In this document: positions 1 to 64,000 of the stretch, in pieces
How the letters are laid out: every line of letters begins with the position of its first letter
Numbering within the stretch: position 1 is the first letter of the stretch
NCBI GenBank assembly: GCA_006218035.1
Contig: VBWC01000010.1
Coordinates: 203,572-267,571 of the forward strand
Source of the DNA: Gammaproteobacteria bacterium
GTDB lineage: Bacteria > Pseudomonadota > Gammaproteobacteria > VBWC01
Direction of reading: 5' to 3'
Length of the DNA stretch: 64,000 bases
The notes under the pieces: model-generated
Database searches by the model: none
Told to the model about the DNA's origin: nothing
What the model saw: the letters and a program-made list of their open reading frames with translations, nothing else
Made by a program: the position numbers and the translations under genes

Positions 1-434
1 CGCGGCCGCTCGGTGAGCCGTTTCAGCTCGACGAGTATCGGCTCGAACACGGACTGCAATTCGGTGCGCCAGTTGAATGCCGTTTCGGTTTTTACACCGA
101 ACAGGCTGAGGTCCGCCCCGCCGGTCGCCATCATTTCCCACGCGGTCTGTAACGATTCCAGATCGAGCTCCAGTTGCTCGACGTCTTTGGCGATGCGCTC
201 GCGCTCCTGCGCATCCCGAGTGGCAGCCAGATCCCGCCGCCGCCCGGAGAGCTCCTGGCTTTTGGCGTTGATGGTGGTGACCAGTACATCGAGATGCGGC
301 CAATTGCCCGGGCTGGCCGCGGTTTCTGCGGTTGGCGCGGCCGCGGTCTCATCGCCGGGCGCGGCGTGCGCGTTGGCCAGCACACCGCTGGCGATGACGG
401 CAAGGAGCAGAATTCGAATCAGTGTGGCGGTCAT
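1..434 (-). CDS. 5' part of a secreted or periplasmic protein. The reverse complement of 1..434 reads MTATLIRILLLAVIASGVLANAHAAPGDETAAAP...ELSGRRRDLAATRDAQERERIAKDVEQLELDLESLQ..., a signal peptide followed by coiled-coil. It may be the N-terminal periplasmic region of an MscK/KefA-type channel. The gene continues upstream beyond the window.
   Basis: I translated it by hand. ATG is at 432-434 on the minus strand, followed by a hydrophobic h-region, AHA and charged coiled-coil-like sequence. It is not in the supplied ORF track because no stop falls inside the window. The listed ORF 13..450 on the plus strand looks like an antisense artefact. Confidence 0.4.
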   Translation of the reverse strand, partial: MTATLIRILLLAVIASGVLANAHAAPGDETAAAPTAETAASPGNWPHLDVLVTTINAKSQELSGRRRDLAATRDAQERERIAKDVEQLELDLESLQTAWEMMATGGADLSLFGVKTETAFNWRTELQSVFEPILVELKRLTERP

Positions 435-483
435 ATATCGTGGCCTTTAATGAATGAGGGAAATCCTGATCAAGTGGCTTCTT

Positions 484-612
484 GTCATTTCGACCGCAGG
501 CGACCGCCATGGATGGCGGAAGGTTGATGCGGTGGACTCGCATCGGAGCGTTTACTACCCGGATTTCTCGCCAGCTCCCTCGCGATGCTCGGGACAGGGC
601 TCGAAATGACAC
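484..612. repeat. MITE-like repeat, family A copy 1, about 129 bp. It is bounded by imperfect terminal inverted repeats: gtcatttcgacc ... ggctcgaaatgacac.
   Basis: Its 5' module gtcatttcgaccgcaggcgaccgccatggatggcgg is nearly identical to 7160-7195. Its 3' module ggatttctcgcc.gc.ccctcgc..tgctcggga.cagggctcgaaat.ac recurs at 7278-7337. Confidence 0.6.
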
Positions 613-772
613 TTAATCAGAGCTTCCTGAGGTGATTCTCGACGATCCGCGCGGTTGTGACAACCGGCACGGCGGGGTTGGTAACAAGAGCGTCATGCCG
701 CGAGCGGCGAACGAGGGCAACGCATGGAGGTACTGCCGGGAACGAGGCGAATTTACCGCAACGATGAATTGA

Positions 773-975
773 CCCCCTCACCCTGAGGGAGAGGGGGTAA
801 AAACAGGATCCGCGATTTGTAGGATGGGTGGAGCCGCAGGCGTAACCCATCAGAACCCGCGACTGTCATTCCGGGCGGCGCGCAGCGTACGAGTCCACGG
901 ATGGGCGAGGTAGAGTCGTGCCGGGAGCAAGGACCGAGACCATGTCTGGAACTAATGGTCGAGACCCGGAATCCA
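773..975. repeat. Mosaic intergenic repeat, family B copy 1. Modules are ccctgagggagagg, aggatccgcgatttgtaggatgggtggagccgcaggcgtaacccatcagaac, gtcattccgggcggcgc and cccggaatccagag.
   Basis: It is near-identical to 2697-2900 in the same orientation, and reverse-complement-similar to parts of 10470-10700. Confidence 0.6.
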
Positions 976-1175
976 GAGGTGGCCGGGGGCGGCTGGATCG
1001 CGCAGGCGATCGCGTCGAGGTTTAGTTGGCCGGCGATTACGCGAGCGACACGCTAATGATATTGCCGACGTGTTAGCTATTGTGTCGTGTTGGGTGTTGG
1101 CAATTGATCGGTCACTGGTGGCGATCGCAGTGCATCGGGTAGCGCATCTGCAATCCATCAGTCCAACCACCCGAA

Positions 1176-1220
1176 CGAGGATCAGAGAAACAGGCGCAAG
1201 GCCTGTTTCTCTGATCCTCG
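1176..1220. repeat. Perfect 20-bp inverted repeat with a 5-nt loop: cgaggatcagagaaacaggc gcaag gcctgtttctctgatcctcg.
   Basis: Read directly from the sequence. There is no T-tract on either side, so it is not a canonical intrinsic terminator. Confidence 0.5.
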
Positions 1221-1280
1221 CGTATGGACCGAACGTTCACATGGCGGTGCGGTCTATACGGCGTGCATTGGCGTCCCGGG

Positions 1281-1568
1281 TCACGCGGCCGCGGTGGCTG
1301 ACTTGGCCTTGATTCCGGGGAAGGCCAGGCTCTTGAACAATGAGTAAGCCGGGTCCCAGCCGATAATCGCACTGATAATCGTCGGTATCGCCAGCAAGGG
1401 CAGGATAACCATCCAACCGGCAAACTCCGGCGCGGCAAGCAGGAACGCCACTATCACTGCCGTCCCGATAAGAAACCGCGCAAACCGGTCCACGTTGCCC
1501 AAATTCGGGTTAAAATTGAAATGCCATTTAATCGTGTTCACGTTCTTTTCTCCATTACGTCTATCCAT
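1281..1568 (-). CDS. Small inner-membrane protein of the DUF2892 (YgaP-like) family.
   Basis: NLGNVDRFARFLIGTAVIVAFLLAAPEFAGWMVILPLLAIPTIISAIIGWDPAYSLFK is the characteristic two-TM DUF2892 core. I chose an internal Met (MDRRNGEK...) as the likely start. The ORF track extends to 1673. Confidence 0.55.
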   Translation of the reverse strand: MDRRNGEKNVNTIKWHFNFNPNLGNVDRFARFLIGTAVIVAFLLAAPEFAGWMVILPLLAIPTIISAIIGWDPAYSLFKSLAFPGIKAKSATAAA

Positions 1569-1713
1569 GAATCGGCTCCTGTCAGGGGCCTGTCCACAGG
1601 CTGCTCGACTGAGCAGGTGAGCACAATGCCCTTTTGCGCGGGCGATATCCAATGACATATTCACATCGGACACATAACCATCAAGCTATGAGTAACAAGG
1701 CAGACCACATCAG

Positions 1714-2652
1714 ATGAATCTCTCACCGCGCAATTTCAAGAATGTTTCCTTTCGCCAACTGCAGGTATTCGAGTGTGTCGCGAACCTCGGTAACTTCACC
1801 GCCGCTTCGCGCGAGCTGCACATCACGCAGCCGACCGTTTCCATGCAGATGAAGAGACTGGAAGAATCGCTGAATACACGCTTGTTCGAACAGGTCGGGC
1901 GTCAGGTGCACCTGACCTACGAGGGCCATGCGTTTCTGACCACGTGTCGCGAGATATTCACAGCGGTGACGCGTTTCGATACGCGTATCGAAAACCGCAT
2001 CGAAACGGTGAGCGGCACACTCAGAATATCCGGCGTGACGACCACCGAATATTTTGTGTCGGTGCTGGTCGGGGCGTTCAAGCAGTTTTATCCGCAGGTA
2101 AATTTTTCCCTGAGCATCCTTGAGCGCGAAAATCTGTTTCGACGCCTGAAAGACAATTCCGACGACCTGTACCTGCTCGATCAGGTGCCGAAAAATATCG
2201 AGGTCGAAGCTATTCCATTTATCAAAAACCCGCTCGTCATCGTCGCTTCCGCCCATCATCCGCTCGCTAAGCGTAAGCATCTGACGATGGATGCGCTGCT
2301 GAACGAGACGTTTCTGCTGCGGGAACCGACGTCCGGTACGCGTATCGCACTGAAAAAGTTTCTGGAGAGCAAGGCCATCACCTTGAACATCGGCATGGAG
2401 CTGAGCAGCAACGAAGCGCTGAAGCAGGCGGTGGCGAGCAATATGGGTCTGTCGGTGCTGTCGCAGTACTGCGTCGCGCGCGAGTGCGCGCGCGGTGAAC
2501 TGGTGATGCTCAATGTGCATGGATTTCCGCTCGTCGATCGCTGGTACATCGTTCACCCGAAAGACCGGCATTTGTCACCGGCCGCGGCGGCATTTCTGCG
2601 CTTCCTGCTGGATGACGGCGCCGGTGTGATCGAGCAGATCGTGCGGGTGTAA
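1714..2652 (+). CDS. LysR-family transcriptional regulator.
   Basis: N-terminal HTH (FRQLQVFECVANLGNFTAASRELHITQPTVSMQMKRLEESL) and a LysR substrate-binding domain. It is transcribed divergently from the DUF2892 gene. Confidence 0.9.
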   Translation: MNLSPRNFKNVSFRQLQVFECVANLGNFTAASRELHITQPTVSMQMKRLEESLNTRLFEQVGRQVHLTYEGHAFLTTCREIFTAVTRFDTRIENRIETVSGTLRISGVTTTEYFVSVLVGAFKQFYPQVNFSLSILERENLFRRLKDNSDDLYLLDQVPKNIEVEAIPFIKNPLVIVASAHHPLAKRKHLTMDALLNETFLLREPTSGTRIALKKFLESKAITLNIGMELSSNEALKQAVASNMGLSVLSQYCVARECARGELVMLNVHGFPLVDRWYIVHPKDRHLSPAAAAFLRFLLDDGAGVIEQIVRV

Positions 2653-2696
2653 GGCCGGCCGGCGAGCATGCAAGGGATAACTACATTATCAAATGA

Positions 2697-2900
2697 CTCC
2701 CTCACCCCAACCCGATACCCGCAAGGCATAAATCCCTGAGGGAGAGCAGGATCCGCGATTTGTAGGATGAGTGGAGCCACAGGCGTAACCCATCAGAACT
2801 CGCAACTGTCATTCCGGGCGGCGCATAGCGCCGACCCGGAATCCAGAGTTTGCTGGTTTGGAAAAAAGCTGGATTCCCGCGTTCGCGGGAATGACGATGG
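2697..2900. repeat. Mosaic intergenic repeat, family B copy 2, plus the hairpin module ggattcccgcgttcgcgggaatgac.
   Basis: Near-identical to 773-975. It ends in the palindrome ggattcccgcg ttcg cgggaatgac. It lies between two convergent genes (the LysR regulator and the GGDEF/EAL sensor). Confidence 0.6.
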
Positions 2901-2972
2901 TCTTTTATTTCTTCGCGGCGACCGTTTTGCGCGCGGCGCTGGCGCGACGGCGGGCCACGGCCCGCTTTTCCA

Positions 2973-5900
2973 TCAACTCTCCAGCAACCGCACAAACTCC
3001 CGTGACGGCACGGCGGGGGAATAGAGGAATCCCTGGGCGTAGTCGCAGCCGAAGGAGGCGAGCAGGTCGTGCTGTGCCTGGGTTTCGATGCCTTCGGCAA
3101 CGGTGCGGATGCCGAGCTTGCGGGCCATGACGATGATGGCCTCGACCAGCGCGATGTCGTTGTCGTTGCCGGGCAGGTAGTGCACGAACGAGCGGTCGAT
3201 CTTGAGGTAGTCGATGTTGAATTGTTTCAGGTACGACAGCGACGAGAAGCCGGTGCCGAAGTCGTCGATCGATACTTCGATACCGTTGTTTCTGAATTCC
3301 AGCAGGCGCTGTTTGACCTTGGGCGATTCCTTGAGCAGCAATCCCTCGGTGATTTCCACGGTGATACTGTCGCCCGGCAGGCCAAGGTCTTCCAGAATTT
3401 TCGACCACTGCTTGACGACGGGAAGCTCGAACTGTACCGGCGATTTGTTGATACTGACCTGGATGATGTCGCCGAACTGCTTGCGCCACTGGTCAATGTT
3501 GACGCAGGCATCCTGAAATACCCATTCGCAGATGTCGGCGATCATCCGGGATTCTTCGGCCAGCGGAATGAACACTTCGGGCTCGATCATGCCGCGCACG
3601 GGATGTTGCCAGCGCAACAGCGCTTCGGCCTTGACGATCTTGCGGTGCTTCATGTCGATGATGGGTTGATAGAACACGCGAAGCTCGCCCTTTGTCAGCG
3701 CGTGCCGCAAATCATCGGTCAGCGCGCGCTTCTCCTGTGCTTCCTGTTGCATCGATGGCGTGAAGTAACCGAAGCGGCTGCGCCCTTCGCCTTTCGCGCG
3801 GTACATAGCCTGGTCGACGTGTTTCATCAGGCTGTCGAAGTCCTGCGCGTCATCGGGGCACAGCGTAATGCCGACGGTCGCGGAGATATAACCGAAGTCT
3901 TTGCTGCCGAGGCAAAAGGGCTTGTTCAGTTCCTGAATGATTTCCTGCGCGACGCGCTCGACGTCGTCCGTGTCGCCGAATTCAGGCAGGATCACCGTGA
4001 ACTCATCACCGCCGAGGCGCGCGACCGTATCGGCATCGCGCACGCAGGCGCTGATGCGGCGTGCGGCCTCGATCAGCAGCACGTCACCCTTGGCGTGTCC
4101 CAGCGTGTCGTTGATTTCCTTGAAGCGATCGAGATCGATCAATAACAGCGCAATTGGCGAACCGGTGCGGTGGGACTTGCGGATCTCCATTTCCAGACGG
4201 TCCTGGAACAACCGGCGGTTGGGCAGGTTGGTCAGCGGATCATAATTGGCCTGCGTCCAGATCAGTTCGTCCTGGCGCTTCTTTTCGGTGATGTCGGAAA
4301 ACTGCGCGATATGGCGGTAGACACTGCCGTCGGCATGGGGGATGACGCTGATGTTGACCCATTTGGCGTACACCTCGCCGTTCTTGCGCCGGTCCCAGAT
4401 TTCGCCCTGCCAGTGGCCGTCGTTGAGAATGCCGCGCCACATCTCACGGTAAAACGCGTCGTCGTGCCGGCCGGACTGCAACAGGCTCGGGTTCTGGCCG
4501 GCGACCTCGGCCAATGTATAGCCGGTGATGCGCGTGAAAGCCGGGTTGATGTCGACGATGCGGTTGCGCTCGTCGGTCACCATGATGGCTTCCATGCTGG
4601 ATTCGTAGATCGACGCCGCCAGCCGCATGTTCTCTTCGGCCTGCTTGCGCTCGGTGATGTCCATGGCCGCGCCAATTGCGTAACGGGGCTTGCCGGCACG
4701 GCCGCGCACGATAACGCCGCGATCGTGTACCCAGAACACCGTGCCGTCGCGACGTATCAGTCGATGCTCTGTGTCATAGGCGCCTGATTCGAGACCCAGA
4801 TCCCAGGCCCGGCGTATCTCCGGCACGTCGTCCGGATGCATATGGGAAAACCAGTCTTCCAGCGGCTGCGTGCTCGGCTCCGCCGGCAGGCCAAGCATGC
4901 GGTTCAACGAGGCATCGCGGGTGTCGATGTTAGTGCGCAAATCGACGCGCCAGGTACCGGTATTGCTCGCGTCCAGCGCCTGTTCGAGTCGCTCGTGACT
5001 TTCGCGCATCGCCGCTTCGATTCGCTTGAGCTCGGTGATGTCCCAGTGGGTGCCGACCAGACGCTGCACGCGGCCATGCTCGTCACACACAATTTCGCCA
5101 TGGGCCTTGATGTGCCGTATTGCGCCGTCCGGCCGGACGATGCGGAACTCGGTATCGAAGGGATTCGGTTCCCGTAGACAGGCCTGTACGTCGGCTTCCG
5201 CCTGCGCAATATCGTCCGGATGCACGCGGCAGCGCCATGCTTCGTAATCGCCCGAGAATTCCTCGCGACGTATGCCGTAGAGCGGAAACATGCTGTCGCC
5301 CCAGATAAGTTTGCCGCTGTCGACATTCCAGTCCCAGATACCGACGCCACCCGCGCGCGTGGCGAGTGCGAGGCGCCCTGCGCTTTCGCGCAGCGCGTTC
5401 TCCATTTGCTTGCGCTCGGTGAGGTCGACGATGGCGCCGACGGTACGCACCAGGCGGCGCGCGGCTCCCTGACCTTCGAACACGGCCTGTGAACGCGCGA
5501 TCACCCAGCGTATCGTGCCGTCGGTGCGCACCAGCCGGAACTCGACGACAAACAGTCCGTCGGCCTCGGCAGTGGCTAGATCGTGGGCATTGCGGATACT
5601 CGTCATGACTCGCTCGCGATCGTCCGGATGAACATGCGCGACAAAGGCATCGAACGTCGCCGGGTCATTGGGCGCGCGGCCGTAGATGTCCCGCAGCTCG
5701 GGAGACCAGTAGAGCGTGCCGGTGACGTGATCATGATCGAAGATGCCGCTGCGGGACGCGCGGGTCGCCTGCCGCAGCCGTTCCTCGCTTTGCTGCAAGG
5801 CCTCCGCGGCCTGCTTGCTCGCGGTGATATCGCGCGCGAATCCAACCGTGCCGAGCACATTGCCGTCCTTGTCGAGGATCGGCGTCTTGTTGGTCTCGAC

Positions 5901-6962
5901 CCAGATGTGGCGGCCCTTATCCACCACGTATTCTTCGATCTGTTTTCGTTTGCGCGTCGCCATGACCTCGGCATCGTCCGCACGGAATTTTTCCGCCAGC
6001 TCCCGCGGCCAGACATCGAGGTCCGTTTTGCCCAGTATTTCCTGCGGATCCGTTCTTCCAGCCGATATCACGTGTGGCATATTGACTGCGATGTAACGCC
6101 CTTCGGTATCCTTCAGCCACAGCAGATGCGGAATATTGTCCAGGATGGCATTCAGGTTAGCCTTTTCCTGCATCAGCGCGCGCTCGGCCTGCTTGAGTGC
6201 GGTGATGTCGTGGAACACACACTGGAAAATGATCTGGCCGTCGGGCAGGGTGATGGTGCGAATTGACACTTTTACGTCGAGAATGCGCCCGCTTTTCGTT
6301 TTGTGCCGGGACATGAAATCCTGCCTGCCGGTCGCCATGAGCCGCTGCATGATTTCCTGTATCTGAGCTTCGTTGAAGGCCAGCGAGTAATCCTTGACCC
6401 GCAGTTGCAGCATCTCCTCGGCCGAGTATTCGTAGACACGCAGCGCCTCGTCGTTGAAGCCGATGACGCGGTAATCGCTATTAATCAGCACGACACTGTC
6501 CGGCAACTGGCTGAAGAGCGTCTGGTAGCGCAGCTCGATCGCCTGTTTGTCGTTTTCGAGCCGCTTGTGAGCCGTGATGTCTTCGACAAGACACAGCAGG
6601 CTGTCGGGGGCGGCGGTGTCTCCTTTGATCGGTATCACGAGCACCGACGCCCAGATAACGGTGTTGTCCTTGCACAGGTAACGTTTCTCAACGCGGTAAC
6701 TGGGGATATTCCCGATTACCAGCTCGCTCAGACCGTCGATGTTGTGACGGATATCGTCAGGATGGGTAATTTCAGTGAAGCTGCGCCCGATCAGCTCGGC
6801 GCGGGGATAACCGAGCATTGCGCAGTAGGATGGATTGACGTCGAGAATCGTGCCGGCCAGATTTCCGTGGACGACCCCCAGCCCGGACGGCGCCAGCGCG
6901 GCAAATATTTCCGTTACCGTCGTATGTGACCGCCTGGACATACCTCTTCCCGGATCGAACAA
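2973..6962 (-). CDS. Multi-PAS/PAC sensor diguanylate cyclase/phosphodiesterase: PAS repeats, then GGDEF, then EAL.
   Basis: GGDEF motif (RLGGDEFTVIL), EAL motif (EALLRWQHP), and multiple PAS/PAC units. 1329 aa. Confidence 0.9.
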   Translation of the reverse strand: MFDPGRGMSRRSHTTVTEIFAALAPSGLGVVHGNLAGTILDVNPSYCAMLGYPRAELIGRSFTEITHPDDIRHNIDGLSELVIGNIPSYRVEKRYLCKDNTVIWASVLVIPIKGDTAAPDSLLCLVEDITAHKRLENDKQAIELRYQTLFSQLPDSVVLINSDYRVIGFNDEALRVYEYSAEEMLQLRVKDYSLAFNEAQIQEIMQRLMATGRQDFMSRHKTKSGRILDVKVSIRTITLPDGQIIFQCVFHDITALKQAERALMQEKANLNAILDNIPHLLWLKDTEGRYIAVNMPHVISAGRTDPQEILGKTDLDVWPRELAEKFRADDAEVMATRKRKQIEEYVVDKGRHIWVETNKTPILDKDGNVLGTVGFARDITASKQAAEALQQSEERLRQATRASRSGIFDHDHVTGTLYWSPELRDIYGRAPNDPATFDAFVAHVHPDDRERVMTSIRNAHDLATAEADGLFVVEFRLVRTDGTIRWVIARSQAVFEGQGAARRLVRTVGAIVDLTERKQMENALRESAGRLALATRAGGVGIWDWNVDSGKLIWGDSMFPLYGIRREEFSGDYEAWRCRVHPDDIAQAEADVQACLREPNPFDTEFRIVRPDGAIRHIKAHGEIVCDEHGRVQRLVGTHWDITELKRIEAAMRESHERLEQALDASNTGTWRVDLRTNIDTRDASLNRMLGLPAEPSTQPLEDWFSHMHPDDVPEIRRAWDLGLESGAYDTEHRLIRRDGTVFWVHDRGVIVRGRAGKPRYAIGAAMDITERKQAEENMRLAASIYESSMEAIMVTDERNRIVDINPAFTRITGYTLAEVAGQNPSLLQSGRHDDAFYREMWRGILNDGHWQGEIWDRRKNGEVYAKWVNISVIPHADGSVYRHIAQFSDITEKKRQDELIWTQANYDPLTNLPNRRLFQDRLEMEIRKSHRTGSPIALLLIDLDRFKEINDTLGHAKGDVLLIEAARRISACVRDADTVARLGGDEFTVILPEFGDTDDVERVAQEIIQELNKPFCLGSKDFGYISATVGITLCPDDAQDFDSLMKHVDQAMYRAKGEGRSRFGYFTPSMQQEAQEKRALTDDLRHALTKGELRVFYQPIIDMKHRKIVKAEALLRWQHPVRGMIEPEVFIPLAEESRMIADICEWVFQDACVNIDQWRKQFGDIIQVSINKSPVQFELPVVKQWSKILEDLGLPGDSITVEITEGLLLKESPKVKQRLLEFRNNGIEVSIDDFGTGFSSLSYLKQFNIDYLKIDRSFVHYLPGNDNDIALVEAIIVMARKLGIRTVAEGIETQAQHDLLASFGCDYAQGFLYSPAVPSREFVRLLES

Positions 6963-7137
6963 CCACTGCCGGCCATATTGGCTTTTCCTGGCCGCCGTGT
7001 AAACCCGGGGAGATCAGGGTGTGAGATATTGGCGGCTGGCACCGGGTTACCGGCCGGGCGTCGCTTAGCTTCGACGCGTTTGGGGAGTGATCACCGTTAT
7101 AAGGCGGGCATCACGGAGTTAACCCAATTTGGGTCGG

Positions 7138-7337
7138 TATCATTCCGACCTGGATCGGTGTCATTTCGACCGCAGGCGACCGCCATGGATGGCGGAGGGT
7201 AGAGCAACGCAGGAGCAGTTGCCGGGAGAAATCCGTGTCTCGAACATCCGTTCGAAAAAAAGGTCTCTCACCTTCGTTCGAGACATGGATTTCTCGCCCG
7301 CCCCCTCGCTGCGCTCGGGACCAGGCTCGAAATAACA
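7138..7337. repeat. MITE-like repeat, family A copy 2, about 178 bp plus a partial upstream half-repeat gtatcattccgacc. It has an extra internal insert carrying a 10-bp inverted repeat tgtctcgaac...gttcgagaca.
   Basis: Its 5' and 3' modules match 484-612. It sits between the GGDEF/EAL start and the 3' end of the E2-E3 gene. It produces spurious ORFs 7129..7335 and 7235..7495. Confidence 0.6.
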
Positions 7338-7398
7338 GGTGGGTAATACCACCGAATCGTCGTTCAAGGCCCGGGCTTTCCCGGCCGTGGACAATCCG

Positions 7399-10300
7399 CT
7401 ATTTCTTCGCCGCAACCTTCTGTGAGCGGCGCAAACGCGACAGCAACCGTCGGGCCATTTCGCCGAAGAGTTCGGTCTGGGTCGGGTGCGGGTGAATGGC
7501 GTGGGCGACCTGGTCGAGCGTCAGTTGGCCCGCAACCATCATGACGGCCTCGCCGATCAGCGTGTCGGCATGGTCGGTGAGGAAATGCACGCCGATGATG
7601 CGGCGGCTGGCCTTGTCGGCGACGAGTTTGATCATGCCGAGCGTTTCTCCGGTGATCATGGCCTTGGCGTCGATGCTCATCGGCATTTTCACTTCGACGG
7701 CGTCGATGTTTTTTGCCTTGGCCTGTTCCACCGACAGGCCGACGAATGCGGCCTGCGGACGCGTGAAGATCACGCCACAATCCTTGTCCTGGTCGTAGCG
7801 CGCGGACTCGCCGCTGATCGTCGCCGCGGCGACGCGGCCCTGCGTGGCGGCGGTATGCGCGAGCATGTAGCCACCGATGACATCGCCGACCGCGAAGATG
7901 TGCGGCACGTTGGTGCGGCACGACGCGTCGGCCTTGATCAGGCCCTTTTCGCTTTGCACGCCGGCGACGTCGAGGTTCAGCGGATCGAGCACCGGGCGCT
8001 TGCCGGTCGCCATGATCACGTAATCACACGCAAGCTTCTTCGCGCGGCCGCCGGCGGGTTTGTAAGTAAGCTCCATCTTGCCCGGCTTGCCGCTGATCTT
8101 CTCGACCTTCGCGGAGGTGTGCACGGTCAGACGCTTGTCGTCGTTGAGTATCTTGGCAAGGTTGGTGGCGATCTCCGGTTCGACCTCGGCGAGCAACCGA
8201 TCCTGCACTTCTATCAATGTGACCTGCGCGCCGAAGTCCTGGAATATCTGCGCCATCTCGACACCGATCGCGCCTCCGCCGACAACGGCGAGTTTTTTCG
8301 GTGCCTTGCTCAGGAACCAGACCGTATCGGATGTCAGCACGCCGCCGGACGCGAGCCCTTCTTTCGCACCGGATACCGGCGGCACGAACGGCGGTGCACC
8401 GGTGGCAATCACGGCCGCGCCGAAGGTGATGCGTTGCCCCTTGTTGCCGTTACCTTGCGGCGCGCGCGCGTGCGGGTCTTTGCGGTTGCCGGAGGTGTCG
8501 ACGAACACGGTGTGGTCGTTTTCAAACCGTGCAAAGCCCTGGATGACTTTGATCTTGACGCCGGTGTCGGTCTTCAGCGCCATGTCGCCGCGCGTTTCGA
8601 GCACGCCACGGCGGGTTTTTTCGAGCACTTTCCAGTCGAGCTTTGCAACGTTGGTGCCTTTCACGCCGAGGCGCGCGTCGTGCGCGCGATCGCGCATGCG
8701 ATCGGCCGCGGCGCGCCACGCCTTGGACGGAATGCAGCCGCGCCACAGACATTCGCCGCCGGGGAACGACGAGTCGTTGATCATCGCGACCTTGAGGCCG
8801 TGCTCGACGAGTTCGCGGGCGCAGTCTTCGCCGCCGGGGCCGCCACCGATGACGACGACGTCATAGTCCCACTTGCCGGCCGGTATCGCCGGACCGCTTG
8901 GGCCCATCCAGCCGTCCGGCTGTTCGATGTACTGCTTGAGTGTGTTCAGATACATGGCCACATCCGCTCCGTTAACGACGCGGTGATCCGCGGTGATCGT
9001 GAGCGGCATGCCCCGCTCGTCGGCTGAAGAGATCGCGAGTATCGCGGCCGTGCCCGGCGTTGGAATTGCATCGAAGTACGTCACACCGAGCATGCCCATG
9101 TTCGATACCATGAACGTCGGATTTTGAAATTCGGCCGGCTTCAGGCGGCGCTTGCGCGCGCGCGGGACGAGGTCACTCCAGTCCGTGTTCAGTTCCTTGA
9201 GCGTGCGCGATTCACAGTTACGCAGTATCGGCACCACCAGGCCGCCATCGTCGGCGGCGACAGCGACGCCGATATCGACGTTGGCGCGCTCGACAAGTTT
9301 GTCGACCGGCTGGTAGGCCCAGTTCATGTTCGGGTGTTTTTGCATGGCCAGCGCGCAGGCTTTGGCGATCGCGACCGAGACCGAGATGCCGGCCTTCTTC
9401 GCCGCGCTGATCAGTGCCGTGGGTTGCGCGTTCAGACTGACGCGGAACGTCGGCATGCTTAGCGCGCCGCTCATGGCCTGCGCAATGTTGCGCTCAAGCG
9501 AGGTCATCGGCCGGCCGGCACCGGGCACTTCAACGACCGGGAACGCCGCGCCCGCCGGCGCGGCCGGCGCAGTGCGTTGCACGTCGGTACCGACGATCAC
9601 GTTGCGCGGGCCGCTGCCGGCCAGCATGTTGAGATCGACGCCCGTCTGGCCGGCGAGTTTGCGCGCGTACGGTGTCGCGAGCTTGCTCTTCGGGCGCGGC
9701 GCGGGACGCGTGCCGGCTGTAGTCGCCGATGATGACGGCGCGGCGGTCTTCTTTTTCTTCTGCGGCTCTGCGGCCACAGCGGCGACGGGCGCCATCGCGC
9801 CGCTCTGCACCTGCGCCTTGGCCTCGACCAGATAACCCATCGCCGCGCCGACCGGAATCACGCTGTCGGCCTCGGCCAGCGGGCCGGACAGAAAACCCTC
9901 GCGAAACACCTCGACGTCCATGATCGCCTTGTCGGTCTCGACGCTGGCGACGATGTCGCCGCGTTCGATCTTGTCGCCAACCTGCTTCTGCCATTCAACG
10001 ACAACACCTTCGGTCATCGTGTCCGACAGCTGCGGCATTTTGATTATGTGGGTGACGCCTGCGGGTTCGGCGGATGCCTGCGGTGCGGCGCTGGCCGGTG
10101 CGACGGCGGGTGCTTCGGATGCTTCTTCATCGCCGGACGCCACCAGCGCCTCGCCGGCTTCCGCGACAACCTCGTTCGCGCTGGCGACCAGATAGGCTAG
10201 CGCGCCACCAACCTGCACGACGCTGTCGACGGCCGCGCGCGGACCAGACAGCCAGCCCTCGCGGAACACCTCGACATCCATGATGGCCTTGTCGGTCTCG

Positions 10301-10422
10301 ACGGTCGCGACGATGTCGCCGCGCTCGATCCTGTCGCCGATGTTCTTCTCCCAGCTCACGACCACACCTTCGGTCATCGTGTCGGAGAGCTGCGGCATTT
10401 TGATGGTGTAGGGTTGAGACAT
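7399..10422 (-). CDS. Fused dihydrolipoyl acyltransferase (E2) and dihydrolipoyl dehydrogenase (E3). It has two lipoyl domains, a peripheral-subunit-binding domain and an E2 catalytic core (aa 1-506), a Pro/Gly linker, then a full FAD/NAD E3 (aa 518-1007).
   Basis: Lipoyl-lysine motif ETDKA occurs twice. PSBD: PYARKLAGQTGVDLNMLAGSGPRNV. E2 active site: DHRVVNGA. E3 motifs: DYDVVVIGGGPGG, the redox disulfide GGECLWRGCIPSK, and the C-terminal HPHPTQTE. There is one uninterrupted frame and the junction is ...QPDGWMGPSGPAIPAGKWDYDVVVIGGGPGG. Confidence 0.85.
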   Translation of the reverse strand: MSQPYTIKMPQLSDTMTEGVVVSWEKNIGDRIERGDIVATVETDKAIMDVEVFREGWLSGPRAAVDSVVQVGGALAYLVASANEVVAEAGEALVASGDEEASEAPAVAPASAAPQASAEPAGVTHIIKMPQLSDTMTEGVVVEWQKQVGDKIERGDIVASVETDKAIMDVEVFREGFLSGPLAEADSVIPVGAAMGYLVEAKAQVQSGAMAPVAAVAAEPQKKKKTAAPSSSATTAGTRPAPRPKSKLATPYARKLAGQTGVDLNMLAGSGPRNVIVGTDVQRTAPAAPAGAAFPVVEVPGAGRPMTSLERNIAQAMSGALSMPTFRVSLNAQPTALISAAKKAGISVSVAIAKACALAMQKHPNMNWAYQPVDKLVERANVDIGVAVAADDGGLVVPILRNCESRTLKELNTDWSDLVPRARKRRLKPAEFQNPTFMVSNMGMLGVTYFDAIPTPGTAAILAISSADERGMPLTITADHRVVNGADVAMYLNTLKQYIEQPDGWMGPSGPAIPAGKWDYDVVVIGGGPGGEDCARELVEHGLKVAMINDSSFPGGECLWRGCIPSKAWRAAADRMRDRAHDARLGVKGTNVAKLDWKVLEKTRRGVLETRGDMALKTDTGVKIKVIQGFARFENDHTVFVDTSGNRKDPHARAPQGNGNKGQRITFGAAVIATGAPPFVPPVSGAKEGLASGGVLTSDTVWFLSKAPKKLAVVGGGAIGVEMAQIFQDFGAQVTLIEVQDRLLAEVEPEIATNLAKILNDDKRLTVHTSAKVEKISGKPGKMELTYKPAGGRAKKLACDYVIMATGKRPVLDPLNLDVAGVQSEKGLIKADASCRTNVPHIFAVGDVIGGYMLAHTAATQGRVAAATISGESARYDQDKDCGVIFTRPQAAFVGLSVEQAKAKNIDAVEVKMPMSIDAKAMITGETLGMIKLVADKASRRIIGVHFLTDHADTLIGEAVMMVAGQLTLDQVAHAIHPHPTQTELFGEMARRLLSRLRRSQKVAAKK

Positions 10423-10439
10423 CGGGTCAGCTAGTTATC

Positions 10440-10860
10440 TTTTTAGTTCTGCCGTTGCTAGTCGTGCCTGCACAAGCAGGAATCCAGTGTTTTGATGGGT
10501 TGCGCCTGCGGCTGCACCCATCCTACGCGTGTTCCCCCTCTCCCTTAGGGATTTATACCCTGGGGGTAGAGGGTCGGGGTGACGGAACAAACTTCTAGTT
10601 AACTCCCTCATCCTCGGCAACTGCTCCTGCGTTGCTCTCGGTCGTTGCTCCCGGCACGACTCTACCTCGCCCATCCATGGGCTCGTACCTCCTGCATCCA
10701 TGCAGTCGTGTCCTTCTCCCCAAAGGAGAAGGGACGCTTTCGAATTATTCACCAATACCAAATTCAGACTGGTTGCGCCCCACCCTGTCTTTCCCCCTCT
10801 CCCACAGGGAGAGGGCGGGGTGAGGGGATCACTATTCAGCCGGCGGTTACTACCGTCACT
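10440..10860. repeat. Block of mosaic repeats: an inverted copy of family B modules plus ccctctccc..agggagagg palindromic modules. It fills the E1-beta to E2-E3 intergenic region.
   Basis: 10490-10520 is the reverse complement of gtaggatgggtggagccgcaggcgtaacccatc. 10650-10690 is the reverse complement of 895-950. 10618-10645 is the reverse complement of 7204-7228. ccccctctcccttagggat and ccccctctcccacagggagagggcgggg resemble 781-800. Confidence 0.6.
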
Positions 10861-10867
10861 AATACCT

Positions 10868-11848
10868 TTACTTCCCCATCATCGCCCGCACCGCCTTCAC
10901 GACATCCTTGGCATGCGGGATCGTGGCTTTTTCGAGGGCGTGGTTGTAGGGGATCGGGATATTGACGGCGGAGACGCGTTTCGGCGCGGCATCGAGTTCG
11001 AAGAAACATTCTTCGTTGATAATCGCCATGACCTCGGCGCCTACACCGACGGCCGGTTCGGCCTCTTCGACGATCACCGCGCGATGCGTCTTCGACACCG
11101 ACTTTTTTATGCCGGCGCGATCCAGCGGGCTTAAGCAGTACAGGTCCACAACTTCGCAATTGATGCCGTGCTTGTCGGCCAGCAGCTTCGCCGCCTCCAG
11201 ACACCAGTGCACCGAGATGTTGTAACCGAACAGTGTCACATCCTTGCCCTCGCGCGCGACCTCCGAGCCTACCAGCGGATGGAAGAATTCGGCGTCGGGC
11301 ACCTCGCCCTTCATGTTGTACATCAGCTCGTGTTCATAGATGAACACCGGGTCGTTGCAGCGCACGGCCGACTTCAGCATGCCATAGGCCTGGCGCGGGT
11401 TCGACGGCGTGACGACGCGCAGACCGGCAATGCCCATGAAGACCTTTTCCATGCGCGCCGAATGCTGCGCGCCCAGCTGATGCGCGGTGCCGCCCGGCGA
11501 GCGGATCACGACCGGCGCCGTCAGCTGGCCGCCGGACATGTAACGCACCTTGACCGCGGAATTGGCAATCTGGTCCAGCGCCAGCCACGCGAAGTTGACG
11601 GACATGATCTCGATAATCGGCCGCACGCCGAGAAACGACGCGCCGATACCGAGGCCGGTGTAGCCATTCTCTGAAATCGGCGTATCGATAATTCTTTCAG
11701 GGCCGTATTTGTCGTACAGGCCTTGCGTCGCCTTGTAGGTACCACCGGCCACACCAATATCTTCACCCATCGCGATCACCAGCGGATCGTTCGCCATCTC
11801 TTCATCGTGGGCACGGCGGATCGCCTCCCAGAAGCGTATCTCGGCCAT
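10868..11848 (-). CDS. 2-oxoacid (pyruvate/acetoin-type) dehydrogenase E1 component beta subunit.
   Basis: Transketolase-like pyrimidine-binding and C-terminal domains, typical of PdhB/AcoB. Its start overlaps the E1-alpha stop at 11848. Confidence 0.9.
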   Translation of the reverse strand: MAEIRFWEAIRRAHDEEMANDPLVIAMGEDIGVAGGTYKATQGLYDKYGPERIIDTPISENGYTGLGIGASFLGVRPIIEIMSVNFAWLALDQIANSAVKVRYMSGGQLTAPVVIRSPGGTAHQLGAQHSARMEKVFMGIAGLRVVTPSNPRQAYGMLKSAVRCNDPVFIYEHELMYNMKGEVPDAEFFHPLVGSEVAREGKDVTLFGYNISVHWCLEAAKLLADKHGINCEVVDLYCLSPLDRAGIKKSVSKTHRAVIVEEAEPAVGVGAEVMAIINEECFFELDAAPKRVSAVNIPIPYNHALEKATIPHAKDVVKAVRAMMGK

Positions 11849-12852
11849 CAGCTCGCCCCTCCCTGTGCACCGCCCGTTACCCAGGGATCGTTCTCGGCGA
11901 ACAGATACTTCTCCAGTTCGGCAACGTCCGGTTCCGGCGACTGTTCGGCGAACGGCACGATTTGGTTGTCTATTTCATCGAGTATTTCTTTGTCCATCGC
12001 CTTGAACTCGGCCATCGTCAGCACCTTGGCCTTGATCAAACGCTCGCGCAGGATATTGATCGGGTCGCGCTCGATCCATTCCTTCTCTTCGTCCTTGGAG
12101 CGGTAGGTGTTGGAATCGGACATCGAGTGGCCGCGATAGCGGTAGGTCATCAGCTCGAGAAAATACGGTCCCTTGCCGGAACGGACATGATCGACCGCTT
12201 TCTGCGCGGCCTTGTAGACGATCTCGATGTCCTGGCCGTCGACCTGTTCGGACGGAATGTTGTAACCGGCGACGCGCTTGTATTGATCCAGCACCGCCGT
12301 CGAACGGTCGATGCGCGTGCCGATGCCGTACAGGTTGTTTTCGCAGACATAGAGCACCGGCAATTTCCAGACCGATGCCATGTTCAGCGCCTCATGAAAG
12401 CTGCCCTGGTTGTTGGCGGCATCGCCGAGAAAGCAGATCGCGATCTCTTCTCCGCCCTTCAGCTTGATGGCCTTGGCCATGCCGGCCGCCAGCGGAAACG
12501 GCCCGCCGACCAGCGCATAGCCGCCCATGAAGCGGTGCTCGACATCAAATATATGCATGGAGCCGCCACGGCCCTTGCAGGTGCCGGTTTCTTTGCCGTA
12601 TAGCTCGGCCATGACCGCCTTGGGGTCGGCGCCGCTCAGCATGGCGTGGACGTGATCCCGGTAGCCGGTAATCACATAATCGAATCCCGGCTTTGCCGCC
12701 GCCATCACGCCATGGGCGCAGGCTTCCTGACCCGGATACAGGTGCAGGAATCCGCCGATTTTGCGCTCGACATAGCCTACGTAACAGTGCTCCTCGAAAC
12801 GCCGGGAAAACAGCATGTCGCGGAGCAGCCGTTTCTTATCAGTGTTATTCAT
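11848..12852 (-). CDS. 2-oxoacid dehydrogenase E1 component alpha subunit (TPP-binding).
   Basis: TPP motif GDAANNQG...NN, and the phosphorylation-loop-like YRYRGHSMSD, typical of PdhA/AcoA. Confidence 0.9.
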   Translation of the reverse strand: MNNTDKKRLLRDMLFSRRFEEHCYVGYVERKIGGFLHLYPGQEACAHGVMAAAKPGFDYVITGYRDHVHAMLSGADPKAVMAELYGKETGTCKGRGGSMHIFDVEHRFMGGYALVGGPFPLAAGMAKAIKLKGGEEIAICFLGDAANNQGSFHEALNMASVWKLPVLYVCENNLYGIGTRIDRSTAVLDQYKRVAGYNIPSEQVDGQDIEIVYKAAQKAVDHVRSGKGPYFLELMTYRYRGHSMSDSNTYRSKDEEKEWIERDPINILRERLIKAKVLTMAEFKAMDKEILDEIDNQIVPFAEQSPEPDVAELEKYLFAENDPWVTGGAQGGAS

Positions 12853-12944
12853 GAGACGGCTTACCTTGGATACAAGAAATCGCGTGAGCGCGATATGATC
12901 TGTGTTTTAATGGCCTTGGTCAAGGCGAACCCGGCATATTCTAA

Positions 12945-14474
12945 ATGAAAATCAAGGTAAAACAGAACCTGAACGCGCCGGCCGAAAAGGCCGTTGATTC
13001 TATTGACGCGTTGATCGTGGTATTGCCGTGTAGCGACGCCAAACCGGCCTGGCCGGTGTTTGCGTACCGAAACATCATTAAGAAGCGTTTTGAGCGCCTC
13101 GGTGACCGGGCGGGTACGACGGAGCCGTTCGTGACGGAGCTGCCGAACGGTACCGGTACCCGGGTGGCGTGCATCTGGCTGGCAGCGGACAGCAGCGCGT
13201 TCCAACGGCTGACACTGGCACGCAAGGCGGTTGCGGCGCTGCTCGGCGCTGACCCCGCCAATATAGATGTGCTGTTCGCCGGGCTGGAATCCGCCGACAC
13301 CGAACACGCGGCGCAGGCGCTGGTGGCGGCGCTACTCGCCGCATCGGCCGAGCTGCCGCAATTCAAAAGCAAGCAACCGAAACCGAAGCGCCTGGCCACG
13401 GTCGCACTGCACGGTGTGAGCAAACAAATCGATCTTGCCCGTACCCTGGCCGAGGCGGCCGGTAATAATCTTGCGCGCGAGCTGACGATACTGCCGTCGA
13501 ACGAGCTGACGCCGGCGATGTATCGCAAACGTATTGCGACACTCGCCCGGCAACACGGCTGGCGCATGCAGTTTCTCGATACCGCCGCATTAAAGCGCAA
13601 AAAGGCCGGCGCATTTCTCGCCGTTGCGCAGGGCAGCGCCGAGGCGGATGCCGGCATCGTGCATCTGCAATACCGGCCGCGCCATGCCAAACGAAAACTG
13701 GCGTTGGTTGGCAAGGGCATTTGTTACGACACCGGCGGGGTCAACGTGAAACCGGCGAAGTTCATGTACGGCATGCACGAAGACATGGCCGGCAGCGCAG
13801 TTGCGCTCGGTACGCTGCTGGCGCTTACCGGGATCAAGGCCGACATCGCCGTCGACTGCTGGCTCGCGCTGGCGCAGAACCACGTCGGCCCCAAGGCCTA
13901 CAAGCCAAACGACATCGTGACGGCGAGTAACGGCACGACGATTGAAGTGGTGCATACCGATGCCGAGGGCCGCATGGTGCTGGCCGATACGCTGGCGATC
14001 GCCTCACAAGCCAAACCGGACCTGATCATCGATTACGCAACGCTGACCGGTTCCTGCGTACATGCGCTGGGCACCGCCTACAGCGGCGCGTTTACCAATC
14101 GCGACGAGATGCTTGTCGACGTGATTGCCGCCGGGCGCGACAGCGGCGAGCGCGTCTGGCCGTTTCCGACCGATGCCGATTACGACAAGGCACTGGACAG
14201 CGACATCGCCGATATCAAGCAATGCGCGCTCGACGGCACGGCGGATCATATACTCGCGACGCGTTTCTTGAGCCGCTTCGTCGGCAACGATATCCCGTGG
14301 CTGCACATCGACCTGAGCGCCAGCAGTAACAAAGGCGGGCTGGCGCACGTGCCGACCGACACCACCGGCTTCGGCATCCGCTACACGCTGAACCTGCTGC
14401 TGGATAAACAGGTGATCAAACCGGCGCGCGCGATCAAAAAGACTGCGGAGCATCAAGCGCGAAAGAAGGCCTAG
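12945..14474 (+). CDS. M17-family aminopeptidase, leucyl aminopeptidase/peptidase B-like.
   Basis: NTDAEGR-type signature (VVHTDAEGRMVLADTL), the GKGICYDTGG motif, and an N-terminal domain resembling PepB. Confidence 0.85.
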   Translation: MKIKVKQNLNAPAEKAVDSIDALIVVLPCSDAKPAWPVFAYRNIIKKRFERLGDRAGTTEPFVTELPNGTGTRVACIWLAADSSAFQRLTLARKAVAALLGADPANIDVLFAGLESADTEHAAQALVAALLAASAELPQFKSKQPKPKRLATVALHGVSKQIDLARTLAEAAGNNLARELTILPSNELTPAMYRKRIATLARQHGWRMQFLDTAALKRKKAGAFLAVAQGSAEADAGIVHLQYRPRHAKRKLALVGKGICYDTGGVNVKPAKFMYGMHEDMAGSAVALGTLLALTGIKADIAVDCWLALAQNHVGPKAYKPNDIVTASNGTTIEVVHTDAEGRMVLADTLAIASQAKPDLIIDYATLTGSCVHALGTAYSGAFTNRDEMLVDVIAAGRDSGERVWPFPTDADYDKALDSDIADIKQCALDGTADHILATRFLSRFVGNDIPWLHIDLSASSNKGGLAHVPTDTTGFGIRYTLNLLLDKQVIKPARAIKKTAEHQARKKA

Positions 14475-14838
14475 CCCGGACGGAATGAAATGGAGTCCGG
14501 GGCATGAGCCCCCTGGCGACCCCGATGTAAACCACCGCACGCAGTTAACAACGCCCGCACACCTTAAGTCGTTGCGGCAAAACAAAAAACTGCGCGGACG
14601 CCGGCTTGCAAGTTACTGGGAAATCAAAACCTTCCCGGCAAAGGCCGCACAAATATCCGAAGTTCGGCGGTTCGTCATCCTCATCGGCCGTTAGCACCGG
14701 ATCGCACCTGGGGCCAACCGGTCGAGCACGCGTTTATTGACGGGAATCCGATCCGCGTTTAGATTGAAACAAGCAGTAGTAACCGTAGCCCTGAAATAAA
14801 AAATACCTACGGGGCGCCAAGGGGGAAATCTGTCAACG

Positions 14839-16026
14839 TTGCTGATCCTCGGCGGATCCATATTCCAGCTGCCGGTAATCTCGCGTGCTCTCAAACTGGG
14901 TCACCGGGTGATCACGGTGGATTATGCGCCGCATAATCCGGGGCATCGGCTCGCGCACGAGTATTATAACGTCAGCACGACAGACCACCGAGCGGTCCTC
15001 GCATTGGCCAGGAAATTGAGGATTGACGGCATTATCGCGTTTGCGTCCGATCCCGCGGCGTGGACTGCGGCGTATGTCGCCGATCAGATGGGCCTTCCCG
15101 GATGCCCTCCGGCCGCAGTCCACGTACTGACGAACAAGGCTCTCTTTCGCGCTTTCTTGCGAGATCACGGCTTTAATACGCCCAGGTTCGCCGTTGCTGC
15201 CGATCTTCCAGAGGCGTGCGAGGTGGCGCGCTCCATGGGGTTTCCGGTGATGGTCAAACCGGCCGATTCATCCGGAAGTAAAGGCGTGAGCCGTGTCGAC
15301 GATGCCGCCGGCATGGGCCAGGCTTTCCGTAACGCGCAGCATTACTCGCGCTGCGCAAGTGTGGTCGTTGAACAGTGGATAGAGCGGGACGGCACTCAGA
15401 TCGCCGGCGATGGCGTGGTTGTCGATGGAAAACTCGCCTTTTCCTGCCTCGGCGATGAGCATTTCGATAGCGAGTGTTCGGCATACGCGCCGGTCGGCGA
15501 GAGCTTCCCGGGCCACCTTGCCGCGGAACGACGGGAGATGCTGCTGGAGCGGCTGCAACAGCTCATGGCGTTACTTGGCATTGACAACCTGGTCTTCAAT
15601 CTCGATGCCATGTTCGATAACAACGGTGACCTGTGGTTGATCGAGATCGGGCCGCGCGCCGGCGGTAACTGCCTGCCGCTACTCATTCAACATCACACGG
15701 GGGTCGACATGGCGGACATCGTCATCCGGCAATCGCTCGGCGCACCGGTGACATTGCCTCTCCGCCCGGAAAAACCACCGGGATTTCACGCCTCGTGGAT
15801 GATTCATTCCAGATCGCCTGGCAAGCTGCGCGGGCTGCGAATGGCGCCACACCTGAATCCCTATACGATCGATATGCAACTGACAACGTCGACCGGCGCG
15901 GCGGTGAGCCGCTTTACATCCTCGAAAGATATATTGGGTTACGCACTATTCACTTTCCCAAGTGCCGCAGAAATGGAGGATAACCTTGCATGCATGGCCA
16001 CGTCACTGGAACCGATCGTCGCATAA
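14839..16026 (+). CDS. ATP-grasp domain protein, a carboxylate-amine ligase-like enzyme.
   Basis: N-terminal LILGGS, then the ATP-grasp core (FPVMVKPADSSGSKGV ... WLIEIGPRAGGN). It has a TTG start 10 nt after a strong SD, AAGGGGGAAA. Confidence 0.75.
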   Translation: MLILGGSIFQLPVISRALKLGHRVITVDYAPHNPGHRLAHEYYNVSTTDHRAVLALARKLRIDGIIAFASDPAAWTAAYVADQMGLPGCPPAAVHVLTNKALFRAFLRDHGFNTPRFAVAADLPEACEVARSMGFPVMVKPADSSGSKGVSRVDDAAGMGQAFRNAQHYSRCASVVVEQWIERDGTQIAGDGVVVDGKLAFSCLGDEHFDSECSAYAPVGESFPGHLAAERREMLLERLQQLMALLGIDNLVFNLDAMFDNNGDLWLIEIGPRAGGNCLPLLIQHHTGVDMADIVIRQSLGAPVTLPLRPEKPPGFHASWMIHSRSPGKLRGLRMAPHLNPYTIDMQLTTSTGAAVSRFTSSKDILGYALFTFPSAAEMEDNLACMATSLEPIVA

Positions 16027-17150
16027 CGACGCCATCAGCAGGCGCGTCAACGCTGATCAACTTGCCGAACCGCGATCGCTTCGAACAGCTGGCGAGGGAG
16101 ATATTTGCGTCCGGCTGGTTGACGAATAACGGGCCGATGGTGCGCGAGCTGGAGGAACGGCTCGCCGACTATCTCGGCGTCGAGTACCTGGTGCTAACCA
16201 GCAGTGGCACGCTGGCACTGCAGGTCGCCCTGCACGCGCTGGGAGTGTCAGGCTCGGTTGTCACGTCACCCTTCTCCTGGGTAACAACCGTCAGCTCACT
16301 CGCCTGGCTCGGGCTCACTCCGCTGTTCGCTGATATCGATGCCCGCACCTATAACATCGATCCGCGCAAAATCGAAGCGGCAATAACCGGGAATACGCGC
16401 GCCATTCTCGCCACCCATACCTTCGGTAACCCGTGCGATATCGAGGCGATCGATCAGATAGCCGCCCGTCGCGGACTGTTGTGCATCTACGACGCGGCAC
16501 ACGCTTTCGGCGTTGATTACCTGGACCGGAGTGTGCTTGCCTGCGGCGATGCGTCGGTACTCAGCCTGCACGCCACCAAGCTTTTTCATACCGTTGAGGG
16601 CGGTGCGGTTGTGCTGCGCGACGCGGAACACTGTCGGCGTGCCCGGTTGGCCGTCAACAATGGCCAGGCGGCCGACGGCCAGGTGCAGGCGCCGGGTATC
16701 AATGGCCGGCTGAGTGAGTTGCACGCGGCAGTGGGATTGTGCCTGCTGGACGATATCGATGCGGTGATGACGCACCGGCGTCAGAGCGCCGAAAAACTGC
16801 GGCTGCTGCTGGCATCCAGCGCAACCGGCCTGCAACAATTCAATCCACTGGCACGGGTGAATCACGCCTTTTTTCCGGTCGTATTTCCAACGCCCGAGCT
16901 GCGCGAAACTGCAATGGCTGCGTTGACCAGCGCGGGATTCATTCCCCATATCTACTTTGATCCGACGCTCAATCGACTGCCGTTCATCGGGTCCGGGCCA
17001 GCCATGCCTGTCGCAGAAGCGCTGAGCAAACGGATTCTCTGCCTGCCATTGCTCACCGCAGTGTCGCAGGAGGAATTGGCAGCCATGGCGGAAATAATTG
17101 CCGGGATCTGCCCGCTCGAAGAATATTCAGCTCGCAAGACCTGTGCATGA
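15990..17150 (+). CDS. DegT/DnrJ/EryC1/StrS-family PLP-dependent sugar aminotransferase.
   Basis: SGWLTNNGPMVRELEERLADYLGVEYLVLTSSGTLAL, then DAAHAFG, then SLHATKLF (the Lys site). The ATG lies inside the 3' end of the ATP-grasp gene, so the true start may be slightly downstream. Confidence 0.85.
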   Translation: MHGHVTGTDRRITTPSAGASTLINLPNRDRFEQLAREIFASGWLTNNGPMVRELEERLADYLGVEYLVLTSSGTLALQVALHALGVSGSVVTSPFSWVTTVSSLAWLGLTPLFADIDARTYNIDPRKIEAAITGNTRAILATHTFGNPCDIEAIDQIAARRGLLCIYDAAHAFGVDYLDRSVLACGDASVLSLHATKLFHTVEGGAVVLRDAEHCRRARLAVNNGQAADGQVQAPGINGRLSELHAAVGLCLLDDIDAVMTHRRQSAEKLRLLLASSATGLQQFNPLARVNHAFFPVVFPTPELRETAMAALTSAGFIPHIYFDPTLNRLPFIGSGPAMPVAEALSKRILCLPLLTAVSQEELAAMAEIIAGICPLEEYSARKTCA

Positions 17151-18415
17151 TGATCCCGCGTCAGTTACGCCCGGCAGGTGAACGCGTACCGTTGCCGGGC
17201 ATCAGTCCGCGGTCGTCCGGGGACAAGGCCGCGTCCGCGGCGGCAAACCTGCAGTTTCCGGGGTATCTCGCCCACTGGTACGGCTCGGGAACAGCGGCGC
17301 TGGCCGCAGCGCTGAAACTTGCGGCAAATCGTGCTACGACGACGCGCCCCGAAGTAGTGATGCCGGCTTATGCGTGTCCGGATGTCGTGAGCGCCGCGGT
17401 CTTCGCCGGCGTGCAGCCGGTGCTCGCGGACACGCTACCGGAGCTACCCTGGCTCGACCCTGTTAGCGTGGAAAGGTCCATCACCCGGCACACGGTTGCC
17501 TTACTGTCGATCAGATTTCTCGGGCTACCGTCGAACGACCAGGCACTGCGCCGCATGCTCGGCAGCGACGGACCGCTACTCATTGAAGACCACGCGCACG
17601 CTTTCCCGCTGGACATGCAAGTCCGCTCCAGCGCCGACCTGGTTGTCATCAGCTTCGGACGTGGCAAGCCGGTATCACTGCGGCGCGGCGGAGTTCTGCT
17701 GCAGACACTTGGCTCAACCGCAGCGAACGCGCTGCCCCCGCAGCCCGCCGATAGACGTGAAACCGGGGTCAGGCGGCTCACGCATCAGGCTAACTGTTTA
17801 CTCTACAACCTCTCGATTCAACCTGCGGTTTACCGGTTTCTTACAGGTGTGGCGAGAGTCCCGGTCGACGCCATTTCCTATCGTGAATTGACGGAACTCG
17901 AGCCGTTTCCGCACCGCCTGCACAGACTCCTGCCACAGGCGATCGACCGCCACAGAAGTACGGGGCGATGGCGCGAAGATACCATCGAGTCAATACTGCG
18001 CGGGCCGGACGTACCCTGGGTTGATGTCGCAACGCACAGCAGGCGCATGGCCGCCGCCGATTGCAGTACGGCCACACGCACCGACCGGCTATGGCGGTAT
18101 CCGTTGCTGCTGCGGTCAGAAACGGAGCGAGATCGATTGTTTGCCGGCCTTTGGCAGCAAGGACTGGGGCCGTCGCGAATGTATCGTCGTTTGCTCTCTG
18201 AGATTCCGGCCACCGCGACTTACGTGCGTTCAGGCGCCCACCCGGCCGCTGGCGACTTTGCCCGACGCTTGCTCACGTTGCCGTTGCATTCGGATGTCCG
18301 GAAGCGCGATTTGCTGGCTATGCGAAATTGCTTGGATCAATTTTCAGAGGTGTTTGACCAGACCGGCCGCACAGCCTTGCACCGATCCCATAAGGGTGCC
18401 AGGGTCGCGGACTGA
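17147..18415 (+). CDS. Second, divergent DegT-like aminotransferase-fold protein with a roughly 150-aa C-terminal extension.
   Basis: YGSGTAALAAAL, DHAHAF, and SFGRGKPVS (an SFxxxK-like Lys motif). There is a 4-bp overlap with the upstream gene. Confidence 0.55.
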   Translation: MMIPRQLRPAGERVPLPGISPRSSGDKAASAAANLQFPGYLAHWYGSGTAALAAALKLAANRATTTRPEVVMPAYACPDVVSAAVFAGVQPVLADTLPELPWLDPVSVERSITRHTVALLSIRFLGLPSNDQALRRMLGSDGPLLIEDHAHAFPLDMQVRSSADLVVISFGRGKPVSLRRGGVLLQTLGSTAANALPPQPADRRETGVRRLTHQANCLLYNLSIQPAVYRFLTGVARVPVDAISYRELTELEPFPHRLHRLLPQAIDRHRSTGRWREDTIESILRGPDVPWVDVATHSRRMAAADCSTATRTDRLWRYPLLLRSETERDRLFAGLWQQGLGPSRMYRRLLSEIPATATYVRSGAHPAAGDFARRLLTLPLHSDVRKRDLLAMRNCLDQFSEVFDQTGRTALHRSHKGARVAD

Positions 18416-18418
18416 CGT

Positions 18419-19177
18419 ATGGAAGCGCTCTCTAGACTTGACCTGCGCAAGCTGGATTCCCCCCTGGATGTCGGTGCGCGTATCACCGCCGCCTGCCGGA
18501 CGGCGCGGCTGGTTGTCGCGCGCACGCATCCGGCGGTGGGTCGCCACCGGGAATTCTGGGACGAGGCGCTGGCAGAACAATGCGAGCGTGTCCCGGTGGA
18601 CGAGGACGTCAAGACCGGCCTCGCGACCGGGAATTTGTGGTCCGACGTTGAATTCAACCCGGAATTCCAGCAATGTTTTCGCCACTCCAGTTCTGCACAA
18701 CCGCTACACACCGATGGCGCCTACCTTTCCGATCCGCCGCCGATCGTATTCCTGGTCTGCCACCGCGCCGCGCCGCGCGGCGGCGCAACCCTGTTCCTGG
18801 ACGGCCCGCAACTACTATCGCTGCTATCCACCGAACAACCCGAACTGTTGGCCATGGTCACTGCGTCACGCGCGCGCTTCAGGAAAGCAGACGTGGATGT
18901 CGAATCGACGATCATCGCTGCGCATCCGGCGGGGCCGTTGCTGCGGTGGAACTATTACGCGATGAGAAATCAGGCGTCGCCCGCTTTGCTCGCCGTCGTG
19001 GAAAAATTTCATTGCTTTCTGCAGGACACCGTCGACCGGTCACTGCCGCTTGCGGTCCGGCTCAATGAAGGCGATGCTGTGTTCTTCCACGACGCTCGTG
19101 TGCTGCATGGACGAGATGGTTTTACGGCCAGCATCACCGGCGATCGATGCTTGTGGAAAGGCGCTCTACGGATTTAA
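18419..19177 (+). CDS. TauD/TfdA-family Fe(II)/2-oxoglutarate-dependent dioxygenase.
   Basis: HTDGAY (HxD) and a distal VLHGRDGF (His...Arg), with spacing typical of the TauD fold. Confidence 0.6.
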   Translation: MEALSRLDLRKLDSPLDVGARITAACRTARLVVARTHPAVGRHREFWDEALAEQCERVPVDEDVKTGLATGNLWSDVEFNPEFQQCFRHSSSAQPLHTDGAYLSDPPPIVFLVCHRAAPRGGATLFLDGPQLLSLLSTEQPELLAMVTASRARFRKADVDVESTIIAAHPAGPLLRWNYYAMRNQASPALLAVVEKFHCFLQDTVDRSLPLAVRLNEGDAVFFHDARVLHGRDGFTASITGDRCLWKGALRI

Positions 19178-20502
19178 CGGCGAACAACGAATGTGTGAAT
19201 AACGGCGTGAAGCGACTCCTCTCGATCAATAACTATCACTACCGCCGCGCCGGCTCCGACGCGTTATTTCTGGATCAGGATCGTTTGTTTCAGGCACGCG
19301 GCTGGCAGACGGCGGTATTCTCCATGAAGCATCGCGACAACCTCGCTACTCCATGGCAGGAATTCTTCGTCGATGAGCTCGAGTTCGGCGGCGACTACTC
19401 GTTGCCCACCCGGCTGCGGCTGGCGGGCAAGGTGCTGTATTCACGCGAGGCCCGCGCCAACATCAGCCGTCTTCTCGATCGTTACAGTCCGGACGTGGTG
19501 CATATTCACAGTATCTATCACCATATTTCTCCCGCGATCCTGCCGGTACTGGGTCGCCGCAGTGTGCCGATCGTGATGACCGCTCACGATTACAAGCTGC
19601 TCTGTCCCGCCTACAAAATGTACGATGGCAACAGCGTGTGCGAAGAATGTCGTGGCGGCCGGGTGTTGCCGCTAATCCGCAAGCGCTGCCTGCATGGTTC
19701 AGCAGCGGTGAGTTCACTGGTCGCGATGGAGTCGGTGTTTCACCGCTGGGCAGGATTTTATGAGCGTCATATCGACAGACTGATATGTCCCAGCCGGTTT
19801 ATGTTTGACAAATTTGTTGCGTGGGGATGGCCGAGCGAACGACTGGTTCATCTCTGTAACTTCTTCGACGAAAGGCTGTGGACACCATCCTTCCAGCCGG
19901 GCAGGTATTTCTTATATTTCGGCCGGCTCGCGCCCGAGAAAGGGCTCGCGACTTTTATACGCGCCGCGGCGCAGGCGAAATCAGCGATCAAGATCGTCGG
20001 CTGGGGAGCGGAACGCAATTTTCTGCAGACACTCGCTGACCAACTGCACGTCGCGGTGGAATTCATCGATCACGTACCGCCGGCCCTGCTGGCCTCATTG
20101 ATCGGCAATGCACGTGCCGTCGTAGTGCCGTCGGAATGGTACGAGAACGCGTCTCTCGCGATTCTGGAGTCGTTTGCCAGCGGCAAACCGGTCATTGCTG
20201 CCGGCATCGGCGGCATTCCGGAAATGGTCATCGACGGCGATAACGGCTGGTTGTTTCCCCCGGGTGATGCCGCAGCGCTGGCCAGCCGTCTGGATGAAGT
20301 GGCTTCAATGCCGGATAGCGAAGTGGAATCCTTCGGCCGCAGGGCGCGCCTGTTTGTTGAACGACATTACAGCGCTGATCGGTATTTTGCGGAGATGACC
20401 CGTCTTTACGCCGACCTTGGCGCCAGGGAGCGCTTGAATACAGGGTATTCCGTGGCGGAACGACTGGAGCCACAGGCGGGCTCCAGTCGAGTGGGTGACT
20501 GA
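19147..20502 (+). CDS. GT4-family glycosyltransferase. It is a paralogue of 43883..45118. The start is probably the GTG at 19207.
   Basis: EWYENASLAILESFASGKPVIAAGIGGIPEMV (the EX7E region) and a Cys4 cluster C-PAYKMYDGNSVCEECRGG...C. Its N-terminus aligns with that of the paralogue from VKRLLSINNYHY onward. Confidence 0.85.
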   Translation: MLVERRSTDLTANNECVNNGVKRLLSINNYHYRRAGSDALFLDQDRLFQARGWQTAVFSMKHRDNLATPWQEFFVDELEFGGDYSLPTRLRLAGKVLYSREARANISRLLDRYSPDVVHIHSIYHHISPAILPVLGRRSVPIVMTAHDYKLLCPAYKMYDGNSVCEECRGGRVLPLIRKRCLHGSAAVSSLVAMESVFHRWAGFYERHIDRLICPSRFMFDKFVAWGWPSERLVHLCNFFDERLWTPSFQPGRYFLYFGRLAPEKGLATFIRAAAQAKSAIKIVGWGAERNFLQTLADQLHVAVEFIDHVPPALLASLIGNARAVVVPSEWYENASLAILESFASGKPVIAAGIGGIPEMVIDGDNGWLFPPGDAAALASRLDEVASMPDSEVESFGRRARLFVERHYSADRYFAEMTRLYADLGARERLNTGYSVAERLEPQAGSSRVGD

Positions 20503-21182
20503 TGAAACAACTCAACAAGTCAACGGGCGTGTTTTCTACCGTATCCGGCAGGACAGGCGGCACCCTGCACGGCGAATATACCAAACGGATTGTCGATCTG
20601 GTCATCGCGATTCCGTTGTCCTTGATGGCGCTGCCGCTAATGCTGCTGTTGATGTTGCTGATACGCCTCGATTCGTCCGGGAGTCCGGTTTTCACGCAAA
20701 CTCGCGTTGGCCGTGGCGGACGGCCGTTTACGATATACAAGCTACGGACCTTTCACACCCGCAGCTTCGGGATCTTTCCGGACGAGGAAATCCGCTGGGG
20801 GGATCCGCGTGTCACCCGGGCAGGCCATTTATTGAGACGCAGCAAGCTTGATGAATTACTACAGCTGGTCAATATCCTGATGGGCGACATGTCGCTCGTC
20901 GGACCACGGCCGGATATCCCCTGTCAGGCCAGCGCTTACGGCGATGTTGAGTCGCGACGACTGGCCTTGCGGCCCGGACTCACGGGAATTGCACAGATCA
21001 GCGGGAACACCTGGCTGGGCTGGTCGCAGCGCATTCAATTGGATCTGTGGTACATCGACAACAGGTCGTTGCTCCTGGATCTCAAGATTCTGTTACTGAC
21101 GATACCCGTGATGCTGCGCGGTGAACGACGCGTCGATGACCCGCTAAACGTATGCAAACTGCTGTCGATCAACTCGCCGTGA
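20502..21182 (+). CDS. Small polyprenyl-phosphate sugar-1-phosphate transferase, PglC/WbaP C-terminal-domain type.
   Basis: Single N-terminal TM, then RPFTIYKLRTF ... MSLVGPRPD ... GLTGIAQISG, the bacterial sugar transferase signature. Confidence 0.85.
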   Translation: MKQLNKSTGVFSTVSGRTGGTLHGEYTKRIVDLVIAIPLSLMALPLMLLLMLLIRLDSSGSPVFTQTRVGRGGRPFTIYKLRTFHTRSFGIFPDEEIRWGDPRVTRAGHLLRRSKLDELLQLVNILMGDMSLVGPRPDIPCQASAYGDVESRRLALRPGLTGIAQISGNTWLGWSQRIQLDLWYIDNRSLLLDLKILLLTIPVMLRGERRVDDPLNVCKLLSINSP

Positions 21183-21750
21183 GACGAAGCGACAGCCGGA
21201 TAATTCATTGATCAGGGCGCCTTGCGCAGGAAAGAAAACCGCCTGGCGCCAAACACGGCGATCCGGACCGGAAAGAGCGTAGCAATCGCTCCCGGATACC
21301 CGCGCAAGGGGGTATCCGGGAGCATCCCACGCACCCGCCATCACCGGCGGGCACCGGTTCTCCCCCGCGACTTTTATGCTTTTTTTGCCGCCCATACGCG
21401 GTAACAGTCGGTTTTTTTAACCGACCGGGCCATTCGACCGCGGATTCGGTATCATAGGCGTCCCTGTCGGGAGGGTCCCTGATGGTTCCGGCGACAAGAA
21501 CAATCCGCGGATAAATGCCATCGCCGTCGATACGCGCCAGCAGCTCGCATCGACGGCGCCGCCTGGCAGTACGCGGTAACATCTGGTGCGAGACGCGGCA
21601 TGGATCGCCAGAGGGTTCCGCGCACTCCCGCTTGTTAACGGAGACGCGGCACGCACACCGGATATCAGGGATATGGGCGCTTGTTGCAGCCGATCCACAG
21701 GGTCAGCTGCGCGGGAATCAACGATTCTTTTTGGGAGCGGGGAGTTACCA

Positions 21751-23082
21751 ATGACGAACAACAAATTACTGGCCGTCTGGGCCTGTGCCTTTCTCGGCCT
21801 GAGTATGGTCGCCACCGCAGACGATCAGACGGAGCGCACGTGGTATCTGGCGCCGGCGCTGGGCTACGTTGTGTCTGACAGCGACCGAGCCGCGGATGAC
21901 GGCTTCAATATGCAGCTGGGCATCGGACGGCTGATCAACGACAAGTGGAATCTCGAGCTGAACGCGACCCACTCGGCGATGGATTTCAGCAACACCAGCG
22001 GTGAATACGATCAGGGCGGCATCGAACTCGACGGTCTGTATTTCTTCAGCCGGGAACGCCGCTGGAATCCCTACGGCCTGCTCGGTATCGGCACGATGGA
22101 TACCGAAGTCCCCGGCAAGAGCGCCGCCAACCTGCTCGCCAGCGCCGGCGGCGGCGTGATGCATACGCTGAACGAACGCGGCATTGCGCTGCGTGTCGAC
22201 GCGCGCTACCGGTATGACGACGACAACTCCAGCCGCGCGGGTCAGAGCAGCTTCGCGGACTGGGTGTTTAACGCCGGTTTGACGATCCCGTTTGGCGGAA
22301 AAATGCAGACAGAAGCGGCGGCGCCGGTCGGTGACAGCGACGGCGACGGCGTCAACGATGCCGACGATCGCTGTGCGGATACGCCGGCAGGAACGCCGGT
22401 CGACGGCACCGGTTGCCTGGTGGATGCCGATCATGACGGCGTCACCGACAGTAAGGACCGCTGCCCGAAGACGCCGGCCGCGCGCAAGGTGAATGCACAA
22501 GGCTGCGAGAACGACAGCGATCGGGACGGCGTCGTGGACGACCTCGACCGCTGCCCCGGCACGCCTGCCGGCATGAAGGTGAGCGCCCTCGGCTGCGAGA
22601 TGGACAGCGATGCCGACGGCATCGTCGACAGCAAGGATCAGTGCGCCGGCTCCAGGGCGGGTGACAAGGTCGACCCGAACGGTTGCCTGAGCGCGATGGA
22701 TCAATCCGTCCCGCCAGGTCTTACGTTCTCGGTTACCGGCGAGACGTTCACGCTACGCGGCGTGACGTTTGAATATGACTCGGCATTGCTGACCAAGGGA
22801 TCCGAAACGGTATTGACGGGCATTGCCGCGACGTTGCGCGACCGTCCGGAACTGCGCATCGAGATCAGCGGCCATACCGATAACCGCGGAACGGAACCCT
22901 ATAACACCGCGCTCTCGCAGCAGCGTGCCGAGGCGGTGCGGGCGTTTCTGATCAAGAACGGTGTTGCGGAGGCGAATGTCGATGCCAAGGGTTACGGCCC
23001 GATCCGGCCGATCGCGGATAACGGCAGCAAGGAAGGTCAGGCCCAGAATCGCCGCGTCGAGCTGCGCGTTCTTGGCAAGTAA
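21751..23082 (+). CDS. OmpA-family outer-membrane protein with thrombospondin type-3 (Asp-rich, Ca-binding) repeats and a C-terminal peptidoglycan-binding OmpA domain.
   Basis: Signal peptide MTNNKLLAVWACAFLGLSMVATA, then a beta-barrel-like N-terminus. Repeats DSDGDGVNDADDRCADTPAG, DADHDGVTDSKDRCPKTPA, DSDRDGVVDDLDRCPGTPAG and DSDADGIVDSKDQC. OmpA_C motif: NTALSQQRAEAVRAFL...NRRVEL. The start is set at an internal ATG after the SD GGAGCGGGGAG. The ORF track starts at 21586. Confidence 0.85.
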   Translation: MTNNKLLAVWACAFLGLSMVATADDQTERTWYLAPALGYVVSDSDRAADDGFNMQLGIGRLINDKWNLELNATHSAMDFSNTSGEYDQGGIELDGLYFFSRERRWNPYGLLGIGTMDTEVPGKSAANLLASAGGGVMHTLNERGIALRVDARYRYDDDNSSRAGQSSFADWVFNAGLTIPFGGKMQTEAAAPVGDSDGDGVNDADDRCADTPAGTPVDGTGCLVDADHDGVTDSKDRCPKTPAARKVNAQGCENDSDRDGVVDDLDRCPGTPAGMKVSALGCEMDSDADGIVDSKDQCAGSRAGDKVDPNGCLSAMDQSVPPGLTFSVTGETFTLRGVTFEYDSALLTKGSETVLTGIAATLRDRPELRIEISGHTDNRGTEPYNTALSQQRAEAVRAFLIKNGVAEANVDAKGYGPIRPIADNGSKEGQAQNRRVELRVLGK

Positions 23083-23097
23083 ACACTGCCACCGGTA

Positions 23098-23143
23098 GAC
23101 CCCGGCAGCGCGATACCGTTCGTGTATCGCGCTGCCGGGGTCA
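23098..23143 (+). terminator. Terminator-like 19-bp perfect stem-loop, gaccccggcagcgcgatac cgttcgtg tatcgcgctgccggggtc, just after the OmpA/TSP3 stop.
   Basis: The perfect inverted repeat is visible in the sequence. The downstream T-tract is weak. Confidence 0.4.
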
Positions 23144-23257
23144 CTGTATTGCCGGTGCGCGTTGGCGATCCCCGCCGGGCGTAACGAGCTGCCGTTACTA
23201 TGCCTGCTGTTTCACCGGCAGCACCCTTGCCCCGCGGATTGGTTATCATAGTCTCCC

Positions 23258-24199
23258 TTGATGCATCCGCTCACCATGACTCCGGCAATCAACATACAGT
23301 CCGTACACAAACGTTTCGGCAGCGTGAACGCGCTCAAGGGCGTGAGTCTTACGATCAACGGCGGCGAGTTTTTCGGCCTGCTCGGCCCGAACGGCGCCGG
23401 CAAGTCCACGCTGATCAATATCATCGCCGGACTGACGCGTGCCGATGAAGGCGACGTCGCCGTGCTCGGCCATCACGTCGTCAGGAATTACCGCCAGTCC
23501 CGGCGCTGCATCGGCGTCGTACCTCAGGAACTGGTCTACGATCCGTTCTTCACAGTGCGCGAGGCGCTGCGTATCCAGGCCGGTTACTTCGGCCTCGGCC
23601 GCGAGAATGACCCGTGGATCGACGAGCTACTCGACGCGCTGATGCTCGGCGACAAGCGCGATACCAATATGCGCGCGCTGTCCGGCGGCATGAAGCGCCG
23701 CGTGTTGATCGCGCAGGCGCTGGTGCACAAACCGGAGGTCGTCGTGCTCGACGAGCCGACTGCGGGCGTCGACGTCGAACTGCGCCAGTCGTTGTGGGCG
23801 TTTGTGAAGCGTTTGCATCGTGACGGCCATACCATCGTATTGACGACGCACTATCTCGAGGAGGCCGAGGCGCTGTGCGACCGCATCGCGATCCTGAATC
23901 ACGGCGAGGTGATCGCGCTCGATACGACCCAGGGCCTGCTGGAGCGCGGCATCGGCCGCACGCTGCGCGTCTGCGTGACGACCGCCGCGCCGGTGACCGG
24001 CCTGACGGGGAAATACGCGGCCAAGATCGTCCGCCAGGCGGGCAACCGCCTTGACCTGCAGCTGGAGCGCAGCAGCGATTCGGTGGTCGACATGCTCGAC
24101 GCCGTACGCCAGTGCGGCGCGACGATCATTGATCTGTCCACCGAGGAGGCGGATCTCGAGGACGTATTTGTCGAACTGACCAGGCGAAAAAAAGCATGA
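23258..24199 (+). CDS. ABC transporter ATP-binding protein, ABC-2 exporter type.
   Basis: Walker A GPNGAGKST, signature LSGGMKRR, Walker B VVVLDEPTAGVD, and the H-loop. Confidence 0.9.
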   Translation: MMHPLTMTPAINIQSVHKRFGSVNALKGVSLTINGGEFFGLLGPNGAGKSTLINIIAGLTRADEGDVAVLGHHVVRNYRQSRRCIGVVPQELVYDPFFTVREALRIQAGYFGLGRENDPWIDELLDALMLGDKRDTNMRALSGGMKRRVLIAQALVHKPEVVVLDEPTAGVDVELRQSLWAFVKRLHRDGHTIVLTTHYLEEAEALCDRIAILNHGEVIALDTTQGLLERGIGRTLRVCVTTAAPVTGLTGKYAAKIVRQAGNRLDLQLERSSDSVVDMLDAVRQCGATIIDLSTEEADLEDVFVELTRRKKA

Positions 24200-24957
24200 A
24201 CTGGCGCGGCATGCAGACGCTGTTTCGCAAGGAGCTGCTGCGCTTCTACAAGGTCGGTCTGCAGACACTGGCCGCACCGGTTATGACGACGCTGTTGTAT
24301 CTGCTGGTGTTCGCCCAGGCGTTGCAGGAGCGTGTCCAGGTGTTCACCGGCGTCGATTACGCGCCGTTTCTGCTGGCCGGGCTGATCATGATGTCGATCA
24401 CGCAGAACGCCTTTGCCAACAGCTCGTCAAGCCTGATCCAGTCCAAGGTCACCGGCAATATCGTGTTCATCCTGCTGACGCCGCTGTCGCACGTCGAGTT
24501 CTTTCTGGCGTTTGTCGCGGCAGCGGTGGTGCGCGGCCTCGCGGTCGGCCTCGGCGTGTACCTGGCCGCCGTGTTGCTGGTGCCGCTGCCGATACACAAC
24601 CCGGGCTGGCTGGTGTTGTTCGCGGTGCTCAACAGCGCCGCGCTCGGCACGGTCGGCGTGATCGCCGGCATCTGGGCGGAAAAGTTCGACCAGCTCGCCG
24701 GCTTCCAGAATTTCATTATCATCCCGCTGTCGTTTCTGAGCGGCGTGTTCTACTCGATCCACGCACTGCCGGATTTCTGGCAACGCGCCTCGCACCTGAA
24801 CCCGTTCTTTTACATGATCGACGGCTTTCGTTACGGCTTCTTCGGCGCATCCGATATCGATCCGTCGATCAGCCTGGCGGTGGTAGTGTCGGTATTCGCG
24901 GCGCTGGTGACACTGACGCTGTGGATGCTGCGCAGCGGCTACAAGCTGCGTAACTAG
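24196..24957 (+). CDS. ABC-2 family transporter permease.
   Basis: Six predicted TM segments. There is a 4-bp overlap with the ATPase gene. Confidence 0.85.
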   Translation: MNWRGMQTLFRKELLRFYKVGLQTLAAPVMTTLLYLLVFAQALQERVQVFTGVDYAPFLLAGLIMMSITQNAFANSSSSLIQSKVTGNIVFILLTPLSHVEFFLAFVAAAVVRGLAVGLGVYLAAVLLVPLPIHNPGWLVLFAVLNSAALGTVGVIAGIWAEKFDQLAGFQNFIIIPLSFLSGVFYSIHALPDFWQRASHLNPFFYMIDGFRYGFFGASDIDPSISLAVVVSVFAALVTLTLWMLRSGYKLRN

Positions 24958-25015
24958 CGCGCATCCATCCTCATGCTGATTTCGTGCCGCCCCGGAAAGC
25001 TGGCATAATGGCCCG

Positions 25016-26047
25016 GTGGATCAACTGACCCTGACACGTCCCGACGACTGGCACATTCATCTGCGTGACGATGCCGCGTTGACCACGACCGTGCCGCATG
25101 TCGCGCGCTGTTTCGGCCGCGCGATCGTCATGCCCAATCTGGTACCGCCGGTCACCACCACCAGACTGGCGCTGGCCTATCGCCAACGCATACTGGCCGC
25201 GGTACCGGCCGGCGCGAAATTCACACCGCTGATGACGCTGTATCTGACCGACGACACGCCAACCGGCGAGATCACGCAGACACTCGGCAGCAGCGTCAGC
25301 GCCGTCAAGCTCTATCCGGTCGGCGCGACGACCAACTCCGCTGCCGGCGTGACCGATATCCGCAAGACCTTCAACGTGCTCGCGGAAATGGAACGCTGCG
25401 GCATGCCGCTGCTGCTGCACGGCGAGTCGGTCGGCAAAGACATCGATATCTTCGACCGGGAGCGCATCTTCATCGACAGGGAGCTGGCGCCGCTGGTCAG
25501 GCAGTTCCCGGAACTGAAGATTGTGTTCGAGCACATTACCACCCGGGCCGCGGTCGATTTCGTGATCTCCGCGCCGGCAACAGTCGCGGCGACAATTACC
25601 GCGCATCATCTGCTGCTCAACAGAAACGCGATGCTGGCCGGCGGTATCCGCCCGCATCATTACTGTCTGCCGGTGCTGAAACGCGAAACCGACCGGCAGG
25701 CGCTGGTGTCTGCCGCGACCGGCGGCAACCCGAAGTTCTTCCTTGGAACCGACAGCGCGCCGCACGCGAAACACACCAAGGAAGCGGCCTGCGGTTGCGC
25801 CGGCATCTATACCGCGCACGCCGCGATCGAGTTGTATGCGCAGGTGTTTGACAAGGCCGGCAAGCTTGACCGGCTGGAGAACTTCGCCAGTCGCTTCGGA
25901 CCCGCGTTCTACGGGCTGCCGATCAACGACGATAGCATCACGCTGCAACGCGCCGACACGCCGGTGGCGCCGGAATTCGCGCTCGGCAAGGACAAGCTCG
26001 TACCGTTCATGGCCGGCGGTACGGTCGGCTGGCAACTGATGGCCTGA
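25016..26047 (+). CDS. pyrC: Dihydroorotase, homodimeric type.
   Basis: [10 protein letters not shown] and colinearity with the E. coli-type PyrC, including the carbamylated-Lys region. Confidence 0.9.
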
Positions 26048-26050
26048 CGC

Positions 26051-26704
26051 ATGACCGCCGACGCTACCGAAACCGTCAACAACCACGCGGGCGCCAGAAT
26101 CGCCGAGCGTTTCCGCGGTTTTCTGCCGGTGGTCGTGGACGTTGAAACCGCCGGCTTTAACGCCCAGACCGATGCGCTGCTCGAGATCGCCGCGGTCATT
26201 CTGACGATGGACGGCGCCGGCCGATTGTCACCCGGCCAGACCATCGCCTGTCATGTCGAGCCGTTTCCCGGCGCGAACCTTGAACAGAGCTCGCTCGCGT
26301 TCAACGGCATCGATCCTCATCATCCGTTCCGTGACGCATTGCCCGAGCGCGAGGCGCTGGATGCCGTATTCGCACCGGTGCGCGAAGCGGTGCGGAAAAC
26401 CAGTTGCTCGCGCGCGATACTGGTCGGCCACAACGCGTTTTTCGATCTCGGCTTTGTCAACGCCGCGATCGCCCGTACCGGGCATAAGAAAAGTCCGTTT
26501 CACCAGTTCAGCAGCCTGGATACGGTGACGCTGGCGGCACTGGTGTACGGCCAGACGGTGCTCGCCCGCGCGGTGCAGGCGGCAGGCCTGGACTGGCAGG
26601 AGGAGGAAGCGCACTCGGCGATCTACGACGCGGAAATCACCGCGGCGCTTTTTTGCCGGATGGTGAACCGGTGGCATGACCTGACCGCCACGACCGGTCT
26701 TTAG
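26051..26704 (+). CDS. rnt: Ribonuclease T (DEDDh 3'-5' exoribonuclease).
   Basis: [30 protein letters not shown] closely matches the RNase T N-terminus, and the H-x4-D motif is near the C-terminus. Confidence 0.9.
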
Positions 26705-26713
26705 CGGTTCGGC

Positions 26714-27034
26714 CTAGGCCGCGGGCTTCGCGCCAGCGACAAGCTTCTGCAGTTCGCCACGCTCGTACAGCTCCTTCATGATGTCGGAACCGCCGATCAG
26801 CTCGCCGTTGATATAGAGCTGCGGAAACGTCGGCCAGTTCGCCACCTGCGGCAGCGTGCGGCGGATGTCAGGCTCTTCGAGTATGTTGACGGTCTCGAAC
26901 TTCGCGCCGCAGGTCCGGAGCAGCTGTGTAGCGAGGCTCGAGAAACCGCATTGCGGGAAATCGGGCGTGCCCTTCATGTAAAGTAAAATCGGATTGCCGG
27001 CTATCTGTTGCTTGATTCGTTCGACCGTGTCCAT
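26714..27034 (-). CDS. grxD: Monothiol glutaredoxin, Grx4 type.
   Basis: CGFS active site and a WPTFPQLYINGELIGG motif. Confidence 0.9.
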   Translation of the reverse strand: MDTVERIKQQIAGNPILLYMKGTPDFPQCGFSSLATQLLRTCGAKFETVNILEEPDIRRTLPQVANWPTFPQLYINGELIGGSDIMKELYERGELQKLVAGAKPAA

Positions 27035-27493
27035 CGCCTTTCTCGCTTATCAGAAAAAACAGCCGGAAGGGCTGTCGCATGGGCGGTTATTGTAGCGGGA
27101 ACGTTAGTCGAAAAAAACGCAAGGTTTTCTGTGGGCTTGTTCAGGCAGATCCGATCCGACGCCGGGACACCGTCAGTAGCCGTCCGTCGCCTGTCCATCC
27201 ACGCGACGGACGGCTTTGGCAGCGATATCAATGCACAGGAAAAATCGCCGCGATCCTGGACGCGTCGCGGCAACGCTGCACTGGCAGGCGCGCCATTCCC
27301 TCGCGATCGCGACGGCCCCGGCAGCTGTCGCCATGAGTGCCTCCGCGGACAGCGGTTAATCCGGCCGTTTGCGCCGTGAAACCAGTGCCATACGGCTGGC
27401 CAAACTACCATCTTGCGTTAAAACTTAGTATAGTAGTCGGCCTTTCGACGGGTAACGTCGTTGCATCAACAAGACAGGTTTGCAGGAGGCGAT

Positions 27494-27589
27494 ATGAATC
27501 CACTTGATTCCATTCCGGGCACGATAATCTCCGGTGTGATACTGACCGTGATTCTCGCGTTAGTGATCAAGGTGCTGGCGGGCGCGTAA
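27494..27589 (+). CDS. Putative 31-aa hydrophobic microprotein, MNPLDSIPGTIISGVILTVILALVIKVLAGA.
   Basis: A canonical AGGAGG SD sits 5 nt upstream of the ATG. It has one predicted TM helix. It lies 61 bp upstream of a membrane-protein gene on the same strand. It is not in the ORF track because it is too short. Confidence 0.35.
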   Translation: MNPLDSIPGTIISGVILTVILALVIKVLAGA

Positions 27590-27650
27590 CACCGTATTGG
27601 TCCACGACTGCGGCAGGGTTCCGACAAGCGTAATCGACGAGGTAATTAAT

Positions 27651-28157
27651 ATGGATTTTCTACCGATAGACCGATGGCTGCATTTCCTGGCAGGCATCAC
27701 CTGGATTGGGCTGCTTTACTATTTCAACTTCATTCAGGGTCCGGCGGTCGCCAGGGCGGCGGCCGACAAGGACGGTCCGGGACCGGCCGCCATCAGCAAG
27801 TATATCGCGCGACCGGCACTGCTGTGGTTTCGCTGGGCGGCGGTTGTGACATGGTTGACCGGCGCGGCCTATCTGGGCGGCGATATCAGCAAGGCGTTTA
27901 CGCTGGGGCTGACCGAGGGCGGCACGCTTTATCACACGACGATCGGCATGGGCGCCTGGCTGGGCACGATCATGCTGTTTAACGTCTGGGTGCTGATCTG
28001 GCCCAACCAGAAGAAGCTGCTTGGCATCGTGCCGGCCACCGACCAGGAGAAGGCCAGTGCGAAGCGCGTGGCGTTCCTGGCATCGCGTACCAACACCTTG
28101 CTATCGATCCCCATGCTGATGTTTATGGGCGGCGCGAGCCACGGCCTGCCGTTCTAG
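27651..28157 (+). CDS. Integral membrane protein of uncertain family, about 4 TM.
   Basis: WLHFLAGITWIGLLYYFNFIQGP..., with a GAGGT SD before the internal ATG. The ORF track starts at 27597. Confidence 0.55.
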   Translation: MDFLPIDRWLHFLAGITWIGLLYYFNFIQGPAVARAAADKDGPGPAAISKYIARPALLWFRWAAVVTWLTGAAYLGGDISKAFTLGLTEGGTLYHTTIGMGAWLGTIMLFNVWVLIWPNQKKLLGIVPATDQEKASAKRVAFLASRTNTLLSIPMLMFMGGASHGLPF

Positions 28158-28298
28158 TCGCCACGCGGACGTAATTGCGCGGAAAGGGGAAACCGCTTCC
28201 GCGCAACTGTTTCCTGCACTTGCTTCCTCTCCCCCGGATCAGCGGCCAGCACGCCGGGTTTGTCAACACGGCATCAAAACCTTATTATTCCGCTCTTC

Positions 28299-28326
28299 GG
28301 CAGACGCTGCCTTTTGTTTTTTTAAG
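28299..28326 (+). terminator. Candidate intrinsic terminator, ggcagacgctgcc followed by ttttgttttttt, only about 15 nt upstream of the argD ATG.
   Basis: A short GC stem with a 12-nt T-rich tract. A second 10-bp stem-loop, ttgcgcggaa...ttccgcgcaa, is at 28176-28207. Confidence 0.4.
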
Positions 28327-28340
28327 TAGAAGTTTCGATC

Positions 28341-29513
28341 ATGCCGGAGCCATTGATGTCGAATTACGCCCGCTTGCCGGTCACGTTTGAACGGGGCGAA
28401 GGCGCCTGGTTATGGGACGAGCACGGGCGCAAGTACCTGGACGCGCTCAGTGGCGTCGCTGTCTGCGGGCTGGGGCACGCGCATCCTGCGGTCACGCAGG
28501 CGATCTGCGATCAGGCCAACCAGCTGGTGCACACGTCCAATCTCTACAGCATCAAGCATCAGCAGCGGCTGGCCGAGGAGCTGACCGCGCTGTCTCGCAT
28601 GCAGAGCAGCTTTTTCTGTAACTCCGGCGCGGAAGCCAACGAGGCGGCGCTCAAGATCGCCCGGCTGGTCGGGCATGCGCGGGGCATCGGGATTCCGACG
28701 ATAGTCGTGACCGAAAACAGTTTCCACGGCCGCACATTGGCGACGCTGACGGCCACTGGTAATCTGAAAATCCAGCAGGGCTTTGAACCGCTAATGCCGG
28801 GATTCGTCCGCGTGCCTTATAACGATGTTGCGGCGCTGCGCGCGCTAGCGAAATCCGATCAGAATATTGTCGCGGTGCTGCTGGAACCGATCCAGGGCGA
28901 GAGCGGCGTGAATATCCCCGACGACGACTACCTGAACCAGGTACGCGCGATTTGTGATACGCATGACTGGCTGATGATGCTCGATGAGGTACAGACCGGC
29001 ATGGGCCGCACCGGCAGGTGGTTCGCGTTTCAGCATCACGGGATACAACCGGACGTCATGACGCTGGCGAAAGGACTGGGCAACGGCGTGCCGATAGGTG
29101 CGTGCCTGGCGAGTGGCGTCGCGGCGGCCGCGTTCACGCCGGGCAGCCACGGCTCGACGTTCGGCGGTAATCCGCTGGCGTGCCGTGCGGCGCTCGCGGT
29201 GGTCGATACGATGCGGCGTCATGAGCTGGTGGAACGCGCCGCGTATCTCGGCAACCGGATACTGACGACGCTGCAACGCGAACTGGCGGGATGCGGTCAT
29301 GTGAAAGCCGTGCGCGGCAAGGGATTGATGATCGGCGTCGAGCTGGACCGGCCGTGCGCCGCGCTGGTAAAGCAGGCGCTGGAACACGGGGTCTTGATCA
29401 ATGTCACGGCGGAAAAGGTGATCCGGCTGCTGCCGCCGCTGATCCTGACCGATGCCGAGGCCGACCAGATCTCGGGCACCGTCAGCCGGCTGGTCACCGG
29501 CTTCACGCATTAA
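28341..29513 (+). CDS. argD: Acetylornithine/succinyl-diaminopimelate aminotransferase, class III PLP.
   Basis: Class-III aminotransferase motifs, including the Lys in [12 protein letters not shown]...TLAKGLGNG. It sits directly upstream of argF. Confidence 0.9.
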
Positions 29514-29544
29514 GCGGAACGCAGCCGACAATCACGAGCGAGCC

Positions 29545-30462
29545 ATGGCAAAACGGCATTTCCTGACACTGATGGACCTGAGTCCGGCGGAATTGCGCGG
29601 ACTGGTCGCGCGCGCGATCGAGCTGAAGCAAATGCAGCGCGACGGCAAGACCTACGAGCCACTGAAAAACAAGGTGCTCGCGATGGTGTTCGAGAAATCG
29701 TCGACGCGTACGCGTGTGTCGTTCGAGGTCGCGATGAGCCAGTTCGGCGGCACTGCGATCTTCCTGTCGCCACGCGATACCCAGCTGGGTCGCGGTGAAC
29801 CCGTGGAGGACACGGCACGCGTGCTGTCGCGCATGGTCGACGTCATCATGATACGCACCTACGAGCACGAAAAGGCCGAGAGCTTTGCCGCCAATTCAGG
29901 AGTGCCGGTGATCAATGCCCTGACCGACCGGCATCACCCGTGCCAGTTGCTTGCCGACATGCAGACGTTCTACGAGCACCGCGGCGACATCCGCGGCAAA
30001 ACCGTCGCCTGGATCGGCGACGGCAACAACATGTGCCATTCGTATATCGATGCCGCCCGGCAATTTGCCTTTCAGCTGCGGATCGCGACGCCAGCGGAAC
30101 ATCAGCCGGACCCGGATACCCTCGCGCAGGCCGGCAACCACGCGCGTCTCGTGTCCAATCCACAAGAAGCGGTACGCGGCGCACATCTGGTCGTGACAGA
30201 CGTCTGGGCCAGCATGGGCCAGGAAGATGAACAGGGCAACCGCCGCCAGGTGTTCCAGCCGTTCCAGGTAAACGGCGAGCTGATGGCGGCAGCCAGCGCG
30301 GATGCGATCTTCATGCATTGCCTGCCGGCGCACCGCGGTGAGGAAGTAACTGCGGAAGTGATCGACGGAGGCCAGAGCGTGGTGTGGGATGAAGCCGAGA
30401 ACCGCCTGCATTCCCAGAAGGCTCTGCTTGAACTACTCCTGTGCCAGGGAAGCTCTGATTAA
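29545..30462 (+). CDS. argF: Ornithine carbamoyltransferase.
   Basis: STRTR carbamoyl-phosphate motif, the HCLP motif, and an [13 protein letters not shown] start. The ORF track starts at 29452, inside the argD 3' end. Confidence 0.9.
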
Positions 30463-30477
30463 TCATTTTGTTGCCAT

Positions 30478-30602
30478 TCCCGTACCCTCCGGGCATAAAC
30501 TTCGCGGGAATCCAGTAACACCCTGTTTCGAAAAGTAACACCCTGTTTCGAAAGCACTGGATTCCGGGTCTCCGCTACGCTTCGCCCGGAATGACGACAC
30601 AT
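30478..30602. repeat. Intergenic repeat element, family D. It contains the tandem direct repeat taacaccctgtttcgaaa twice, flanked by the inverted repeats gggaatccagt...cactggattcc and cgcgggaat...cccggaatgac.
   Basis: It shares the (c)gggaatgac(ga) end-module with 2870-2895 and the gtcattccgg modules of family B. Confidence 0.55.
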
Positions 30603-30633
30603 CAGAGCTCCCCTGGCTGCGCGGCCATTAACA

Positions 30634-30664
30634 AAAAAGCGGGCTGATGCCCGCTTTTTTTTCT
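30634..30664. terminator. Bidirectional rho-independent terminator, aaaaaagcgggc tgat gcccgcttttttttt. It lies between argF (plus strand) and the cytochrome c4 gene (minus strand).
   Basis: A 7-bp GC-rich stem with a 4-nt loop, flanked by an A-tract upstream and a T-tract downstream. Confidence 0.75.
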
Positions 30665-30679
30665 GAATCCAAAATCTTT

Positions 30680-31318
30680 TTAATGTTGCGTTGACAGGTA
30701 CTCTGCAACCGCCTTGATCTCGTCATCCGACAGTTTCTTCGCGATCGCCCCCATCATGCCGGCCGGATCGTTCGCTCGCACGCCGCCCTTGAGATCGGTA
30801 AGCTCCTTGATTATGTAGTCGCGGTGCTGACCGCCGATCACCGGAAAGACCGCGATGTTCGGCGCCTTGCCCTTGCCGCGTTCGCCATGGCAATTGATAC
30901 AGCCATAAAGACCGGACTGAATATTGCCTTCGCGGAATAACTTTTCACCCGCTGCCAACAGACTCCGGTCCGGGGTCGTCAACGACGCGTCCTTCATCTT
31001 CTGTTGGGAGAAGTAGGCGGCGATATCCCTCGCGTCCTCAACTGACGCCACCGTTGCCGCCATTGCAGCCATCGTCTCGTTGTTGGCGCGATGACCACTT
31101 TGAAAGTCCCGGATCTGCTTGACGATGTAATCGGCATATTGACCGGCCAGCCGCGGAAACGTCGCATCCTCACTGTTGCCGTCAGCACCATGGCAACCAG
31201 CACAAAGCCCGGACTTCTCCAGACCGGCGGCCGGATCTCCCTCAGCGTACGCCACACCCGCCAGCAGCACGATTGCGAGCGGTAGACAAGAACCGAAACC
31301 CTTGATTATTTTTCGCAT
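30680..31318 (-). CDS. Diheme cytochrome c4.
   Basis: Signal peptide and two CxxCH haem-binding sites (CAGCHG and CINCHG), with Met ligands, in two cytochrome c domains. Confidence 0.9.
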   Translation of the reverse strand: MRKIIKGFGSCLPLAIVLLAGVAYAEGDPAAGLEKSGLCAGCHGADGNSEDATFPRLAGQYADYIVKQIRDFQSGHRANNETMAAMAATVASVEDARDIAAYFSQQKMKDASLTTPDRSLLAAGEKLFREGNIQSGLYGCINCHGERGKGKAPNIAVFPVIGGQHRDYIIKELTDLKGGVRANDPAGMMGAIAKKLSDDEIKAVAEYLSTQH

Positions 31319-31460
31319 ACATACACCCCTTTCTCACCGGTGACTGTCGCCGCCCGACCGTCCTGGGCCGCCCCGATTTCGCAGCGTAGACCAGTCTTTA
31401 TATATCAGCCGCTTAAGCTGTCGTCAAACGCGCACCGCTTGCCCGTACGCAAAACGACCA

Positions 31461-33008
31461 CTAATACGCGTTCTTGCTGGAAAACCCCCTGAACACGGTC
31501 AGCAAAATGATTTTTATGTCGAGCCCAAGCGACCAGTTACTGATATAGCCAAGATCGTGCTCCACACGCTTTTGCATTTTTTCAATGGCGTCTGTTTCGC
31601 CGCGCCAGCCATTGATCTGCGCGAGACCCGTGATTCCAGGCTTGACCTTGTGACGCAGCATGTAGCCGCTGATCAGCTTCCGGTACTGCTCATTATGCGC
31701 CACCGCGTGAGGCCTCGGGCCGACGATGGACATCGTCCCTTGCAGCACATTGATAAATTGCGGAAGCTCATCAAGGGAAGTGCGCCGTAAAAACGCGCCA
31801 AAAGGCGTAATGCGGGGATCATTCTTCTTCGCCTGCGTTACTTCCGAGCCATCCTCACTGACCAGCATGGTTCTGAACTTCCAGACATCAATCATATGGC
31901 CATTCATGCCGTACCGCCGCTGCTTGAAAAACACCGATCCCGCCGAAGTTCGCTTGATCTCCAGCGCTATAAGAAGCATCGGAACGGCAATAATTAACAG
32001 GATAATCGACCCGGCCACCACATCGAGCGCGCGCTTGAGCCAGCCGTCGACACCGTAGAACGGGGTATCAAAAATGCTTATAACCGGCAAGTCGCCGATG
32101 TTGCCCCATTTTGAATGGAGCAATTCGTACATGAACACATCGGGCACCAAATAGACTGAAACCGTGCTATCCGACAATTTGTTAATCAACCGCTTGATGC
32201 GCGCCTCGGCGAACATCGGTAACGTTATATAGATGAGATCGACGTCCCCCTTGCGGGCCGCCTCGACGAGATCATCCAGATCACCGGCCAATTCGCCCGA
32301 TACTCGTCGTGATCCGGCCAGTTTCCGATCGTCGTAAAAACCGACCGGCATCAAGCCCATCGACGGTGTTCTCAATATTGTCTGCGCCAGGTTGGCACCG
32401 AGTTCACGAGCGCCGACAATCGCAACGCGACGCGTGTTAAACCCGTGCCGTCGAATGATAGCAAGCAACATATGGAGCCCGGCGTGTGCCGCAGTCAGCA
32501 CAAACGGGGTGGCGACAAACCACGTCAAGATGACAGCACGCGTGTATTCTCCGCCTGACCCTGTGACATACGCGATCAACGCCAGTCCCAGTACCACGAG
32601 TATCCATGCCGCCACCATGCGCAGAAGGTCTCCGATCAGAGACGCGCCATGCCAGGAGCGATAAAGATCTATCGACTCGGCAAATAACATGAACAGCCCT
32701 ATCGCGCAGGCAACCGCAAGGGTGTAGTGGTCGGCCCACCCATCAATATAAAGGCGATCTACCGCCCACAGCGTAACGGCGATCCAGAATGCGTCCATCA
32801 GGCGGGTACCCGCGCGGACTACCGAATCGCCCGAAGAACCCGTTGAACGCTTGGAAAAACCCATTCTGTCAGACCCAAAAACAGCCGTAGCGGCGCCGGA
32901 ATTCCGGATAATCTCTTCAAATGCCAATGATAGTTCCTCCTTGCCAATATGCAAGTGATTGAAAATTCCGAGGAAAGCAAACGCATTTCGCCCGTCGGGT
33001 CGGTTCAC
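31461..33008 (-). CDS. Undecaprenyl-phosphate hexose-1-phosphate transferase, WbaP/WcaJ-like priming glycosyltransferase.
   Basis: N-terminal TM bundle, a CoA-binding-like domain, and the C-terminal bacterial sugar transferase signature (SIVGPRPH...GITGLAQINGWRGET). Confidence 0.85.
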   Translation of the reverse strand: MNRPDGRNAFAFLGIFNHLHIGKEELSLAFEEIIRNSGAATAVFGSDRMGFSKRSTGSSGDSVVRAGTRLMDAFWIAVTLWAVDRLYIDGWADHYTLAVACAIGLFMLFAESIDLYRSWHGASLIGDLLRMVAAWILVVLGLALIAYVTGSGGEYTRAVILTWFVATPFVLTAAHAGLHMLLAIIRRHGFNTRRVAIVGARELGANLAQTILRTPSMGLMPVGFYDDRKLAGSRRVSGELAGDLDDLVEAARKGDVDLIYITLPMFAEARIKRLINKLSDSTVSVYLVPDVFMYELLHSKWGNIGDLPVISIFDTPFYGVDGWLKRALDVVAGSIILLIIAVPMLLIALEIKRTSAGSVFFKQRRYGMNGHMIDVWKFRTMLVSEDGSEVTQAKKNDPRITPFGAFLRRTSLDELPQFINVLQGTMSIVGPRPHAVAHNEQYRKLISGYMLRHKVKPGITGLAQINGWRGETDAIEKMQKRVEHDLGYISNWSLGLDIKIILLTVFRGFSSKNAY

Positions 33009-33403
33009 CCGAGTATAGGAATAGTGTTAAGCATGTTGCATACCAACCAACTTCGCTCACGCGAAGATTGATCTTTTCTCAATTAATACAGAATGTTATA
33101 AAGCGCCGCCGGATGACCCGGAAGGACACAGCGAGGAAACGCGGGTCTAACCGTTAAATATCCCGACAGAGCGGAGGTTCACATATTACATGCTCGACCA
33201 CGGCGAAAACCTGCGGGTGGACACGAATGTCTCGACACCAATATCAATACAATTCAGCCACACGGAAGTGATGTTGAGCGGAGGAAACAAAGCGGCATAC
33301 CGAACGAACACCGCGATTCCAGACCATGGTCAATACTATCAGGTCAATCGGAACGACTCAAAAATGTCCCACCACCTGGAAAACACGCTTCGTGAAGCAC
33401 CGT

Positions 33404-35560
33404 CTATTTATAACTGTGAAACATCTCCGTGAATACTACGCCTCCTGGCCGGCTCTCCACGAGAAAGGTGATCGTTCCCGAAACGTTCTTGGTATCCCTG
33501 TCGCCCTTGTAGCGAATTTCTACATTGAATTTTCCCTGGCCAGCCGCTGATGTCTCCATGAGGTTCCAGTGCATATCCGATAAGACAAATTCCCGCACAT
33601 CGGTTTCGCCAAAAAAATTCTGATAGTCCTGGCGTATGCCACCAAGATCGTTTCGGCCGTTAGTACGCACATCGCCGGAAAACAGGCGCAAAAACCCGGC
33701 GACATCCCCGTTGCGGTAGGTCGAAATAAACGTCTCGAGAAGCGCATCCACATCCGTTTGTGAGATTGCATGCGACGTTCCCGTATCGACGACCGGGCGG
33801 GCACTATTACCGCGCACTTGCGGAACAGAAGCATCTGCGCGCGTTACGGGCGCAACCTCGGTGTCTGCTTGCACTCGCTCTTCAGGAGGTGTCAAAGCCG
33901 CTGCGGATGAAGTCACCGGTTCGCTGGTGATGGTGTTCTCCATCTGATTTACTTCAGCCCTGCCGGACGACTCGGACTGTTTTTTTTCCAGCGGTGCATC
34001 GACGGCTTCTCGTTGCGCCGAGCTCTGACTTTTTGCCGGCGAAGACGGAGGTGCAGTTAAAGCCGGCGGCGCCGCACCCGCTCGAGGGGTCTTGACGTCG
34101 ATCGATGTCACGCGGGACGCAATCGACGCCTTATCCTGCTCCCGAGCCCGGCTACCTGTTGTTACCGCTGGTCGTACGATACCGGAGGTCGTTGCGGGTG
34201 GTTCAACTGCCTTGATCGACCCAGGAGGGTTGGACGAGGGCACCGGTGGCGCGAAATCAGTGGTTGGCGTCGAATCGTCTCCCGGCGCCGTGTCGGGTGC
34301 CATTCCGGCGCTTGCGGCAGCGGACTCTCCCGCGGCGGGATCGAGCAGCAATTGCCCGTGGTCAGGTGGTGATCCTGCCGTCCCGGATTCCGGAGTCGCC
34401 TGATCGGCTGTCTCTGCCGCGGCCTTGGTCACGGCATCCACGGCGTCGGCATCGACAATGGCCTCGCTGCCCGGTTTGACCAGCGATTGATCACTGTCAC
34501 GATCCGGTAGCCCTGTGAGGACCGAATACTTGCTATAGATGACAATGGCCAACAACACCGCGAGCGAGACGCTCACGATGACAAGCGGGCCAATCCGCGC
34601 AGACTTGGCGCTCGCTGCCTCGTTGTTGATCCGTGCCGCGTGATCGCTCAAATCAGGCAGGATGACTTCTTCTGAGGCATGGTCTTCAACTCCACCACCA
34701 GAACGTTCAGCAGTAGAATTTTCTTGATTACGAACCTGAAGATATTCCAGGCGACGCAGCTCCTCTTCCGTCAAGGCAGATTCGGCTCGATTAAAATGCG
34801 AATCCAAAAACTTCTGGAACGGCTTTTCTGATTCGGAGTCCACCGCGGCCTGCTTTTCATCAGTGCGTGCGTCAGTTACCGGACGAACATCCGGCCTTCG
34901 CTCCTGCGAAGAAGTATCCTGCGGCATATCAGACCGGACGTTTAACGATCCATTGGCGGGCTCGCGTTTGGCGTTCTGTTCGACAAGATGCTTCGCCAAA
35001 AAAGAACCGCCGACGGGCTTATTTCTTGGCGCGGGCACTGTTGGTTCGAGACGCGATTTGGGCGTTTGGCTGTCGAGACCATATTCGACGCTTTTCGCCG
35101 CCGGAGCACTCGGTGCCGACGGATTCGCGTCGTAGGCGCGCCGCTTGTCGGGCTGTCGCAGAACACTATAGGCTTCATTGATACGAATAGCGGAATTCTC
35201 ATCCCAATTCGATTTGTCATCTGACGCGCCAATCGTCAATAAACCGGTTAACGCATGAAAATGTCTTCGTATGTCATCGCCGGTAGCGTTCCGATCCAAT
35301 CCTAAGCAGCGATAGTAGTCACCGCCTTGCGCGAGCAAAACGTTTTTCACAAAAAATACCGTCGCTGAACGCCGCTCTTCCGTAACGCTAGACGACCATA
35401 TCTCGGGCGCGCCCTCAGGGGAGGTATTTGCTTCATTGACCGCCATTTCAAGAAAAGCGCTTACGCCGTCAGGCAACGGGCAATTCACGTTAGCAAGGTC
35501 CGGAAAAAGATGCGGCTCCCTGAAATACTTGATAACAAGTTCGAAGATTTGGTTGTCCAC
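33404..35560 (-). CDS. Membrane-anchored protein with a degenerate N-terminal J-like domain (no HPD), a long Pro/Ala/Ser/Asp-rich low-complexity segment, one TM helix, and a C-terminal NTF2/SnoaL-like domain.
   Basis: J-like region: DYYRCLGLDRNATGDDIRRHFHALTGLL...INEAYSVLRQPDKRRAYD. TM: IGPLVIVSVSLAVLLAIVIY. C-terminus: FLRLFSGDVRTNGRNDLGGIRQDYQNFFGETDVREFVLSDMHWN. Confidence 0.5.
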   Translation of the reverse strand: MDNQIFELVIKYFREPHLFPDLANVNCPLPDGVSAFLEMAVNEANTSPEGAPEIWSSSVTEERRSATVFFVKNVLLAQGGDYYRCLGLDRNATGDDIRRHFHALTGLLTIGASDDKSNWDENSAIRINEAYSVLRQPDKRRAYDANPSAPSAPAAKSVEYGLDSQTPKSRLEPTVPAPRNKPVGGSFLAKHLVEQNAKREPANGSLNVRSDMPQDTSSQERRPDVRPVTDARTDEKQAAVDSESEKPFQKFLDSHFNRAESALTEEELRRLEYLQVRNQENSTAERSGGGVEDHASEEVILPDLSDHAARINNEAASAKSARIGPLVIVSVSLAVLLAIVIYSKYSVLTGLPDRDSDQSLVKPGSEAIVDADAVDAVTKAAAETADQATPESGTAGSPPDHGQLLLDPAAGESAAASAGMAPDTAPGDDSTPTTDFAPPVPSSNPPGSIKAVEPPATTSGIVRPAVTTGSRAREQDKASIASRVTSIDVKTPRAGAAPPALTAPPSSPAKSQSSAQREAVDAPLEKKQSESSGRAEVNQMENTITSEPVTSSAAALTPPEERVQADTEVAPVTRADASVPQVRGNSARPVVDTGTSHAISQTDVDALLETFISTYRNGDVAGFLRLFSGDVRTNGRNDLGGIRQDYQNFFGETDVREFVLSDMHWNLMETSAAGQGKFNVEIRYKGDRDTKNVSGTITFLVESRPGGVVFTEMFHSYK

Positions 35561-35945
35561 GACGTCTAGAAATCAATAAGATTAGGTCACAAAGATCGAA
35601 CCAAGATAACAACCCGCCATAAAATCAAAAGGTTATCAAATTTGGCGTCCACAAGGAAGGAAATCTATCGTGATGGCGGCATGCACTATCGCATTTTTTG
35701 AAAAAATGTACCCGTGAATATTTACCCGGATTAATATTCTACCCGCCTTAAAGAAAGAAATAGTCATGACCGATACTGTCAGGCAGGCCAGCGATACCGG
35801 GTTGCTTCTTCGGGTACAGTCGACTACCCTACCCGCGGCGAACAATGTATTCGGAAATATTCGCGTTGCCCAGCGCAATTTCGCAGCTTAGTTGGTTTCG
35901 ATTTCACCCGTTGCTTGGTTACAACAGGGAATACCTCTAGGACTC

Positions 35946-36617
35946 ATGGATAGAACAAAAAGGCACTGTAACCCAGGTTTTTTACTAAAGAAAATCGTAA
36001 TTCGATTGTTGTATTTTGGCATGGTCGTTGGTGTTATTTCGGGCTGCAACTTAGCGACTCGAAACTCTGCCGACAACGCGGTTCAAACAAGCAATAACGT
36101 TGTAACCAGTGTCAATATTCCGGTCACGATAGATATCGCTTCCCAGGCTATTGCGAAACGATCCCCTACATCACCGGGCAATGTCGTTGTGTCGATCGAG
36201 TCTAGCCCCCAGAACGGCTCGACTGAGGTGCTCGGCGATAACAAAATCGTGTACACGCCATCAGCTGGTTACCATGGGCAGGACACCTTCGTTTACAAGA
36301 TTTCGGATCTGAATGGCCCGTTTGAAGTAGGAACGATTTCCATCGGCGTAATTTGCGAATACTGTGTGCCGGAAGCCAAACTAGTGACGTTGTCGTGGAA
36401 TCCGATTCCCGACAATAGCCTGATCTACATGGTCTATTTTGGATCTTCTCCGACGAACGCAACTACCTTGGCCTCGGAAACCGCTCAATCGCGGGTAGAG
36501 CTTAGTGTGGTCGCCGATTTGGGGGCAAGCGTGGGCGAGACGCTGTGTTTCCGGCTCCGGGCGCGCAATGATGCCGGAATCTCCGGGTTCTCCGCTCCCG
36601 TCTGCATGGTCGCCTGA
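35946..36617 (+). CDS. Lipoprotein with a cadherin-like/Ig-like domain and a C-terminal Cys-pair FN3-like domain.
   Basis: Lipobox VISGC. The motif IVYTPSAGYHGQDTFVYKISDLNG is typical of cadherin-like/VCBS repeats. The C-terminus ...CFRLRARNDAGISGFSAPVC is homologous to the C-terminus of the protein encoded at 37968..40355. Confidence 0.55.
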   Translation: MDRTKRHCNPGFLLKKIVIRLLYFGMVVGVISGCNLATRNSADNAVQTSNNVVTSVNIPVTIDIASQAIAKRSPTSPGNVVVSIESSPQNGSTEVLGDNKIVYTPSAGYHGQDTFVYKISDLNGPFEVGTISIGVICEYCVPEAKLVTLSWNPIPDNSLIYMVYFGSSPTNATTLASETAQSRVELSVVADLGASVGETLCFRLRARNDAGISGFSAPVCMVA

Positions 36618-36651
36618 TACCTCTGGAACCGCTCTCGCTGTCTTCTCAACT

Positions 36652-37605
36652 TCACGTCGGACGACGGGATTTCAGATAAGAAATCAATTGGATTAATCCG
36701 TCTTCCATATTAATGTTCGGTCGCCAATCGAGAACCTCCTTGGCACGCGTAATATTTGCCCAGGAGTCCCGTATATCCCCCTCTCTCGAACCCTTATAAT
36801 TTGCGTTAACTGGGGTATTCATAATTTCCCCGAGCATTCTCAACAGCCGATTCAAGGTCACGCCAGTTCCTGTGCCGATATTCAGCACCGTACCCGGGGC
36901 CTGCCGGCTTTCTGCCGCCTTTATATTCGCTTCAATAACATCCGAAATATATACAAAATCGCGCGTCTGCTCTCCGTCCCCAAAAATCACTGGTATTTCC
37001 TTTCGGAGCAGCGTGTCAACGAAAATAGAAATCACGCCGGAATAAGGTGAAGAAGGATCCTGGCGTGGTCCGAAAACGTTGAAATATCGCAACCCCACCG
37101 CCTCCAGACCGAATAGCTGAAAGTATACTTTGCAGCAATATTCAGATGACAGCTTGTCAATCGCGTAGGGCGAGAGCGGATTGGCCGGCATATCTTCGTT
37201 TAAAGGTGGTGTACTCATATCGCCATATGCAGCTGCCGATGCGGCAAACACCACACGGCTGACACAATTATACTTAGCTGCTTCGAGAACATTTAACGTG
37301 CCCAGATAATTGGTATGGTGGCTACCTATCGGGTCATCTATTGTCCTCGGCACCGAAGCGATCGCCGCCTGATGAAAAATCCACGCTACGCTCTCGCTTG
37401 CTCGAACGACCGTGTCGTAATCCCCCACATCTCCATGAATGAACTCAAGAGATCCATGGCTGGGTAAGTTTTCCAGTTTTCCAGTCGACAAATTATCAAG
37501 CACCCGCACCTTCCAGCCATCCATCAGCAAACGTTCCACGAGATGCGATCCGATAAACCCGGCCCCTCCCGTTACTAATGCAATTCCTCTTTCAGTCATA
37601 ACCAA
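36652..37605 (-). CDS. NAD-dependent nucleotide-sugar epimerase of the extended SDR type (GalE/WbpP-like).
   Basis: GGAGFIGSH Rossmann motif and a YxxxK catalytic dyad (YAIDK). Confidence 0.85.
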   Translation of the reverse strand: MVMTERGIALVTGGAGFIGSHLVERLLMDGWKVRVLDNLSTGKLENLPSHGSLEFIHGDVGDYDTVVRASESVAWIFHQAAIASVPRTIDDPIGSHHTNYLGTLNVLEAAKYNCVSRVVFAASAAAYGDMSTPPLNEDMPANPLSPYAIDKLSSEYCCKVYFQLFGLEAVGLRYFNVFGPRQDPSSPYSGVISIFVDTLLRKEIPVIFGDGEQTRDFVYISDVIEANIKAAESRQAPGTVLNIGTGTGVTLNRLLRMLGEIMNTPVNANYKGSREGDIRDSWANITRAKEVLDWRPNINMEDGLIQLISYLKSRRPT

Positions 37606-37967
37606 ATCTCTTCAGGACTGACACCAAGAATACTGCAATTGGATTCCATAATCCCCGATCCTGACATACCGCGTTCATCGCACCAGCACCAAATCAGTCA
37701 CATGGCGGGTTATACAGTAACTTTCCGGCGCGACAATAGTATGTTTCGACCTTCGCCGCAACCAGCCCGTTCTTATCCGCATTGCAGCAGTGTTTCGCGT
37801 TACGGGGCGACGCTCGCGCCAAGATATCCGCTCACAGCCACGTTATTACAGATTTTGTGACCGCCTTCACATCGGATTGGTGACCCGCCGCCCGGGGAAT
37901 CGCCAGGCGCGGTCCGATGTTATCCGTACAGCAAGTTGAATTACCTATCCGCAGGCGAGGACGTCAA

Positions 37968-40355
37968 ATGTATCAACTCAACGCCCAGCATCTCCGTGAA
38001 ATCGTTACTTCGATCGCGATACCACTTATCCTGGCCGCATGCGGCGGAGAGTCCTCGAAAGGTGACGTTTCCTCGTCCACATCAGGCGTAAGCATCGCCT
38101 ACGTCACCGTCAGCGGAAGCGTCGGCGACGGCCCGGTCACCGGGGCCCAGCTAACCATTTACGATGCCAACGGCAGACTTGTCACCTCGACTACCAGCGA
38201 CCAGATGGCCAACTATTCTGTAACCTTCGGTATTGACGCGAACTTCCCGCTGACAGTGATTTCGCGCGGTGGAGTTGATATGGTAACCGGCACTGAGCCA
38301 ACGTTCGATATGATATCCGTCATTCCGTCGCCAGTCGTCCGTGTTGCAAACGTCAACCCGTTTTCTACGCTGATTACCAAGATGGCCGCCGCCATGCCAA
38401 ACGGCGTCTCTGACGCTACTCTTAAACTCGCACGAGATATCATCTTTGATACCTTCAGTTTCGGCCTTGATCCGACGTCAATTGCGGATCCGGTTACCTC
38501 GGCGGTAACAGAGCGGAATGCGGCTTCCATGGTCAAGGCATCGGAAGTGCTGGCCGAGATGATTCGCCGCGTGCATGCCGTGCTTCACCCCCTGAACAAA
38601 TCCGCGACAGAAACCGAGGTTCTTAACACCCTGGCAGCCGACCTGACCGATGGCTATCTCGATGGCGAGGGAACCGCTGGATCAAATTCCCTGGCCGCCG
38701 CTGTTGCAAAAATTGTCGAGGCCGAGGTTCTCGTCGAAGCCTTGACTAATAATCTCAAGGTAAATGGCGCCTGGTCGACCGGCGCGCTGGATAACGCGCT
38801 CAATCTGATTATGCCGGGCAGCCTGTTAACCACATCGAATGTCGACATCTCGAATGCGATTCTCAGTCAGACCAGCACCGCGTTAACGGCAGTGAATTCC
38901 TTGATAGCGAGCGCGAATGTCGACGCAGTCCGGGCAGTCGTCACTGATGCGCTCGCTTCTGAATTGAGCTCTTTGGTAATGGGCATTAAGCCGGTGAAAC
39001 TTGAACTGCAACTAACTTACGACCTCTCGCCAGACTTCCAGAATGCGCTGAATATAGTAACGTCCGACACCACTTCCTCGAGCACGATCAACAGTACCGC
39101 GAAGGGTCAGAAGGCGAACTCGACGCCGAAGGTCAATCTGTTCAGCCGTGATTCTGCTGTCGAGCAAGGCTCGGCCACGATGCTCACCTGGGCAGCATCC
39201 AACTCCGCCGCGTGTACCGCTTCAGGCGGTTGGTCTGGCGTAAAGACCACCTCCGGCAACGAAGGAACCGCTACGATCGCGTCACGAACAGATTTTGTCC
39301 TGACATGTTTCGGCACCAATGGTAGAACCGCTGCTGCGTCCGTATCGGTTGACGTTATCGCGCCCCAGGCGCCGGTCAGCGGCGGTGGAACCGTCGATGC
39401 GACTCCGACTCTCGATGGCGGCTCCACTACTACACCAAGCAGCGGCGGAACCGTCGAGGTCATTCCGACACCGGATACGGGTACTGCTACAACTCCGAGC
39501 AGCGGTGGAACCGTCGAGGTCACTCCGATACCGGATACGGGCACTATTACCACGCCGAGCAACTTGATCATTCGCGTAAACGCTGGCGGCAGCGACTACA
39601 CGGACACCGCGGGAAATCTGTGGAAGGCCGATTATGGATACAACACCGGAAGCGCATTTTCAGTGGCTGATCCAGTGGCCGGAACAGGTGATGACGTGCT
39701 TTACCAGAGCGAGCGCTGGGATGACCCGACCGGTGACGAGCTGGAGTACACATTTACCGTACCGAACGGACACTATCTGGTGAACCTCCGTTTCATGGAT
39801 CAGGCATCGCGTATCGGCTGGCGCGTGTTTGATGTGCAGATCGAGGGCCGGATCGCGCTTGATAAGCTGGATATCTACGCTGAAGTCGGGCAGCTTGCCG
39901 CATTAACCAAGGGAATGGCGGTCGACGTGACGGACGGGCAGATGAATATCCGCTTCCTGCACGTGCTACAGAACCCGAAAATTGATGCCATAGAGATTAT
40001 TCAACTTGAGCAATTACCCACTACCACGACACAGACGGTAATCAGCCCGAATACCGGCATCGTGTCGGCCGCACCGATGAAGCTGTCCTGGAACTCCAAC
40101 CCTTCGCTGGACAACGTGGTGGGCTACAGCGTGTACTATGGAGGCGACGAAAATTCTGTTAGTATTCCGCTTGGCGATATTCGTACTGACTCCGTGGGGT
40201 TCTCCCCCGCAGCGCCATCTGTAACATACAACCCCGAAACGGATTTGGGTTTGCAGGCAGGTAATCGCGTCTGCTTCAAAATTCGCGCCTACAATGCCGA
40301 TGGCTTCTCAGGCTGGTCGACCCCGGTATGCAGCCTGATTGCACAGGCAATATAA
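37968..40355 (+). CDS. Large surface lipoprotein with Ig-like domains, a triple Thr/Ser/Gly-rich tandem repeat, a malectin-like carbohydrate-binding domain, and a C-terminal Cys-pair FN3-like domain.
   Basis: Lipobox LILAAC. The malectin-like region is IRVNAGGSDYTDTAGNLWKADYGYNTG...YQSERW. The C-terminus ...CFKIRAYNADGFSGWSTPVC is shared with the lipoprotein encoded at 35946..36617. The ORF track starts at 37917. Confidence 0.6.
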   Translation: MYQLNAQHLREIVTSIAIPLILAACGGESSKGDVSSSTSGVSIAYVTVSGSVGDGPVTGAQLTIYDANGRLVTSTTSDQMANYSVTFGIDANFPLTVISRGGVDMVTGTEPTFDMISVIPSPVVRVANVNPFSTLITKMAAAMPNGVSDATLKLARDIIFDTFSFGLDPTSIADPVTSAVTERNAASMVKASEVLAEMIRRVHAVLHPLNKSATETEVLNTLAADLTDGYLDGEGTAGSNSLAAAVAKIVEAEVLVEALTNNLKVNGAWSTGALDNALNLIMPGSLLTTSNVDISNAILSQTSTALTAVNSLIASANVDAVRAVVTDALASELSSLVMGIKPVKLELQLTYDLSPDFQNALNIVTSDTTSSSTINSTAKGQKANSTPKVNLFSRDSAVEQGSATMLTWAASNSAACTASGGWSGVKTTSGNEGTATIASRTDFVLTCFGTNGRTAAASVSVDVIAPQAPVSGGGTVDATPTLDGGSTTTPSSGGTVEVIPTPDTGTATTPSSGGTVEVTPIPDTGTITTPSNLIIRVNAGGSDYTDTAGNLWKADYGYNTGSAFSVADPVAGTGDDVLYQSERWDDPTGDELEYTFTVPNGHYLVNLRFMDQASRIGWRVFDVQIEGRIALDKLDIYAEVGQLAALTKGMAVDVTDGQMNIRFLHVLQNPKIDAIEIIQLEQLPTTTTQTVISPNTGIVSAAPMKLSWNSNPSLDNVVGYSVYYGGDENSVSIPLGDIRTDSVGFSPAAPSVTYNPETDLGLQAGNRVCFKIRAYNADGFSGWSTPVCSLIAQAI
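39363..39570 (+). repeat. Three tandem copies of a roughly 60-nt coding repeat, encoding (S)GGTVE/DV.P.PDTGT.TTPS, inside the malectin lipoprotein gene.
   Basis: The near-identical units ggcggaaccgtcgaggtcattccgacaccggatacgggtactgctacaactccgagcagc and ggtggaaccgtcgaggtcactccgataccggatacgggcactattaccacgccgagc are visible directly. Confidence 0.7.
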
Positions 40356-40361
40356 GAGGGA

Positions 40362-41585
40362 TTGGAAGTGACTAACCGTCATCAACCCATTGAAATGAAA
40401 GCAACCAAGCAACCAACTTCGGTGATGCACATTATGACTCGACACTACCAATATATCCTGGCATTCGCGCTCCTGTTTACCACCAGTTTCCCGGCGGTTT
40501 CGTTCGCCGCCGCCCCTGTCGTCCCGGGTGGCCTGTGTATTGAAACGCCCGAAGGGATTCAGTGCGCGGTGGCCGCACCCGTCGTAGCGAACCCAACTAT
40601 CATCGCTCCAAAGACCGTGAATCCCCAAAATTTTCACCCGGGATATTACATGCTGGTAGGACCGAACGATGGAACATTTACCTTTGACAGAATCAAAGGT
40701 AACCCGGACTTTTTAGGGGTAAAAAAAGTATACACTTGGAAAAAACTCGAGCCTGCAGAAGGCCAATATGATTTTTCACAAATCGAAAGTGATCTAGCCT
40801 ACCTGCAGTCCATAGGCAAGCGCTTGTGGATCGAAATACGATGGACAACGTGGACCTCGGCTTACCCGCCTGAGAGCCCTTCATATATGTGGCGCAATTC
40901 AAAATACGGCTGCGATTCTGGGTACTACGGCAGCTATGCGCGCTCGGTGGCACTAGGCGGATGGCTGTTATGCTCATGGAACGCCAATGTACAGGCAAGG
41001 GTTGCCGCCCTATACAATGCATTGGGCAGCCGGTTCAACAGCGAGCCATATTTTGAGGGTCTTAACGTTGGAGAAACGTCGACCGGCTATCCCGGGGACA
41101 CTAACGCTGCGGTATGGGGTTATAGCGCGACGAACGAAGCGAATGCCTTTAAAGCTAACGCGCTTGCAGCGAAACGCGCATTTCCGAGCAAAACCGTCGT
41201 TCAGCAAATTAACTACGCTGCATTTGATCTCACGGCATTTGCCTCTTGGCTTGTCGCTAACGGCATAGGTCTTGGCACTCCCGACGTCTACACGAACAAG
41301 CCGACAAATTCCGTAGTTACTGTCATCTATCCACTCATGAAGGCATCTCAAGGCGCCGTGCCAATTGCGCCTGATGTACAGTGGAGCAATTATGTAGACA
41401 ATAGTACTGCGCTAGGTGATAGCAACGTGGCCGAAACTACTCTTAAAGGCGCGATAACCATGATAACTCCGCATTACTTGTTTTGGGAGAACAGAGAGCC
41501 TTTCCTTACTGACATGGTGGTCCCGTCAGTAAGGAACTACGGAATGCTTCCAGCCGCGAAAGCATTTTATAATTCTAATAAATAG
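40362..41585 (+). CDS. Secreted protein, possibly a TIM-barrel glycoside-hydrolase-like enzyme acting on the polysaccharide.
   Basis: Signal peptide ...ILAFALLFTTSFPAVSFAA. A pattern resembling the start of a (beta/alpha)8 GH fold: VYTWKKLEPAEGQYDFSQIESDLAYLQSIGKRLWIEI. The start is uncertain: a GTG at 40368 follows the SD AAGAGGGA. Confidence 0.4.
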   Translation: MEVTNRHQPIEMKATKQPTSVMHIMTRHYQYILAFALLFTTSFPAVSFAAAPVVPGGLCIETPEGIQCAVAAPVVANPTIIAPKTVNPQNFHPGYYMLVGPNDGTFTFDRIKGNPDFLGVKKVYTWKKLEPAEGQYDFSQIESDLAYLQSIGKRLWIEIRWTTWTSAYPPESPSYMWRNSKYGCDSGYYGSYARSVALGGWLLCSWNANVQARVAALYNALGSRFNSEPYFEGLNVGETSTGYPGDTNAAVWGYSATNEANAFKANALAAKRAFPSKTVVQQINYAAFDLTAFASWLVANGIGLGTPDVYTNKPTNSVVTVIYPLMKASQGAVPIAPDVQWSNYVDNSTALGDSNVAETTLKGAITMITPHYLFWENREPFLTDMVVPSVRNYGMLPAAKAFYNSNK

Positions 41586-41672
41586 GGATCAACTCGGAAA
41601 CGTGTGAATGATTTTCCGTAGTATTGGCCTGGTTCGAAGCTGTAGGATAGAGTTTTTCATGAGTCTGTATCC

Positions 41673-41912
41673 TTGCTGAATGGGAACGCTGATGAGGCGT
41701 GCGCGTGCCCAGATCATGCAAAAATCACCCTCACGATTACGCGAAGATCCATAAAAGAAGCCATCACCGACGTGAAGGCGTTGCGAGAGAAATTACAGCA
41801 ACCGTCACTGGTGGAGGATAAGACAGCATTGAAAATATATGCACTTGGTTATCAGCCAGAAGATTACGGCAAGCCGGAGATTACAGTAGTGCGGCTGGCT
41901 GGTCTTGCATAA
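41673..41912 (+). CDS. Hypothetical small protein of 79 aa with a non-ATG start.
   Basis: It is the only ORF in the 350-bp gap, and its K/E-rich composition is plausible. I recognise no motif. Confidence 0.2.
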   Translation: MLNGNADEACACPDHAKITLTITRRSIKEAITDVKALREKLQQPSLVEDKTALKIYALGYQPEDYGKPEITVVRLAGLA

Positions 41913-41935
41913 GCAGCGCTCGGCGGAGACTAGAC

Positions 41936-42748
41936 ATGCAAACAACATCGCAATTGCGCGAACATTACGAGATAGAACGGCAGCTCGCTGACCGCCTTAG
42001 ATCAGCTTCTAAAGATGAACGAAAAACCCTGTACACATCGCTCTACGATGAGCTTTTCAAACGTGTGCCACATCACCCGCAACTGAGCAAACGAACCGAG
42101 AAAACAACAAAGGCGACACAGCGGCAGGCACGTTTCCTAGGAAAACTCTGCAAACAACGTAAGCCAGTATTTCTGGAAGTCGGGCCGGGTGATTGCGCTA
42201 TCTCCCTAGAAATGGCGAAGTATGACGCACAGGTTTACGCAGTTGATGTCTCCAATGAGATCACCAATCACATAGCGCCTCCGCGTAACTTTTCCCTGAT
42301 CCTGTCAGACGGGTGCAGCGTCGACGTACCGAAAGAGTCTGTTGATCTGGCGTTCTCGAATCAACTCATGGAACATCTGCATCCTGATGATGCTATCGCA
42401 CAATTACACAATATCTATTCTGCCCTGAAGCCTGGCGGTAAGTACTTCATCGTCACTCCGTCACGCTTTAGTGGCCCGCACGATGTCAGCCAACATTTCG
42501 ACGATGTGGCAACAGGGTTCCACCTGCATGAATACTCATTGGATGAACTGATGGAGGAATGTCGGAACGTTGGTTTCAGCAAGTTTACCACCTACATCGG
42601 CAAGGATGGATCCTATCTATCTGTTCCGATCTGGGTTGTACGATTCACAGAGAAAATAGCCGGCCATCTGCCGAAAAAATGGCGTAAGTTCTCGCCGCTT
42701 CGGCTTTTGCTTGGGATCAGGCTTATGGCGGAGCGTGGGATGTTATGA
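41936..42748 (+). CDS. Class I SAM-dependent methyltransferase.
   Basis: Motif I LEVGPGDCAIS and post-I/II motifs (...LKPGGKYFIVTP). Confidence 0.75.
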   Translation: MQTTSQLREHYEIERQLADRLRSASKDERKTLYTSLYDELFKRVPHHPQLSKRTEKTTKATQRQARFLGKLCKQRKPVFLEVGPGDCAISLEMAKYDAQVYAVDVSNEITNHIAPPRNFSLILSDGCSVDVPKESVDLAFSNQLMEHLHPDDAIAQLHNIYSALKPGGKYFIVTPSRFSGPHDVSQHFDDVATGFHLHEYSLDELMEECRNVGFSKFTTYIGKDGSYLSVPIWVVRFTEKIAGHLPKKWRKFSPLRLLLGIRLMAERGML

Positions 42749-42791
42749 CTAAAAACTTCTGACCTCAGCTAACAATGGGAAGTTTACCATG

Positions 42792-43886
42792 TCATAATCT
42801 ATAGACCTCCAAAGTTTTCTTCGCGACCGTTTCCCAATTATACTTATCGCGCAACCACGCGCGAGTGGTTTCATGCGCAATATTTGATTGCTGAACGGAG
42901 GAAAATCGCTTTATAAGCTCCTCAAGTTCAGAAATATTCCCCAACGGAAAATAATTCTCTTTCGGCAACCCGATTTCCAGGTTAGCGGGAATATCGCTGG
43001 CGATCACGGGAACCCCATAACTTAACGCCTCCAGCATCGCAATAGGCAGCCCCTCATGCGACGAAGGAAGGACGAAAAGGCCGGCATGTGCGTAAAGTTC
43101 GCGTAGCGCCAGACCGCTCTGATAGCCAGTGAGTACAATGCCCGGAACCTTGTTCGCTTCGGCGCGCATTGTTCTTGAATATTCGTCCGGGTGATCCGCG
43201 TCGCCCACCAATACAAGCTTCCATTCAGGAAGGCTGGCTTTGCTGAACGCGCGCATCAGATCCAGATGCCTTTTCTCCGGAACGAAACGACTTACCAGGA
43301 GGACATATCGCCGCCTTTCGATACCATATTTATCCAGGGCGTTCGTAGTCTCGGGAATCTCGGGCAAATCAACACCGTTGGGAATGACGACCGAGTCAAC
43401 GCCGTGTTGCTCTTTTACAAGCCCTCTGATGACCTCGGAAATCGCGATACGCTGATTGGCATAACGCATTCCCCATTTCTCACCCAGACGCAATAACCAA
43501 CGCGCGAAGCGACCCCACTTTTCGCGATCATAATCCGGGCCATGATGCGTCACGACCACTCGCAGCCCCAGCAATCTGGCCAATGGCGTCATGATTGCCG
43601 GCCCTATCGCATGCATATGCAGAACATCCGGTCGGGCAACCGCCGCGTAAAGCACTCCCAGAAAGGTGTGAACAAAGGCCTCGATACCGTTTATACGCGG
43701 CGCCCACAATATTATAAACCTGACCCCGCTCCATTCCCGTGTTTCACGGGGCATGTAAGGTGACCGGACGATCACATCAACCTCGCAACCCAGACGGACC
43801 AACAACGGATATAGATGTTCCGCATGTTTTTCGACGCCGCCCTGTACATCCGGAAATCCGCGCAGTCCCAGCGCCATTACCCTCAC
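42792..43886 (-). CDS. GT4-family glycosyltransferase with a DUF1972-like N-terminus.
   Basis: SSHEGLPIAMLEALSYGVPVIASDIP (the EX7E region). Confidence 0.8.
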   Translation of the reverse strand: MRVMALGLRGFPDVQGGVEKHAEHLYPLLVRLGCEVDVIVRSPYMPRETREWSGVRFIILWAPRINGIEAFVHTFLGVLYAAVARPDVLHMHAIGPAIMTPLARLLGLRVVVTHHGPDYDREKWGRFARWLLRLGEKWGMRYANQRIAISEVIRGLVKEQHGVDSVVIPNGVDLPEIPETTNALDKYGIERRRYVLLVSRFVPEKRHLDLMRAFSKASLPEWKLVLVGDADHPDEYSRTMRAEANKVPGIVLTGYQSGLALRELYAHAGLFVLPSSHEGLPIAMLEALSYGVPVIASDIPANLEIGLPKENYFPLGNISELEELIKRFSSVQQSNIAHETTRAWLRDKYNWETVAKKTLEVYRL

Positions 43887-45118
43887 GACCGCGCACCCGC
43901 GACGCCCAGCTCACGATATATCTCCAGCATGCGGCCCAGGTAATGTTTCTCGCTAAACTCTCTCTCCATCCATGATCGTCCATAGCGGCCCATATCCGAT
44001 ATTTGCGTGTCTTTGTATGCTGAAAACTCGGCCAGGACCGCGGCCAGCCCCTCTACAGACCCGGATTCAAAAGTCGCCCCGGACTTCCCCTCATGAATCA
44101 ACTCAGGAATTCCGCCGATGGAGGCGCCGATTACGGGCTTGCCCAACGCGTAACCTTCCATGACAGTTAACGGCGCATTTTCATATAGCTCTGAAGGCAA
44201 AACCACAGCTCTTGATAAACGCACAACCTCATGCAACGCATCACCTCTTAAGTACCCAAGAAAATCAACTTTCGCTTTCATATTTTCGGCAAGCTTACGC
44301 AACGCGGCTTCTTCTGGTCCAACCCCTACGATCTGCAACGCTGCCCCAGCAATAGCCGCCGCCTTAATTAGCGTTGCGACACCTTTTTCGGAATTTAATC
44401 TACCGAAGTATACAAATGTCTTTCCTGGCCGATACTCGGGGGAAAAAGAATGAGTATCTATAAAATTGGGTATGTATTTAAAGCGACTGCGGTCCCATCC
44501 CCACTCAACCATTTTTTCTAGATGGAATCGGCTTGGTACCACAAATCGGTCAACGTATTTCGAATAGCTTCCCAACAACGAATGTAAAATGGTTTCAATC
44601 GCTACCAGAGTACTAAGCGCATAAGACTGCTTGACACATCGATGAACGACGACATTGTAAACCCTGCCGCCCTTACATCGTTCACAGATACCATCATGGG
44701 TAAGCATCTTGTAGGCTGGACAGGCCAGCTTCAAATCATGAAGCGTCAATACCACCGGAACACCATTTCTCTTCAAAAGACCAAGTATGGAAGGAGAAAT
44801 ATGATGGTAGATGTTATGCAGATGGCAGATATCCGGCCTGGCCCGGGTTAACAACCGCGAGAGGTTACGCCGGGCCTCCAGAGAATATATTGTCTTCGGA
44901 ACACGCCGGAGCTTGCCCAGAATATTGTATTGCTCCCCATATTCAATTTCGTCTACGAAATACTCTGACCAGGGCGTTTCGATATTCTTTGGATGATGCA
45001 TGGCAAACGGAATTACCTGCCATCCGCTATGCTCGAACAGCTTGTTATGCTCGAGAAATACCACCTCTGCTCCGCCACGGGGATAATAATAGTTGTTAAC
45101 AGACAGCAATATGGGCAT
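43883..45118 (-). CDS. GT4-family glycosyltransferase, a paralogue of 19147..20502.
   Basis: It is colinear with the other gene over its whole length: MPILLSVNNYYYPRGGAE... versus KRLLSINNYHYRRAGSD.... It has the same Cys4 cluster (C-PAYKMLTHDGICERCKGG...C) and PSELYENAPLTVMEGYALGKPVIGASIGGIPE. Confidence 0.85.
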   Translation of the reverse strand: MPILLSVNNYYYPRGGAEVVFLEHNKLFEHSGWQVIPFAMHHPKNIETPWSEYFVDEIEYGEQYNILGKLRRVPKTIYSLEARRNLSRLLTRARPDICHLHNIYHHISPSILGLLKRNGVPVVLTLHDLKLACPAYKMLTHDGICERCKGGRVYNVVVHRCVKQSYALSTLVAIETILHSLLGSYSKYVDRFVVPSRFHLEKMVEWGWDRSRFKYIPNFIDTHSFSPEYRPGKTFVYFGRLNSEKGVATLIKAAAIAGAALQIVGVGPEEAALRKLAENMKAKVDFLGYLRGDALHEVVRLSRAVVLPSELYENAPLTVMEGYALGKPVIGASIGGIPELIHEGKSGATFESGSVEGLAAVLAEFSAYKDTQISDMGRYGRSWMEREFSEKHYLGRMLEIYRELGVAGARS

Positions 45119-45156
45119 TAATCTTGTCCTTCTAACCTTTTTCGCAGGTACACCAG

Positions 45157-46503
45157 CTAACTATGCAAGGTTGTTCTTACAGGGTTATATTGCGCCCACC
45201 GACGTTCCGCGGAGATATATCCCGATATATACGCGAACAGGAAGACCAATACATTCGCGTAAAACAGATTCAAATACGGCACGGTAAGCAGCACGATAAC
45301 CAACACGCCGAACCAACCGGCTGCCAATACGCCTAGTGTATTTTTTTCTTTCCCGATCTTATAGGTGTCATACATTAGAATTATCAGAAATGTAAACAAA
45401 ATAATTATGCCACCGACGCCGACTTCCCATAGTAAAAAGCTAGACAACGTTTCGCTGCTGATTTTTCCGATGCGGCCAGAATACGTGCCCGAGAATACGT
45501 TAATAATCGACGGCGATGCATTACCCACCCCTAAACCCACCCATAACCTCAGCGGGTTATCCGACAGATTTTTTAAAGGCAGCAACAGCTTTTCTACTCG
45601 CCCCCCTCCTTCATCCGGCGTAATCAGCTCCTCTGGCAGCTGCAATCCGCTTCCTATCCTGTTTTTCTCCAGCAAATTTTCCCGGGTTGCGTCCGACTCA
45701 CTGTATAAATAGCTATCTGCCTCCTTATCAACGAATTCACTGATTCCTCTCGCCCCCCACATACTACCCGCATAGTCGTAAATGACCACAAAGCCAGTGG
45801 TTAACAAAGCCCCCAACACAGGAATAACCACTAATTGCGCCATCGATAGACGATTTGAGGCAACAATATAGGGAACCACGATCGCCAGCGGTAACAACAG
45901 CAATGTTACTTTGGTTTCATTAATCGTCGTTGGCAAGAATAGTGCTAACGTTAATAGCAACATCTGCGGAAATCGAAGGCGGCCTCTGACATAAAAGGCT
46001 ATCACTACCGCAATCACCGAAAGTAAGAAAATTGAAAGCACCCCGGACGCGCTTTCTCCGAGCGTTCCCGTCACAAAGTCTCCGGTCGCGGCGTCCCTGT
46101 ATTGAACAAATCTTTGAAAAAACGCCAGTGGCGATTGCATTAATCCCAAAATCAATATGAGCTTGATCTGCCCGCTGATTTCCTGTTCAGAAAATCGGTA
46201 CACTGCAGGCAGTAAAAAAAGCGGTATCCATTTTAGGTAAGGCCGCAATCCGGTGACAATCGTGCCGGGATCTACTGTATTTAAAATCATCCCCGATACC
46301 GCGTGCAGCACTGCCAGCACCCCTAACACCAGATATTTCGGACTCAAGCATAGAGAACGATATGTCGCTATCCTCGCCAGAATTACCACGAGGACAATAC
46401 CTGACAGAATCTCCGGAACCAGATTAAAGGCGCGGTGAATGCCTGATGCGAGATACGATGAAAAAAATACCGCGAGAATTATCGAATATACTAATTTGTT
46501 CAT
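45157..46503 (-). CDS. Polytopic membrane protein of the O-antigen ligase/polymerase (Wzy-like) type.
   Basis: Ten or more predicted TM helices and a large periplasmic loop, within a GT-rich polysaccharide locus. There is no diagnostic motif, so this is a context-based call. Confidence 0.55.
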   Translation of the reverse strand: MNKLVYSIILAVFFSSYLASGIHRAFNLVPEILSGIVLVVILARIATYRSLCLSPKYLVLGVLAVLHAVSGMILNTVDPGTIVTGLRPYLKWIPLFLLPAVYRFSEQEISGQIKLILILGLMQSPLAFFQRFVQYRDAATGDFVTGTLGESASGVLSIFLLSVIAVVIAFYVRGRLRFPQMLLLTLALFLPTTINETKVTLLLLPLAIVVPYIVASNRLSMAQLVVIPVLGALLTTGFVVIYDYAGSMWGARGISEFVDKEADSYLYSESDATRENLLEKNRIGSGLQLPEELITPDEGGGRVEKLLLPLKNLSDNPLRLWVGLGVGNASPSIINVFSGTYSGRIGKISSETLSSFLLWEVGVGGIIILFTFLIILMYDTYKIGKEKNTLGVLAAGWFGVLVIVLLTVPYLNLFYANVLVFLFAYISGYISAERRWAQYNPVRTTLHS

Positions 46504-46512
46504 CTCAACACG

Positions 46513-47691
46513 TCACGACAGTTCCCGACGATATCTGCCGCCAAGATAATCGGCGAAGTGACGTCCCTGGATTGTCCAGTCGTACGTGTCCCGCATAAAA
46601 TCACGCGCCGCTCTCGCCGCGTCGGTAAGCTGACCCCGATGATCGAACGCATATTCGATGGCTACTCGAATATCACTGGCCTCGTATCCCGTCGTCCACA
46701 CTACAAAATCCTGCCCGTCGGCGACATCCTTATGGGCTGGAATCGGGGTCAGAATAACAGGCTTCTCACATGCCATATATTCAAACACCTTAAGCGGGCT
46801 TGAAACGTTCCACTCGAGCAGATCCGGTAGCGGACAAATACAACAATCGGCCTGTGCGATTCTATTTGGAATATCTTCATACGGAACGTACCCGGCAAGC
46901 GTGACGCTATCGGTGACTCCGTGCCGACGAACGATATCCTGCAGCGCGATCTTTCCTGAATCCGGCCCGACAATCACAAACCGTATATGGCCTCGATAAG
47001 CCGGCGACAGCAGCGACATCGCTTCAATGACCTTATCTATTCCACGAGTTCCATAAATACTTCCGTGGTAAAAAACGGTGAATAGTTTTCTGCTTATTCC
47101 ACGATCCGGCGCTTCCACAGGTCGGAAGACGCTCATATTCACACTGGACTGCCAGATGACATAATCCTCGAATACGGCACGAAACTCCTGTTCTATTGCG
47201 GATTTCAATCGTTCAGTGATAAACGAATAGCTCGACGCGTATTTTCGCAATTTTCCGATCGTAAAAGTCCAAAACACCCAATGGTCTACCTTGCCTTTGA
47301 AAGAGCTTAGCGCTCTCAACGGCAGTGTCCGCACATCGAGATGCAGTTTATGGAAGCCGCGTCTCTTTAGGCTGGGGGCAATAAGCAACGATTCCGGTTT
47401 TAATATAATAATATCGTCTCTGCCGGCATTCCTAAGTACCCATGAGAGCATCCTGATCAATAACGCTATACGAAAGATAAACGGAATGTCCCATACCCGC
47501 AGCGATACAACATCCAGATTTTCATTCTCGTATGGCGCATTTTCATAGCCTGTGACAAGCGTAACGTCGAACCCATGCGCCTGAAGTACCTTCGACATTT
47601 CAATCCACGGACTTTTATTGGGCTTGGTATCGAAGCGATCTGCGTCCAACCATATGACTCTCCGATTATTAGTTTTTCCCACGCGCATCAT
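46513..47691 (-). CDS. Glycosyltransferase, GT4-like.
   Basis: C-terminal FEYMACEKPVILTPIPAHKD resembles the GT-B donor-binding region. Confidence 0.6.
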   Translation of the reverse strand: MMRVGKTNNRRVIWLDADRFDTKPNKSPWIEMSKVLQAHGFDVTLVTGYENAPYENENLDVVSLRVWDIPFIFRIALLIRMLSWVLRNAGRDDIIILKPESLLIAPSLKRRGFHKLHLDVRTLPLRALSSFKGKVDHWVFWTFTIGKLRKYASSYSFITERLKSAIEQEFRAVFEDYVIWQSSVNMSVFRPVEAPDRGISRKLFTVFYHGSIYGTRGIDKVIEAMSLLSPAYRGHIRFVIVGPDSGKIALQDIVRRHGVTDSVTLAGYVPYEDIPNRIAQADCCICPLPDLLEWNVSSPLKVFEYMACEKPVILTPIPAHKDVADGQDFVVWTTGYEASDIRVAIEYAFDHRGQLTDAARAARDFMRDTYDWTIQGRHFADYLGGRYRRELS

Positions 47692-48797
47692 CCGACTAAT
47701 TCCTTCACGACGCTCTCAATATTCTTTTCCGAGTGATTTTCTATCGCATAGCCTCTTGCGGAGCTTCCCATCGACTGGCGAAGTTGCCTGTCGCCAATCA
47801 GTTTCTCAATGTCCCGGCAAAGGGCGGTGAATGATCCTGAGCAGTACCCGATGCTGCGGGATGACAGAATATTATCGGGATCGACATCAAGACTAACCAC
47901 CGGAACCTCGCGCATCCAGGCTTGAATAAAAGTGTTAGGGAAGCCTTCATAACTGCTGGTATTCACGAAAATGTGCGATTGCGCCAGAACGGCGTTTACC
48001 TCTTCCTGAGCAAGCTCTCCAACATAGTCCAGCGAACGTACTTCCTTGATTTTCTGAATAAGCTGTCTACACCACGGCGAATTGTCCGCGCGGCCAATCA
48101 TTATAAATTTTACGTCGACATCTGACTGATATTTCTTGGCGAGATCGATGAATAACTCCGGTCTTTTCATCGGTTTTAAATTGGACACCCATACTACCTT
48201 GACAGGGGTATCCTGTTTTTTCGGTTCGACGGGTACCGGCTGGAAGTTGGGGACGATCCGCGCGGCGGTAACTCCGTAGTGCTTTTTAAGCAACCCTGCT
48301 TGTTGTTCCGTCTGTGCAATAATGCTGGTGCTGTTACGAATGCCGTACTCCAGCGCCTTCTTTTCTATATACCGCGATACGGTATTCGAAGACCTGTTTT
48401 TGTCCATTCGAAACGGCAATACATTCATCTCACTCGAGATATGCCACACCAACTTGCAGTTATTTCTTTTAGCATAGTAAGCCGCTATTCCTGTATAAGC
48501 ACCGCCGACGCGCTGATAAATAACGTGCGGTCGTATTTTATGCAGCGCCGCTAACAATGGTCGCGCATCAAGCAAATTACCAACACGCATGGAAAAGGGG
48601 CTGACATTAATCTGCTCCACCTTGTACCCAGCCGGTTGGAACGCCGGATCGGCTTGTCGAGCAACGTAGGTGATATCGAATCGTGTCTGAGCCACAAGTA
48701 CATCCAGCAATAGTGATATCTGTTGCTCCGACCCGCCAAAACCACCTGTCCAATGACACGGAGACACAATACACAATCGCCTCTCGCCAGACCTCAC
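47688..48797 (-). CDS. Glycosyltransferase, GT4-like.
   Basis: NTSSYEGFPNTFIQAWMREVPVVS (E...G...PVV). There is a 4-bp overlap with the downstream gene. Confidence 0.7.
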   Translation of the reverse strand: MRSGERRLCIVSPCHWTGGFGGSEQQISLLLDVLVAQTRFDITYVARQADPAFQPAGYKVEQINVSPFSMRVGNLLDARPLLAALHKIRPHVIYQRVGGAYTGIAAYYAKRNNCKLVWHISSEMNVLPFRMDKNRSSNTVSRYIEKKALEYGIRNSTSIIAQTEQQAGLLKKHYGVTAARIVPNFQPVPVEPKKQDTPVKVVWVSNLKPMKRPELFIDLAKKYQSDVDVKFIMIGRADNSPWCRQLIQKIKEVRSLDYVGELAQEEVNAVLAQSHIFVNTSSYEGFPNTFIQAWMREVPVVSLDVDPDNILSSRSIGYCSGSFTALCRDIEKLIGDRQLRQSMGSSARGYAIENHSEKNIESVVKELVG

Positions 48798-49193
48798 GGA
48801 TAGCTTCTCCTTAAGTACCTATTTGCCAGTTGAATAAATGCCATTAGGCTTTGAACGGTGTCTGCGACGATACCTAAGCGGGCAGGTTTCAGCGACTAAC
48901 CTGGTCCGGGCGAACCAGAACCAAACATCGCTGCAAGCCGCTAATTTGAAACTTTATGTGGAAAATTATACTACACAGACACTCTTTGTTTATACTTATA
49001 AACAACGGCTTACAGTCATTCGTGGCATCCGGCAACCCGGCTAGGATGGGCGCCAAGGCCTTAATCCTCAAGAACGCCACCGAAGTGACGGACATTTTCC
49101 GTGGACAGCGGGTTCGATATGGCGATAACTGTATTGTCGATCTTGTTGGCTGGCACGAAGATTGCGATGCGACGTAACGTCACATTGCTCCAC

Positions 49194-50912
49194 TTATTGA
49201 TCTCCTAATGCGGTCCTGGAGAACGCGCTCGCGTCGCCATCCAGTATTTCGTGCATTCGACGAATAATGTATACGCGGAATGCCAACAGATAAGGGTCCA
49301 ATAACAAACCCTGATTCCTGATAGAAAGCATCGATCTAATCCGGCGAATAATTCTCTCCCCTTTGTTGCTCGATAGCTTCCCTGACAAGGAGGATTCTTT
49401 CGCCAACAACTCGAGAGCGAACCGACTCAGGACGTCGATACGCTTACTCCCGGCATGCTCCTGACGCAGGCCATTGCGAATGGCAGACGCGACTGTGTCG
49501 CTGCGTAGAATATCGTCTCGCGATTCGATCGCAGCACCTGTCGCGTATCGTATACCCGGACCATTATGCGTGACCATGTGTTTAAACGCGCTCTTATTCG
49601 TCCGCAAACTGTCCGGCATACATCGTACCTGTGTAATGATTTTCCTGGACAGCAGAGGTGCGCTGATTTCGACATAAGAAAGCTTAAGATCGCTGAGCGC
49701 CGCAAATACAAAAGGAAACTCGAATAACGTATTTGCTCTGTCCCGCCATGTTTCGCGACTTTCATCCGGTTGCCTTTCGATATTATGTGGCCATACCTGA
49801 ACGCCCGCCCCGAATTCCTTTTGAAGCATCCCGACATTTTCGAAATCGGATAGCACCTGCATGCCCATGTTTTTGTAGACCTGCCGATCACTTCGTATAG
49901 CGCGACATCCGAAAGCCTCATCACCACGGATAATACCTTGATAACCCCTCTCATATAGAGCTTTCCAAATCGCGAATCCGTCCATATATCCGGAGATGTG
50001 GTCAATTCTCCCTTCGCCAGCGACGAGAAATCGCGTAAAGAGATATTCCACATTCTCATCGGACAAGTCCGTATAGAAGTACTGATGAGGAACGCGATAA
50101 TGACTAGCCAGATCCCTCGCCACACATGCATCGCCGTTCTCATCTGACAGCGCCGCCTTGACGCCCCATGTGACTGTCTTCAGACCAGGCCTGTCCTTCA
50201 ACATCTGGAGTATCGCCCGGCTATCGTAACCGCCAGACAATGGCAGCACCCATCGATCAAAATCCAGATCCAGCCCATCAAAAGTATCCTGGATTGAGTC
50301 TCTGAGACGTTTCTCATGCTCATTCTGCGAACTGCTATCCGCACGGAAAGCAACCGGCGCTCTGTCGAGCTTGAGCTCCCAGCTCTCCCTATCCAGGATG
50401 AGGCGCGCATCCCCTGGAAGACACCGTATTCTTTTGTCCCAGGATAGCTCGGGCCCCAAGGTACCGGACGACAGCATCCAGGGGTAGGCAGTCTCATTTG
50501 GTTGGTAGCTTTGCAGAAAATAAACGATGGCCCGCTGCGAGGTAGCGGCGATAAACAAGTCGTCAGTCTTTACATACCAGATCGTACGCGACGCAAGGAT
50601 ATCCGTCAGAAGCTCGACCGTCTTCTCAGCCCCCCTAAACAACGCGTAGCTGCCATCCGGCGCGTCCGATTCCGGCCGCCACCAGTCGGGGCTGTGACCA
50701 AACAATGTCCCCATGCAAACACTGCATCCCTGGATCCTTAAAGAGTCTGTCGGATTAATAATCCCAAGCAGGATGCCGTCACCTTCAATAACCCTGGGCG
50801 GTACCGGCTTAATATTATCCGGCGTCAACCGCGCCGATAGCGCCGTGATGTGGCGGCCGCCAAACTTGACCGGCGCCCCAATTCGGGTCGTGACAAAAAC
50901 CGCTTTCGACAT
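49194..50912 (-). CDS. Asparagine-synthetase-B-like amidotransferase paralogue without the N-terminal Cys nucleophile.
   Basis: PP-loop LPLSGGYDSRAILQML. The N-terminus is MSKAV... rather than MCG.... Confidence 0.7.
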   Translation of the reverse strand: MSKAVFVTTRIGAPVKFGGRHITALSARLTPDNIKPVPPRVIEGDGILLGIINPTDSLRIQGCSVCMGTLFGHSPDWWRPESDAPDGSYALFRGAEKTVELLTDILASRTIWYVKTDDLFIAATSQRAIVYFLQSYQPNETAYPWMLSSGTLGPELSWDKRIRCLPGDARLILDRESWELKLDRAPVAFRADSSSQNEHEKRLRDSIQDTFDGLDLDFDRWVLPLSGGYDSRAILQMLKDRPGLKTVTWGVKAALSDENGDACVARDLASHYRVPHQYFYTDLSDENVEYLFTRFLVAGEGRIDHISGYMDGFAIWKALYERGYQGIIRGDEAFGCRAIRSDRQVYKNMGMQVLSDFENVGMLQKEFGAGVQVWPHNIERQPDESRETWRDRANTLFEFPFVFAALSDLKLSYVEISAPLLSRKIITQVRCMPDSLRTNKSAFKHMVTHNGPGIRYATGAAIESRDDILRSDTVASAIRNGLRQEHAGSKRIDVLSRFALELLAKESSLSGKLSSNKGERIIRRIRSMLSIRNQGLLLDPYLLAFRVYIIRRMHEILDGDASAFSRTALGDQ

Positions 50913-50988
50913 AAAACTCCCACACGCTCCGATTCCCCCTCGGCATCAAAGGTATCGACAACCGCGAGGTATTCTTAAACATCGACGG

Positions 50989-52755
50989 CTAGGTCTTGAG
51001 GGACTTCGCTGTTTTGTCTACGACCAGAGCACCTGCATCTTCACACAACATGCGATCCATCTCGCAAATTATGTACGCCCGAAACGCCAGCTTGTATAAA
51101 TCCAGCTCGATACTCGACGACGGGCGCCAAAAGCCGGCTACAACGGGCCTTACCGCATCGATAGCCTTTTTGGGCAGAATATTCTTGAGGATCGCCTTCA
51201 AATTCGTATTGGCAGGCCTATAGGGGGAGGCGAGTTGACCATCGCCGAAAATATGATTTTTCAACAGCTGAATTAAATCGGGGGGAAACAGCTTCTCGGC
51301 GCGCGCGCTGAGTAATGTCCCCATGATATGGTCGATCACTCTTGTATCTTTCAAGATATTTGACGACATTTCTATTGCTGGATATTCCGCAAACGGAATG
51401 TCCCTGTTTGCAGCGACAACGATTTTCTTGAACAACATTCTGTCTGTCCGGAGACGATCCGGCATCTTTCGAACGGCGCGAACTATCCTCCTGGACAAGA
51501 GCGGGTTAACAATTTCGACGTAGGAGTTTTTCAAATCATTCAGCGCTGCCATCACGACGGGTATGCGGTAACTTTGATATAAACGATCTCGCCATGCCTC
51601 TAACGACTCCATGTCCCGTCTATCAAATATCGTGGGAAGGTGCTGTTCAAACTGCTCATGCAACGGAACCTTTCCAAGGTTCCGATAATCGCTCAAAAGT
51701 AACAACTCAACGGAACGCCTTACGTCGATCGGATTTGCTACCGGTATCCAGCCGAATACTGAATCTCCGCGGATTACGCCGTAATTACCAGACTCAAAAA
51801 GATGCTTCCATATCGAAAACCCATCCATGTATCCCGATATGTGATCCACGCGACCTTCGCCGGCAACAAGAAATCGCTTGAATATTTCATTCACCGGCTC
51901 ATCAGATAAATCCGTTTCCAAATACTCATGAGGCATCCCGTACTTCTGTGCGAGATCGCGCGCGACGCAGGCATCGCTTTTCTTGTTCGCGAGCGCGGAC
52001 CGCAGGCCCCATGTGATTGCTTTCAGCCCTGACCGACCCCTCAGCATCTGCAGGATCGCGCGGCTGTCGTAACCGCCCGACAACGGCAATATCCACTTAT
52101 CTAAATCCAGATCGAGATGATCGAATGTCTCGCTTATCGCTTTCCGCAGGTTTCTTTCGTGACCTCTATCAGGAAGATTCTCAGCAAAGAAGTTAACCGG
52201 CTCGGCTGATAACTTTGCTGTCCAGGTAATTCGATCGAACATCAGGCGCGCGTCCGGCGGCACGCTTTGAATTCTCTTGTCCCACGACAATCCGGGGCCG
52301 AGAGTTCCCGACGACAACATCCATGTATAAGCGCTGGTGTTCGGCTCGTAGCTTTGAAGAAAATAAACGATGGCGCGTTGCGACGTGGAGGCGATAAACA
52401 GTTCATCCGTTTTCGCATACCAGATCGTCCGAGACGCAACGGTATCGCTCACCAGTTCTACTTGGTATTCGCCACTTCGAAACAACGCGTAGTTACCGTC
52501 TGGCGCATCGGCTCCGGGCATCCACCAATCATCATCTGCGCCGAAGAATGTTCCCAGACATACGCTGCTATTGTTTATTGGTAACGACGCGACCGGATTT
52601 ATGACACAGATCGCGATACCGTGCCCCTCTACCACTAGAGGCTGACGAGCGGTGATATTACCGGGGGTCAGTCGCTTCGATATTTCTTTGATCGCTTGCC
52701 CCATCCGAGGCATTTGATCCGCCGATCGAGAGCATAAAAGTACCAGTTTAGACAT
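50989..52755 (-). CDS. Second AsnB-like amidotransferase paralogue, also without an N-terminal Cys. It is a tandem duplicate of 49194..50912.
   Basis: PP-loop ILPLSGGYDSRAILQML. Strong colinearity with the neighbouring paralogue, for example LFRSGEYQVELVSDTVASRTIWYAKTDELFIASTSQRAIVYFLQSY. Confidence 0.7.
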   Translation of the reverse strand: MSKLVLLCSRSADQMPRMGQAIKEISKRLTPGNITARQPLVVEGHGIAICVINPVASLPINNSSVCLGTFFGADDDWWMPGADAPDGNYALFRSGEYQVELVSDTVASRTIWYAKTDELFIASTSQRAIVYFLQSYEPNTSAYTWMLSSGTLGPGLSWDKRIQSVPPDARLMFDRITWTAKLSAEPVNFFAENLPDRGHERNLRKAISETFDHLDLDLDKWILPLSGGYDSRAILQMLRGRSGLKAITWGLRSALANKKSDACVARDLAQKYGMPHEYLETDLSDEPVNEIFKRFLVAGEGRVDHISGYMDGFSIWKHLFESGNYGVIRGDSVFGWIPVANPIDVRRSVELLLLSDYRNLGKVPLHEQFEQHLPTIFDRRDMESLEAWRDRLYQSYRIPVVMAALNDLKNSYVEIVNPLLSRRIVRAVRKMPDRLRTDRMLFKKIVVAANRDIPFAEYPAIEMSSNILKDTRVIDHIMGTLLSARAEKLFPPDLIQLLKNHIFGDGQLASPYRPANTNLKAILKNILPKKAIDAVRPVVAGFWRPSSSIELDLYKLAFRAYIICEMDRMLCEDAGALVVDKTAKSLKT

Positions 52756-52805
52756 TACGTAACATCGAACACCTGATAATTATCGTTGAATTGCTCCATC
52801 GCCTT

Positions 52806-54737
52806 TTAAGTAATCATTTCGCCTTCGTCTTTGATCCACTTCTGATACCACATCTGAAACACCAGAATCGTCCACACGATGTTGTATTCGGAACCGTCCT
52901 TGAGATATCTGTTCTTCAGGTAAGTCACATATTCCACGTCAAAAAAGCCGTGCTCTCTCAGTCGCGGTTCTTCAAGATGATACAAAAGCAGTTTTGACAA
53001 ATCGCCACGAAGCCATTTGTAAACAGGGACGCCAAACCCCTTCTTGGGCCTGTCCATCATCGCCGAGGGGACGTGCCTATGTACGATTTTCTTTAAAATC
53101 TTTTTCCGGTTCCCGCGACCATACTTATACGATAAAGGTAACCGCGCCGCGAACTCGATGATCCTGTGATCCAGAAGTGGTTCGCGGCCTTCCAGGCTCA
53201 CCGACATCGTGGCCCGATCAACCTTGGTCAATACGTCATCTACCATGTAGTTCTGATAGTCGATCGCCAGACTCTTGGTGATATCATCGATACCGCCGCT
53301 TAATTTGGTGGCGTTATTAAAGAACGCGTTTTTCGTATCTACCGTTGTATTGAGTAATCGATAGATCCGGTAATCCGTGCATCTCCCTTGTAGAAAGATA
53401 TCGATTAACTGATCGACAGAGCAGCGCGATCTGAGCTTCCAGAATTGGTTTAATAGAATCTGAACGTGCTTGTTGTAACCACGGTACGATTTGGAGACGT
53501 TCGATAAATAACCTGTGGATGCGTTAAATGATCGCCTTAGCCAGGGCGGATACCTGCGTATCTTATGGTAGTCGTCAACATATTCTTCTGTATGGTCATA
53601 TCCGACGAAGGTCTCATCTCCGCCATCAGCGGATAATGCCACCGTTACGTTCTCTCTCGCCATACGACTAACAAGCATCGTTGGAATGGCAGAGGTATCG
53701 ATAAACGGCTCATCATAGTAATACGGCAGCGTCGACACGATCTCTTTTGCGTCCGCCTCGGAACAGTAATATTCGGTATGATCAGTACCGAGATAGGCGG
53801 CGATGGCCTTCGCCTCGTTTGCCTCGTTGTGGCGCTTGTCGTCAAATCCAATCGTAAAGGTCTTCAGCCGGTCGGTCATGTCAGTCTGCAACAACGCAGT
53901 CACCGCAGTGCTGTCATAACCACCGCTCAGGAAAACGCCTACCGGAACGTCTGCGACCATGCGATACCGAAAGGCCGATACCAGCAACTTTTCCATTTCA
54001 TCAACCGCGTCGGGCTCCGAAATATCGAGCAGCGGCATATTGTAATAATCGATAACATCCCAGTATTTTTCTTCTTTTAGGTCCCGGGAATTCAAATCGA
54101 TCGTTAAGTAATGGCCCGGCTTGAGCTTGTAGGTATTCTTGAAGATCGTGTACGGAGCAGGCACGTATCCGAACCTGAAAAACAACGGCAACGCGTCAGC
54201 GTCGATTTCTTTTTTAAAAGCCGCGGTTTGATGAAAGGCCTTGAGCTCCGAAGCGAACAGAAATAAACCGTCTTTATAACTGTAATATAGCGGCTTTACG
54301 CCCGCCCGGTCCCTGAAAAGATACAGCTTCTCTTTTTTTTTGTCGTAGATGATGAATGCGAACATGCCGATCAGCTTATGTACCGCGTCGACCCCCCATC
54401 TTATATAAGCCTTCAACAACACCTCAGTGTCGGAGGAAGTGAAAAACGTAAAGCCCTCCTTTTTAAGCTCTTCCCGTATTTCAACGTAGTTATATATTTC
54501 GCCATTAAACGCGATTACGTGGTCGCCGCTCTCATCCTTCAACGGCTGCGCAGCACCGGCGGACAAATCGATAATCGACAATCTCCGGTGCCCCAGACCG
54601 ATATGTGCGTTGTCCACTGGGTAGAACTCGTAACCGGAACCGTCAGGCCCGCGATGCCATAAAACATCGGTCATGCGCCTTAGCTCGTCACGAGTCAGGC
54701 GCTTTCGGAAATCACAGAAACCGGCTATACCGCACAC
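52806..54737 (-). CDS. Asparagine synthetase B-type glutamine-hydrolysing amidotransferase. It is probably an amidotransferase for a sugar or uronic acid, given the context.
   Basis: Canonical MCGIAGF N-terminal nucleophile (class II GATase) and the SGGYDS PP-loop. Confidence 0.85.
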   Translation of the reverse strand: MCGIAGFCDFRKRLTRDELRRMTDVLWHRGPDGSGYEFYPVDNAHIGLGHRRLSIIDLSAGAAQPLKDESGDHVIAFNGEIYNYVEIREELKKEGFTFFTSSDTEVLLKAYIRWGVDAVHKLIGMFAFIIYDKKKEKLYLFRDRAGVKPLYYSYKDGLFLFASELKAFHQTAAFKKEIDADALPLFFRFGYVPAPYTIFKNTYKLKPGHYLTIDLNSRDLKEEKYWDVIDYYNMPLLDISEPDAVDEMEKLLVSAFRYRMVADVPVGVFLSGGYDSTAVTALLQTDMTDRLKTFTIGFDDKRHNEANEAKAIAAYLGTDHTEYYCSEADAKEIVSTLPYYYDEPFIDTSAIPTMLVSRMARENVTVALSADGGDETFVGYDHTEEYVDDYHKIRRYPPWLRRSFNASTGYLSNVSKSYRGYNKHVQILLNQFWKLRSRCSVDQLIDIFLQGRCTDYRIYRLLNTTVDTKNAFFNNATKLSGGIDDITKSLAIDYQNYMVDDVLTKVDRATMSVSLEGREPLLDHRIIEFAARLPLSYKYGRGNRKKILKKIVHRHVPSAMMDRPKKGFGVPVYKWLRGDLSKLLLYHLEEPRLREHGFFDVEYVTYLKNRYLKDGSEYNIVWTILVFQMWYQKWIKDEGEMIT

Positions 54738-54857
54738 AGATAATCCCTTTCAAATATTGACTACACCGGCACTCCGGACTATCCGAAGCGACATGAGAGC
54801 GCCCGCAATATCGCTCAAGAACCAGACGCCTCTATAGGCAAACTTCTGGAACTACCA

Positions 54858-56078
54858 CTACTTACGCCTCAGGCATTCGATGGCATCCCGGTAGACATCC
54901 ACATATTGACGAGCCACGTTTACCCAATCGTATTGTGATGCCACTATCCGCGCTGCCGTGGCCATGTCGCTCCGAACATCACGACGCGCAAACACTTTTA
55001 AGACCGCATCGGCCAACTCCGCCTCATTCGATGGCGCGACCAGGTACCCGTTCTTACCGTCGCTGACAACATCCTTGTTTCCGGAAATATTAGTGGCCAC
55101 GACGGGGATCCCTGCTCCCATCGCTTCAAGTACCGCCAGTGACAGCCCTTCGGAATTGTCATCGGTACCCGCGGATACATAAAGTTCGCTGCTGCATAAC
55201 AATTCGGCAAGATAATCCGGCTCAGCTTGCTGAAGCGATGTTTTTGTTACGCGATTTAGAATATTTTGCGACGGGTTAATTCCCCCGGTAAGAATAACCT
55301 TGCCTTCCATGCCGGCCTCCTTAATCAGGGGCCTCAACACTTCTGTCTTCTCACCAACAATCACCAATCTTGCATGCTGGTCTTGCGCGAGTATTCGTGG
55401 CATCGCCCGAACCAGGTATTCCTGCCCTTTGCGCGGATTATAACGTCCTATCGTCACTATCAGCCGCGCGTCCGGTTCGACTCCGAGCCACTCACGCACA
55501 TTCAGCGTGGCTGCTTGACCGAATCGTTTTAAATCCACGCCGTTCGGCACCAGCCGGATTTTATCAGCGGCGGCTCCTGCCTCGATTAATACATCTCTTA
55601 TCTTCGTACTGATCGCGGTAATACGTTCTGCGGTTTTCAACGCCAGAACAATTTTCTGTCGGAGGCCCGGATCGAGCATGAGGCCGTAGCCGATCTCCGG
55701 AATCGTCTGTATGTCCTCCCCGTGCGGCGTAATGACCAGCGGAATACTCCTGGTTCGTTTTAAACGCGCTGCGGTGTACCCGGTCGGATAGGTGTTGTGC
55801 GCGTGAACGACATCACAGGACCAAAGCGCAGCATCCAGCGCCAGATGCGCCATTGCTACCTGCTCAGGGAACATGCCCCTGAGCGTTGGCCATCGATGGA
55901 CCGGGTAGTTAAACCGCAGCTGGCGGTGCTTCCAGAACCCCGCGGGCCCGACAACCCTGACCTTGTGTCCCAGCGTTAATAATGCATCCGCCAGATAGTG
56001 GATGACGAACTCCCTTCCTCCCAGGGCCGGGAGAAAACTATTCACATATAAAACAATATTGAGTTGACTGCCGTTCAT
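54858..56078 (-). CDS. GT4-family glycosyltransferase.
   Basis: GLSLAVLEAMGAGIPVVATNISGNKDVV. Confidence 0.8.
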   Translation of the reverse strand: MNGSQLNIVLYVNSFLPALGGREFVIHYLADALLTLGHKVRVVGPAGFWKHRQLRFNYPVHRWPTLRGMFPEQVAMAHLALDAALWSCDVVHAHNTYPTGYTAARLKRTRSIPLVITPHGEDIQTIPEIGYGLMLDPGLRQKIVLALKTAERITAISTKIRDVLIEAGAAADKIRLVPNGVDLKRFGQAATLNVREWLGVEPDARLIVTIGRYNPRKGQEYLVRAMPRILAQDQHARLVIVGEKTEVLRPLIKEAGMEGKVILTGGINPSQNILNRVTKTSLQQAEPDYLAELLCSSELYVSAGTDDNSEGLSLAVLEAMGAGIPVVATNISGNKDVVSDGKNGYLVAPSNEAELADAVLKVFARRDVRSDMATAARIVASQYDWVNVARQYVDVYRDAIECLRRK

Positions 56079-56124
56079 CGATACGTCCTTTCACGCCGCG
56101 TTCCATAGTGACACGTGAACAAAA

Positions 56125-57207
56125 CTAAATTAACCTGCCATATAGCGTCGTAACCTGATCCGCAACCCGCTCCCAACTGAGCGCAAGCGCACGTTCGCGG
56201 GCAGCACGCCCCATATCCATTCGTCGAGAATCGTTACCGTACAGGTAATTTATTCCATCAACAAACGAAGAGACGTCCCCTCGTTTCGTCAGAACAGCCG
56301 CGGACTCGTCCACGTAATCGCGTATCCCGACAATGTCGGTCATTATGGTCGGCAGTCCGCACGCCATCGCCTCAAGCAGCGCATTATTAGTAGTTGCATC
56401 CGTTACCGGCATGACAAACAGCTGGGACGATTGATACAACGCCAATAGTTCCTTGTCACTTACCCCATTCAAAAGCGTCACATTATCGAGCCCGGAGAAA
56501 CGACCATACTCGGATGGAGACGTTACCACGACAAACTCTATTTCCTTGCCGCGCAAGATCCTGGCCGCCGCAGTTAAAACGTCAAAATCCCTGAGATGCG
56601 ACCCCACAAACAGGCAGCGAAACTTGTTGCTCTTGGCGGGGGTCGTGGGTGGCTGGAAGTATTGAACGTCGACTCCATGTGGAATATAGTGAATCCGGTC
56701 CTGGCCTACGAGATCTGAAAATATATCCCGCTGCACCGTGGATACTACGACTACCGCGTCCAGTCGTCTGATCGGCCTGGTGTCATAAACGATTCTACGA
56801 AACTTTTCCTGAGGCAAATGGTACGTGCAAACTATCGGCTTCGGTTTGCCAAACTTCTTTAACCGGCCGAGATAGCAATATGAATTCTCCCCGTAGAGAA
56901 AATGAAACACCTGTCCCGCATCTCGCCACCATCGTGCGCCAGCCGCCAACTCACAGATCAAATTACCCCGCTGGTACCACTGCGACCCGGCCTTCCTGAT
57001 AAGTGGCTTTAAGACTTTTGCTACCGCCCGTTGACTGAAAGACCAGTTGACTGGTGGTCTAATGACGTTACAAGGAAGGTAGTCAACCAGCCGGTCATAG
57101 CCGGACGGTCCTGCATGACCGCTCATCCGCATCGAGATTACAACCGCCGAGGGTTCAGCGCGTTGTTGCCTGGCGGGCAATTCATCGCCACTCCGTTCGA
57201 AAGTCAT
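56125..57207 (-). CDS. GT4-family glycosyltransferase.
   Basis: NNALLEAMACGLPTIMTDIVGIRDYV. Confidence 0.75.
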   Translation of the reverse strand: MTFERSGDELPARQQRAEPSAVVISMRMSGHAGPSGYDRLVDYLPCNVIRPPVNWSFSQRAVAKVLKPLIRKAGSQWYQRGNLICELAAGARWWRDAGQVFHFLYGENSYCYLGRLKKFGKPKPIVCTYHLPQEKFRRIVYDTRPIRRLDAVVVVSTVQRDIFSDLVGQDRIHYIPHGVDVQYFQPPTTPAKSNKFRCLFVGSHLRDFDVLTAAARILRGKEIEFVVVTSPSEYGRFSGLDNVTLLNGVSDKELLALYQSSQLFVMPVTDATTNNALLEAMACGLPTIMTDIVGIRDYVDESAAVLTKRGDVSSFVDGINYLYGNDSRRMDMGRAARERALALSWERVADQVTTLYGRLI

Positions 57208-57350
57208 TGTCTTAGAATCGGCATATAAACATTGTCAGCCAATGGTCCGTACGATCCGGACCAACGGCCGAGAAAACCCGTAACATACCGCGCGCCATAT
57301 CCCGACCCAAACCGCGCGGACCTTGCGAGGGGCCGCAAATACATCACGCA

Positions 57351-60300
57351 TTACGAGACCAGCCTGGAAACGAGCCCGCTATGCACATGCGGTTTAATCT
57401 TCCTCCAGTTTTTGTGGTACCAGTCGACTATCAGCTCCCTGACCATCGCAATCGACCCCTGGGTTATTGAGCTACAAACCGGCGCCACATCCTCCAACAG
57501 AAACGGCAGCTCCAGAATCTGCGAGTACTGAAAATATTGATCCGGATTTTTTTCAATATCCTCCACGGCCTCCTCCAGCGTGCGCGCAATGGACTCACGG
57601 TCGCTGCCTGGCCCTTCCGTGACCATGGCGAGATAAACGACGCCGGACCACAACATCCTGGTACCGCCTTGCAATCTATGTATTAGGCCGATGAAGACCT
57701 GATCGTTTCTGGCAAGAATTTCGTTGACGCGATCAACATATATCTGCGGATCAATGCCAGCGCTGACGAGCCACTTCACCGTGAACGACAGAATAAACGG
57801 CAAATCTTCCAGATCTCCACGATCATGCTGAAGAAATACACCCTGCGCGGCCCCTGTCTCCTTCAGGTTGCGTCGCCGCCATAGCCAACGCCCCATGACG
57901 ATATTTTTTGCCACCTTGAAACACGCGAACACCCGGACGATTTCGTCCTCCAGCTCAGCAAATACAGGCTGAAGCACATCCTTCCTGAATGCGGCAAATG
58001 CGTGAGGATTATCCTGCACCTGAATCAACGCCACGAGAATATCCCGAAAATCGGGATTTTCCACAACACCGGCCCGCAAGAACGCTACCGCTGAATTTAC
58101 ATTGTCGCTTAATAGCTGCGCTGACGCGGCATTCGAATCAGCGTTGCTCCGGCCATACAATGTCATCAATTCATCAACGACCCGCGAATCAAGAAACCGG
58201 CGGTCAAGTTTCGAAATAGCACGAAATCGCGTAATTGCTTCCGCCTCTTCTCGCTCTCCCGCCGCGGTCAGATACCCGCCAATCGCATGATACAGACAGA
58301 GCTTGTTCAGCAAATCGGCGCCCGTTTCCGAAAGCGCAACCGATCCGCCAACAAGAGCCTTTGCCAGCGTCCCAACATCGATCAAATGCTCGACCAGTCT
58401 GGGATCCTCTGCCTGCTTTTTCATTAAGACATTGAAGTCGTTGTCATGCAGCGCAGGATATGTCCCATTGACGATACGCAGCCCTCTCTTGTTACGCCGA
58501 ATGGACAACTTCTCTTTTATGTTATAGGCAAAGACCAAACCGAAATCTGAATTTGCGCTGACATCGGGACTTTTCTCAACGAATGTCGTCGGGTCAGCGA
58601 CCAATGCCTTGGGCCCTCCTTCAATAAACGCCTCGTAGCGCTTCGATCCGGAGAACAATCGATACAGATTTGGCAAATGCCGGACCTCTTCAATCGGCAT
58701 GACAACGGCCGTGTTGGTCATCGCATTGTCGATAACAACATGGTTTCGAAGACCGATTATCTCGATCGGCAGGTCATCCGAAATCACCAGATTATCGGCA
58801 CAGGAAAGCAGCTTCACCTTTTCCGGCTGACCCAGACAAACATTTCCATCGCCGCGATCGAATCTGTCGTGTCCCTGATAAAACCGCTTTACGCTTGTTC
58901 CCGGGACACCAAAATCCTCGAAGCGTGCTTCAGGATCGAGAATCGACGTCGCCAGCCTGACTTGACCATCGTCGTCCCGTTTCCATGGCGCGGCGCGGGA
59001 AAGAAGATTCTCAGCGAGATTTCCGGATTGCGGCTTGCCAGGCACCAACTTTCGATAGTAGAACTCGTTGAATACAATCGCACCGCATTCCCACGCGAGG
59101 CTCCCAGGCGCATTTCTGACTTCTTCAAAGTCTTCCTGACCGGGCTTTTCAATAAACCGGGGTACCTCATAGGACCGATAGGAGTGTAATTTTCTGGTAT
59201 ATAAGTGGTGCCCGAATCGAATATCGATAATCGCGTTCTTGTCCGCGGGTTTCCCTATGCTGACTATGCAACTGTTCTCGCGCGCGGTAATCAAGGCGCA
59301 GGCTACTGCATCCTGAAATCGCGCATAGGGGGCGATCACATTATCGCCCATGGAGATAATCACCATGCGATTTTGCTGATCACCGTCGATGGGCAGACCA
59401 TCCAGCGCAAGGCCCACCGCCGGGATAGTTCCCTTGGGTTCCTTTTCAATAACGCAGTTCTCTATCGGAACCCCTTCTTGCCCCGCCTGATCGGACACTT
59501 TATCCAGCGCGTTTGCACTGCACAAAATAAATATACGATCCGGCCTGATGAAGTAATCGTAGGTGAATCGTCGAATGGTCTCCTGCAATAACGAACGGTC
59601 GCCAAGCAAGGAATAGGACACCGGCTTCGGACGGTTTTCGCAGGAGATAGGCCAAACCCTCGACCCGATCCCGCCGGCCAGTATCGCCACATAGGTATCG
59701 TTCAGAATTGACGACAGGTAGTATTTACTCAGACCACGCAAACAGAACATGTTGGTCCAGTAGCTTTGCGTGTCGGCCTCCAGCTTGCCCTGAAATTCCC
59801 TCTCGTAGAAACCATACTGAAAATAGCCATCGCCGCCCTTTTTCATCTCGAGCAGCTTGGCCGCCAACCGGTCCATCACCGGCTGCCAGGCAGAATCGAG
59901 TCGCCCCATCTGCATCAGATCGGCGGCAAGGGCCAGAACCTGGGAAAGCGCATCGGTTCTGAAACGTGCCAGCGGTACGTCTTCTGACGAGTCGATGACC
60001 TGGGGAATCTCACCCTCTTTACAGTGCCCCAGAGCCCACTCGGTCGCTCGCCTGGCCGACTCGATAAGAACGTCGTTATTGGTCTTGCGTCCCACATGCA
60101 ACAGGCCTTCGGTAGCGTAGCAATGGGGATGCAATTCGGTTCGACCGCTGGATGTCTCGAAGTTGCCCCGTAGCGACTGGAACTGCAGCACGTTCCGACA
60201 GATGGATTCGGCTGCGGAGAAGTATTTCTCCTGATTCGTGGCTTCGTACAGATCGATAAGTGCTTCGGCGACTTTGGAATGAAATGCGCCAAAGCGCCTC

Positions 60301-60845
60301 GACCACTTGGCCTGCTCGGCGGGTACCGGTTCACCCATGGCGGCATCATAGATGGCATCGACCTCGCCTTTCGGGCTGATGACCCGCTCTACCAGGTAAT
60401 CGCCCATGCGAATGGCAGAGCGTAGTACCGGTTCGTCACCGGCAAACCGGTAGAGCGCCACCATGCCACGCAAACAGATCGCGACATCAAAGGAGAATAT
60501 CCGTCGCCCGGCAAACGACTTGTCGGCTAGATCCGGCTCGCCATCCCGCTCAAAATAGTATCGGGTCAGCACGCCACCGGAGGGGTCCTGGGCGTGGCTC
60601 ATGATCCACTCGGCGCTTTTTTTTGCCTTGGCGAGATATCGCCGGTTGCCCGTCAGCGACAGCAATGTCAAGTCATCGAGAATTGCATACCCGGTGACCT
60701 CGGTAAAAAGAAACCTCGGCGTGCCGTCTTCACGGCCCGGCTCGACAACCGCCCCGGTGTCCGGATCGAAAAAGACACCCAGATTTTTCTCATAGTCCCC
60801 AAGAACGCTCTTATAGAAGTTCTTAATTGTCATTTCGCTACCCAT
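57351..60845 (-). CDS. 1164-aa three-module protein: an N-terminal AGE-like (alpha/alpha)6 six-hairpin domain, a central sugar-1-phosphate nucleotidyltransferase (mannose-1-P guanylyltransferase-like) domain, and a C-terminal helical domain of unknown function of about 330 aa.
   Basis: The nucleotidyltransferase signature is YVAILAGGIGSRVWPISCENRPKPVSYSLLGDRSLLQETIRR. The N-terminal roughly 380 aa has AGE/YihS-like composition. No recognisable motif was found in the C-terminal third. Confidence 0.6.
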   Translation of the reverse strand: MGSEMTIKNFYKSVLGDYEKNLGVFFDPDTGAVVEPGREDGTPRFLFTEVTGYAILDDLTLLSLTGNRRYLAKAKKSAEWIMSHAQDPSGGVLTRYYFERDGEPDLADKSFAGRRIFSFDVAICLRGMVALYRFAGDEPVLRSAIRMGDYLVERVISPKGEVDAIYDAAMGEPVPAEQAKWSRRFGAFHSKVAEALIDLYEATNQEKYFSAAESICRNVLQFQSLRGNFETSSGRTELHPHCYATEGLLHVGRKTNNDVLIESARRATEWALGHCKEGEIPQVIDSSEDVPLARFRTDALSQVLALAADLMQMGRLDSAWQPVMDRLAAKLLEMKKGGDGYFQYGFYEREFQGKLEADTQSYWTNMFCLRGLSKYYLSSILNDTYVAILAGGIGSRVWPISCENRPKPVSYSLLGDRSLLQETIRRFTYDYFIRPDRIFILCSANALDKVSDQAGQEGVPIENCVIEKEPKGTIPAVGLALDGLPIDGDQQNRMVIISMGDNVIAPYARFQDAVACALITARENSCIVSIGKPADKNAIIDIRFGHHLYTRKLHSYRSYEVPRFIEKPGQEDFEEVRNAPGSLAWECGAIVFNEFYYRKLVPGKPQSGNLAENLLSRAAPWKRDDDGQVRLATSILDPEARFEDFGVPGTSVKRFYQGHDRFDRGDGNVCLGQPEKVKLLSCADNLVISDDLPIEIIGLRNHVVIDNAMTNTAVVMPIEEVRHLPNLYRLFSGSKRYEAFIEGGPKALVADPTTFVEKSPDVSANSDFGLVFAYNIKEKLSIRRNKRGLRIVNGTYPALHDNDFNVLMKKQAEDPRLVEHLIDVGTLAKALVGGSVALSETGADLLNKLCLYHAIGGYLTAAGEREEAEAITRFRAISKLDRRFLDSRVVDELMTLYGRSNADSNAASAQLLSDNVNSAVAFLRAGVVENPDFRDILVALIQVQDNPHAFAAFRKDVLQPVFAELEDEIVRVFACFKVAKNIVMGRWLWRRRNLKETGAAQGVFLQHDRGDLEDLPFILSFTVKWLVSAGIDPQIYVDRVNEILARNDQVFIGLIHRLQGGTRMLWSGVVYLAMVTEGPGSDRESIARTLEEAVEDIEKNPDQYFQYSQILELPFLLEDVAPVCSSITQGSIAMVRELIVDWYHKNWRKIKPHVHSGLVSRLVS

Positions 60846-60892
60846 TATCCCGATTCGCCAATTGTCCCCGTATAAAACTATTCAGATCAAAC

Positions 60893-62017
60893 TTAAAGTT
60901 TGTGAGCTTGAATCGTGCTGTTAACGATTCTTGAACCGGCCTTTCCGTCACCATACGGGTTGTGAGCGAAACTCATCGCTTTATAAGCCTGGTCATCGTC
61001 CAGCAATCGCTCTGCCTCCGTCACCATCAGTTTCTCGTCGGTACCGACGAGACGCACCGTACCCGCCTGAACCGCTTCGGGCCGCTCCGTGGTGTCTCTC
61101 ATCACCAGCACCGGCTTCCCCAACGACGGCGCCTCTTCCTGGATACCTCCCGAATCGGTCAGTATCAGGTATGACCGGGTCATCAGATAAACAAATGGAA
61201 GATAATCCAGAGGGCTTATCAAATAAACATTACCGGTGCTACCCAGTATTCGATTGACCGGCTCCTGCACGTTGGGATTCAAGTGTACCGGGTAGACAAT
61301 CTGCACATCATTGCGCGCGGCCAGGGTAGCAAGCGCCCGGCATATGCGCTCGAAACCACCGCCGAAACTTTCGCGCCGATGACCCGTCACAAGAATCAGG
61401 CGCTTGCTCGGGTCAAGAAACGGGAAAAGCCCTGACATCTCCCGGTTAAGTCCGTCGTTGCTCTCAAGATAACCCGCCACTTCCAGCAGTGCATCTATGA
61501 CGGTATTTCCGGTGACATGAATCGACGATTCCGGAACACCCTCGCGCAACAGATTGTCCCGCGCCCAACTGGTAGGGGCGAAATGAAGGTCCGCAATTCC
61601 GGATGTCAGCTTGCGATTGATCTCCTCTGGCCACGGAGAATAAATATTCCACGTCCGAAGCCCTGCCTCGACGTGGCCGACCGGAACTTTGTGATAATAC
61701 GCCGCCAGAGTAGCAGCGAGCGTCGTCGTCGTGTCGCCATGCACCAGTATTCTGTCAGGCTTCAACGCCGAGATCACGTCCTGCATACCTTCCAGTACGG
61801 CACAATTGATCGCTGTAAGATCCTGCCCCTTCTTCATGATATTCAGATCGTAATCGGGCGTTATCTTGAACAAACGCAGTACGGAATCGAGCATCTCACG
61901 ATGCTGGGCAGTGATACAAACGGAAGTGCTTATGCGTCCGTCGGCCCGCAAGGCCTTAATGACGGGGGCCATCTTGATCGCTTCTGGCCGCGTACCAAAA
62001 ACGGTTAACAATTTCAT
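60893..62017 (-). CDS. wecB: UDP-N-acetylglucosamine 2-epimerase, non-hydrolysing.
   Basis: [19 protein letters not shown]..., HVEAGLRT, and colinearity with WecB/MnaA over the whole length. Confidence 0.9.
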
Positions 62018-62065
62018 ACGGGATACGTTCTCTCGTGCTTCTATTATTGAATTCTGGAATCGGAA

Positions 62066-63223
62066 TCAGGCCAGAATATCGCCGAGCTGTCTTATCGTTT
62101 TGCGATTCCACGCCGAGGCATATTCATAAGCGCCTCTCGCAAGGCGTGACGCGTGATCACTATCGCTGAGACATTTTATTATATGTTCTGAAAAATCACC
62201 CGGGCTGTCAGCCAGAAGAAAGGCGCTGCCCGCCCCGTCCTCCAGTCCTTCTGCTCCGGTAGGCGAAGTCACGAGGGGTTTCGAATACCCCAGGGCCTCG
62301 AGATTCTTGATACTCAGCCCGGTATTAAACCGCACCGGATTTATTACCACCGCAGCGGCCTCATATACGGGCACAAGATCATCAACTCGCCCCAGCTTCA
62401 CAACCCCGGGCTGGTCATTCACGGCCTTGCAGACGCTTCCAGCCAGCGCGAGCTCGGCTCCCGGAACTTCGTTTCTGATCGCCGGAAACGCGTCAGCAAT
62501 AAACTGATTGATGCCATCGCTGTTAATCGGATTGTCTGAAGCGACAAACAGTATCTGTTTTCCTGCGTCTCGTTTTAACGCTTCGCGCAGCGCAACAATG
62601 TGTCCGATCGTGATCACTTTTCTGGACGTCAAACCTGAGAAAAAATCGCGCTCCAGATCCTGGATGGCGATGACCACGTCGGCCCTGTCGAGCGCCTTCG
62701 CTTCCTCTTGACGAGTCGTCGAATACCACTGTGGCACCTGACCGTTTTTGAGATATTTGAGATGGCGGTCGGTAAATACGTCGTGCGTATCGACGATCTT
62801 AAGCACATCATTGCCAAACAGCTCGAGGATTCGGGAAAAGAAAACATATTCGACGATAACCACATCGAATCGGAACCTCTCATTGAGATCGGTTATAGCG
62901 CCGTCAATCGACGGGTCATACCATTCATCAATGGAATAGACGTACCTGGCATCCGGCTTAAAAATTGACTGGATTTTTCTTTTCCAGCGCGCGCCCGGGC
63001 TGTGCGGACGATGATACGGTACCGAAAAAAATCGATCGCCCCATACTTTTCTCATCGCTTCTTCGTCACCCGGCTCACTTTGAACGTGACAGAAATACAC
63101 GTCGTGCCCGAGTTGCTGAAGGCCGGACAACAAACCATCAATTCTTGTTCTGTTACCAGCCGTTTGTGGATGGGTGGGCGTGGGAGAAACAAGCAGAATC
63201 TTTTTCATCGACATGATATCCAA
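62066..63223 (-). CDS. Glycosyltransferase, GT-B/GT4-like.
   Basis: C-terminal ...INPVRFNTGLSIKNLEALGYSKPLVTSPTGAEG resembles the GT4 donor-binding region. Confidence 0.55.
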   Translation of the reverse strand: MDIMSMKKILLVSPTPTHPQTAGNRTRIDGLLSGLQQLGHDVYFCHVQSEPGDEEAMRKVWGDRFFSVPYHRPHSPGARWKRKIQSIFKPDARYVYSIDEWYDPSIDGAITDLNERFRFDVVIVEYVFFSRILELFGNDVLKIVDTHDVFTDRHLKYLKNGQVPQWYSTTRQEEAKALDRADVVIAIQDLERDFFSGLTSRKVITIGHIVALREALKRDAGKQILFVASDNPINSDGINQFIADAFPAIRNEVPGAELALAGSVCKAVNDQPGVVKLGRVDDLVPVYEAAAVVINPVRFNTGLSIKNLEALGYSKPLVTSPTGAEGLEDGAGSAFLLADSPGDFSEHIIKCLSDSDHASRLARGAYEYASAWNRKTIRQLGDILA

Positions 63224-63279
63224 CTGGGACTACAGGAAACTTTCATAGGTGACTATTCAATACCGAAAAACGCTGGCGC

Positions 63280-63987
63280 TTATCGTTTATCGGCAACATC
63301 GCCGACGCCGTGATCCGCATCGCCTCTGTAGCGGATCACGCGAGCCGGAATACCGACTGCAATCGCGTTGTCCGGAATTTTCCCGGTTACCACAGACCCC
63401 GCCCCGATAACGGCGCCATTACCGATTTCAACACCATCCAGCACTATCACACCATATCCAAGCCAGACGTCATCGCCAACGGATATGCCTCCCGCCGTAT
63501 ATATAGGTTGCTCGCGAATGGAACGGCGCGAATCCACGGCGTGATTGTACGGATAAAACGCACAACCAGGCGCAATTTCTACACGCTTGCCGATCCGCAG
63601 ACACCCCTTGTAGGCGGAAATCTGGCAGCGTGGCTGAACATGGGTATCGTCGCCGATAATCACGCTACCGCCGACCCCGGTTTGAATCACGCTCTCGCGA
63701 TGCAAATGCACCCCGTTGCCGAGAGTCACCGGGCCGCCATCGTCATCCTGATAAATCAGAACACGCTCACCAATAAAACAATGTTGTCCCAATACCAGTC
63801 CGGCATGATGAATGGTTGCTCCGGGCGCAGTAAATCCGCGTTCGTCCAGATTCGCAAGCGCGATCTGCCCGTAAAATGGCGGGACGAGCCAGGTTGCCAG
63901 GAAAGCCGCGATACGCCCGCCGGGGCGAGCGTGCGATCGTTTCACCCAGAAACGCGTCCATACCTTCCGGAAACGATAAAAACGCAT
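63280..63987 (-). CDS. Left-handed beta-helix (hexapeptide-repeat) acyl/acetyltransferase, likely a sugar O- or N-acetyltransferase.
   Basis: Hexapeptide repeats: VGDDVWLGYGVIVLDGVEIGNGAVIGAGSVVTGKIPDNAIAVGIPAR. Confidence 0.75.
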   Translation of the reverse strand: MRFYRFRKVWTRFWVKRSHARPGGRIAAFLATWLVPPFYGQIALANLDERGFTAPGATIHHAGLVLGQHCFIGERVLIYQDDDGGPVTLGNGVHLHRESVIQTGVGGSVIIGDDTHVQPRCQISAYKGCLRIGKRVEIAPGCAFYPYNHAVDSRRSIREQPIYTAGGISVGDDVWLGYGVIVLDGVEIGNGAVIGAGSVVTGKIPDNAIAVGIPARVIRYRGDADHGVGDVADKR

Positions 63988-64000
63988 TAGCCCTGTTTCC

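Follow-up and report, generated by a model that had tools for sequence, protein, structure and literature searches.

The window, as we term the whole 64,000-nucleotide stretch of gammaproteobacterial DNA analyzed here, contains a polysaccharide biosynthesis island with a G+C content of ~0.50, as against ~0.60 in the first 30 kb (Table 1). The island codes for a WcaJ-type priming transferase, about nine GT4 glycosyltransferases, WecB, an SDR epimerase, a methyltransferase, an acetyltransferase, a polytopic membrane protein and a 1164-aa NTP-transferase fusion. Neither a nucleotide-sugar 6-dehydrogenase nor any other obvious carboxy-sugar pathway gene was found in the 64 kb of the window or in the next 6 kb past its end. 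Within the island lie three co-oriented genes, in the order canonical gene, B and A, which an earlier note had described as three AsnB-family genes, two of them without the N-terminal cysteine nucleophile. The note had placed all three genes exactly and had correctly read the MSKAV and MSKLV N-termini of A and B as devoid of this residue.

Table 1. Coordinates of the island, the three genes and their key motifs in the window
Feature	Positions	Strand	Description
Polysaccharide biosynthesis island	31461-64000	n/a	Extends ~6 kb beyond the window end
Canonical gene	52806-54737	minus	643 aa, GTG start, MCGIAGF
Catalytic Cys codon (TGC) of the canonical enzyme	54732-54734	minus	Residue 2; Cys1 once Met is removed
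Protein B gene	50989-52755	minus	588 aa, ATG start, MSKLVLLCSR; Cys-less AsnB superfamily
PP-loop LSGGYDSR of B	52060-52083	minus	ATP pyrophosphatase motif
Protein A gene	49194-50912	minus	572 aa, ATG start, MSKAVFVTTR; Cys-less AsnB superfamily
PP-loop LSGGYDSR of A	50217-50240	minus	

The canonical enzyme and its two Cys-less neighbors

The canonical gene product displays Cys1 together with the RLSIIDL, NGEIYN and SSDTEV motifs, is recognized by the Pfam models GATase_7, GATase_6 and Asn_synthase (305 bits), and scores 474.7 bits against TIGR01536, above the cut-off of 267.1. It thus looks functional, in keeping with its earlier description as a functional class II glutaminase. Its score against TIGR03108 (540.7 bits) falls below the cut-off of that model (816.9); hence, it is to be regarded as AsnB-type and as WbpS-like by resemblance only. 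By its sequence features, this protein is a genuine glutamine-hydrolysing enzyme of the AsnB type, akin to the WbpS/eps_aminotran_1 proteins. An AAGGGA Shine-Dalgarno-like sequence lies ahead of its GTG codon, and its homologs at other loci begin with MCGI. Public gene calls of the same locus begin this gene at Met22, a choice that hides the catalytic cysteine.

Reading upstream in frame from the ATG codons of A and B, a stop is encountered at 11 and 8 codons, respectively, with no ATG, GTG or TTG in between; thus, the alternative start sought for an N-terminal cysteine does not exist and such a terminus is impossible. A GGGAG ribosome-binding site is located 5 nt before the ATG of A, and an N-terminal strand of the form M-[S/A]-K-h-h-h-h-C-x-R is conserved over 74 aligned homologs. 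The MSK start is, as judged from this conservation, the genuine one in both proteins. Both retain the synthetase PP-loop, as had been claimed, with the motif LSGGYDSR sitting within LPLSGGYDSRAILQML. A and B share 49% identity over their full length, and the two show 24% identity to the canonical gene product over 216 residues (pairwise E 6e-4), so the assignment of all three genes to the AsnB family holds at the superfamily and fold level but fails as a statement of closer kinship. Nor did A and B arise from the canonical gene by recent tandem duplication; instead, they belong to a distinct and widespread family.

A widespread family with a conserved synthetase core

This separate and unnamed family consists of proteins of ~570 residues, which fall into no fewer than 775 clusters at the 50% identity level and come from many bacterial phyla and one archaeon. 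Among 250 full-length members, residue 2 is serine in 135 and alanine in 86 but never cysteine, none has an MCG start, and 245 possess the PP-loop. Over the 74 aligned homologs, S226, G227, G228, D230 and R232 of the PP-loop (numbered as in B) are invariant, and A and B together show 8 deviations over the 148 columns with at least 85% conservation, none of them in the PP-loop. Residues 86-200, which make up the second half of the N-domain, match the ATP-binding core in conservation, and ~40 polar or aromatic residues spread over both domains are invariant across phyla. Invariant positions include E300, R302, Y309, D311, R329, D331, E383, R391 and K409. Both domains of the family are under strong purifying selection. 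Standard models barely register these proteins: A and B score 20.3 bits against PF00733 (Asn_synthase; cut-off 21), for which a precomputed match exists on many of their homologs, and 15-16 bits against TIGR01536 (cut-off 267). In public annotation, family members appear as "hypothetical" or, misleadingly, as "asparagine synthase (glutamine-hydrolysing)". Literature searches for Cys-less AsnB homologs in glycan loci found none.

Of 86 loci, 78 hold just one copy of the family; in a neighbor-joining tree, A and B do not group as sisters; and multiplications have occurred independently in Gammaproteobacteria and Bacteroidota. Hence, the pair seems to stand for two specificities that have diverged, and not for a two-gene unit that is conserved as such, and the same copy-number pattern leaves a conserved A/B heterodimer descended from an ancient duplication unsupported. 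Being old, diverged copies, A and B probably differ in their substrate or site specificity.

An AlphaFold model of B (pLDDT 92, pTM 0.92) was used in Foldseek searches, which recovered, across both domains, beta-lactam synthetase (1mc1, E 4.8e-14) as the top match and AsnB (1ct9, E 6.4e-14) along with TsnB9, the carbapenam synthetase CarA (1q15, E 6e-12) and human ASNS; these E-values do not distinguish beta-lactam synthetase from AsnB. The matches to 1ct9, 6gq3 and 8sue span about 550-650 alignment columns. Thus, A and B keep the two-domain fold that combines an Ntn domain with a PP-loop synthetase domain. A profile-profile comparison of the family with canonical AsnB using hhalign likewise covers the full length (probability 97.8%, E 6e-12), and a profile search of PDB sequences with the family matched the PP-loop of QueC alone and missed AsnB.

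We compared the residues of the family with those of E. coli AsnB by profile alignment, parts of which are of low confidence. Besides the PP-loop, the two have in common the equivalents of R49 (R28, Arg or Lys in 64 of 74 members), N74 (N53) and the Mg-binding D351 (D331), as well as the "DR" and "E..P.L" motifs. Of the other AsnB residues compared, Cys1 is absent, E76 is replaced by variable residues and D98 by valine (V65), and in the low-confidence part of the alignment there are no conserved equivalents of the aspartate-site segment T322/T323/R325, of E348 or of K449 (Y348 and K443 in beta-lactam synthetase at the latter two positions). Position 457 is lysine in 34 of 74 members, glutamate in B and threonine in A. 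The want of conserved E348 and K449 equivalents suggests that the catalytic machinery of A and B differs from that of AsnB. Two candidate replacement nucleophiles can be dismissed: residue 2 as a serine-type Ntn nucleophile, since 34% of the members have alanine there, and the conserved Cys8, which lies within strand 1 and is replaced by threonine in A. The lost nucleophile and the non-conserved E348 and K449 positions might also be taken to mean that these proteins are catalytically dead scaffolds or regulators that organize the glycosyltransferase machinery or bind substrate. We consider this highly improbable, given that a PP-loop and ~40 further side chains held invariant across phyla form a pattern typical of an active enzyme.

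Genomic context and the proposed reaction

Genes of the family invariably occur amid those for glycosyltransferases, a flippase or polymerase and sugar-nucleotide enzymes (82 of 82 non-redundant loci). Their commonest companions other than glycosyltransferases are SDR epimerases (22 loci), canonical AsnB (13) and TviB-like nucleotide-sugar 6-dehydrogenases (12). Among these 82 loci, all of which carry the family, uronic-acid-type dehydrogenases or epimerases are found in only 25 and a polysaccharide deacetylase in seven, Chromohalobacter clusters among them. No tightly linked partner gene revealing the substrate emerged across the loci, where the immediate neighbors code for GT4 glycosyltransferases of a generic kind. 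Of the 87 loci fetched, ~16 have a canonical MCG-type AsnB no more than 10 kb away. With most loci devoid of it, the family must function without an adjacent glutaminase, and an obligate partnership with canonical AsnB is ruled out by this co-occurrence. It likewise makes the earlier suggestion of glutaminase supplied in trans, with the neighbor taken as its source, unlikely as a general mechanism.

Another reading casts A and B as uronamide synthetases that depend on ammonia and would make a WbpS-type primary amide from free ammonium or, as part of a hetero-oligomer, from ammonia released by the canonical neighbor. Direct use of ammonia is within the reach of AsnB-type synthetase domains, as is established for E. 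coli AsnB, and the canonical MCG enzyme is encoded directly upstream of a family gene in this window and in two further loci (L007 and L009). WbpS-type enzymes have, moreover, been shown genetically to make uronamides (PMC7468200). We nevertheless regard this reading as rather unlikely: the low incidence of nearby canonical AsnB speaks against it, three enzymes per cluster would be redundant for one simple chemistry, the AsnB aspartate/ammonia-site residues are not kept (in a low-confidence region of the alignment), and the nearest relatives by sequence and fold take bulkier amine nucleophiles.

The nearest curated family in terms of sequence is that of the NF033561 macrolactam cyclases, to which 72 of 74 members were matched (best E 2e-15). 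The scores are low, at 32-53 bits for the family and 32-37 bits for A and B, as against a cut-off of 300. The lasso-peptide and albusnodin-ikarugamycin-type cyclases of NF033561 and NF033535 are themselves Cys-less AsnB homologs that join an adenylated side-chain carboxylate to an amine other than ammonia. A role for A and B as RiPP cyclases is ruled out by context, their neighbors being glycosyltransferase genes with no precursor-peptide or leader-peptidase genes among them. Of the three options raised by the earlier note, the one that best suits these cyclase matches and the top fold match to beta-lactam synthetase is the recruitment of adenylating enzymes to an amidation of another kind.

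With the ATP-using half kept and the glutamine-splitting cysteine absent, A and B probably form amide bonds on the sugar polymer and draw the nitrogen from a source that is not glutamine. We see about an even chance that both are amide synthetases which act on the glycan repeat unit by ATP-dependent adenylation and need no glutaminase; the adenylation of a carboxylate, the formation of an amide and the identities of acceptor and donor are what we infer for them. In such a scheme, A and B would act in the cytoplasm, where the intact PP-loop domain would use ATP to adenylate a carboxylate of a repeat-unit sugar, presented either as a nucleotide sugar or as an undecaprenyl-linked oligosaccharide. 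The amide would then be formed with an amine or amino acid, or possibly with free ammonia, but not with glutamine-derived ammonia. The Ntn-like N-domain would persist in a structural role or to bind the substrate, as it does in beta-lactam synthetase, carbapenam synthetase and the lasso-peptide cyclases, while the canonical neighbor would independently make a primary amide in the manner of WbpS. Several observations tell against this scheme: no gene of a carboxy-sugar pathway was seen in the window or the adjoining 6 kb, a finding that also bears on the note's idea of a uronamide or an amidated acidic sugar; only a minority of loci (25 of 82) have uronic-acid-type enzymes; and the E348 and K449 equivalents are not conserved in the profile alignment.

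Carboxylates are not the only groups whose carbonyl oxygens PP-loop enzymes can activate, and this versatility leaves room for other glycan chemistries: formation of an intramolecular lactam, for which beta-lactam synthetase is the model, conversion of an acetamido to an acetamidino group as by WbpG/PseA, or N-acylation of a de-N-acetylated amino sugar via an adenylated small acid. The top rank of beta-lactam synthetase among the fold matches and the deacetylases of seven loci would suit such activities. The fold E-values, however, cannot split beta-lactam synthetase from AsnB, the WbpG-type model TIGR03573 was matched neither by A and B (at E <= 0.1) nor by the 74 members (at E <= 0.01), and no small HisH/HisF-like partner gene recurs among the neighbors. 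We therefore judge these chemistries improbable and adhere to the amide synthetase proposal.

Relationship to known amide-forming enzymes

The beta-lactam and carbapenam synthetases resemble A and B in lacking the N-terminal cysteine, in having an intact PP-loop and in using the N-domain as a non-glutaminase module. A and B differ from them in that they share a mere 10-14% identity with these enzymes, occur in a polysaccharide rather than a beta-lactam gene context and possess an extra helical C-terminal region of ~170 residues. The Tyr348/Glu382/Lys443 set of beta-lactam synthetase also has no evident conserved equivalents in A and B in a low-confidence profile alignment.

Among glycan-modifying enzymes, WbpS, WbqG and PGN_1234 (TIGR03108) are AsnB-type proteins of O-antigen and EPS clusters that amidate a sugar carboxylate (PMC7468200), and the Bordetella b-Cool locus provides an example of a uronamide amidotransferase of the eps_aminotran_1 type (PMC12407052). 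Cys1 and the glutaminase pocket are present in the WbpS-type proteins but missing from A and B, and only 4 of 74 members of the A/B family touch TIGR03108 even weakly.

The misleading asparagine synthase label and the public start call that conceals the catalytic cysteine of the canonical gene both matter for how such clusters are annotated. Bacterial O-antigens, capsules and exopolysaccharides, notably those of marine and halophilic bacteria, commonly carry amino acids and amines in amide linkage to uronic acids. To our knowledge, the responsible enzymes have been identified for only a handful of these modifications, and their folds are unrelated. A conserved and easily recognized family restricted to polysaccharide clusters is a concrete candidate for this role. 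Its culturable carriers include species of Chromohalobacter, Methylobacter, Anaerophaga, Flexithrix and Pricia; a literature search for a Chromohalobacter glycan structure found none.

Two enzymes with folds unrelated to that of A and B have a similar proposed outcome. Cj1438 of C. jejuni is an ATP-grasp amidoligase for an acidic capsule sugar. VpsH of V. cholerae, a CapK/acyl-CoA-ligase-like (ANL) protein, is proposed to form an amide on a uronic acid of the EPS in an ATP-dependent reaction (PMC13463779). More tentatively, the A/B family, which occurs in hundreds of lineages, could represent a missing class of glycan-tailoring enzymes, namely glutaminase-free, AsnB-derived amide ligases that couple acidic sugars with amino acids or other amines, or amino sugars with acyl groups, on lipid-linked repeats, with tandem copies dedicated to different substituents. 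If A and B do perform amide ligation on acidic sugars, they would constitute a third independent enzymatic solution beside those of the ATP-grasp and CapK/ANL types.

A Cys-less pair beside a canonical amidotransferase

A and B, two adjacent genes for AsnB-superfamily proteins that lack the N-terminal Cys nucleophile, lie with a canonical class II amidotransferase gene on the minus strand, exactly where the earlier note had placed three tandem AsnB-family genes. A and B are indeed mutually related, with 49% identity over their full length. Judged by sequence, however, they are not duplicates of the canonical gene, since they match its protein at 24% identity across only 216 residues (E 6e-4), each score 20.3 bits against Pfam Asn_synthase (slightly below the 21-bit gathering score) and have as best curated match a different model, the albusnodin/ikarugamycin macrolactam cyclase (32-37 bits; cut-off 300). 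In membership tests, the family to which A and B belong fell outside each named family (AsnB, TIGR03108, lasso and macrolactam cyclases, WbpG-type enzymes). In-frame stops stand 11 codons upstream of A and 8 upstream of B with no start codon in between, which rules out an N-terminal Cys from any alternative start. Both proteins retain the synthetase PP-loop, LPLSGGYDSRAILQML, as had been claimed.

The canonical protein, by its sequence, is an ordinary class II amidotransferase/AsnB, in line with the first reading of its MCGIAGF start: it matches GATase_6, GATase_7 and Asn_synthase (305 bits) in Pfam and exceeds the TIGR01536 cut-off at 474.7 bits. Its top NCBIfam match is TIGR03108, the XrtA/PEP-CTERM (WbpS-type) amidotransferase model, at 540.7 bits, under the cut-off of 816.9. 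WbpS, WbqG and PGN_1234 make primary uronamides (PMC7468200), and the Bordetella b-Cool locus offers a further comparison for uronamide formation (PMC12407052); by analogy, the product of the canonical protein is most plausibly a primary uronamide too.

The three genes, spaced by 50 and 76 nt, are probably co-transcribed, because terminator-like sites are no more frequent than in shuffled sequence. The ribosome-binding site of A is GGGAG, and AAGGGA stands before the GTG of the canonical gene. Public gene calls of this locus (window and L088) are shortened: the canonical gene begins at Met22 (622 vs 643 aa), which deletes the catalytic N-terminus, and B at Met15 or Met18 (574 or 571 vs 588 aa). 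Family alignments and ribosome-binding sites support the longer forms of both.

Coordinates of genes and sites (L-numbers are loci of the context analysis)
Feature	Locus	Position	Strand	Character
A	window	49194-50912	-	572 aa, ATG, MSKAVFV
B	window	50989-52755	-	588 aa, ATG, MSKLVLL; public call shortened
Cys8 codon of B	window	52732-52734	-	N-terminal strand
Canonical gene	window	52806-54737	-	643 aa, GTG, MCGIAGF; public call shortened
Shortened public calls	L088	17344-19212; 19305-21029
Gap 3' of A	window	48798-49193		396 nt, unusually long, with AT-rich stretch
Promoter-like site in gap	window	48992-48965	-	TAAACA-16-TATAAT (10/12 matches), upstream of next glycosyltransferase gene
Fusion protein	window	57351-60845	-	1164 aa; GH127/six-hairpin-like N-terminal region, nucleotidyl-transferase (GMP-like) domain; long C-terminal half without assigned domain
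Island protein	window	37917-40355	+	812 aa; malectin domain; possible glycan-processing enzyme
Island protein	window	40362-41585	+	407 aa; sole match faint, GH42-like; possible glycan-processing enzyme
Polytopic membrane protein of island	window	45157-46503	-	448 aa; without family match; possibly Wzy-type polymerase
Second small sugar-tailoring cluster	window	14839-21182	+	ATP-grasp ligase, two DegT/DnrJ/EryC1 aminotransferases, GT4, two small ORFs
E2-E3 fusion	window	7399-10422	-	1007 aa; lipoyl, E3-binding, 2-oxoacid acyltransferase (E2), complete dihydrolipoyl dehydrogenase (E3)
E1 alpha and beta genes	window	10868-12852		adjoin E2-E3 fusion gene
Second Cys-less type	L009	8139-9962
Second Cys-less type	L054	11701-13560	-
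Second Cys-less type	L077	3725-5548
Second Cys-less type	L049	14841-16667	-
Polysaccharide deacetylase	L066	6502-7527		also in L063, L072, L076, L047, L049, L085

Fold and residues of the family

In an AlphaFold2 model of B (74 homologues; mean pLDDT 92.1, pTM 0.92), Foldseek matched both domains to PDB entries: beta-lactam synthetase (1mc1, E 4.8e-14), E. coli AsnB (1ct9, E 6.4e-14), the hydroxyamidotransferase TsnB9 (7ylz), carbapenam synthetase (1q15) and human ASNS, at 10-14% identity and TM-scores of 0.5-0.6. The predicted structure shows the two-domain fold kept in the family. A profile search of PDB sequences matched solely the QueC PP-loop (E 0.016), which marks the family as strongly diverged.

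Residue equivalences were read, with column counts, from a profile-profile alignment of the family with a canonical AsnB set that had E. coli AsnB as master (probability 97.8%, E 6e-12). AsnB Cys1 corresponds to Ser or Ala, R49 to R28 (Arg or Lys in 64/74), N74 to N53 (70/74, followed by Pro rather than Gly) and D98 to V65, and the E76 position is variable. The PP-loop and D351 (family D331) are invariant, and the 'DR' and 'E..P.L' motifs are retained (D390, R391, E414, P418). In this alignment, the T322/T323/R325 segment and E348 have no conserved counterpart, and K449 falls on position 457, which is Lys in 34/74, Glu in B and Thr in A. The family lacks the catalytic Cys; as aligned, it retains just two of four glutamine-binding positions and keeps an intact ATP pyrophosphatase motif and Mg-binding Asp. 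A Cys8 in the N-terminal strand is conserved in 66/74 homologues, B included; A has Thr8.

Residues invariant specifically in the family comprise E300-G301-R302, Y309, D311, R329, E383 and many tryptophans (W77, W112, W145, W158, W178, W249), with K409 in 73/74. Conservation over residues 86-200, the second half of the N-domain, matches that of the ATP-binding core and is lowest in the last 120 residues at the C-terminus; both domains are under purifying selection. That A and B, with the catalytic Cys missing, are pseudo-enzymes is very improbable: they look like active enzymes, because together they show just 8 deviations at the 148 columns conserved at 85% or more, none of them in the PP-loop.

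Spread and genomic setting

A word-indexed search returned at least 1070 homologues; the best 120 are nearly all of about 550-600 residues (the few shorter ones being truncated calls) and share 43-54% identity, except for two near-identical relatives (90-100%). Searching 1.84 billion cluster representatives with a profile yielded 775 clusters at E <= 1e-30 and 1281 at E <= 1e-10, and 163 loci with a relative occur in one-genome-per-species contigs. The hosts are Gamma- and Betaproteobacteria, Bacteroidota, Chloroflexota, Cyanobacteria, Deinococcota, Planctomycetota, Verrucomicrobiota, Acidobacteriota, Latescibacterota, Desulfobacterota and one Methanomassiliicoccaceae archaeon; among the isolated carriers are Chromohalobacter spp., Methylobacter marinus, Noviherbaspirillum denitrificans, Anaerophaga thermohalophila, Flexithrix dorotheae, Pricia antarctica and Pseudozobellia thermophila. 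Members are labelled 'hypothetical protein', 'asparagine synthase-related protein' or 'asparagine synthetase B family protein', and FD165_1938 and FD165_1939 of a Gammaproteobacteria MAG match the window. The relatives are not ordinary AsnB: none of 250 full-length members starts with MCG, 135 having Ser and 86 Ala as residue 2, and 245 keep SGGxD[SC]R. A second Cys-less AsnB homologue type (607-619 aa) adjoins family members in some loci; it begins MPGLVG, MPGIVG or MAGLLG, with Pro or Ala for Cys in the MCGI motif, and is nearer canonical AsnB than A and B are (TIGR01536, 63-67 bits).

ORFs were called and clustered in the window and 86 fetched loci, 87 in all, or 82 after merging of duplicates. 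Of the 86 loci scoring a family match, 78 carry a single copy; sets of two or three true copies in tandem were seen in the window and in L007 (closely related to it), L009, L002, L024 and L030. A neighbour-joining tree does not place A and B as sisters, and multiplications in Bacteroidota are independent of those in gammaproteobacteria. The family is found in polysaccharide clusters only. Nearby are generic polysaccharide genes: GT4 glycosyltransferases (47/82 loci), SDR epimerases (22/82), canonical AsnB (13/82), TviB-like nucleotide-sugar 6-dehydrogenases (12/82) and, in fewer loci, Wzc/Wza, Wzx and priming transferases. Across the 82 loci, none of the neighbours stands next to the family gene consistently.

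The earlier note had envisaged, as one option, a glutaminase supplied in trans. Of the 87 loci, only 16 have a canonical MCG-type AsnB within 10 kb, and the family works independently of any glutaminase encoded next to it. That A and B are ammonia-dependent uronamide synthetases we consider unlikely. A polysaccharide deacetylase (PF01522) is a neighbour in 7/82 loci, all Chromohalobacter clusters included, a hint that one reaction partner may be a free amino sugar. Other PP-loop chemistry for A and B, yielding a lactam, an amidine or an N-acylation after deacetylation, has a slim chance of being correct.

The three genes lie within an island of low G+C (~0.50 vs ~0.60) that extends over more than 32 kb and also encodes a WcaJ-type priming transferase, about nine GT4s, WecB, an epimerase, a methyltransferase and an acetyltransferase. 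No sugar 6-dehydrogenase was seen within the window or 6 kb past its end. G+C falls from ~0.60 (1-30000) to ~0.50 (30000-64000) and GC skew turns steadily negative across the island, consistent with horizontal acquisition. The gene for the 1164-aa fusion protein, together with two GT4s, keeps its syntenic place upstream of the Cys-less genes in L088 and in L002, where the protein has 1157 aa. The second sugar-tailoring cluster could represent another amide-forming or amino-sugar pathway.

Candidate chemistry and known systems

By likeness to other Cys-less superfamily members, we propose that the family enzyme would adenylate a carboxylate and then couple it with a nitrogen nucleophile that is not ammonia from glutamine, the amide being formed on a sugar of the polysaccharide repeat unit. 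A specialist would not find such chemistry surprising, but the family is sizeable, uncharacterised and easily tested, and it may close a genuine gap in the enzymology of glycan tailoring. Literature searches, of incomplete coverage, turned up no paper about AsnB homologues without the Cys in glycan loci. The C. jejuni ligase that places an amino acid or amine on uronic acid is an ATP-grasp enzyme. V. cholerae VpsH is CapK/acyl-CoA-ligase-like (PMC13463779). The folds of these characterised ligases differ from that of the A/B family, which by analogy appears most like the Cys-less AsnB relatives—beta-lactam synthetase, carbapenam synthetase, and the lasso and macrolactam cyclases—which adenylate a carboxylate and use a non-glutamine nitrogen nucleophile.

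What the first reader, a model, noticed from the sequence alone, without database searches (positions are those of the whole stretch)
57351..60845. 1164-aa fusion of an AGE-like six-hairpin domain, an NDP-sugar pyrophosphorylase and an unknown C-terminal domain
The central region has the unmistakable sugar-1-P nucleotidyltransferase P-loop (ILAGGIGSRVWPISCENRPKPVSYSLLGDRSLLQETIRRF), with flanking beta-helix-like sequence as in mannose-1-P guanylyltransferases. The N-terminal roughly 380 aa looks like an N-acylglucosamine 2-epimerase/YihS-type (alpha/alpha)6 isomerase. The last roughly 330 aa is helical with no motif I recognise. An aldose-ketose or 2-epimerase fused to an activating pyrophosphorylase in one chain, located next to wecB, suggests a channelled route to an unusual NDP-hexose. 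I am not aware of this three-domain architecture being described.
Basis: partly seen in the sequence, partly recalled or inferred. Interest (0 to 1): 0.7.

Follow-up and report, generated by a model that had tools for sequence, protein, structure and literature searches.

The report
Three-domain sugar-nucleotide enzyme partnered with WecB
This is a real, rare three-domain enzyme of uncultured bacteria, and its uncharacterised first domain belongs to a protein family that almost always sits beside, or is fused to, the sugar-activating enzyme WecB, which suggests an undescribed step in making cell-surface sugars.

Summary
The ORF is real: 57351-60845 on the minus strand, 1164 aa, with Met5 the probable start. 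It is not an assembly artefact, because at least 59 protein clusters from independent metagenomes share the architecture.

- **Centre (aa 385-793):** an intact ManC-type sugar-1-phosphate nucleotidyltransferase with its beta-helix.
- **C-terminus (aa 794-1164):** In this lineage the metal-binding Asp is lost (HA instead of HD).

The main new result concerns the six-hairpin family. It is a dedicated partner of WecB-type 2-epimerases. WecB is adjacent in 25 of 27 standalone loci across bacteria and archaea. The two are fused in one chain in at least 9 representatives. The family is also fused to NDP-sugar N-formyl- and N-acyltransferases.

Most likely the protein, WecB and a GT4 transferase form a cassette that makes and installs a manno-type HexNAc sugar. 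The exact reaction of the N-domain is unresolved. Some homologs carry TIR or nucleoside-phosphorylase heads, which I cannot explain.

The parts
57351..60845 (-). Whole ORF, 1164 aa plus stop codon. The probable true start is Met5, at 60833.
59694..60833 (-). N-terminal (alpha/alpha)6 six-hairpin domain, aa 5-384. It belongs to a new family with AGE-like fold.
60105..60131 (-). Family signature HPHCYATEG (aa 239-247) at the start of inner helix 8. H239, H241, Y243 and E246 are invariant in fused and standalone members.
58467..59693 (-). ManC-type sugar-1-phosphate nucleotidyltransferase with its C-terminal beta-helix, aa 385-793.
   Evidence: PF00483 at E 2e-13. TIGR01479 partial match. Family profile against T. 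maritima GMP 2x5s gives E 4e-27 over chain residues 4-310 of 336.
59649..59681 (-). Nucleotide-binding loop LAGGIGSRVWP (aa 389-399). G391, G392, G394, R396, W398 and P399 are invariant.
59142..59150 (-). EKP motif (aa 566-568) of the sugar-phosphate site, invariant across the family. K407, D501 and D644 are also conserved.
57354..58466 (-). C-terminal HD-superfamily fold plus a helical extension, aa 794-1164. The domain is optional: homologs of about 800 aa lack it.
58284..58289 (-). Degenerate HD dyad: H853-A854. Among 40 full C-domains, position 854 is D in 20, A in 18 and V in 2.
60893..62017 (-). wecB, the non-hydrolysing UDP-GlcNAc 2-epimerase, directly upstream. It is the conserved partner of the six-hairpin family.
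   Evidence: TIGR00236 at 519 bits against a cut-off of 210. 67% identity to E. coli WecB. Adjacency statistics.
62066..63223 (-). 385-aa GT4 glycosyltransferase. An ortholog lies next to the fusion gene in 9 of 13 fused-type loci with adequate flanks.
   Evidence: No solved relative.
63280..63987 (-). Hexapeptide-repeat acyltransferase at the head of the cassette. It is also present in L007, L008 and L009.
54858..57207 (-). Two further GT4 glycosyltransferases directly downstream (56125-57207 and 54858-56078). They continue into the polysaccharide cluster.

Best explanation
The gene encodes a cytoplasmic, multi-functional enzyme of nucleotide-sugar biosynthesis. It works as a cassette with the adjacent WecB (UDP-GlcNAc 2-epimerase), a 385-aa GT4 glycosyltransferase and a hexapeptide acyltransferase. 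In this genome the cassette sits at the edge of a large exopolysaccharide cluster.

Shown:
1. The centre is an intact ManC-type sugar-1-phosphate nucleotidyltransferase.
2. The N-domain is an AGE-like (alpha/alpha)6 barrel. It belongs to a distinct small family whose members are nearly always adjacent to, or fused with, WecB-type epimerases and other NDP-sugar tailoring enzymes.
3. The tail is an HD-fold domain that has lost the Asp of its HD dyad in this lineage.

Inferred:
- The six-hairpin domain is catalytic. Its invariant residues are H239, H241, Y243, E246, D120, K191, R95, R296 and D298.
- It carries out a proton-transfer (epimerase/isomerase-type) step on a HexNAc-type sugar in the same pathway as WecB. 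The most plausible substrate is an NDP-keto-sugar made by the SDR that accompanies the standalone family, the role that cupin epimerases play in the CapE/F/G and FnlA/B/C routes.
- The transferase domain activates a hexose-1-phosphate, probably with GTP.
- The GT4 installs the product.
- The HD tail was originally a phosphohydrolase, perhaps removing PPi or NDP. In this protein it is probably only structural or regulatory.
For: Domain assignments:
- Centre.
- N-domain.
- C-domain.

Architecture: conserved in 59 clusters and in more divergent representatives.

Active-site conservation: the transferase motifs and 20 or more invariant polar residues in the N-domain are retained, including in standalone members.

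Gene neighbourhood:
- Fused form: WecB in 7 of 13 loci and the GT4 in 9 of 13.
- Standalone form: SDR in 27 of 27 loci, WecB in 25 of 27, GT4 in 19 of 27 and N-acetyltransferase in 12 of 27. The genes share a strand and the typical order is S-X-N-W-G.

Domain fusions of the six-hairpin:
- Epimerase_2: P0117, P0138, P0149, P0163, P0175, P0184, P0189, P0080, P0073.
- NTP-transferase + methyltransferase + Epimerase_2: P0077.
- Formyl-transferase: P0067, P0101.
- Hexapeptide acyltransferase: P0091, P0139.

Partner enzymes: they resemble UDP-HexNAc pathway enzymes, namely Pal/UXS and WlbB/QdtC.

Cellular location: no signal peptide and no hydrophobic segment at the N-terminus (sequence).
Against: - No residue-level structural superposition was possible. 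The equivalence of H239/E246 with the AGE His-x-x-Glu is inferred from helix register only.
- The AGE Arg (helix 2) and the second His (helix 12) are not conserved.
- Fused-type loci rarely have the SDR nearby (1 of 13), so the keto-sugar substrate proposed for standalone members may not apply here.
- The WecB partner is 67% identical to E. coli WecB, which is UDP-specific, while the transferase is ManC-like and presumably GTP-specific. The two may therefore feed different donors rather than one pathway.
- TIR and PNP heads on some homologs are not explained by a purely biosynthetic role.
- All carriers are uncultured, so there are no experimental data.
Confidence: 0.45

Rival explanations
1. 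The six-hairpin domain acts directly on WecB's product or bound intermediate by non-AGE chemistry. Three versions are possible. It could hydrolyse UDP-ManNAc. It could hydrate released 2-acetamidoglucal, as GH88/GH105 six-hairpins hydrate enol ethers. Or it could N-deacetylate UDP-HexNAc, so that the associated formyl- or acyl-transferases can re-acylate the amine, as in the LpxC/LpxD logic. Any of these would pull WecB's unfavourable equilibrium.
For: - Fusion to Epimerase_2 is the most frequent alternative architecture, and WecB is adjacent in 25 of 27 standalone loci.
- N-formyl- and N-acyl-transferase fusions and neighbours occur without any conserved aminotransferase.
- An H-x-H plus Asp/Glu constellation could bind a metal.
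Against: - No six-hairpin deacetylase or NDP-sugar hydrolase is known to me.
- Free ManNAc would be a dead end in these clusters: there is no NeuB or kinase, and a GT4 follows.
- The Cys of HPHC is not conserved.
- The nearest folds by two methods are the proton-transfer epimerases, not hydrolases.
Confidence: 0.2
2. The N-domain is an aldose-ketose isomerase or 2-epimerase acting on a free or 6-phosphorylated hexose, a non-cupin analogue of the PMI domain of bifunctional PMI-GMP enzymes. It supplies a manno-sugar that housekeeping kinase and mutase enzymes convert to the 1-phosphate used by the fused ManC domain.
For: - The nearest folds include mannose isomerase, glucose 2-epimerase and YihS.
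- The ManC-type domain lacks the usual cupin PMI partner.
- Invariant Arg and Lys residues could bind a phosphate.
- The N-domain plus transferase core is the conserved unit, since homologs of about 800 aa lack the HD tail.
Against: - Most family members are standalone and have no nucleotidyltransferase, kinase or mutase nearby. Instead they are embedded among NDP-sugar tailoring enzymes and fused to WecB.
- The AGE catalytic Arg and second His are not conserved.
Confidence: 0.15
3. The three-domain core is a sensor or regulator of nucleotide-sugar or nucleotide pools rather than a pathway enzyme. In some lineages it controls TIR or PNP effector heads as part of a conflict or stress system.
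For: - TIR heads are present on P0033, P0064, P0066 and P0068, and PNP_UDP_1 heads on P0029 and P0031.
- These heads match defence-effector models in PADLOC.
- All members with such heads keep the intact HD dyad.
Against: - The core has no PADLOC hit.
- The family is absent from viral contigs.
- The window protein has no head and lies in a polysaccharide operon.
- The TIR-headed P0033 still has WecB directly upstream.
- The transferase active site is fully conserved.
Confidence: 0.08
4. The N-domain is a conventional glycoside hydrolase or polysaccharide lyase that trims the polymer made by the cluster, like BcsZ, PslG or AlgL in other exopolysaccharide operons.
For: - Pfam clan-level hits to GH127 (30.5 bits, above the cut-off of 24.9), GH76, GH88 and pectate lyase.
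- Databases call standalone members GH88 or GH76.
- A polysaccharide lyase (5noa) is among the Foldseek hits.
Against: - There is no signal peptide, and the domain is fused to cytoplasmic nucleotide-sugar enzymes.
- The Pfam matches cover only generic hairpin repeats and are register-shifted.
- Its partners are NDP-sugar enzymes rather than export machinery.
- The cassette occurs outside polysaccharide clusters.
Confidence: 0.07
5. The long ORF is an artefact: two or three genes joined by a sequencing or assembly error.
For: None was found. One MAG copy (L014) has an in-frame stop in the N-domain.
Against: The same continuous architecture appears in 59 clusters from independent assemblies, down to 34% identity, and in a 98%-identical MAG (L008). 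The domain junctions are conserved.
Confidence: 0.01

Closest known systems
Bifunctional type II PMI-GMP enzymes (ManC/AlgA/WbpW; NCBIfam TIGR01479)
   Same: Both have a ManC-type GGxGxR(L/V)WP nucleotidyltransferase with a beta-helix, fused in one chain to a second sugar-converting domain.
   Different: In those enzymes the second domain is a C-terminal cupin isomerase. Here it is an N-terminal six-hairpin, there is no cupin, and an HD-fold tail is added. The score of 78.5 bits is far below the equivalog cut-off of 373.
AGE superfamily (Pfam PF07221): N-acylglucosamine 2-epimerase, cellobiose 2-epimerase, glucose 2-epimerase, mannose isomerase, YihS
   Different: Sequence identity is 10-14%. 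The domain scores below the Pfam threshold, shows no profile-profile similarity to YihS, and does not conserve the helix-2 Arg or helix-12 His. AGE enzymes act on free reducing sugars, whereas this family lives among NDP-sugar enzymes.
UDP-L-FucNAc / L-RhaNAc type routes (CapE-CapF-CapG, FnlA-FnlB-FnlC); cited from my own knowledge, not tested here
   Same: Both have a gene trio of an SDR acting at C4/C6 of UDP-HexNAc, an epimerase acting on the keto-intermediate, and a WecB-like 2-epimerase. This resembles the S-N-W order of the standalone loci.
   Different: The middle epimerase in the known routes is a cupin (or part of the SDR), not a six-hairpin. No separate reductase is conserved here.
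HD-domain phosphohydrolases, and the HD-like C-terminal domain of PPX/GppA
   Different: The window protein has HA instead of HD. Pfam PF01966 is never reached (13.6-16.5 bits against a cut-off of 22). A further helical extension of about 170 aa is of unknown nature.
GNE (UDP-GlcNAc 2-epimerase/ManNAc kinase) as a precedent for fusing Epimerase_2 to the next pathway enzyme; from my own knowledge
   Same: An Epimerase_2 domain is fused in one chain to a downstream sugar-processing domain, as in P0117 and P0138.
   Different: The partner there is a ROK-family kinase, not a six-hairpin.

Membership tests
AGE superfamily (PF07221) | (alpha/alpha)6 barrel closest in structure to AGE/CE/YihS enzymes | tested here: met
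AGE superfamily (PF07221) | Sequence match to the family model above Pfam's gathering score | tested here: not met
   PF07221 scores 16.5 bits against a cut-off of 23.4 in the window protein, and 11-18 bits in homologs. The family profile hits no AGE chain in the PDB at E<=10. hhalign against E. coli YihS gives 25% probability with a shifted register.
AGE superfamily (PF07221) | Conserved active site: Arg on helix 2, His-x-x-Glu on helix 8, His/Trp on helix 12 (PMC6333288) | tested here: inconclusive
   The helix-8 region has invariant H239, H241 and E246, but with different spacing. No invariant Arg lies on helix 2 (E49 and T51 instead). Helix 12 starts with W363, preceded by Y362, which is S or A in standalone members; there is no His. 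No structural superposition was available, so these equivalences rest on helix register.
ManC-type sugar-1-phosphate nucleotidyltransferase (PF00483) | Pfam NTP_transferase above the gathering score | tested here: met
   50.8 bits against a cut-off of 21.2, over aa 388-617.
ManC-type sugar-1-phosphate nucleotidyltransferase (PF00483) | Catalytic motifs: GGxGxR(L/V)WP loop, Lys, Mg-binding Asp residues, EKP | tested here: met
   G391, G392, G394, R396, W398, P399, K407, D501, E566, K567, P568 and D644 are invariant or nearly so across 58-59 homologs.
ManC-type sugar-1-phosphate nucleotidyltransferase (PF00483) | C-terminal beta-helix as in T. maritima GMP (2x5s) | tested here: met
   The family profile aligns to 2x5s residues 4-310 of 336 at E 4e-27.
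Mannose-1-phosphate guanylyltransferase proper (TIGR01479 / NF012004 equivalogs) | Score above the curated equivalog cut-off, and a PMI cupin domain for type II enzymes | tested here: not met
   78.5 bits against 373, and 52.5 bits against 859. Only the N-terminal 200 profile positions match, and there is no cupin. Substrate specificity therefore remains open.
ManC-type sugar-1-phosphate nucleotidyltransferase (PF00483) | Formation of an NDP-sugar from a sugar-1-phosphate and an NTP | not testable with these tools
   This needs an enzyme assay.
HD-domain phosphohydrolase superfamily (PF01966) | HD-superfamily helical fold | tested here: met
HD-domain phosphohydrolase superfamily (PF01966) | Metal-binding H...HD...D residues | tested here: not met
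   The window protein has H820, H853-A854, D886 and D935, so the Asp of the dyad is missing. Among 40 full C-domains, position 854 is D in 20, A in 18 and V in 2.
HD-domain phosphohydrolase superfamily (PF01966) | Pfam HD model above the gathering score | tested here: not met
   There is no hit in the window protein. HD-intact homologs score 13.6-16.5 bits against a cut-off of 22.
Glycoside hydrolase families of the six-hairpin clan (GH127, GH76, GH88) | Family model match over the catalytic domain | tested here: inconclusive
   GH127 PF07944 scores 30.5 bits against a cut-off of 24.9, but covers only aa 65-222 against profile positions 74-210 of 376. The GH76 matches are register-shifted hairpin repeats.
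Glycoside hydrolase families of the six-hairpin clan (GH127, GH76, GH88) | Family catalytic residues (GH127 Zn-bound Cys nucleophile; GH76 Asp-Asp) | tested here: inconclusive
   The Cys of HPHC is replaced by L, S, M, T, F, G or A in many members, which argues against a GH127-type Cys. No Asp-Asp pair is invariant. No superposition was possible.
Known anti-phage defence systems (PADLOC-DB 2.0) | Match of the protein or its cassette partners to a defence-system model | tested here: not met
   There are no hits for the window protein, its GT4 or its WecB. Only the TIR and PNP heads of P0033, P0031 and P0066 match effector models.

The most novel reading that the evidence does not exclude
The six-hairpin domain founds a new class of nucleotide-sugar tailoring enzyme: an AGE-fold catalyst that works on an NDP-linked HexNAc. 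The substrate would be a keto-intermediate, the WecB glycal intermediate, or the N-acetyl group. It would be an obligate partner of WecB-type 2-epimerases across bacteria and DPANN archaea. In some lineages the whole three-domain core has been coupled to TIR or PNP effector heads, linking surface-sugar metabolism to NAD or nucleotide-degrading responses.
Probability: 0.3. Interest if true: 0.8.

Novelty: new variant of a known kind. Interest (0 to 1): 0.6.

Why it matters
All three folds are known, but two things appear to be undescribed: the architecture itself, and the six-hairpin family's tight partnership with WecB-type epimerases.

- **Lack of annotation.** Pfam and NCBIfam have no model for the family. 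Databases label members inconsistently as GH88, GH76, YyaL, YesR, terpene cyclase or hypothetical.
- **Possible new step.** If the domain is catalytic on a nucleotide-sugar, it adds a new fold to the short list of NDP-sugar tailoring enzymes (SDRs, cupins, PLP enzymes, Nudix-like dehydratases). It would also predict an unknown step in HexNAc/ManNAc-type glycan biosynthesis. That step would be widespread in uncultured groundwater and sediment bacteria and in DPANN archaea.
- **Testability.** The conserved cassette of acyltransferase, GT4, WecB and fusion protein is small enough to express heterologously, so the question can be tested directly.
- **Open question.** The TIR and PNP-headed variants raise a separate question about links between glycan metabolism and NAD or nucleotide-degrading effectors.

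Tried and rejected
1. **Plus-strand reading.** The given coordinates on the plus strand give only stops. The gene is on the minus strand.
2. **Sequence-level AGE membership.** Three tests all failed: the Pfam threshold, hhalign against E. coli YihS and the family profile against PDB sequences. Only the fold is AGE-like.
3. **Zn site.** I considered a Cys/His Zn site like those of GH127, LanC and prenyltransferases, formed by HPHC plus C216 and C124. I rejected it as a family feature because the Cys of HPHC and C124 vary in the wider family.
4. **Nonulosonic-acid clusters.** The dehydratase + NeuD-like + Epimerase_2 order suggested sialic or legionaminic-type clusters. I rejected this because there is no NeuB, the epimerases are WecB-type rather than NeuC-type, and a GT4 follows.
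5. **Conserved aminotransferase or UDP-ManNAc dehydrogenase.** I probed all loci with E. coli WecE and WecC. They occur in only a few loci and are never adjacent.
6. **Defence system.** PADLOC gave nothing for the core, and the family is absent from viral contigs.
7. **AFDB Foldseek.** This library was unavailable.
8. **Literature.** Four searches found nothing on this architecture or on a six-hairpin partner of WecB.
9. **PF25840.** This accession appears in precomputed hit lists for standalone members, but my Pfam scan did not return it, so I could not identify it.
10. **Residue-level superposition.** Superposing the model on AGE structures was not possible because model coordinates are not exposed.

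Full report
**Observation.** The coordinates 57351-60845 hold one uninterrupted ORF of 1164 codons, on the minus strand. The plus-strand reading is full of stops. Nearly all homologs align from query residue 5, so the second ATG (60833) is probably the true start. The upstream sequence does not decide between the two ATGs. GC content is uniform across the gene and its neighbours, and promoter- and terminator-like sites do not exceed chance. Short gaps separate the gene from wecB upstream (47 nt) and from a GT4 gene downstream (143 nt), which fits one operon.

**The fusion is not an artefact.** A search of 5.8 billion proteins found 59 clusters with the same architecture, from independent assemblies and down to 34% identity. 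A scan of 185,579 species genomes found a 98%-identical copy in Gammaproteobacteria MAG nzgw581 (L008). It also found full-length copies in MAGs of Chromatiales, Competibacteraceae, Pseudomonadales, Hyphomicrobiaceae, Verrucomicrobiota, Acidobacteria and Clostridia. Every carrier is uncultured. Homologs of about 800 aa keep residues 1 to about 793 and lack the tail. The six-hairpin plus transferase is therefore the core, and the C-domain is optional.

**Central domain (aa 385-793).**
- Pfam NTP_transferase matches at E 2e-13.
- NCBIfam GMP_PMI matches only over its first 200 positions, at 78.5 bits against a cut-off of 373.
- A family profile aligns to essentially all of *T. maritima* mannose-1-P guanylyltransferase 2x5s, including its beta-helix, at E 4e-27.
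- The GGxGxRxWP loop, K407, D501, the EKP motif and D644 are invariant.

This is an intact ManC-type nucleotidyltransferase. It is not an ortholog of ManC, and it has no cupin PMI domain. Its sugar and nucleotide specificity remain open.

**N-terminal domain (aa 5-384).** The AlphaFold model built on 46 sequences is very confident (pLDDT 94.6) and shows twelve helices in an alpha/alpha barrel.
- *Sequence:* the picture is different. PF07221 scores 16.5 bits against a cut-off of 23.4. hhalign against E. coli YihS gives 25% probability with a shifted register. The family profile hits no AGE chain in the PDB at E<=10; it gives only register-shifted hairpin-repeat matches to GH76 and GH127.
- *Active site:* the AGE active site uses an Arg on helix 2, a His-x-x-Glu on helix 8 and a His/Trp on helix 12 (PMC6333288). 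This domain has E49/T51, H239-P-H241-x-Y243-x-x-E246 and W363 at the corresponding helix starts. It has no conserved His near the C-terminus. These equivalences come from helix register, not from a superposition.

**The six-hairpin is an autonomous family tied to WecB.**
- *Family size:* an exhaustive HMMER scan of 1.84 billion representatives found only 532 relatives (284 at E<=1e-10). Most are standalone proteins of 370-410 aa.
- *Standalone members:* these occur in DPANN archaea, Scalindua, Chloroflexi and Omnitrophota. They keep the signature residues.
- *Fetched loci:* across 24 fused and 52 standalone loci, I located partner genes by tblastn.
- *Standalone neighbours:* among the 27 standalone loci with at least 2.5 kb on both sides, an extended SDR is present in 27, a WecB-type epimerase in 25, a GT4 in 19 and a NeuD-like N-acetyltransferase in 12. 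The genes share a strand, typically in the order SDR, acyltransferase, six-hairpin, WecB, GT4.
- *Fused neighbours:* among 13 fused-type loci, WecB is adjacent in 7 and an ortholog of the 385-aa GT4 in 9. Several of these loci are not polysaccharide clusters at all.
- *Epimerase type:* the epimerases score as true non-hydrolysing WecB (365-519 bits on TIGR00236), not NeuC. The window's copy is 67% identical to E. coli WecB.
- *Domain fusions:* the six-hairpin is fused to Epimerase_2 in P0117, P0138, P0149, P0163, P0175, P0184, P0189, P0080 and P0073. In the 2211-aa P0077 it is fused to NTP-transferase, methyltransferase and Epimerase_2. It is also fused to sugar N-formyltransferase (P0067, P0101) and to hexapeptide acyltransferase (P0091, P0139).
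- *Partner chemistry:* the SDR partner is closest to Pal and UDP-glucuronate decarboxylases and carries TSSSEIYG...YxxSK. The acyltransferase is closest to WlbB and QdtC-type NDP-amino-sugar N-acetyltransferases.
- *What is absent:* aminotransferases, WecC and NeuB are not conserved partners.

**How it most likely works.** The location is cytoplasmic, since there is no signal peptide. Together with the partners, this places the protein in nucleotide-sugar biosynthesis.

*Shown:* an intact pyrophosphorylase; a conserved and probably catalytic six-hairpin pocket; obligate association of that fold with WecB and NDP-sugar tailoring enzymes; and a degenerate HD tail.

*Inferred:*
- The six-hairpin performs a proton-transfer (epimerase/isomerase-type) step on a HexNAc-type sugar of the WecB pathway.
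- For standalone members the best candidate substrate is an NDP-keto-sugar made by the ever-present SDR. That is the role cupin epimerases play in the CapE/F/G and FnlA/B/C routes (my own knowledge).
- The transferase activates a hexose-1-phosphate.
- The GT4 installs the product into the exopolysaccharide made by the surrounding cluster, which includes a polyprenyl-phosphate sugar transferase, a polymerase-like membrane protein, several GTs and three AsnB-like genes.

*Main weaknesses:* SDRs are rarely near the fused form (1 of 13 loci). WecB (UDP-specific) and a ManC-like domain (GTP-specific) may serve different donors. No superposition or assay was possible.

**Rivals.**
1. The domain acts directly on UDP-ManNAc or on the 2-acetamidoglucal intermediate, as a hydrolase, hydratase or N-deacetylase. 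This would explain the formyl- and acyl-transferase partners that lack an aminotransferase.
3. The core is a sensor or regulator. At least four representatives carry TIR heads and two carry PNP_UDP_1 heads that match defence-effector models. However, the core has no PADLOC hit, the family is absent from viral contigs, and the TIR-headed P0033 still sits next to WecB.
4. The domain is a polymer-trimming glycosidase or lyase. The cytoplasmic fusions and the partner genes argue against this.
5. The ORF is an artefact. This is refuted.

**Novelty.** No Pfam or NCBIfam model covers the six-hairpin family or the tail. Database names are fold-level guesses. Four literature searches found nothing on the architecture or on a six-hairpin partner of WecB. 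The folds are known and the biology is ordinary in kind (surface-glycan biosynthesis). I therefore rate it a new variant of a known kind. There is a realistic chance (about 0.3) that the N-domain represents a new class of nucleotide-sugar tailoring enzyme.

Noticed in passing
homologs P0033, P0064, P0066, P0068 (TIR); P0029, P0031 (PNP_UDP_1); P0062, P0121 (unknown 220-470 aa heads): Some members of the three-domain family carry N-terminal TIR or nucleoside-phosphorylase heads that match defence-effector models in PADLOC. Two others share an unassigned head with a Lon-protease-like 'SGGSAGGAF' motif. All of them keep the intact HD dyad. The window protein has no such head.
   Followed up: partly
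window 49194-54737 (-): Three tandem asparagine-synthase-like genes. The 643-aa one is a normal glutamine-hydrolysing AsnB and is similar to the XrtA/PEP-CTERM amidotransferase. The 588-aa and 572-aa paralogs lack the N-terminal Cys nucleophile, have no Pfam hit at E<=1e-5, and only weakly resemble macrolactam cyclases.
   Followed up: partly
window 7399-10422 (-): A 1007-aa ORF that by eye joins two lipoyl domains and an E2 acyltransferase core (DHRVVNGA) to a full dihydrolipoamide dehydrogenase (GGGPGG...CIPSK). It looks like an E2-E3 fusion and lies next to E1 beta and E1 alpha genes (10868-12852).
   Followed up: no
window 14839-21182 (+): A second, separate sugar-modification cluster. By eye, and from a tblastn hit with E. 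coli WecE, it contains an ATP-grasp protein, two DegT-like aminotransferases, a TauD-like dioxygenase, a GT4 and a small polyprenyl-phosphate sugar transferase.
   Followed up: no
window 35892-36617 (+) and 37917-40355 (+): Two predicted secreted proteins end in the same C-terminal module of about 90 aa (LSWNP...VY(F/Y)G...CF(R/K)(L/I)RA(R/Y)NA.G.SG(F/W)S.PVC). The larger one also has tandem 'TPDTGT(A/I)TTPSSGGTVEV' repeats.
   Followed up: no
L014 (SYFY01000187.1) 8001-9134: The N-domain of this MAG's copy contains one in-frame stop codon. It is either a pseudogene or a sequencing error.
   Followed up: no
L005 13516-15207; L006 6274-8768 and 12745-13638: In the more distant clade of the fusion family (P0044, P0050) the neighbours are large SAM methyltransferases, one fused to a GT2, rather than WecB and GT4. 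The 2211-aa P0077 also includes a methyltransferase domain. This hints at methylated sugars in those lineages.
   Followed up: partly
L007 8036-8791 and 13503-15530: In a hydrothermal-vent contig the GT4-WecB-fusion cassette is flanked by three sulfotransferase genes and a formylglycine-generating-enzyme-like gene. This suggests a sulfated glycan product there.
   Followed up: no
standalone homologs P0201-P0211 and others: Many standalone six-hairpin proteins carry a precomputed hit to Pfam PF25840. My own Pfam scan of the same proteins did not return it, so I could not identify this accession.
   Followed up: partly
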